A DNA stretch of 25,175 bases from IMG/VR virus record IMGVR_UViG_3300035670_001168, positions 1 through 25,175 of that record; one strand, given 5' to 3'. Source of the DNA: a virus (lineage: Duplodnaviria; Caudoviricetes). Positions 1 through 25,175 of this stretch are shown piece by piece. Positions within the stretch are counted from its first letter, which is position 1; each line of letters begins with the position of its first letter. The position numbers were made by a program, and so were the translations under genes. Under the pieces are notes generated by a model, which was given only the letters and a program-made list of their open reading frames with translations, searched no databases and was not told where the DNA came from.

Positions 1-2
1 CA

Positions 3-1205
3 AAACAAGAATTTACTGAACTAGATCAAAGAGAACTAGATTACTCAGAAGCTCTTCGAACAGCCTCTATCCTACTCGTTGGAGATGCGCCTACTCTTTC
101 TGAGATCTACGAACTCGGGGATCTTCCACCCGATCAGCAAAAATTTAAGTACGAAGAGCTTATTGATAAGAAACTGACAGATCCCAGACTCGCTGCAACT
201 TTAGTGGAATTCTTCAAATACACTTTTAAGATGAGCGGTCCGTCTACCACGATGGGAGAACCTACTCGTGATACTGCGCCCGTTTTTGCAGCTAAAGTAG
301 TTTATGAAGAGAAAGATTGGAGAAACATTCTTGTTCAAGAGTCTAATACTTGTCCTACTTTTAATTCCATAAACAACGTTTTTATCGATGGTAATTGTAA
401 TAATCTTCCTTCGGGTATGAACCATTCAGGAATTCTAACAGACCCAGGAGTACAAAGTCTTTATTACGGTAATTTATCTTTTAGACGCAATCGTTTTTTT
501 CATGAAACTTTTCTATGTAGATCAGGAAATGAACAATCGGGAGGAGAACCCACCGACCAACCGCCGTCCGATGCACCTTGTAGTGGAGAATTACCGATTC
601 CTGGTTATCAAAACAAATGGCCAGTAAGCGAAATAGCAGGAGAGTGCAATGGTGGCCGCGTAGACTTCCATGCATATAACAGCAGTAACGTATGCGCGAA
701 TTGTCATTCAACATGGAATCATAGAGCACCGTTATTTAGTCAATTTGACTCGAAGGGAATATTCCAACCCTTAACGATGGCAGGTGAATATTCCGTTTTA
801 GTCCCCGTGAACGGTTCTCCACGGGCAAAATTGAGCGATTGGCTATGTACGGCACCGTCATGTCCGAATAATGGAAATAATTTAACCGCGTGGAAAAAGA
901 CCATGCGCGTTGATGGAGTAGAGGTATCTGCTCCCGCTGCGAACCTAAAAGAACTGGGTCAACAAATGGCAAAAGACGATGAGGTCGTAGAATGCGCAAT
1001 AAAGCGAGTTTGGAATTATGCGATGGGGCGCGCCGATATTACAGAAATTGGTGGTAGATCATGGGTGTCGCTACCAGATCGTAATGATCCAAATCCTGAA
1101 TTGATTACTATGTCAAAACTAGTAAAACAATTTAAGAATGATGGATATAACCTAAAAAAAGTTCTAAAAACGATTCTACTATCTGATGACTTTACGAGGT
1201 TTTGA
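3..1205 (+). CDS. DUF1549/DUF1553(DUF1585/1588)-like CxxCH protein, 5'-partial
   Basis: The frame of ORF 204..1205 is open back to base 3 (KQEFTELDQRELDYSEALRTASILLVGDAPTLSEIY...YEELIDKKLTDPRL), resembling the DUF1549 'RxxLDLxGxxPTxxE...YxxLVDxLLxSP' pattern. CANCH motif. C-terminal KRVWNYAMGR...FKNDGYNLKKVLKTILLSDDF resembles the DUF1553/DUF1585 ending. Confidence 0.7.
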   Translation, partial: KQEFTELDQRELDYSEALRTASILLVGDAPTLSEIYELGDLPPDQQKFKYEELIDKKLTDPRLAATLVEFFKYTFKMSGPSTTMGEPTRDTAPVFAAKVVYEEKDWRNILVQESNTCPTFNSINNVFIDGNCNNLPSGMNHSGILTDPGVQSLYYGNLSFRRNRFFHETFLCRSGNEQSGGEPTDQPPSDAPCSGELPIPGYQNKWPVSEIAGECNGGRVDFHAYNSSNVCANCHSTWNHRAPLFSQFDSKGIFQPLTMAGEYSVLVPVNGSPRAKLSDWLCTAPSCPNNGNNLTAWKKTMRVDGVEVSAPAANLKELGQQMAKDDEVVECAIKRVWNYAMGRADITEIGGRSWVSLPDRNDPNPELITMSKLVKQFKNDGYNLKKVLKTILLSDDFTRF

Positions 1206-1206
1206 T

Positions 1207-2208
1207 ATGAAAAATAAATTTATTCCTGGTTTAGTATTCGTCATCTTTTATTTAATTTCTGCCTGCGGTGCGGAAGCGCCCGAAATCGGAGAAAATTTTT
1301 GTCCCGAAATACCAAACCAAGCCGGTGCTGGTGGAACATCAATGGTAACAGTTTCAGTATCAGCGACAGTCACATCTACGTCTCAATCTATAACGTCTGT
1401 AGGATCGTCTATGGGTTCCGGCGGAATGGAATTACCGAAATATGACGTACCAAATCTTGATGAAATAGCGTCGCGACTACATTCTTGTCATAAGTTTTCA
1501 TATGTTCAATTAGGAAACTTTTTAAGATCTCGTGGCGCGATTATTCCGCAAGGAAATTTAAGCGATACTAAGGCTACAACAACGCCAATTTTTGGTCAAA
1601 ACGTTACGCTAAGTAGCGTTTTTGGAGGTAGCGGTAATTCTTGCGAAATGGCTATCACAAACGCTAATGGCACTAACGACCCTGTATGTTCGCCTAATGA
1701 AACATGTTTTTGTAATCAAGACGATAAAACTAATCAAGTTAATCGTAGCTGTTTAGACGTTGGTAATAATTCGCCCGATGCAGCAGACGGTTATTGCGTA
1801 GCAAAACCAGCTACAGCAGGTTATCTATATTTTGCAGGTAAAGACGCGCTTGGCGTTCCTAGATTAGATTCACGCTTAGCAGAAAAAGAAGAACACTCGA
1901 CTGCATCTGCCATGAAATTAATGGATATATTCATTCAAGCTGCTCCTCAAATTATTGCAAATATTTCGGATCCGATTAAGGCACCTGCATGTTCTTTAAA
2001 TGGTATAAATAAACCCATGTTTGCATCCGATGGTAGTTGCGTTGAAGAATCAGTGAGTTGTTTAATTGGAACACCGGCTACTGATGATCACATATTATTG
2101 TGTAATTTATTAGTCGACAAAGCTGATAAAAGTAGTTTAACTGATGTTTCTAAGAAAAGAATCATCGTCGTCGCGACGTTACTTGCTGCAGCACATTCAT
2201 GTCAGTGA
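1207..2208 (+). CDS. Cys-rich lipoprotein
   Basis: ATG at 1207 with GAGGT upstream. MKNKF, a hydrophobic stretch, then lipobox ISA-C; Gly/Ser/Thr linker (GAGGTS...SMGSGG); many Cys. Confidence 0.75.
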   Translation: MKNKFIPGLVFVIFYLISACGAEAPEIGENFCPEIPNQAGAGGTSMVTVSVSATVTSTSQSITSVGSSMGSGGMELPKYDVPNLDEIASRLHSCHKFSYVQLGNFLRSRGAIIPQGNLSDTKATTTPIFGQNVTLSSVFGGSGNSCEMAITNANGTNDPVCSPNETCFCNQDDKTNQVNRSCLDVGNNSPDAADGYCVAKPATAGYLYFAGKDALGVPRLDSRLAEKEEHSTASAMKLMDIFIQAAPQIIANISDPIKAPACSLNGINKPMFASDGSCVEESVSCLIGTPATDDHILLCNLLVDKADKSSLTDVSKKRIIVVATLLAAAHSCQ

Positions 2209-2220
2209 AAGAAGGATAAT

Positions 2221-3822
2221 ATGGCAAATTGGAAATTAAAAGAACTTCAAAACGAGAGACGTCGTACTTTTTTGAAGATGGCAACCGTAGCGGCTACTGC
2301 GATCGGTATTGAGCGTTCTAAGTTGTTAAATTTTTTAGCAGACGAAGGTGGTAGCGGATTAGCAGAAGCGGCTGGTTCGACGTATGGTAGATCGTTGTTA
2401 GTGCCTGCGCCTAATGGTTCACAAGCATGGTTTCAAGAACTATGGCCCGTCGCGGATGTTGGTTTTAAGGCATGTCAAAATGCTAATGTGCCAGGTTTAT
2501 CCTCGCAATTTGGCGGATTTTCTTCATATCTTTATACTTCGCAATACGGGTATAATCCTGCGAATGGGTATAGAGGTACTTATACTTGGGGCAAAGGAAA
2601 CTCGATGCCGACATTACCCATGGGCGTAAAAGGTTGGTCGGGTGGAGATAAAACTTTCTTTTATGGACCTCATGCGCCATGGTTTGATCACAACCTTGGC
2701 GTACCAAAATATCCCGTGTCTGCCTTTATGTCGGGTAAAGATGAAACCCACACCGAATTTCCAATTTCTCAAGTTACCTTGTCGGGCAATGCGTCAATGC
2801 AAGCAGCGCTGGCTTCGCTAGGTGCAGCAGGTTCATCGGCTATTGTTCCTGTATTGGGTATCGATCCTGTAAAATATGGTAGAGCGCCTGGCGCTCCTGA
2901 AGTTGCTACTGTTCCTTCCTCTGCGGGTATGATCGATTTGTTTAATTCTGCAGCAAGTCAATTTGCATTAGCGACTAAGGCAGATCAGGAGTTGTTTGAA
3001 ACTTATTATAAGGCATTAATTGGTCTCAGGAAATCTTCGGAACGTTCTTCTTGGGCGCCACAGTTACAGATAACCAAAAATGCGGCTCGTATCATTGGAC
3101 TAAATTTCGCAGCACAGCTTACTCCAACCAGTCAAGATCTAAATGACTTTGGAATTCAGGAAATGATTGATAGTATCAATGCATCTTCTGTGTATATGAC
3201 AGCAGCGCAAAGAAGAGGAATAGAAGAATTTGGAAGAACGCTAATCGTCGTAGCTAAAGCATTTACGTTGGGCTTAAGTAAAACTGCCATTGTCGCTCTT
3301 TCGCCGGGTCCAACTAGCGATACAACCTTTACTGATCCACACGTGTCATTTGATGGTATGACGCAAATGAACCAAGCGCGTAACACGACTAAGCATCTTG
3401 GAAAAATTCTTGATAGTTTTTACAATTATTTATCCCAGCAAATAGATCCAGAAAGCCCGACAGAAAAACTAGATCAAAATACCGTTTTTGTGGCTTATGG
3501 TGATACGCCACATACACCCCTACAAGGTAATACGTGGCCTGATGCAACGCCCGACGCGTGCAATTGGACATATGTCATGGATCCAAAAGGGTACATCAAG
3601 AATGGGTGGTTCGGTCAAGTTTACGCGAATAAAGTCAATGGTAAAAATGCAGTGGGATTTAATCCGCTGACAGGAGCCGACGATATTACAAAAACCTCAG
3701 AACAGGTATCTGCTTTTGCCTCCACAGCTGCCGTATACGCAGTTGCAAGAGGAGATGGTAATAAAACAGCCGAATTTGGCAATTCACCAAATATTATTGC
3801 GGGTTTAATAAACTCGAAGTAA
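2221..3822 (+). CDS. Twin-arginine DUF1501-like protein
   Basis: RRRTFLK Tat-like motif; AAGGA RBS. C-terminal TDPH...NTVFVAYGDTPHTP...WPD parallels the DUF1501 'WDxH...TLVxxxGEFGRTP...DHWP' layout. Confidence 0.6.
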   Translation: MANWKLKELQNERRRTFLKMATVAATAIGIERSKLLNFLADEGGSGLAEAAGSTYGRSLLVPAPNGSQAWFQELWPVADVGFKACQNANVPGLSSQFGGFSSYLYTSQYGYNPANGYRGTYTWGKGNSMPTLPMGVKGWSGGDKTFFYGPHAPWFDHNLGVPKYPVSAFMSGKDETHTEFPISQVTLSGNASMQAALASLGAAGSSAIVPVLGIDPVKYGRAPGAPEVATVPSSAGMIDLFNSAASQFALATKADQELFETYYKALIGLRKSSERSSWAPQLQITKNAARIIGLNFAAQLTPTSQDLNDFGIQEMIDSINASSVYMTAAQRRGIEEFGRTLIVVAKAFTLGLSKTAIVALSPGPTSDTTFTDPHVSFDGMTQMNQARNTTKHLGKILDSFYNYLSQQIDPESPTEKLDQNTVFVAYGDTPHTPLQGNTWPDATPDACNWTYVMDPKGYIKNGWFGQVYANKVNGKNAVGFNPLTGADDITKTSEQVSAFASTAAVYAVARGDGNKTAEFGNSPNIIAGLINSK

Positions 3823-3851
3823 GACATAAGTAAATGCTAGAATCAGACATG

Positions 3852-3880
3852 AGGGAGGCTAGAATAAAGTCTCCTTTTTT
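3852..3880 (+). terminator. Rho-independent terminator of the three-gene operon
   Basis: GGAGGCT-agaataa-AGTCTCC hairpin followed by TTTTTT. Confidence 0.75.
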
Positions 3881-3955
3881 ATTTGTAACTTTATTATGTT
3901 TTATTAAAAGAATTTTTAAAAGTATGTTAGTGTCTCTTAATTATTATAAAATGTA

Positions 3956-4189
3956 ATGGGTCCGATCTTAAAACCAAACGACGTTGGTGCGCAACTGTTT
4001 CGAGTAAAAGGCGAACTTGAGAACATGTTAAAATCGATCAGATCGTGGCGCACCAGCGGGCTTGATGGTAGCGGAATAGTTCCGATTGAGGTATTACCTC
4101 TTGAAACTAAAATTGAAGCTTCGCTAAGAGAAGTAGAAGAAATGATTAAATTAGTTTCGCGCATAAAACCATCACGTAAAAAAAAGTAA
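3956..4189 (+). CDS. Hypothetical protein (77 aa)
   Basis: ATG-started ORF filling the gap between terminator and next gene; helical, basic C-terminus. Confidence 0.7.
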   Translation: MGPILKPNDVGAQLFRVKGELENMLKSIRSWRTSGLDGSGIVPIEVLPLETKIEASLREVEEMIKLVSRIKPSRKKK

Positions 4190-4212
4190 TACAAGAAAGA
4201 GTATATACTACT

Positions 4213-4740
4213 ATGAGAATCACAGAATCGCAACTTCGAAAAATCATTAAACAAGAAATTACTAGAAAAGTATTAAAAGAAGCAGTCGATGCTAAGTCGA
4301 TTGTAGATTTAATTACAAAAGATAAAATTAAGGATCCCAACGCCTTAAAACAAGCGCTAGAAGGTCTTGGCGACGTAGACGGAGTAAAAGATGCTTTTTC
4401 AAAAAGTGCTGACGAAATAAAACAAGCATTTACGGGAGTCGGGGGACAAGAAAAAGATTTCGACGCAATCGTCAAGGAAATAGAAACTGGCAAATCTTCC
4501 GTCGCGGGCAGCTTGAACACCGCAGTTGCTAATGCAGCGAAGGCACTAGGAATGCCAGATTTAGCTCAAGATCTTAATTCGGCAATTACGGCCTTGAAAG
4601 CGGGAAAAGATATTAATAGCATGAGTTCATCGTTGTTAAAGCCGCTAGCAAAACTCGGCGCTGAATTAATTATGGGAAATGCCGAAGCAACAAAAGCTGC
4701 GGGTATCGCTCTTGCTAAAGCAGGTGAGAAAAAGATCTGA
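4213..4740 (+). CDS. Hypothetical phage protein with an N-terminal 'ITESQLRKIIKQE' motif (possible internal head protein)
   Basis: MRITESQLRKIIKQEI...VLKEA, a motif I recognise from large phage genomes; Ala/Lys-rich helical body. Confidence 0.75.
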   Translation: MRITESQLRKIIKQEITRKVLKEAVDAKSIVDLITKDKIKDPNALKQALEGLGDVDGVKDAFSKSADEIKQAFTGVGGQEKDFDAIVKEIETGKSSVAGSLNTAVANAAKALGMPDLAQDLNSAITALKAGKDINSMSSSLLKPLAKLGAELIMGNAEATKAAGIALAKAGEKKI

Positions 4741-4753
4741 ATTAAAAAGTTTC

Positions 4754-4781
4754 TTGTACATACAATTCGCGATGTCATAAT
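4754..4781 (+). promoter_or_regulatory. Sigma70-like promoter
   Basis: TTGTAC (4754-4759), 16-nt spacer, CATAAT (4776-4781) with the extended -10 TG at 4773-4774. Confidence 0.55.
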
Positions 4782-4838
4782 GTTATCTCATAACAACGAG
4801 AGCCTAATAAAATGCTCTTGTCCATGGAGAATATCATT

Positions 4839-5114
4839 ATGAAGACACGTAAGAATCGCAAGTTTGTTTCGCAAAATCGCAACGCTGTTATCCGTACTCG
4901 TGAGGATCGTACGGGTAAGCTTCGTACTGAGACTGCTCGTCGCGACGCAACGACAATTACAGCAGCAGTTAGCACCAACCGTAAGACCGATTCTACTCGC
5001 CTGTTCATCGATTTTCCAAATCGTGGCGGCGCCGTAGAGCTTACTGGTTCAGAGGCACGTACGCTTTATCGTTTGCTTCAGAAGCACTATAGCGAGACTG
5101 GTAAGTCTTACTGA
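4839..5114 (+). CDS. Small Arg-rich basic protein (91 aa)
   Basis: GGAGA RBS at 4826-4830 favours the ATG at 4839; codons visibly biased to CGT and ACT. Confidence 0.8.
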   Translation: MKTRKNRKFVSQNRNAVIRTREDRTGKLRTETARRDATTITAAVSTNRKTDSTRLFIDFPNRGGAVELTGSEARTLYRLLQKHYSETGKSY

Positions 5115-5136
5115 TTTTTAAGTAAGTCTAGTCTTT

Positions 5137-5171
5137 GGTCGGATTCCTCCTCGGAGGAACCGACCTTTTTT
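5137..5171 (+). terminator. Rho-independent terminator
   Basis: GGTCGG-a-TTCCTCC-tc-GGAGGAA-CCGACC stem followed by TTTTTT. Confidence 0.85.
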
Positions 5172-5187
5172 AGTTAGGAGAGTCGAC

Positions 5188-5769
5188 ATGAAACTAGAAA
5201 ACGCTGAAGTTTTATTACTTTCTCAAATTCTTTTCCAAGTAAAATCTCTTCCAAACCAAAACTGGGAAGCATCAGAACAAATCAACTTACTTTATAGTAA
5301 GCTTTGTAATCATTTAGTCACTTCTCTTTCACAGCAAAGTGAAAACGAATCAGACGTCGATTTTTTAAAAACAGATTATTTACATGATGAACTTCGTGCT
5401 TGGCAGGAATCAGAGTCTGATGAACATGATTCTTGTGGTCTGGCAGAAGAACTAGATTCGTTAGATATTGACGGAGTAAATCATCTAAAACTTTCCACCG
5501 GGGTGCTAGTAGAACTTGAACCCCTTCGTGTTGACTATAAAGGTAAACGATCGATGATTTTTGAAAGCGGCATCTCTAAATCATCTCTAGATATTAACTT
5601 TGATGATGGAGACGAAATTTTGTGTGACGTAACAGCAATCGAAAGATTCGCCGATAAGCTTAAAATTTATTGCGCAGAAGGTTGTGTTTTCTTCGACGTT
5701 GCAAAATTTCCAAAGACGTGGACAAGTTTACTACAAACAAAAACCTGTTATAAGGTAATGTATACATGA
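5188..5769 (+). CDS. Hypothetical acidic protein (193 aa)
   Basis: AGGAG RBS; ATGA overlap with the next gene. Confidence 0.8.
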   Translation: MKLENAEVLLLSQILFQVKSLPNQNWEASEQINLLYSKLCNHLVTSLSQQSENESDVDFLKTDYLHDELRAWQESESDEHDSCGLAEELDSLDIDGVNHLKLSTGVLVELEPLRVDYKGKRSMIFESGISKSSLDINFDDGDEILCDVTAIERFADKLKIYCAEGCVFFDVAKFPKTWTSLLQTKTCYKVMYT

Positions 5770-6005
5770 AACTTACTTTAAGCCCTGAGCAATTTTTAGC
5801 TGTATATAATTGTGTAACCGTTAATCAAGGTTTAACCGCGCAAGAAGTTAAATCAAAAATGGATCTAGTTCTATTAGACGCTTTATCTTCGATCGACGAA
5901 GTACAGAATCAATCCAAGTTTTCTCATTGGGCAAAGCAAGAAGAAGACAAGATATCTAATCTTCAACATGAATTAAAAACCATCAGTAAGTCATCTATCA
6001 CTTGA
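5766..6005 (+). CDS. Hypothetical protein (79 aa)
   Basis: ATGA-coupled to the upstream gene. Confidence 0.75.
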   Translation: MKLTLSPEQFLAVYNCVTVNQGLTAQEVKSKMDLVLLDALSSIDEVQNQSKFSHWAKQEEDKISNLQHELKTISKSSIT

Positions 6006-6014
6006 GTATAACAT

Positions 6015-6194
6015 ATGTCGGCTTTGACAGAAGAATTATTACAACAAATTTTTGAACTAGAAGAACGCATCAAGGTTGAACAATCGACCGGAAGAAACGT
6101 TCAAACCTTGATTGATCGATTATCTCTTTTAAAAGAACAATTTCAATTAATGAACGAGAATTTGACGAAATCTGACAAAGTGCTAAAGGGATAA
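6015..6194 (+). CDS. Small coiled-coil protein (59 aa), not in the ORF track
   Basis: Translated by hand: MSALTEELLQQIFELEERIKVEQSTGRNVQTLIDRLSLLKEQFQLMNENLTKSDKVLKG*. Fills the gap between neighbours. Confidence 0.75.
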   Translation: MSALTEELLQQIFELEERIKVEQSTGRNVQTLIDRLSLLKEQFQLMNENLTKSDKVLKG

Positions 6195-6200
6195 CATGTC

Positions 6201-6419
6201 ATGCAAAAAGTAGATTTGTATCAACCAATCGTACACGATAGAAAAGGTCCGCCACCTCTTGCTATTAGAGTAGGAGTTAATACGACAGGTGATTATATCG
6301 AAGGCGGTTCAGCGACAGGATACCTAAAACCAGAAACTTATATTTTACTTTCAGCATTGCCAGTCGAGCTACAAGAAAGAGTTAAAACAGCGGTACAAGC
6401 TATTATTTCTGGAATGTAG
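6201..6419 (+). CDS. Hypothetical protein (72 aa)
   Basis: AAGGGA upstream; collinear with neighbours. Confidence 0.75.
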   Translation: MQKVDLYQPIVHDRKGPPPLAIRVGVNTTGDYIEGGSATGYLKPETYILLSALPVELQERVKTAVQAIISGM

Positions 6420-6429
6420 TATTTAATAT

Positions 6430-6588
6430 ATGAAACAAGCCATGACTGGGTACGTTCCCTTCGGAGCGCGCCGAACAATGACACAAACCGAAGAAGAAAT
6501 TGCAGAAGAAGATATCGATAATGAAAAAAAAGAATCTTTAAGAAAGATGATAAGATTATTAGTCATCGAATCTTTAAAAGATTATTAA
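6430..6588 (+). CDS. Small acidic protein (52 aa), not in the ORF track
   Basis: Translated by hand: MKQAMTGYVPFGARRTMTQTEEEIAEEDIDNEKKESLRKMIRLLVIESLKDY*. Confidence 0.6.
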   Translation: MKQAMTGYVPFGARRTMTQTEEEIAEEDIDNEKKESLRKMIRLLVIESLKDY

Positions 6589-6593
6589 TTTTT

Positions 6594-6625
6594 ACTTAAA
6601 TTTTAAGTCGACGTCAATATTGACG
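6594..6625. repeat. Two adjacent palindromes upstream of the neck gene
   Basis: ACTTAAA-T-TTTAAGT (6594-6608) and perfect 14-bp CGTCAATATTGACG (6612-6625). Confidence 0.7.
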
Positions 6626-6645
6626 CTTGCTTATTATTTAAGGAT

Positions 6646-7827
6646 ATGCCTTTATTTTCTGACACCATTAGCCCGACGCCTTTTGGATTTTTTGATAGTG
6701 ACACTGCGTTTCAAGCAGAAGCTGACGGAATGATTACATTCGTTAAGCGCAAGCTTGGCGACGACGTGTTGTCTGTAGAATTAACTCGAAAAGAGATATG
6801 GGCGTGCTTTGAAGAAGCGTGTTGTGAATATTCAAGGTTAATTCATGAAACAAAAATTACGTCTGAGCTAACGAACGTATTAGGCGTAAACACTGGTTCT
6901 GCAGACTTTACCAACAAATATTCAAGACAAACGCTAGAATATTTGTTGCGCATGGCAGAACCTTATGCAACAGAAGCATATGTTGGTGGTTCATATGACG
7001 CAACGATGTGCTATGTAGATCTAATCAGCGGTCAACAAGATTATGACATTTATTCAGACGTAAAGGTATTGTCGGGCAGCAATGCTGGGGAAGTTTTCTT
7101 CGATACGCTGAGTGGTTCAAAAGGTAAATTAAAAATAGTCGAAATTTTTCATTTTGAGCCATTGGCAGCGCAAACGTTTCTTCTTAACGCATCTAATATC
7201 ACAAACTTCTTAGCGACTAATTTTAATTATGAATCGTACGTAAACTCTACAATATTCTACGTACTTCCTATATTTGAAGACGTCTTAAGAAGAGGAATGC
7301 TAGAAAGCGCCTTTAGAGTAAGACGCTCCAATTATAGTTATGAATTATTGGGTAGCAAGTTAAGAATTTACCCGATTCCAACCAGCGATTTGCAGTTGGG
7401 TAAAATGTATATCAAGCTTATGCCACCCCATGATCCGTATAAACCTCTGTACACCGATAACTCGATATACGGAATATCAGGTCCAAATAATTTTCCACTA
7501 GGTAATTTACCATTTGCTACGATAAATCAACCAGGTAGACAATGGATTCGTCAATACACGCTAGCGTTGTGTAAGGAACTGTTGGGTTTAATCAGATCTA
7601 AATTCCAAAACATACCAATTCCTAACGCAGACCTTCAATTAAACGGCGAAGCTTTAATCTCGCAAGGAAGAGAAGATAAAGATAAGTTAATAAACCAAAT
7701 GAAAGAATTTTTATTAAATATGACTAAGTCTAAGTTGTTAGAAAATGATGCTCTAGCAGCAGAAAACTTAAATAAACAACTTAGGTTTATACCAATGCCT
7801 CTTGGAAAGAGTATTCAAATTGGATAA
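6646..7827 (+). CDS. Neck (head completion) protein, T4 gp13-like
   Basis: N-terminal KRKLGDDVLSVELT and C-terminal WIRQYTLALCKELLG..RSKF..IPIP....LNGEALISQG match the gp13 family pattern. Confidence 0.8.
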   Translation: MPLFSDTISPTPFGFFDSDTAFQAEADGMITFVKRKLGDDVLSVELTRKEIWACFEEACCEYSRLIHETKITSELTNVLGVNTGSADFTNKYSRQTLEYLLRMAEPYATEAYVGGSYDATMCYVDLISGQQDYDIYSDVKVLSGSNAGEVFFDTLSGSKGKLKIVEIFHFEPLAAQTFLLNASNITNFLATNFNYESYVNSTIFYVLPIFEDVLRRGMLESAFRVRRSNYSYELLGSKLRIYPIPTSDLQLGKMYIKLMPPHDPYKPLYTDNSIYGISGPNNFPLGNLPFATINQPGRQWIRQYTLALCKELLGLIRSKFQNIPIPNADLQLNGEALISQGREDKDKLINQMKEFLLNMTKSKLLENDALAAENLNKQLRFIPMPLGKSIQIG

Positions 7828-7944
7828 GTCGAAATTTTGAAAGATTTTATGAAACCGAATATTGAACAATTACTCTCGATAAATTGTAATGTGACGTATT
7901 CGAAATCCTTATAGAATATCGTCGCGTAGAATCATATTTAGGTC

Positions 7945-9336
7945 ATGGCGCGCTTATTCATGAGTCCGAGAGAACTAAATTTCATATCGGATATTACAAA
8001 AGAAATTATTAAAGACGTCGTCGGACAAAAAATAATTTATTATCCTATTTCTGAAATTAAAACTAAGACTCATGAAGTTTATAATGAAGCGTTAAAAAAG
8101 ATTTTTGATAATCCAATAATAATAGATGCGCTAGTAGACAACAGCTTTCAAACAGACACCAAAATAGATAAGTTCGGTATCGATGCTCAATATAAAATAG
8201 AAGTTTATATTCAGCACAGAGACCTAGTAGAAAAAGGAATTAATGTCACAATTGGAGACTTCTTTTCTTTTTCTGATATTTTTTATGAGATCACTGAGCG
8301 TACCTTTATGCGCAACATATACGGTATGGCAGAGCATAAAGATGGAATTAGATTAGTTGGTACAAAATCTCGACTTGGTTTGTTCGAGGCGCCGATCGTT
8401 GGACCCACCGATATTTCATATACGAATCCAGATGCGGTACAAGATGTGTTTGTTCAACAACGCGGACTAAAGTATATCAATAAAACAGGCGAAATAACTG
8501 GCGATGTACGAGATTTAGTTAGAGAAGGAGTTCTAGACGGTCCACTAACTGGGCAAAAAGAAGTTTCTGAACTCGGGGATCCGATTGGCGTTGGTCACGC
8601 ATTTTATGACGACGACGATATTCGTACACCGTCAACTTATACCGTACCTTCTATTTTGCTAGCAATAACGACTCAAACGTCAGGCGGGATAGTAGGAGAA
8701 ACAAATTTACTTAGAGAATTTGGAAATGTTGGATCAACTATAACGGGTACGATAACTCGAAACTACGATAAAGCAGCAATATCTAGTTATACTGTCGAAT
8801 ATCGCCCGAATGGTACAAGCACTTGGACGGCAGTACCAGGTTTATCTAACGTAGCTGTTTCAGGTAATCCTGAAACAGTAACAATTACCTCTACTATTCA
8901 CAACGATCCGACCCTATCGACTGCGACGACGATATATTATCGAGTGAGAGTAGTCGATAGCTATGAAACAACTATGTCAAGTACAACTTCTGTAGCATTT
9001 AATAGAGTTATATTTTTTGGACCATCTGCAGCGGCCCCGACGACTTCGAATGCAGTCAGAGCTTTACCAGATAGGATATTTATAAACGGAGATAATCCGT
9101 TTATTTTGAATACGGGTTCGACTAATGTAATATTTACAGTTGCTATGCCCGCGCCACTAACAATCGACGAAGTAAATGATTTGGACGCATATGGATTTGA
9201 TATTACTAGCGCATATATTTCATCAACATTTAGCGTCGCAGATAGTGCTGGAACATTATCGTCTTATAACGTGTACACAATGACAATTGGAGCAGCTTAT
9301 ACTTCGAACCATCGCCACGAAGTAACGAGGACTTGA
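7945..9336 (+). CDS. Neck/head-closure protein, gp14-like, with a long C-terminal beta-rich extension
   Basis: Follows gp13. GQKIIYYP...VYNEA..K.F..P...KFGID...GDFF...FYEI pattern in the first ~150 aa; Thr/Ser-rich FN3-like C-half (YYRVRVVD). Confidence 0.65.
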   Translation: MARLFMSPRELNFISDITKEIIKDVVGQKIIYYPISEIKTKTHEVYNEALKKIFDNPIIIDALVDNSFQTDTKIDKFGIDAQYKIEVYIQHRDLVEKGINVTIGDFFSFSDIFYEITERTFMRNIYGMAEHKDGIRLVGTKSRLGLFEAPIVGPTDISYTNPDAVQDVFVQQRGLKYINKTGEITGDVRDLVREGVLDGPLTGQKEVSELGDPIGVGHAFYDDDDIRTPSTYTVPSILLAITTQTSGGIVGETNLLREFGNVGSTITGTITRNYDKAAISSYTVEYRPNGTSTWTAVPGLSNVAVSGNPETVTITSTIHNDPTLSTATTIYYRVRVVDSYETTMSSTTSVAFNRVIFFGPSAAAPTTSNAVRALPDRIFINGDNPFILNTGSTNVIFTVAMPAPLTIDEVNDLDAYGFDITSAYISSTFSVADSAGTLSSYNVYTMTIGAAYTSNHRHEVTRT

Positions 9337-9338
9337 AC

Positions 9339-12300
9339 ATGGCACTAACACCAGGTCTTGAAGTCCCGTTTGGCATACAACCCGTTAATCCGATACCCGT
9401 AGATTCTTGGTCTGGCCCGTATTCTGGTCCTGTCGGAGATGATACAATTGCGGGCGCTATTGCAGTTGCAAACGCTACTATTCCTCAAGCAGTTAGATTT
9501 CAATCGATGGAAGTTAGATTGATCATTGGGGGAGAAGCTTACAAATATTGGTATAAAAATGGCATTGCGGACAGCGACTTAGTTTTATTTTCGGGTGGAG
9601 GTGGTGGTGCCGACGCTAATGCGCCATATCTTGTGCTTTCATCTACTGGTTCTTTATCTGCTGAAAGAGTTTTTGCAGTAGGCACAGGTTTAAAGGCAGT
9701 TGATGATGGAGCGGGTGGAAATTATACTATTTCAATAAACAATTCAGCTATCGCAACACTTAGCGGTTCAACTTTTACTGGTGCTGTTAATTTTAATCAA
9801 GGGCTAAGCGGTTCATTAACTCAACTAACAGATGGCACTTCGTATTTGATCGCAGGAGAAAATATTGCGATCGTTACAAGTTCTAATGGATCGATTACAA
9901 TTTCAGGTTTAGCAGGTGACATCACCTCAGTTACAGCAGGAACTGGTCTGTCTGGTGGTGGTATGATAGGCGACATTACGTTAAATGTCGATGATTCTAT
10001 CGTTGCTACGGTATCTGGTTCGACCTTTAAAGGGTCCGTGAGCTTCGATGAAGGTCTTAGCGGTTCACTAACAAGACTAGTAGATGGAACTTCATATATC
10101 GTAGCCGGCGTAGGGATCTCGATCTCTTCGGCTTCGAATGGTCCTATAACAATTTCGTCAGAAAACGCTGGTTCAATTACGGTTTCTTCAGGCTCTAATT
10201 CAGTATCATCTACCTCCAATCTCCAATTTGGGCCTGGGTTTATATTAAATCAGGAATCTACTGGCATCGCCGTAGTGTCAGGAACTATCGGAGAGCCTGA
10301 AGATGGTACGTATGCAGACGGCATTTATACCGACTTTACATCGAACACGCTAATCGGAACGGCTATCGATAGATTCAATGAATTATTTTTAGCGTTAGCA
10401 CCAAGTCCAGCACCAAGCCTAGACAACGTTGACTGTGATACGTCGGCAGGAACAACCGCGTATTTATCGTTTGGTATAAGCAACGATCAATCGAGCGCTT
10501 CGCCGGCGTATATTTCCAGCAATACGACAGCGGGATTTTCTGCCGTAGACGTTAATGACTCGTATAGTTCATCTACGTCAGGAGATAACATAAGAAAAGG
10601 AATTTATACAGGCACCTCAAATATATCTGGCGATTTAAACGAAGACGTACCTGCCTACGTTCATAACACTGGCGTGACAAATTACGTCGCAAATTCCTTT
10701 GGAGAAGCCAACCAAGGCACTTTAAAACTATATGCAAATGGTGCTTTATTGCATAGCGTAAATTTAACGACTAGCTCAGCAGGATCTGGTGTCCCAGGAT
10801 CTGGTACAAAATCTCATTTAAATGCGAATGGATCGGGTTTTACGAATCTATCGCAGACTGGCAGCGCAGTGCAATCGAACGGTCTTTCCTTTCCACCATT
10901 CCAGCACAGAACAGGAAAGTACTTAGTTCACGCTGCTGACCAAAGAAATGGGTGGAATTATCTTCAAGTTATACACGATAAGGGTTCCACACAAACTCAA
11001 ACAAATTACGTAGAGTGGATAAATGACAATAACGCTGACGCATTAGTTGCAAGCAATAATTCTTTGTCTTTTGAAGGTTCTGGTTCAATCCATCTTTCGG
11101 GTGTTGAATATTTCCAAAGCGGTACTTTAACCTATAAAGTCAAAGTCGACAACGCATATAAGTACGTTTATGATAATACAGCGATTAGTTTTACGACATC
11201 GAACTCTTCTGCTGCTAGCTCAGGATTAAGCTTTAGTTTTGCGAACCAGACAAAACCTACTATCAACACGAGTGCAGGAGAAACGCACGCTAAAGCTCTA
11301 CATTTAACGTCTTCAGCTACACTCACTGCGAACTATTTAATTAATGGTTCAATTACTGCGGGTGTCAACGTTACACATCCTCTTAAATCTAATTTAACGA
11401 ATAGTGGTCAGTCAACGACATCGCAAATACTAACGTACAATTATTCGAATACATCAACCGAATTAGCCGAAACCTTCCGTCGTGAAAATTATAGAATAAT
11501 ATCAGGATCATACGATACGCAAGCCGACGTCGTTAATGTCTCGAATGTTTGGAATTCAGAAATTTACATGACTTCTTCAAATGGAGGCCACTCGGACGGA
11601 CTTCAATTTTATAATACAACGTTAGTATCTCCAAAAAACGCTGTGAATGGAGGTAACTTCTCCGTATTCTCAGGAGGTCCTAATGAAAATCCAAATTATT
11701 CTGGTATAATAGGCACAAGAACATTTTATAGATGGTTTAAAAACACATCTGGAGCTCAATACGATCTGTCTTTGGCGATGAATGGATCATCGACTATAGT
11801 CTCTAATGCGACAGCGTTCAACGCGTCAAGAATCAAGTGTTTTATTAAAATACCTGGTAAAACAGGGTGGATGGACGTGGCGTTACCTTTTGTATTAGAT
11901 AACGTGCAAGAAGGCGCCGGGGCTTATGTTTCTAATGCTTTATTAAGCTTTGATAGTACCTTAAACGCTACAAACTATTTAAACTTTGGAAATGTTTCAG
12001 TAGACAATAATGAGTATGTCGTTTTAAAGATACTAGCAGATTCTTCCTGGACAGGTAACGTATCTTCTATCACTGTAGACTTTGGCGCGGGTACTGGAAC
12101 TTTAACGCCAGTCCCTGATTTAGACAATATAGATTCTGACAACGCAGGGACGACGGCAAGACTTTCTTTCGGTTCATCGAAATCTATAACAGGATACACG
12201 AATTCTTCGACAGACGCAGGATTCTCTGCGGCGGATCTTAATGCAGTATATCAAGTTGCAACATCAGGTGCAAATCTTCGAAGAGCAGTATTCGCCGGCG

Positions 12301-13874
12301 CGACAACCATGGAAGGTGATTTGAATGAAGATGTGACGTCACCAGGTCAGGACTACGTCGCAAACGCATTTTCAGATGCCAACAGTGGAAGCATTAGTCT
12401 CGAAGTAAATGGAAGCGTAATACACACTGTTGAATTAACAGGATCTTATAACCTCGTAGGCGTTGGATCGCCAGGCGCAGGAACAGGTACAAGTTTAAAT
12501 GCAAATGGTTCAGGTTTCATTGCATTAAGCACATGGGGTCCAGGTTTGTTCGACAATGGTGTCCCAAGATATTCAGAAATACAGAGAACTGCCAAGTACA
12601 GAGTCGTACCCGCCAATCAAAGAACTGGTTGGAATTATTTGCGAGTATATCACACAGTAAACGGTGTTGACAGAACAACCAATTATGTCGAGTGGGTTAA
12701 TGATCCCGATTCAAATGCTCTTTCTTCTGCTGGTAACGGACTGTCAATATTTGGTGATGATTCATTCTCATACATGAGCGGAGTTAAGTTCTTTAATTCC
12801 CCATCAGGAAGCATAAGAACTAGAATATCGAACATTTATAAGAACGTTTATTCCAATAGCTCAACTGCTATTTCTTTCACCAATCTAACAAATGCGACCG
12901 CCGCGCAAATTATCCAGTCGGGTTCCGGATTATCTTTGACGAAAACTACGAACGCTACAACAGACAGCCTTCAAACCTTGAATGCAAACGTAGATAGCCA
13001 AAATGAATTGCTACATGTTAGCGGAACTATAAACTTTACGCGAACAAAATCTTTACCAGGAACATACACGACTGCATACAGCTGCGGTGGAGCGATGGTG
13101 TTCGTTCATCCTCTAAAGTCAAATCTTACTTTATCGACGCAACTAACGACGAATCTTTTAACATGGACACCTGTAAACACGAGCAATGCTAATACAGATG
13201 AATACTTTACGAGTGAAACTTACAGACTCACAAGTGGATCTTATACTGCTCAATCAGATATAACAGGTGGTACAAAAACTTGGGATTCTACCATAAGCAT
13301 GGACGATCAAGTTGGAAACCCAACCTACGCTACAGGATTACTGGTGTATGACACTTATCTATTAGCACCTAAAGATGGTGGAGTTGATGGAGATTTCAGG
13401 AATCATATTGAAGGTGGATCAATAGAGTCTCCTGCTGAAAACGTTAACTATAGTTCATTAACAAATTCCACAAGAAATTATTTTAGAGGATTTTTAAACA
13501 ACACTGTAAATGACAGACCCAGCGTTCAAGTTACATTATTCGGAGACGCAACAATTGTTGGAAAAACAGGGCCTAATGCGGCGGCATTAGGGACGAATAA
13601 AAACATATTCGTAGAAGTCGGGGTGCCAGGAAAAACCGGATTATTAGATTTAGGTAAGCCTTCAGCGGGAGCAGGAAATATAATCGAAGGAGATGGTTGT
13701 TTAAGCGGTGACTTAAATGCGACGGTCGACATCGATGGTGTAACCAATACATGCACATTCAATGGTGTAACAGCAGATGGTACGACCTCGGGCGCTGAAT
13801 ACATTATAGTCAAAATTTCAGCATCTAAAAATTGGACTGGTTATTTAGATAGAGTGAGCATAACCTGGAGTTAA
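9339..13874 (+). CDS. Large virion structural/fibre-like protein with an internal tandem duplication
   Basis: About 1511 aa from the ATG at 9339; Ser/Gly/Thr/Asn-rich; GLSGSLT-DGTSY modules; two homologous ~570-aa units. Confidence 0.75.
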   Translation: MALTPGLEVPFGIQPVNPIPVDSWSGPYSGPVGDDTIAGAIAVANATIPQAVRFQSMEVRLIIGGEAYKYWYKNGIADSDLVLFSGGGGGADANAPYLVLSSTGSLSAERVFAVGTGLKAVDDGAGGNYTISINNSAIATLSGSTFTGAVNFNQGLSGSLTQLTDGTSYLIAGENIAIVTSSNGSITISGLAGDITSVTAGTGLSGGGMIGDITLNVDDSIVATVSGSTFKGSVSFDEGLSGSLTRLVDGTSYIVAGVGISISSASNGPITISSENAGSITVSSGSNSVSSTSNLQFGPGFILNQESTGIAVVSGTIGEPEDGTYADGIYTDFTSNTLIGTAIDRFNELFLALAPSPAPSLDNVDCDTSAGTTAYLSFGISNDQSSASPAYISSNTTAGFSAVDVNDSYSSSTSGDNIRKGIYTGTSNISGDLNEDVPAYVHNTGVTNYVANSFGEANQGTLKLYANGALLHSVNLTTSSAGSGVPGSGTKSHLNANGSGFTNLSQTGSAVQSNGLSFPPFQHRTGKYLVHAADQRNGWNYLQVIHDKGSTQTQTNYVEWINDNNADALVASNNSLSFEGSGSIHLSGVEYFQSGTLTYKVKVDNAYKYVYDNTAISFTTSNSSAASSGLSFSFANQTKPTINTSAGETHAKALHLTSSATLTANYLINGSITAGVNVTHPLKSNLTNSGQSTTSQILTYNYSNTSTELAETFRRENYRIISGSYDTQADVVNVSNVWNSEIYMTSSNGGHSDGLQFYNTTLVSPKNAVNGGNFSVFSGGPNENPNYSGIIGTRTFYRWFKNTSGAQYDLSLAMNGSSTIVSNATAFNASRIKCFIKIPGKTGWMDVALPFVLDNVQEGAGAYVSNALLSFDSTLNATNYLNFGNVSVDNNEYVVLKILADSSWTGNVSSITVDFGAGTGTLTPVPDLDNIDSDNAGTTARLSFGSSKSITGYTNSSTDAGFSAADLNAVYQVATSGANLRRAVFAGATTMEGDLNEDVTSPGQDYVANAFSDANSGSISLEVNGSVIHTVELTGSYNLVGVGSPGAGTGTSLNANGSGFIALSTWGPGLFDNGVPRYSEIQRTAKYRVVPANQRTGWNYLRVYHTVNGVDRTTNYVEWVNDPDSNALSSAGNGLSIFGDDSFSYMSGVKFFNSPSGSIRTRISNIYKNVYSNSSTAISFTNLTNATAAQIIQSGSGLSLTKTTNATTDSLQTLNANVDSQNELLHVSGTINFTRTKSLPGTYTTAYSCGGAMVFVHPLKSNLTLSTQLTTNLLTWTPVNTSNANTDEYFTSETYRLTSGSYTAQSDITGGTKTWDSTISMDDQVGNPTYATGLLVYDTYLLAPKDGGVDGDFRNHIEGGSIESPAENVNYSSLTNSTRNYFRGFLNNTVNDRPSVQVTLFGDATIVGKTGPNAAALGTNKNIFVEVGVPGKTGLLDLGKPSAGAGNIIEGDGCLSGDLNATVDIDGVTNTCTFNGVTADGTTSGAEYIIVKISASKNWTGYLDRVSITWS

Positions 13875-13875
13875 A

Positions 13876-16284
13876 ATGGCCGGTAAAACAGATACGAGCG
13901 CCACACTTTTTGCGCAGAAAAAACTTCTCGGTAAGGCCCACACCTCAAATTTAAAAATTGATGGTGAAGAGGTAATCGGTTCGAATATTCAGACATCGAC
14001 TGATTTAATTTTTGGTGAACCAATACCAAATTCTCCCATTCAGACGCTATATCTTATTCAGAGCGCCTCTGCTTCGGACAACGGCACAGTAGAGTACATA
14101 CAATTCGTCTTAACTGCCTTAACAGGTACCACATATGACGCCAACGTCTCGGGTGGTGGTTCAGGTACAGACGCAGGAGAAAGTTCGCAAGTTTCTGGTC
14201 CTCATGCTTATAAGTTTATACTTCCTTCTAACTATCAATCAATTTCAACCAATCCAAGAGCGGGTAATGGAGTTTTTGACAATAATAAACTAGTTCATGA
14301 AACCTTAGGACGATTGCAACTAGTTCCTCCGTTTTATTCTCAAACAGCGCCAAATCCTTATATCGTAAAAATATACAAGGACAATGGAGCTGGTGGCGTG
14401 GGAGACGAAATACCGCTATTAGACAATATCGACTGGAACGTAGATTATTACAATGGTATTTTATTTCTACAGGATTATAGTGCTACAAAAATTCCCGCCT
14501 ACGCAAGAGCCTTCGCGTACGTCGGAAAGACAGTAGATGAAGTCATATCATCAATATCTAATGGTTCTGCAGACACAAATGCCGAGTATCTATTGCTTTC
14601 AACGACGGGATCGTTAGGGTCTGCACGTTCGTTAACAGTAGGAACAGGATTAATAACACTCGATGGTGGAGCTGGTTCGAACTATACTATATCCATCAAC
14701 GACTCGACCGTCGCAACCACGAGTGGTTCAACTTTTACGGGGGCTGTTAATTTTAACTTAGGTCTCAGCGGTTCGTTGACAAAACTTACAGATGGAACAT
14801 CATATCTCGTTGCAGGAACGGGAGTTAATGTAATATCGTCTTCTAATGGATCAATAACCATTTCTGCGACCGGAGCGTCGACAGTCGCAGGAGCGAATCA
14901 GCAAATTCAATTCAACGATAATGGCGCATTTGGTTCTGATGGTGGTTTAATTTATAACGCAACAAACAAAAACTTGCTTTTATCTGGCGCTTTGTTGATC
15001 GGAACAAGTTCGTTGTTAGGGACTGAAAAACTAAGAATTGGGGGCGATTCTAGTTTTTATGGTAACATCGACGTATCTGGTAGTTTAACTGCAACATTGG
15101 GACTTAGCGGTTCATTAACAAAATTAATTGATGGATCATCTTATCTAATCGCTGGCTCAGGAATATCAATAACGTCTAGTTCTAACGGTTCAATAACCAT
15201 CACCAATGATGGTACCGTCGGAGATATCACGGCGGTTAATGCAGGCATTGGACTTATTGGTGGAGGAACAAGCGGAAATATTACACTCGATATAAACGAC
15301 TCTGTCGTAGCAACGATTAGCGGATCAACATTTACTGGGCCTGTTATTTTTAATCAAGGATTAAGCGGGTCTTTAACTAGATTGATCGATGGAACCTCGT
15401 ATATCATCGCGGGAAATAATGTAACTATAATTTCTTCATCGAATGGTTCGATCGTTATTTCGTCCGCAGATGGTCAGTCTTACGCAAAAGGATATATCTC
15501 TGGCTCGGCACAAGATGGATTCGGCAATATTGATATTTCTTCGATAGGGACATTGATCAACAACTACAATGAAACGACAGACATCGACGTTTTTAGAAAT
15601 GGTCAAATTCTTACAGCTGGTTCTGATTTTGACTATACAGTTCCAACGAATAATACTATAAACTTGAATACGGCATTACAACCAGACGATATCATAACCG
15701 TGCGTATTTTAGTGTCTGGATCGTCGAATAATGGTGGTGGTGGAGGCGGTGGCGGTTCAGGAGATATAACGGCCGTCATAGCTGGAACTGGTTTACTAGG
15801 CGGCGCTACGTCTGGAAATGCGACATTAACTATTGATGATTCTGTCGTCGCGACGACATCAGGTTCAAAATTCGTAGGACCCGTAACATCTTCGATAGGT
15901 TCTCTATTGGGGGGATATTCAGAATTTAGTGGCAGCGTTTCAGAGTCAATCGTAAACAACAATGGTAGCACAGGTATCATCGTTTTCGACACTACACAGG
16001 CTTCTATATTTTACGTTAATAATCCGACAGGAAACGTTACTGCCAATTTTACGAATGTTCCCACGAAGGACATGAGAATTATTTCAACGACCGTCATTCT
16101 ATCTCAAAGTTCTACAGCACGTATAGTAAGTGCAGTTCAAATAGATGGCGTTGCTTCTGCGATTAATTGGGCGAATAATGTTATTCCTTCGGGCAACGCT
16201 AACAAACAAGACATCTTTGGATTTAGCCTAATAAGATCTGGCAGCGTCTGGAAGACATTGGGACAATTGTCGACGTTCGGATGA
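13876..16284 (+). CDS. Tail-fibre-like structural protein (802 aa)
   Basis: Three GLSGSLT-DG(T/S)SY modules, GDIT(A/S)V-AG-GL repeats, poly-Gly linker, beta-rich C-terminal domain. Confidence 0.7.
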   Translation: MAGKTDTSATLFAQKKLLGKAHTSNLKIDGEEVIGSNIQTSTDLIFGEPIPNSPIQTLYLIQSASASDNGTVEYIQFVLTALTGTTYDANVSGGGSGTDAGESSQVSGPHAYKFILPSNYQSISTNPRAGNGVFDNNKLVHETLGRLQLVPPFYSQTAPNPYIVKIYKDNGAGGVGDEIPLLDNIDWNVDYYNGILFLQDYSATKIPAYARAFAYVGKTVDEVISSISNGSADTNAEYLLLSTTGSLGSARSLTVGTGLITLDGGAGSNYTISINDSTVATTSGSTFTGAVNFNLGLSGSLTKLTDGTSYLVAGTGVNVISSSNGSITISATGASTVAGANQQIQFNDNGAFGSDGGLIYNATNKNLLLSGALLIGTSSLLGTEKLRIGGDSSFYGNIDVSGSLTATLGLSGSLTKLIDGSSYLIAGSGISITSSSNGSITITNDGTVGDITAVNAGIGLIGGGTSGNITLDINDSVVATISGSTFTGPVIFNQGLSGSLTRLIDGTSYIIAGNNVTIISSSNGSIVISSADGQSYAKGYISGSAQDGFGNIDISSIGTLINNYNETTDIDVFRNGQILTAGSDFDYTVPTNNTINLNTALQPDDIITVRILVSGSSNNGGGGGGGGSGDITAVIAGTGLLGGATSGNATLTIDDSVVATTSGSKFVGPVTSSIGSLLGGYSEFSGSVSESIVNNNGSTGIIVFDTTQASIFYVNNPTGNVTANFTNVPTKDMRIISTTVILSQSSTARIVSAVQIDGVASAINWANNVIPSGNANKQDIFGFSLIRSGSVWKTLGQLSTFG

Positions 16285-16290
16285 TAAATT

Positions 16291-17016
16291 ATGTTTGGAA
16301 GAATAAGTTCAACATTAAGTCCTTTAGGTTTATTGAAAACGAAAGATGTAGTAACTTCTGGACTGGTTTTATATTACGACATAAGCAAGTCGTCTTCCTA
16401 TTCAGGTAGCGGAACAACAGTTATAGACCTACGAGGTAACAGTAATGCTATCTTAGCGAATGGACCAGCGTACGCTGATGGTTATCTGACGTTTGACGGT
16501 ACGAACGATTACCTGCTGACTTCGACGTCGTTAGCTACTAAGGTAACTACAGACGTAACGACAATATCGATGTGGGCATATCCGATGGATAACGGAGTTT
16601 TATTGTCTGAAATAGGACAGGCGACGATTAATTATGGTTGGCACGATGCGCAAATGGAAATGGTAGCAGGCACTATGAAATTTGGTATGTGGAGCGCATC
16701 TGGATTGCAAACTATTACATCAACGATTCCTACGCCACTTAATGCCTGGTATAATTTTGTTATCGTTTATAACGGCACTAATTTAACCGCCTATGTCAAT
16801 GCAGTTTCTGCGGGGTCTATCACGTTTTCTAGGTTTAATCCTGTCGAAAATGGTAACAGTTTACACTATGGTATCGCCGCCACCGATTCGACCAGCATGG
16901 GAGATGGAACATACGCTAATATGCGATTAGGACAATTCCTAGTATATAACACAGCGCTAACCGAGACAGAGGTCTTAGCAAACTATAATGCGACAAAAAG
17001 TAGATTCGGTCTTTAA
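16291..17016 (+). CDS. LamG / concanavalin A-like lectin-domain protein
   Basis: VVTSGLVLYYD...SYSGSGTT..DL.GN...FDGTNDY...W.N..IVYNG..L.AYVN...YNTALT..EV..NYNATKSRFGL is the typical phage LamG layout. Confidence 0.85.
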   Translation: MFGRISSTLSPLGLLKTKDVVTSGLVLYYDISKSSSYSGSGTTVIDLRGNSNAILANGPAYADGYLTFDGTNDYLLTSTSLATKVTTDVTTISMWAYPMDNGVLLSEIGQATINYGWHDAQMEMVAGTMKFGMWSASGLQTITSTIPTPLNAWYNFVIVYNGTNLTAYVNAVSAGSITFSRFNPVENGNSLHYGIAATDSTSMGDGTYANMRLGQFLVYNTALTETEVLANYNATKSRFGL

Positions 17017-17035
17017 ATTAATTCAAAATTTTTAA

Positions 17036-17560
17036 CTATTTTTTTATTTTTTTTCTCTCGGTCAAATCAAGCGCCGCCGCACCGATTCTAGTCGTCGGAT
17101 CCTTGTCAGGTCTGTGTTTTCTTTCTTTCTTTTTTGTCTCAACATCACTAGACGCCGTAAAATTTGAATCGGTTGTTGATGCGACGATCTTTTGTAGCGA
17201 CTGTATTTCGCTCGTTTTAAAAGTAATCTCTGTTTTTTTTGCTAACGCTAATCTTTCGTTTTCTAACTGTAGATCTTTTATCACGTTAAAAAAAGAATCA
17301 AAAATATTATCAACAAAACCATAAACGTCTGTACCAATTTTACCTTCAACGCGTAAGTCAACTAAGCCTTTTTTATTAGCCCTTACGTACGTTTCCATCT
17401 TTTGCAACGCATCTTTGAATCCAGAAAAGTAGTCTTCAAATCTTGAGGCTTTACCATTCAACTCTTTTAGTTCATTGGCTTTATTCGCTAAAAGTTCTTG
17501 TAGTAAATTTAATTTTATTTGATTCGAATCTACACTATCAATATTGATATTTGGTTCCAT
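17036..17560 (-). CDS. Hypothetical coiled-coil protein
   Basis: ATG at 17560 (TTG at 17566 is an alternative); heptad-like Leu/Glu/Lys content, basic tail. Confidence 0.75.
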   Translation of the reverse strand: MEPNINIDSVDSNQIKLNLLQELLANKANELKELNGKASRFEDYFSGFKDALQKMETYVRANKKGLVDLRVEGKIGTDVYGFVDNIFDSFFNVIKDLQLENERLALAKKTEITFKTSEIQSLQKIVASTTDSNFTASSDVETKKKERKHRPDKDPTTRIGAAALDLTERKKIKK

Positions 17561-17586
17561 GACCAATTAATAATAACTCGTCGTAC

Positions 17587-17623
17587 AAAAAAATAAATGG
17601 CTCAAGAATTAACTTGAGCCATT
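17587..17623 (-). terminator. Rho-independent terminator after the minus-strand fibre gene
   Basis: AATGGCTCAAG-6 nt-CTTGAGCCATT 11-bp stem, followed on the minus strand by TATTTTTTT. Confidence 0.85.
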
Positions 17624-17646
17624 CAAATTACTAATTTTTTAATTTA

Positions 17647-19287
17647 TCAAACAGTATCTCTTAAGATAATGGCCAATATATCGTCACCGGTTAGCGTACT
17701 GGACAAATTAGAATCTAATGTGAACGTTGTAGTCGTAATGTTCGTTATGTCATAACCATAAGACAAGAATACACCGTTAAGGTACACATCAAGATATTCG
17801 TCTGTAGCCATTGGTAAAGTTCCAATTCCGCTAAAGGTAACAACGCCCGTGCCTGTATCGACATTACCATCGTTACCCAATAGGTAACCCTTGGCCGTAG
17901 TGTTAAGGCCAGCGTTAGATATTGTTATTGCGCCGTTAGAACCAGTTACGATCGAAATACCGGTTCCTGCAATAAACGCTGATGTTCCATCTATAAGCTG
18001 AGTATGTGAACCACTGATTTGCTGAATATAACCACGGTACCAATTGGCTCCCGTTGTGCCGAGATCATAGGAATTGCTAGTCGATGGAGCAATCGTGCCC
18101 TGGAATGTCGTACCAGAAACTGTCGCAACAACTGAATCATTAATCGCCAACGTATAACTACCGTTCGCACCAGCATCTGTCGCTAAAAGACCTGTACCGG
18201 CTGCGAATACTCTTTCATTCGACAAAGAGGCGTCAGCAGATAAAACGAGATATTGCGCTGCGGCGGAAGCCAAACCAGCGCCGGCGATAGTAACCTGACC
18301 ATTCGATGCCGAAGTAATCGATATATTGTCTCCTGCGACTAGGTAAGATGTGCCATCAACGAGTTGAGTTAACGAACCAGAAAGTCCCAAGCTAGCCTTT
18401 ACAACGCTACCAGAAATTTGCGCTGCTCGAATGTTTGAGTAGGAAGTAACAGGAATCGGTAAAGATCCTGTCGCGCTATTAGCCGTCGTCGCGAATGCAA
18501 ATTCATTTTCGGAATCATCCCAAAATGATACGACGTTATCAGAACCAGAAAGACCACCAATCCAACCACGATCGCCAGTCATTTGCGCGATAGTTCCCGA
18601 CGCAAAACCCAAACCGATCATAGAGTCTTTGATTTCTAAATTCGTCGTGTCGATCGTGGTCGTAGTACCGTTAACAGTTAAGTCTCCTGCAACAATAACG
18701 TTAGTGTTATCTAACGTTATTGCGGTATTACCGTCCGATGATTTAATTTGATTTCCTGTAACTTGCAAATTACCCTTAATCTCTGTTAGGGTATTCGAAG
18801 TCATCGTGATGTTAGTATTGCCATCGGAAGCTTGAATGTCATTGCCTGCAACCTTTAAGTCACCAGCTGTCTCTACAAGACCTCCACCACCGATCGTAAT
18901 GGTATTACTTGTCACGGAACCAAAAAGAGTCTTAGACTCATTTACATCGGAATCTAAATTACCTTGTAAAGTAATGTTACCGCCAACTTCAAAATTACCG
19001 GAACCGCTTATACTACCTGTAACATATACATTGTTTTGAAAATTAGCAATTCCAGTAGAAGGTGTAACCCTAAACGCGGTATAAATGTCAGCTAAATCTT
19101 GAGAACCGCTGAGAGAATTGTACCATCTCTCGGTACCCATTATTAATCTAACTTGAGTACGTAAAGAATTTAAGTCGTCTTCTAGCGTTCTATTGGCTTT
19201 AACTAAATTAACAGATAAAACTTGATCATCAAGTCTCGCGGGCAGCGTCCCGCTAATTTGCAGTTGTTGTACTTTAGTAATTGGCAT
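17647..19287 (-). CDS. Fibre-like structural protein (546 aa)
   Basis: GDLTVNGTTTTIDTTNLEIKD phage fibre motif; same GLSGSLT-DGTSY and YLVLS...ERVF modules as the plus-strand genes; AGGA RBS. Confidence 0.75.
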   Translation of the reverse strand: MPITKVQQLQISGTLPARLDDQVLSVNLVKANRTLEDDLNSLRTQVRLIMGTERWYNSLSGSQDLADIYTAFRVTPSTGIANFQNNVYVTGSISGSGNFEVGGNITLQGNLDSDVNESKTLFGSVTSNTITIGGGGLVETAGDLKVAGNDIQASDGNTNITMTSNTLTEIKGNLQVTGNQIKSSDGNTAITLDNTNVIVAGDLTVNGTTTTIDTTNLEIKDSMIGLGFASGTIAQMTGDRGWIGGLSGSDNVVSFWDDSENEFAFATTANSATGSLPIPVTSYSNIRAAQISGSVVKASLGLSGSLTQLVDGTSYLVAGDNISITSASNGQVTIAGAGLASAAAQYLVLSADASLSNERVFAAGTGLLATDAGANGSYTLAINDSVVATVSGTTFQGTIAPSTSNSYDLGTTGANWYRGYIQQISGSHTQLIDGTSAFIAGTGISIVTGSNGAITISNAGLNTTAKGYLLGNDGNVDTGTGVVTFSGIGTLPMATDEYLDVYLNGVFLSYGYDITNITTTTFTLDSNLSSTLTGDDILAIILRDTV

Positions 19288-19356
19288 GCTTATTTCCTAA
19301 AATTTGTATCAATACGATGATTAAATATTAGTCGATGCCAATTTTGTATTTAAATG

Positions 19357-20691
19357 TTAGTTATTTTTAAATAGTTCAAAATTTCGTAAGATTTGAGGAT
19401 CCACGTCCCTGGGATCCCTTTCACGAATATATACGGGGAATCTTACCTTTCCATCTTTTGTCAGTCCATCTCCCGTTAATGGGTCAGGTTGCCCCTCCAT
19501 CTCAACGATTCGTCCAATCCACGAATCAGGATCAAGATTAATCTCCGCCTTCATCTTGTCGGTAAATCCGCTTCCAACTCTAGTAATTACGCTGTTAGGG
19601 AGAAGAACATCGAATCCGCCCCACATACCTTCTCTCTTCGATCCTCTCCGCCCTTCATAGTGACCCACAATAATTCCTTCATAAGTCGCCACGGGTTTCA
19701 TCTTGCGAATATTTGAAGATCTTTTAAAGAGATAATGGGCACCCAGATCCTTAATCATCACACCTTCATATCCGGCGTCAGTGTCATTAAGGTATGCTTC
19801 AAGAAGTTCCTCCTGATTGTTCACAAGCCGACCTTCGACCTGGATAACTGAGGTATGAGAAACCTTATCGACCAACTCCTTGACAAGCTCAACTCGATCC
19901 GACAGTGACGAAAAATTCTCTTGATCGCGCCAGTCTTCAAAACACATAGCATCAAAAACATGGAAAATCATGTTTGAATCATCCTTGTTCTTCTTATGAG
20001 ACATGACGACGGACGCAGACTCATTCCAATCTACACCCATGATTTCACCATCGAGAACAAAGTCATCCCATGGAGCCCCCTCAAGAAGCGTTCTAATTTT
20101 AGGTAACGTTTCAAGTGGCGTGCCGTTTCGAGTGAACATAGTCACTTCTCCACCATGCTTCACAGCCACGCATCGAAGACCATCCAACTTCGGTTCTACT
20201 CGAACAGGATAATCTACCTTATCTTCAATAATGATTCCTTTTCCTTCCTCATATCGAGTCGACAAGCTTTCTGCAAGTTGAACAGAAAATCCAACAATAG
20301 CGTCAGGCCAAACCTTATTGACCGTGGTTGATTGAACACCACATCTTAGATTCTTCAATAGAATCCTGAGACACCACTTCTGCTGAATATGTGTCATCTC
20401 GCTGAAGATGTATTCGACAAATTCCTTGGCGGCATTACCAGTCTTTTTCCGACTGGCTAGATTCTCATAAATTTCATCAAGGAACTGTTCAACGACGAGA
20501 TCATCATGCCCCATGCCTTTTGCCGGCGGCATTTTGAATTTATTTACGTAGAAATTAAGATATGGATCACCCACAGCGACAAACACTCGTTTGAGAAGTT
20601 TATTATCACTGTGGGTTTCAAGAAGTTCTTCTTTAAAAAGTCGGGAATTATTGGATTCGAGATTTTCAAGAATGTCTAGGACGGATGTCAT
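19357..20691 (-). CDS. lig: ATP-dependent DNA ligase
   Basis: EPKLDGLR (motif I), FVLDGEI, FHVFDA, YEGVMIK, KMKP, VGSGF, RFPVY..ERD. Confidence 0.95.
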   Translation of the reverse strand: MTSVLDILENLESNNSRLFKEELLETHSDNKLLKRVFVAVGDPYLNFYVNKFKMPPAKGMGHDDLVVEQFLDEIYENLASRKKTGNAAKEFVEYIFSEMTHIQQKWCLRILLKNLRCGVQSTTVNKVWPDAIVGFSVQLAESLSTRYEEGKGIIIEDKVDYPVRVEPKLDGLRCVAVKHGGEVTMFTRNGTPLETLPKIRTLLEGAPWDDFVLDGEIMGVDWNESASVVMSHKKNKDDSNMIFHVFDAMCFEDWRDQENFSSLSDRVELVKELVDKVSHTSVIQVEGRLVNNQEELLEAYLNDTDAGYEGVMIKDLGAHYLFKRSSNIRKMKPVATYEGIIVGHYEGRRGSKREGMWGGFDVLLPNSVITRVGSGFTDKMKAEINLDPDSWIGRIVEMEGQPDPLTGDGLTKDGKVRFPVYIRERDPRDVDPQILRNFELFKNN

Positions 20692-20697
20692 AAACCC

Positions 20698-20706
20698 ATT
20701 CTATCA
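20698..20706 (-). promoter_or_regulatory. Extended -10 element (TGaTAGAAT) for the ligase, probably leaderless
   Basis: TAGAAT ends 6 nt before the ATG at 20691; no SD sequence in between. Confidence 0.5.
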
Positions 20707-20723
20707 TTTTTAAAGAAAACAGT

Positions 20724-21188
20724 TCATGATCGGTCTAACGTTGCTACGTCTTTTTCTTTTTTCTTTTTTGAATTTTTTTGTTGAAACGTCATTCGCTGTT
20801 CGGTGTTAGATTTTTCTACATCGAATTCTGCTGGTTCTGTCGTAGGATTCGAGCTAGAAGACTCTAATGAAACAATAGAACTATCTTCAACAACGATAGA
20901 ATGATGGATAGCATCATCTACTTGTACAGTTTGACCTGTGTCTTTAAGTAAGACTGGCGGATCTAAAACGACGACCCCTTCCTGCGGAGAAGAAACAACG
21001 ACATCAACTGCGGCTCCGAACTCTTCTTCTGTTGGAACAGAAACGCCTAAACTATTGCATTTGTGTTGCAGGGTTACGTACGTAGTGATGCCAGAAGATT
21101 TAAGAAAAGTTTTAAGATTCGTTTTTCTTCTTCTTAGCAAGTCTGTAAGTTTAATCGGGGGTAATTTCTTAATTTGAAATTTTGACAT
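20724..21188 (-). CDS. Hypothetical protein (154 aa), basic N-terminus
   Basis: GAGGT RBS; low-complexity C-terminal half. Confidence 0.8.
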   Translation of the reverse strand: MSKFQIKKLPPIKLTDLLRRRKTNLKTFLKSSGITTYVTLQHKCNSLGVSVPTEEEFGAAVDVVVSSPQEGVVVLDPPVLLKDTGQTVQVDDAIHHSIVVEDSSIVSLESSSSNPTTEPAEFDVEKSNTEQRMTFQQKNSKKKKEKDVATLDRS

Positions 21189-21215
21189 TTTTACCTCATT
21201 ATATATATCTTAAAG

Positions 21216-21503
21216 TTAATTGCTAGAGCTATTTGCTGTTTCTAGACTGTGCAGCATATCAGAAATCACGTTTTGAAATTGTGCCGAAGACGCTACATTT
21301 CGAATCTTGTCATCAGACAATCTTAGGTCCCATTCTTCGTCGAAAGCTTCGACGAACTTCGTCATAACTCTAAGAACATAGTTTCTTGCCGAAGAATGAT
21401 TCATTACGAATCCGATCTCTGACATGATATCTGCAATTTCTCGGTAATTAATTCCGTCATCATCGAGAACCGTAGCATACTCTTTGTTGTTATTCTTTTT
21501 CAT
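21216..21503 (-). CDS. Sigma region 4-like helix-turn-helix protein (95 aa)
   Basis: DGINYREIADIM...NHSSARNYVLRVMTKF resembles the sigma4.2 pattern G-x-S-Y-x-E-I-A...T-V-R/K...R-A-x-x-K-L. Confidence 0.65.
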   Translation of the reverse strand: MKKNNNKEYATVLDDDGINYREIADIMSEIGFVMNHSSARNYVLRVMTKFVEAFDEEWDLRLSDDKIRNVASSAQFQNVISDMLHSLETANSSSN

Positions 21504-21697
21504 GGTTTACGCTGCAACGAATATTTTCTGTGTTGAAGATCCAGTAATCTGTGATTTAATAGGCTGTGAATATCTTGTTCTTGAATTTGATGAGTATCAT
21601 CTTGTTGCTGACGATAAAGTTTCACTAATTTTCTTAAGTAAAAAAGCGTCATTATCGACAAAAAGATATTCGTACCCATCAATGTGATAAGAATCAT
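21500..21697 (-). CDS. Small single-TM membrane protein (65 aa)
   Basis: Hydrophobic N-terminal ~21 aa then RKLVK; ATGA overlaps at both ends. Confidence 0.65.
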   Translation of the reverse strand: MILITLMGTNIFLSIMTLFYLRKLVKLYRQQQDDTHQIQEQDIHSLLNHRLLDLQHRKYSLQRKP

Positions 21698-22485
21698 GTT
21701 AGACCATTACCTAAAGCAATTGCTGCAGCCTCTGCGTCTGTTACTTCATATTCGCTAGAATCCACATCTTCGTAGAGCCCAAATCTCAGGCGCAGAATCG
21801 CTGCTTCCTTTGTAGAAAGTCCTGTCAAAACTTTCTTGACAACGCCCATCATTTCTTTTTTTGACAAACACTCGAATGGATCATTGGCATGGTTCGTATC
21901 CTCGATTTTGTCTTCAAGAGTTGAATTACTATCGTCGCCAATTTGTTGTTGCAAAGATACGATATTCTTGCCAGACTGCATCGTCGCCTTAACGACAGTT
22001 TCTGACACGTCGATCATTTCAGAAAGTTCTTCCGAAGTAGGACCGTATCCCATCATTTCTTTAAATGAATCTGACGCTTCGATTAACTTCTTTTGCGCAG
22101 ATGCAGCATGCGCTGGGAGTCGAATGATCTTCTTACGTTTCAGGACATACTGACTAATAGCTTGCTTAATCCACCACGTCGCGTAAGTCGAAAAACGAAA
22201 ACCCTTCTTCCAGTCAAATTTATCAATCGCCTTTAGTAAACCAAGATTACCTTCTTGAATAAGATCCTCCAAAGGAATATTGTGTCCCTTGTGTTTCTTT
22301 GCGATATAAACGACAAGTCTCAAATTGGACTCGGTCAATTTTTGACGAGCACGAGTCGCGTCCTTTCCACCCTTTTCATAAGTTTGAAAAAGTTGAACTA
22401 GTTCATCATGTTCTAGTTGTGGATAGGTCTGCAACGATCCCAAATAATTCGAAATCGTATTTTGCTTTGATGTATTGTTTAGCAT
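21694..22485 (-). CDS. RNA polymerase sigma-70 family factor lacking region 4.2
   Basis: Region 1.2 (NYLGSL..YPQL), 2.1-2.4 (NLRLVVYIAKK, DLIQEGNLGL.KAIDKFD..KGFRFSTYATWWIKQAI), region 3 (PTSEELSE), 4.1 (LSTKEAAILRLRFGL), then 26 unrelated residues and stop. Likely ATG at 22485, just after the upstream gene's stop. Confidence 0.92.
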   Translation of the reverse strand: MLNNTSKQNTISNYLGSLQTYPQLEHDELVQLFQTYEKGGKDATRARQKLTESNLRLVVYIAKKHKGHNIPLEDLIQEGNLGLLKAIDKFDWKKGFRFSTYATWWIKQAISQYVLKRKKIIRLPAHAASAQKKLIEASDSFKEMMGYGPTSEELSEMIDVSETVVKATMQSGKNIVSLQQQIGDDSNSTLEDKIEDTNHANDPFECLSKKEMMGVVKKVLTGLSTKEAAILRLRFGLYEDVDSSEYEVTDAEAAAIALGNGLT

Positions 22486-22486
22486 C

Positions 22487-22810
22487 TCAATTCGACTCGC
22501 TGGTTTCAGTAGTCTCATTCGACTCAGCAAGAATTACATCAACCTCAGCCTGAGGTACAAACTTCTTCATATACTCTGCATGCAGTTCAGAACGAGTTTG
22601 ACGCAGCTGCTGCTCGCGGCGAAGATATGCAACTTCGACTTCCCAAAGATGCGCATCCTTGTTCATGGAAAGAAGGCGATTCCTTTCGTTTTCAAGGCGC
22701 TGAGAGCGATCATGGATCGCCTCGTCCGTCATATAACCGATGTCGTCCATGTTATAAACATCGGGGGTTTCATTGATGAAATTCTTGCTAGGCTTGTTCT
22801 TCTTAGACAT
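22487..22810 (-). CDS. Hypothetical helical protein (107 aa)
   Basis: AAGGA RBS; stop lies 1 nt before the sigma start. Confidence 0.8.
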   Translation of the reverse strand: MSKKNKPSKNFINETPDVYNMDDIGYMTDEAIHDRSQRLENERNRLLSMNKDAHLWEVEVAYLRREQQLRQTRSELHAEYMKKFVPQAEVDVILAESNETTETSESN

Positions 22811-22837
22811 GTTGTTTTTCCTTTTATTAACTTAGTA

Positions 22838-23056
22838 TCAGTGGACTTCGTTGTACATGGAGCACATGACGTATTCAAGTGCTTCGCTAAGATCTTTTAA
22901 GAAAGAAACAGAATCAAAAAACTCTAGTTGCGTAATTTCATTACCATTAAAAAGCTTAAATCGTCCGTGACTTGAAATATAAACCCGCAAATCATCTTTA
23001 GTATAAACAGGCTTCCAAACTTCTCGCCTTTCGGTAAGTGAAACTACGTTTGACAT
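22838..23056 (-). CDS. Hypothetical protein (72 aa)
   Basis: MSNVVSLTERR N-terminus of a type common in small phage proteins; collinear with neighbours. Confidence 0.75.
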   Translation of the reverse strand: MSNVVSLTERREVWKPVYTKDDLRVYISSHGRFKLFNGNEITQLEFFDSVSFLKDLSEALEYVMCSMYNEVH

Positions 23057-23091
23057 ATTTTTATCTTATCTCTTTATAAACTGACATTGCA

Positions 23092-23454
23092 TCAATCGAT
23101 TAACTGAATTGTTCCCCATTCATCTTTTGCGATTGTATAAACGACTTTTCGAACACCTGCAGCGCGCATTCTTCCTTGACAACCAGTACATGGTCGTGAC
23201 AAGGTCCATTCGCCAGTAGATCGCAAGACTCTTGCAACCCAAACGATAGAATCAGGAGTAAGTTTTCTTACTACACGCGCTTCCGCATGATGCGTAGGAA
23301 CTACGTTCGCGGCAGCAATATTTTTCGCAGTTACGATAACGCCATCTTTTCTAAGGCCAACAGCGCCGAGACAGAAAGAACGATTGTCATATCGTTCGGG
23401 TTTATCTCGGGCAACTTCTGCTGCCATGGCCAACATCCTCTTGTCAATCGACAT
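23092..23454 (-). CDS. Zn-dependent cytidine/dCMP deaminase-superfamily protein
   Basis: HAE and PCTGC zinc-binding motifs, LGAVG strand, GVRKVVY. Likely ATG at 23454 (MSIDKR). Confidence 0.85.
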   Translation of the reverse strand: MSIDKRMLAMAAEVARDKPERYDNRSFCLGAVGLRKDGVIVTAKNIAAANVVPTHHAEARVVRKLTPDSIVWVARVLRSTGEWTLSRPCTGCQGRMRAAGVRKVVYTIAKDEWGTIQLID

Positions 23455-23519
23455 ATAGTAATAAGACTTTATCGCAACAAGATGAAACATTGCATCCTAA
23501 TTATTTCAGGAGAATTATT

Positions 23520-24212
23520 ATGAGTATCAACGATGAAATGAAAACTTCACAAATAGGTTTAGAATTAATCACCAAGTGGGAAGGACTAAAATTAAATCGC
23601 TATACTTGTATAGCTGGTAAACCAACGATTGGTGTCGGACATGTAATTCTTCCTGGAGAAAATTATCAAACAATTACCCGCGAACAAGCGATGGACATTC
23701 TTGCAAAAGATGTAGAAAGATTCGAAAAAGCTGTCAAAAAACACATAACGGTAAAATTAAATCAAAACCAATTCGACGCATTAGTTTCTTTTATTTTTAA
23801 CACAGGCGAAGGCGGCATTATTAACACGGGCGTTCAAAAGGCGGTAAATTCTGGCAATTTTGAAATCGTTCCTGAAAAACTTCTAGAATGGAGCAAAGCA
23901 AGAATAAATGGCGTTTTGCAGACAAATAAAGGATTATATAATCGTCGTTTGTCAGAGGGCCAATTGTTTTCAAAACCTGTTCAAGGTACGACAATTCCCG
24001 AAATAAAAATGATGACATGGACGAAAACTTCGTTGATGAAAGCCCAAGAATCATTAGCAAAATTGAAACTATATACGCTTAAAATTGATGGCCTTTGGGG
24101 CCCAGGTACCCAGGCTGCTTTATTAGCTTTTGCAAATCACAGAGGATTTTCAATTGGTAACGATCCCAAAAAAGAAATTCCACTCGAAGTTTACGAGGCT
24201 TTAACTTCATGA
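23520..24212 (+). CDS. Endolysin: GH24 lysozyme plus C-terminal peptidoglycan-binding domain
   Basis: AGGAG RBS. WEG...YTCIAGKPTIGVGH, LNQNQFDALVSFIFNTG, GLYNRR.SEG.LF; C-terminal IDGLWGPGTQAAL (PG_binding_1-like). Confidence 0.92.
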   Translation: MSINDEMKTSQIGLELITKWEGLKLNRYTCIAGKPTIGVGHVILPGENYQTITREQAMDILAKDVERFEKAVKKHITVKLNQNQFDALVSFIFNTGEGGIINTGVQKAVNSGNFEIVPEKLLEWSKARINGVLQTNKGLYNRRLSEGQLFSKPVQGTTIPEIKMMTWTKTSLMKAQESLAKLKLYTLKIDGLWGPGTQAALLAFANHRGFSIGNDPKKEIPLEVYEALTS

Positions 24213-24820
24213 ATTTTTTCTTTTTTTCTTTAATTACAATATTGATAATTCAACCGATAAACGCAATAAAAGAAGCTTACTTTTTTGCAAAAACTCATGT
24301 GCAATTAAATTCAATTGCAAAAAATAAAAAAATATTGCTTTTGGGTGATTCGCTCGCCGAAGGTATGACTTCTACTTTTCATAAATTAGCAAAACAATAT
24401 GGGTATATTTCAATATCAAATTGCTTGAGGGGTTCGGGTGTGCAATATTGGTCACCCAAAATCGAAAAAATTATAACGCTAAATAAACCAGATTTGCTAG
24501 TTGTTTCATTGGGTACAAACGACTCTGGAATTGCTTCACCAGAGACTCAAAGAAAACACATAAAAAATATAAAAAATGTTGCTATAAAACACAACGTTCG
24601 TATTTTATGGATTTTACCCCAAGCCCTACCTTCACGCTTTAAAAGTCAAAACGAAATTAAGCAAATAATCATTGATGAATTAGGCGATAACGTTTTTTAC
24701 ACAAAAAACGAAATTGAAAAAACGAACGACAAAATTCATCCAACACACAAAGGATACGAAATATGGATGAATTTAATTTGGCAACGATTAATTGAAAAAG
24801 GAATTTTAAATAAAACTTAA
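24209..24820 (+). CDS. SGNH/GDSL hydrolase with an N-terminal signal or TM segment
   Basis: Blocks LLGDSL, GSG, LGTND and DKIHP; ATGA overlap with the endolysin. Confidence 0.85.
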   Translation: MNFFFFSLITILIIQPINAIKEAYFFAKTHVQLNSIAKNKKILLLGDSLAEGMTSTFHKLAKQYGYISISNCLRGSGVQYWSPKIEKIITLNKPDLLVVSLGTNDSGIASPETQRKHIKNIKNVAIKHNVRILWILPQALPSRFKSQNEIKQIIIDELGDNVFYTKNEIEKTNDKIHPTHKGYEIWMNLIWQRLIEKGILNKT

Positions 24821-25011
24821 TCTTTTTTCGAAGAGTATAGATCTTTATACCACCCGCCACCCTTCAGCGAAAAACTTGTACATGATGAAATTAATCGATT
24901 ATGACAAAAGGTTTTGCAATAAGGACACTCGGCGCCTTTTTCATCTTTAATAGATTGTCGAATTTCGAAAGAACCGCTACAGACTAAACAACCATATTCA
25001 TAAGTTGGCAT
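24817..25011 (-). CDS. FmdB-family zinc-ribbon protein
   Basis: MPTYEYGCxxC...CPxC...RLIS...FSLKGGGWY; GGAG RBS. Confidence 0.88.
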   Translation of the reverse strand: MPTYEYGCLVCSGSFEIRQSIKDEKGAECPYCKTFCHNRLISSCTSFSLKGGGWYKDLYSSKKD

Positions 25012-25023
25012 TCTAATTCTCCA

Positions 25024-25173
25024 TCAAACAACTGGAACAACACTCGTGATTATAGTTGGAAATATTACGATTTGTCCTTTTTGCTCAGGAACGCCTGGCT
25101 GTCGCGTGATTTTTAAAGGTCCTTGATGACTTACCAAAGCAGAAAGAATAGGATCAACCAGCAATTCAGAAAA
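25024..25173 (-). CDS. C-terminal end of a gene starting outside the window
   Basis: Open frame FSELLVDPILSALVSHQGPLKITRQPGVPEQKGQIVIFPTIITSVVPVV* ending 12 nt before the FmdB start. Confidence 0.55.
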   Translation of the reverse strand, partial: FSELLVDPILSALVSHQGPLKITRQPGVPEQKGQIVIFPTIITSVVPVV

Positions 25174-25175
25174 TC

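Follow-up and report, generated by a model that had tools for sequence, protein, structure and literature searches.

A three-gene cassette of predicted exported proteins with myxobacterial ancestry in uncultured T4-like phages

The 25,175-nt stretch of viral DNA analysed here (the window; IMG/VR record IMGVR_UViG_3300035670_001168) opens with a three-gene operon that is real and phage-borne. Its location in phages, its ancestry, two captures, selection and sequence motifs are all directly supported. As for its role, we tentatively favor the reading that this intact accessory cassette encodes a lipid-anchored, haem-c-coupled periplasmic metalloenzyme, which would allow degradation of anionic nutrients (those bearing phosphate or sulfate) to continue in the infected cell. 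The features concerned are as follows, in window coordinates.

3..1205, plus strand: gene 1, final 400 of 490 codons; predicted lipoprotein with one CxxCH; full copy at L001:7513-8985
693..707, plus strand: CANCH, putative haem-c attachment motif read from the sequence; C321, C324 and H325 of the full protein
1207..2208, plus strand: gene 2, 333-aa Cys/His-rich predicted lipoprotein; start at 1207 taken from the homologue alignment
2221..3822, plus strand: gene 3, 533-aa predicted Tat substrate of an unnamed family near DUF1501 (AF2, VIA-align, Atlas)
2257..2277, plus strand: twin-arginine motif RRRTFLK; R14, R15 and F17 in 101/103 homologues
2743..2751, plus strand: E175-T176-H177; H177 in 103/103 close and 79/87 distant homologues, while T176 and T178 vary
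3334..3342, plus strand: D372-P-H374, predicted metal ligands; D in 82/87 and H in 83/87 distant homologues
3499..3543, plus strand: G427-D428-T429 ... W439-P-D441, predicted second metal/anion site, from conservation
3851..3877, plus strand: weak terminator-like hairpin after gene 3 (L001 11631-11657)
4839..5114, plus strand: small conserved phage gene, downstream landmark of the cassette site and not part of the cassette, from comparison across loci
6646..7827, plus strand: neck/head-tail adaptor gene (phrog_211, E 2.3e-9), phage context and not cassette

The carrier is a large uncultured T4-like phage in which the gp23 capsid (PF07068, E 9e-78), prohead protease (PF03420) and neck genes follow the expected order, and the window represents an estimated ~10% of its complete genome. 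The trio lies between the gp23-type capsid gene upstream and the neck gene downstream. Its three ORFs were described at the outset as tightly packed, and indeed share one strand (3-1205, open at the 5' end; 1207-2208; 2221-3822) with gaps of 1 and 12 nt. Gene 3 is present on 40 IMG/VR contigs; in 38 of these viral loci the cassette is preceded by the capsid gene or followed by a phage landmark, and the trio is complete in all 27 loci having >2.7 kb of upstream sequence. Assemblies bear out the linkage to the phage, since the junction is bridged at even depth: a single contig in run X1, a possible source of the record, spans window 1-12000; a 6.5-kb contig in run X2, also a possible source, covers 3592-10115 at a depth of 33, against 29-31 on the cassette; and contigs from run X3 cover 3457-4910 and 4924-8415.

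The cassette is accessory in these phages. It occupies the site in 13 of 30 informative related loci and is absent from that site in 17, and two loci (L042 and L058) are clean empty sites. Given these absences, and no cassette in the 14 partial genomes searched, any benefit would be conditional. None of the three proteins had a match in NCBIfam, PHROGs or PADLOC, the cassette had none among 50,697 GenBank phage records, and three bacterial DUF1501-type queries found nothing in GenBank phages. A DUF1501 entry in the available part of one phage paper (PMC5418858) is a weak match on a 61-aa ORF, unrelated to the cassette.

The closest relatives of all three genes are found in Polyangiaceae, so the myxobacterial donor envisaged in the preliminary description is supported by phylogeny. 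The tree nests phage type A among Polyangiaceae type-A copies and places phage type B as the sister of a different bacterial copy; a single phage clade for both types was rejected (p-AU 3e-66). By this phylogeny there were two separate acquisitions, related phages carrying a second, independently captured version. The long residence proposed earlier likewise agrees with base composition, as GC3 is 0.26-0.33 in phage copies and 0.77-0.87 in bacterial ones. Once pairs with saturated or near-zero dS were excluded, three pairs had usable dS for every gene of the trio, and they gave dN/dS of 0.033-0.080; in one low-dS pair the value for gene 3 was 0.21. By these measures, the phage copies have been recoded towards low GC3 and evolve under purifying selection.

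Close bacterial orthologues of the trio sit in chromosomal context, and the nearest hosts have 2-3 type-A paralogues each. We observed, for the first time, that 20 of 25 bacterial loci have a gene for a cytochrome-c lipoprotein immediately upstream, two CxxCH motifs being present in 12 of 19 of these upstream ORFs. The di-haem cytochrome gene occurs in no phage locus and is also missing in the nearest bacterial kin (5/25 loci). The phage trio can accordingly not be called a "complete" bacterial module, as had been suggested, because most bacterial copies have this fourth gene. A GH35 beta-galactosidase gene adjoins three type-A host copies, which we take as shared synteny and not as function. 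TatC and cytochrome-c assembly genes are present in all three nearest host genomes and missing from two partial phage genomes. Cassette ancestry points to Polyangiaceae as the host. A search of 301 host-family genomes found no CRISPR-spacer-like matches to window 4000-23900, its six weak matches all lying within the sigma-factor gene; the capsid protein had no match in five host-like genomes, and the capsid tree was poorly resolved (10/29 inner branches open).

At gene 1, 14 of the 17 phage variants have a -10 box 5-9 nt ahead of the start (mean 4.9 and maximum 11 in 1000 shuffles). The rule applied was defined after the upstream sequences had been inspected, and in a relative it is satisfied by 52 of 298 ORFs as well. 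The same arrangement precedes 0/12 neck genes and 0/46 capsid genes. Shine-Dalgarno sites had been ascribed to all three genes; SD-like sites are present before gene 2 (GAGG, 1196-1199) and gene 3 (AAGGA, 2212-2216), but before gene 1 in none of the 17 phage variants. Gene 1 thus looks leaderless, with a sigma70-type promoter, a new observation. The terminator also claimed for the operon exists as the hairpin at 3851-3877, but is weak: it is one of nine sites of its kind, where shuffles gave 4.7 +/- 2.1, and its conservation in relatives was not visible by eye. A terminator-like site is also found 3' of the capsid gene.

Gene 1 is truncated by 90 codons at the window edge, and its missing 5' end is supplied by contig L001, identical to window 1-4949. 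The full 490-aa protein has its own lipobox (Cys25, kept in 91/92 homologues), so that gene 1 joins gene 2, the one lipoprotein recognized before, as a predicted lipoprotein. C321, C324 and H325 are invariant in 92/92 homologues. Its segments are of PSCyt/PSD type (DUF1549-like, DUF1588-like and DUF1585), much as first described: PF07624 (DUF1585) was matched at E 1.6e-7 and 31.4 bits against a cut-off of 25.8, a partial match over profile positions 6-37 of 74, while PF07583 and PF07627 fell below cut-off in this copy. PF07583 matches weakly in 80/92 homologues, and PF07627 weakly matches the CxxCH region. By Pfam cut-off, CxxCH and predicted export signal, gp1 is a PSCyt/PSD-type protein, and from the motif it is a putative c-type cytochrome. 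The gp1 AF2 model (pLDDT 83) had no Foldseek match in the PDB at E<=0.001, and its best VIA hit (Z 5.3) covers only a three-helix part. Since no cytochrome or haem-protein fold was matched, the CxxCH could instead be a disulfide or metal site.

Gene 2, with 120 homologues, has a lipobox LISAC whose Cys (codon 1264-1266) is kept in 90/93 homologues. It is without CxxCH and carries two HxC motifs, with invariant Cys/His among homologues and no Pfam match. An hhalign comparison with gene 1 gave 87% (E 3.8e-6), but over just 35 columns, and gene 2 is likely a haem-less remote paralogue of gene 1. The CANCH, lipobox and twin-arginine motifs noted from the outset are thus all present and conserved far beyond chance.

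Gene 3 is predicted to be a Tat substrate, as anticipated, and some of its relatives match the Pfam TAT_signal model. Its AF2 model (pLDDT 85) has a predicted core of the alkaline phosphatase/sulfatase-superfamily alpha/beta fold, also foreseen: the best VIA-align match has Z 11.6, rmsd 4.3 and 259 aligned residues, identity is 6-13% across the superfamily, 45 chains reach at least Z 8, and the best 50 matches all belong by title to the superfamily, as hydrolases, mutases or transferases. EptA/MCR-1, LtaS, BcsG and YejM share the fold (Z 7.9-9.8). Foldseek at E<=0.001 returned no match in PDB or BFVD, and the gene-3 profile made one chance match among PDB sequences. The fold match is middling and common to hydrolases and transferases, and so does not point to a substrate. 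The Ser/Thr/Cys nucleophile of the superfamily is not conserved in this family, which has a His instead; motif order suggests that H177 lies at or near the nucleophile position. Among the 87 distant homologues D428 is kept in 85, W439 in 85 and D441 in 80; W70 and W463 are also conserved, and the invariant W439 lies beside the acidic site. The predicted fold and the conserved H177, D372, H374, D428, D441 and N448 fit an active site.

The kinship of gene 3 to DUF1501 or DUF1552 proteins had been proposed, and holds in part. Its language-model features (Atlas) score 0.96 to DUF1501 clusters, although 26 of its 30 named-cluster matches have DUF1501 in a minority of members. The DUF1501 motif order compared (Tat signal, FGR..., DxH, G[ED]xxxxP) is followed, D372-P-H374 lining up with GWDTH and the G427-D428-T429...D441 stretch with the GEFGRTP...RDH region; hhalign gave 0.5% against three canonical sequences and 78% against eight divergent ones. 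Gene 3 nevertheless has no match to PF07394 (DUF1501) at E<=0.1 (relatives, 0/63 at E<=0.01) or to PF07586 (DUF1552/HXXSHH; relatives, 0/63), and the HXXSHH motif is absent. An hhalign comparison with DUF1552 proteins gave 72% over 50 columns at its N-terminus, confined to the signal and first strand. We therefore call gene 3 DUF1501-like by language-model features and motif order only, outside the Pfam family.

In the reading we tentatively favor, the leaderless promoter at gene 1 would probably be active before the late genes. The host Sec/lipoprotein and cytochrome-c maturation pathways are predicted to export and anchor gp1, with haem c on its CxxCH, and gp2, and host Tat to export a folded, metal-loaded gp3. 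Chemistry would then take place at a His/Asp metal site on the phosphatase-type scaffold of gp3, with gp1 as electron carrier and gp2 as scaffold, and the phage copy would add dose as host transcription drops. Periplasmic oxidoreductases usually pair a Tat enzyme with c-type cytochromes; this layout, and the cytochrome-c gene adjoining 20/25 bacterial loci, are why we propose a redox link. A bolder proposal, which we regard as doubtful, is that the trio is the minimal self-sufficient member of an undescribed periplasmic redox enzyme class, combining a His/metal phosphatase-fold subunit and a new haem-c fold, captured twice, each time without the di-haem partner, and with a leaderless promoter.

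It is unlikely, in our view, that gp3 acts simply as a periplasmic phosphatase, phosphodiesterase or sulfatase that scavenges P or S in the manner of cyanophage phoA/pstS, with gp1 and gp2 as non-redox anchors or substrate binders and a structural CxxCH. The fold matches of gp3, the missing cytochrome fold match of gp1 and the lack of a di-haem gene in phages would suit such an enzyme, but the conserved His in place of the nucleophile, the invariant CxxCH and the coupling of most bacterial copies to a c-type cytochrome gene do not. Envelope-targeted and accessory, with an early-type promoter, a fold shared with EptA-like transferases and 2-3 type-A paralogues in the nearest hosts, the cassette might instead remodel the host surface (e.g., phospho-groups on LPS or glycans), blocking superinfection or protecting the infected cell. 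EptA/MCR-1-type transferases, however, have a membrane domain for the lipid donor, which gp3 lacks; gp3 is strongly conserved and not diversifying, PADLOC gave 0/3, and no LPS genes recur beside the bacterial copies examined, making this distinctly unlikely. Nutrient capture is the best-fitting of the functions first suggested, and superinfection exclusion and envelope remodelling are without direct support.

MauG and MbnH build protein-derived cofactors in partner proteins, and by analogy gp1, with a host di-haem protein, could be a maturation oxidase acting on gp3. A haem partner beside a Tat protein, and the conserved W439, W70 and W463, are compatible with the idea, to which we give little credence, since gp1 has a single CxxCH and no MauG-type protein was matched by Pfam or by fold. 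A role in the virion or as late lysis helpers is highly improbable: the genes do lie in the head-neck block, but they carry export signals, have close chromosomal orthologues, leave clean empty sites, follow a terminator-like site and have a promoter that differs in type from those of virion genes. The likelihood of an assembly chimera or host-prophage junction is practically nil, its sole recommendation being that the genes look bacterial, against the bridging contigs in three runs, the same order in many divergent phages and the low GC3.

Two captures into one phage locus and strong purifying selection suggest that a lytic phage benefits from the three-gene form. The cassette is a small, low-GC, clonable unit for the biochemistry of PSCyt/PSD-DUF1501-type modules, and its ancestry suggests Polyangiaceae hosts for a large uncultured T4-like phage clade. 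If the proposed redox class were real, the trio would rank as the first Tat-plus-cytochrome enzyme complex encoded by a phage, and it would offer a compact test case for such modules.

According to the available portions of two papers, Planctomycetota, Verrucomicrobiota and Myxococcota commonly carry PSCyt/PSD-DUF1501-type modules, whose chemistry is not known (PMC3542564, PMC5615132). Membrane-targeted electron transfer was proposed there for the PSCyt1/PSCyt2/PSD1 plus DUF1501 modules of PVC bacteria (PMC3542564), and PSCyt genes adjoin sulfatases and are fused to carbohydrate-binding modules (PMC5615132). Judged from the same portions, the trio resembles the PSCyt1/PSCyt2/PSD1 (DUF1549/DUF1553) modules in its exported CxxCH protein beside a Tat-signal protein (PMC3542564), as well as in the weak PF07583 matches of gene-1 homologues and the motif order and Atlas features of gene 3. 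It differs in that gene 3 fails PF07394, with motifs DPH / GDT-x-(H/K) / WxD and not WDTH / EFGR / RDH, and in its added haem-less lipoprotein, the lipid anchoring of both partners and its carriage by phages. With PSCyt3/PSD2-5 (DUF1588, DUF1585, DUF1592) plus DUF1552 modules (PMC5615132) it shares the PF07624 match, the weak PF07627 match at CxxCH and the gene-3 N-terminal alignment, but not HXXSHH. The predicted core and strand-end Asp/His of gp3 recall the alkaline phosphatase superfamily (sulfatases, PafA/SPAP, NPP, EptA/MCR-1, LtaS), from which it departs in its low identity, its lack of a conserved nucleophile and its haem-motif lipoprotein partners. Cyanophage phoA and pstS are phage auxiliary nutrient genes and, like them, the trio is host-derived, exported, accessory and under purifying selection; unlike them, it is multi-subunit and would depend on the host Tat, lipoprotein and cytochrome-c maturation pathways.

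The cassette of three genes is an accessory myxobacterial envelope module, captured twice, in a clade of large T4-like phages, and we are almost certain that it is real, host-derived, exported and maintained by the phage. It lies at the edge of a linear IMG/VR fragment with a completeness estimate of 10%, where three co-directional ORFs occupy positions 3-3822 and carry the CxxCH, lipobox and twin-arginine motifs reported in the preliminary description. Features of the window are as follows.

3-1205: gene 1, truncated at the window edge
1207-2208: gene 2
2221-3822: gene 3
4839-5114: conserved small phage gene (the landmark)
6646-7827: neck gene (phrog_211)
19357-24820: ATP-dependent DNA ligase, sigma70-like factor, CMP-type deaminase, lysozyme with peptidoglycan-binding domain, SGNH/GDSL esterase

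A viral locus (L001), identical to the window over positions 1-4949, supplied the full gene 1, of 490 aa with a lipobox at Cys25, and upstream of it an HNH gene, a gp23-type major capsid gene (PF07068, E 9e-78) and a prohead protease. By eye, a TTGTAC-N17-TAnnnT-like promoter (window 4756-4790) precedes the landmark in many relatives.

The junction between cassette and virion genes, for which a coverage check had been proposed, was bridged by contigs of three sequencing runs: a single unbroken contig across window 1-12000 in X1, a contig over 3592-10115 in X2 (depth 33; cassette depth 29-31), and contigs over 3457-4910 and 4924-8415 in X3. X1 and X2 are possible source samples of the window, all four runs compared belong to one study, and the three best-matching runs are labelled subsurface metagenomes. 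Comparative evidence for linkage is stronger. A single-protein query located gene 3 on 26 viral contigs, and a profile located it on 40 (37 of type A at 80-100% identity, three of type B at 36%), these being contigs that include near-duplicates rather than independent lineages. Within the DNA fetched, 38 of the 40 have the capsid gene upstream or a phage landmark downstream, and the trio is complete in all 27 loci with more than 2.7 kb of upstream DNA. An assembly artefact is thus extremely improbable.

Of 80 loci fetched on the capsid protein only, 30 include both the capsid gene and the landmark with everything in between; the other 50, too short or rearranged, were left out of the cassette count. 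The site holds type A in 12 of these 30, type B in one and no cassette in 17, and in two loci (L042, L058) both flanks are kept with the trio absent. Fourteen partial phage genomes without the cassette at the site (completeness estimates 9-84%; largest 278 kb, 84%) gave no match elsewhere in them either. In three pairs (L005/L006, L019/L020, L078/L087) the cassette genes are near-identical beside diverged capsid or neck genes, which suggests recombination between phages across the region.

A single-protein search of the genome collection matched only five loci, at 68-76% identity, in three MAGs titled Polyangiaceae or Deltaproteobacteria; these loci sit in chromosomal surroundings of 63-67% GC. 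Gene-3 profile matches occurred in 29 of 201 genomes of the order (including G144, an unpublished genome) and 105 of 301 of the family, and each of the three nearest genomes has 3-4 copies, with both types present. The proposed phylogeny against bacterial homologues, a quick tree of 55 proteins with long-branch warnings near the root, grouped the 15 phage type-A rows in one clade (SH-aLRT 99) within the bacterial type-A rows, and gave the two phage type-B rows another bacterial copy as their sister (97); a single phage clade for both types was rejected (p-AU 3e-66). The window genes have GC3 values of 0.31, 0.26 and 0.33; three bacterial copies have 0.77-0.87. Three pairs gave a usable dS for every gene, and their dN/dS was 0.033-0.080, the remaining pairs being saturated in dS or nearly identical; gene 3 reached 0.21 in one low-dS pair. 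The putative host is assigned from cassette ancestry alone, and no prophage or spacer linking phage to host was found in the host-like genomes searched.

Among 29 bacterial loci examined, gene 1 is in view in 25, and 20 of these have a conserved lipoprotein gene upstream. Of 19 ORFs of this gene, 12 carry two CxxCH motifs, and it matches cytochrome c weakly. Four type-A loci and the sister of phage type B make up the five that lack the gene, which occurs in no phage locus examined. The neighbourhood of some bacterial copies (L152, L154, L164, L165) includes an FHA-like protein, a type II/IV secretion ATPase and a TPR lipoprotein.

No SD site precedes gene 1 in any of 17 phage variants, and a TAnnnT box lies 5-9 nt upstream of its start in 14 of them (mean 4.9, maximum 11, in 1000 shuffles), by a rule set post hoc with the upstream sequences already viewed. 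The window phage has TATTAT 6 nt before the start. The same box is absent at neck (0/12), capsid (0/46) and gene 3 (0/11) starts; among the 298 ORFs of a relative, taken as background, 52 have it. The missing SD site and the box together suggest a leaderless gene-1 transcript from a putative sigma70-type promoter that is independent of the virion genes.

The DUF assignment of the preliminary description held for gene 1, which exceeds the DUF1585 cut-off with a partial match. For gene 3, none of the 63 relatives scanned matches DUF1501 or DUF1552. Among 92 gene-1 homologues, 80 match DUF1549, 69 DUF1585, 13 DUF1588 and seven DUF1800 at E<=0.01, and CxxCH is invariant; the predicted structure is confident past residue 100 and has no fold match among solved structures. 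Gene 2 has 120 homologues and no Pfam family; in the Atlas it lies closest to clusters of hypothetical proteins from viruses and myxobacteria, at a low recognition score. Both types keep six Cys and two HxC motifs. Genes 1 and 2 align over 35 columns (87%), so gene 2 is likely a haem-less paralogue of gene 1.

Gene 3 belongs to a family of 330 representatives (50% clustering) and adjoins DUF1501 clusters in the Atlas (0.96); its motifs align with those of DUF1501 in the same order, at low probability. The suspected alkaline-phosphatase-like fold found backing in a model (pLDDT 85) resembling sulfatases, PafA-type phosphatases and NPPs (best match Z 11.6, rmsd 4.3, 259 residues). Across 87 distant relatives the polar residues that stay fixed are H177, D372, H374, D428, W439, D441 and N448, position 431 is Lys or His, and the threonines flanking H177 vary. 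We read this pattern as a metal and anion site in which His stands at what we infer to be the superfamily's usual nucleophile position. The 50-residue Tat signal region (window 2221-2376) is unusually conserved, with a charged break (ERSK) and a second helix, and may bind a partner or chaperone. In BFVD the best fold match of gp3 is weak (E 0.064): A0A6J5M742, which comes from an uncultured tailed phage and is annotated as DUF1501. It may reflect a further capture of a related module by a phage, so distant kin may exist in other phages.

We tentatively favour a lipid-anchored periplasmic complex, since all three nearest genomes possess the host systems for export and maturation, which were not found in two partial phage genomes. 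In it catalysis would fall to gp3 as a metal-dependent subunit, gp1 would carry electrons on its one haem, and gp2 would serve as scaffold. The complex would act on phosphate- or sulfate-bearing nutrients and supplement a host function while the cell is infected. That the cassette encodes a plain phosphatase or sulfatase is unlikely; surface remodelling or exclusion, as raised in the preliminary description, is slightly less likely again. Cofactor maturation seems improbable, and a virion role, for all the proximity of the capsid and neck genes, very improbable.

Other features come from a related phage genome, G016.

L207:1-4217: PrkA/YeaG, SpoVR/YcgB, DUF444/YeaH trio
L204:2170-3420: isocitrate lyase
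L208:1493-2368: PLP enzyme, presumably cysteine-synthase-like
L207:7790-9403: chaperonin
L202:16248-17249: actin-like protein (Volactin model)
L205:11282-12919: transglycosylase
L204:16245-18560: 772-aa predicted lipoprotein, leaderless-type start, no Pfam match

A MKITESQLRKIIREE-like helix starts many unrelated phage ORFs (window 4213-4740; L025, L096, L099, L202, L206-L208), including 6 of 298 in G016 under a strict pattern, and may be a targeting or packaging signal.

Genes 1 and 3 matched none of 50,697 GenBank phage records, where the best capsid matches are <60% identical. No paper describing a phage-borne operon of this kind came up in full-text search, which covers subscription papers thinly. 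The main text of a myxophage survey (bioRxiv 10.64898/2026.09.14.751636), whose supplements may list such genes, does not contain DUF, cytochrome or lipoprotein; PMC13573597 has no cassette terms, and passages of PMC12981691, PMC5418858 and PMC6653060 are not relevant. The cassette belongs with two known kinds, the PSCyt/PSD-DUF1501-type module and the host-derived phage gene; the bacterial modules are termed functionally unknown in PMC3542564 and PMC5615132.
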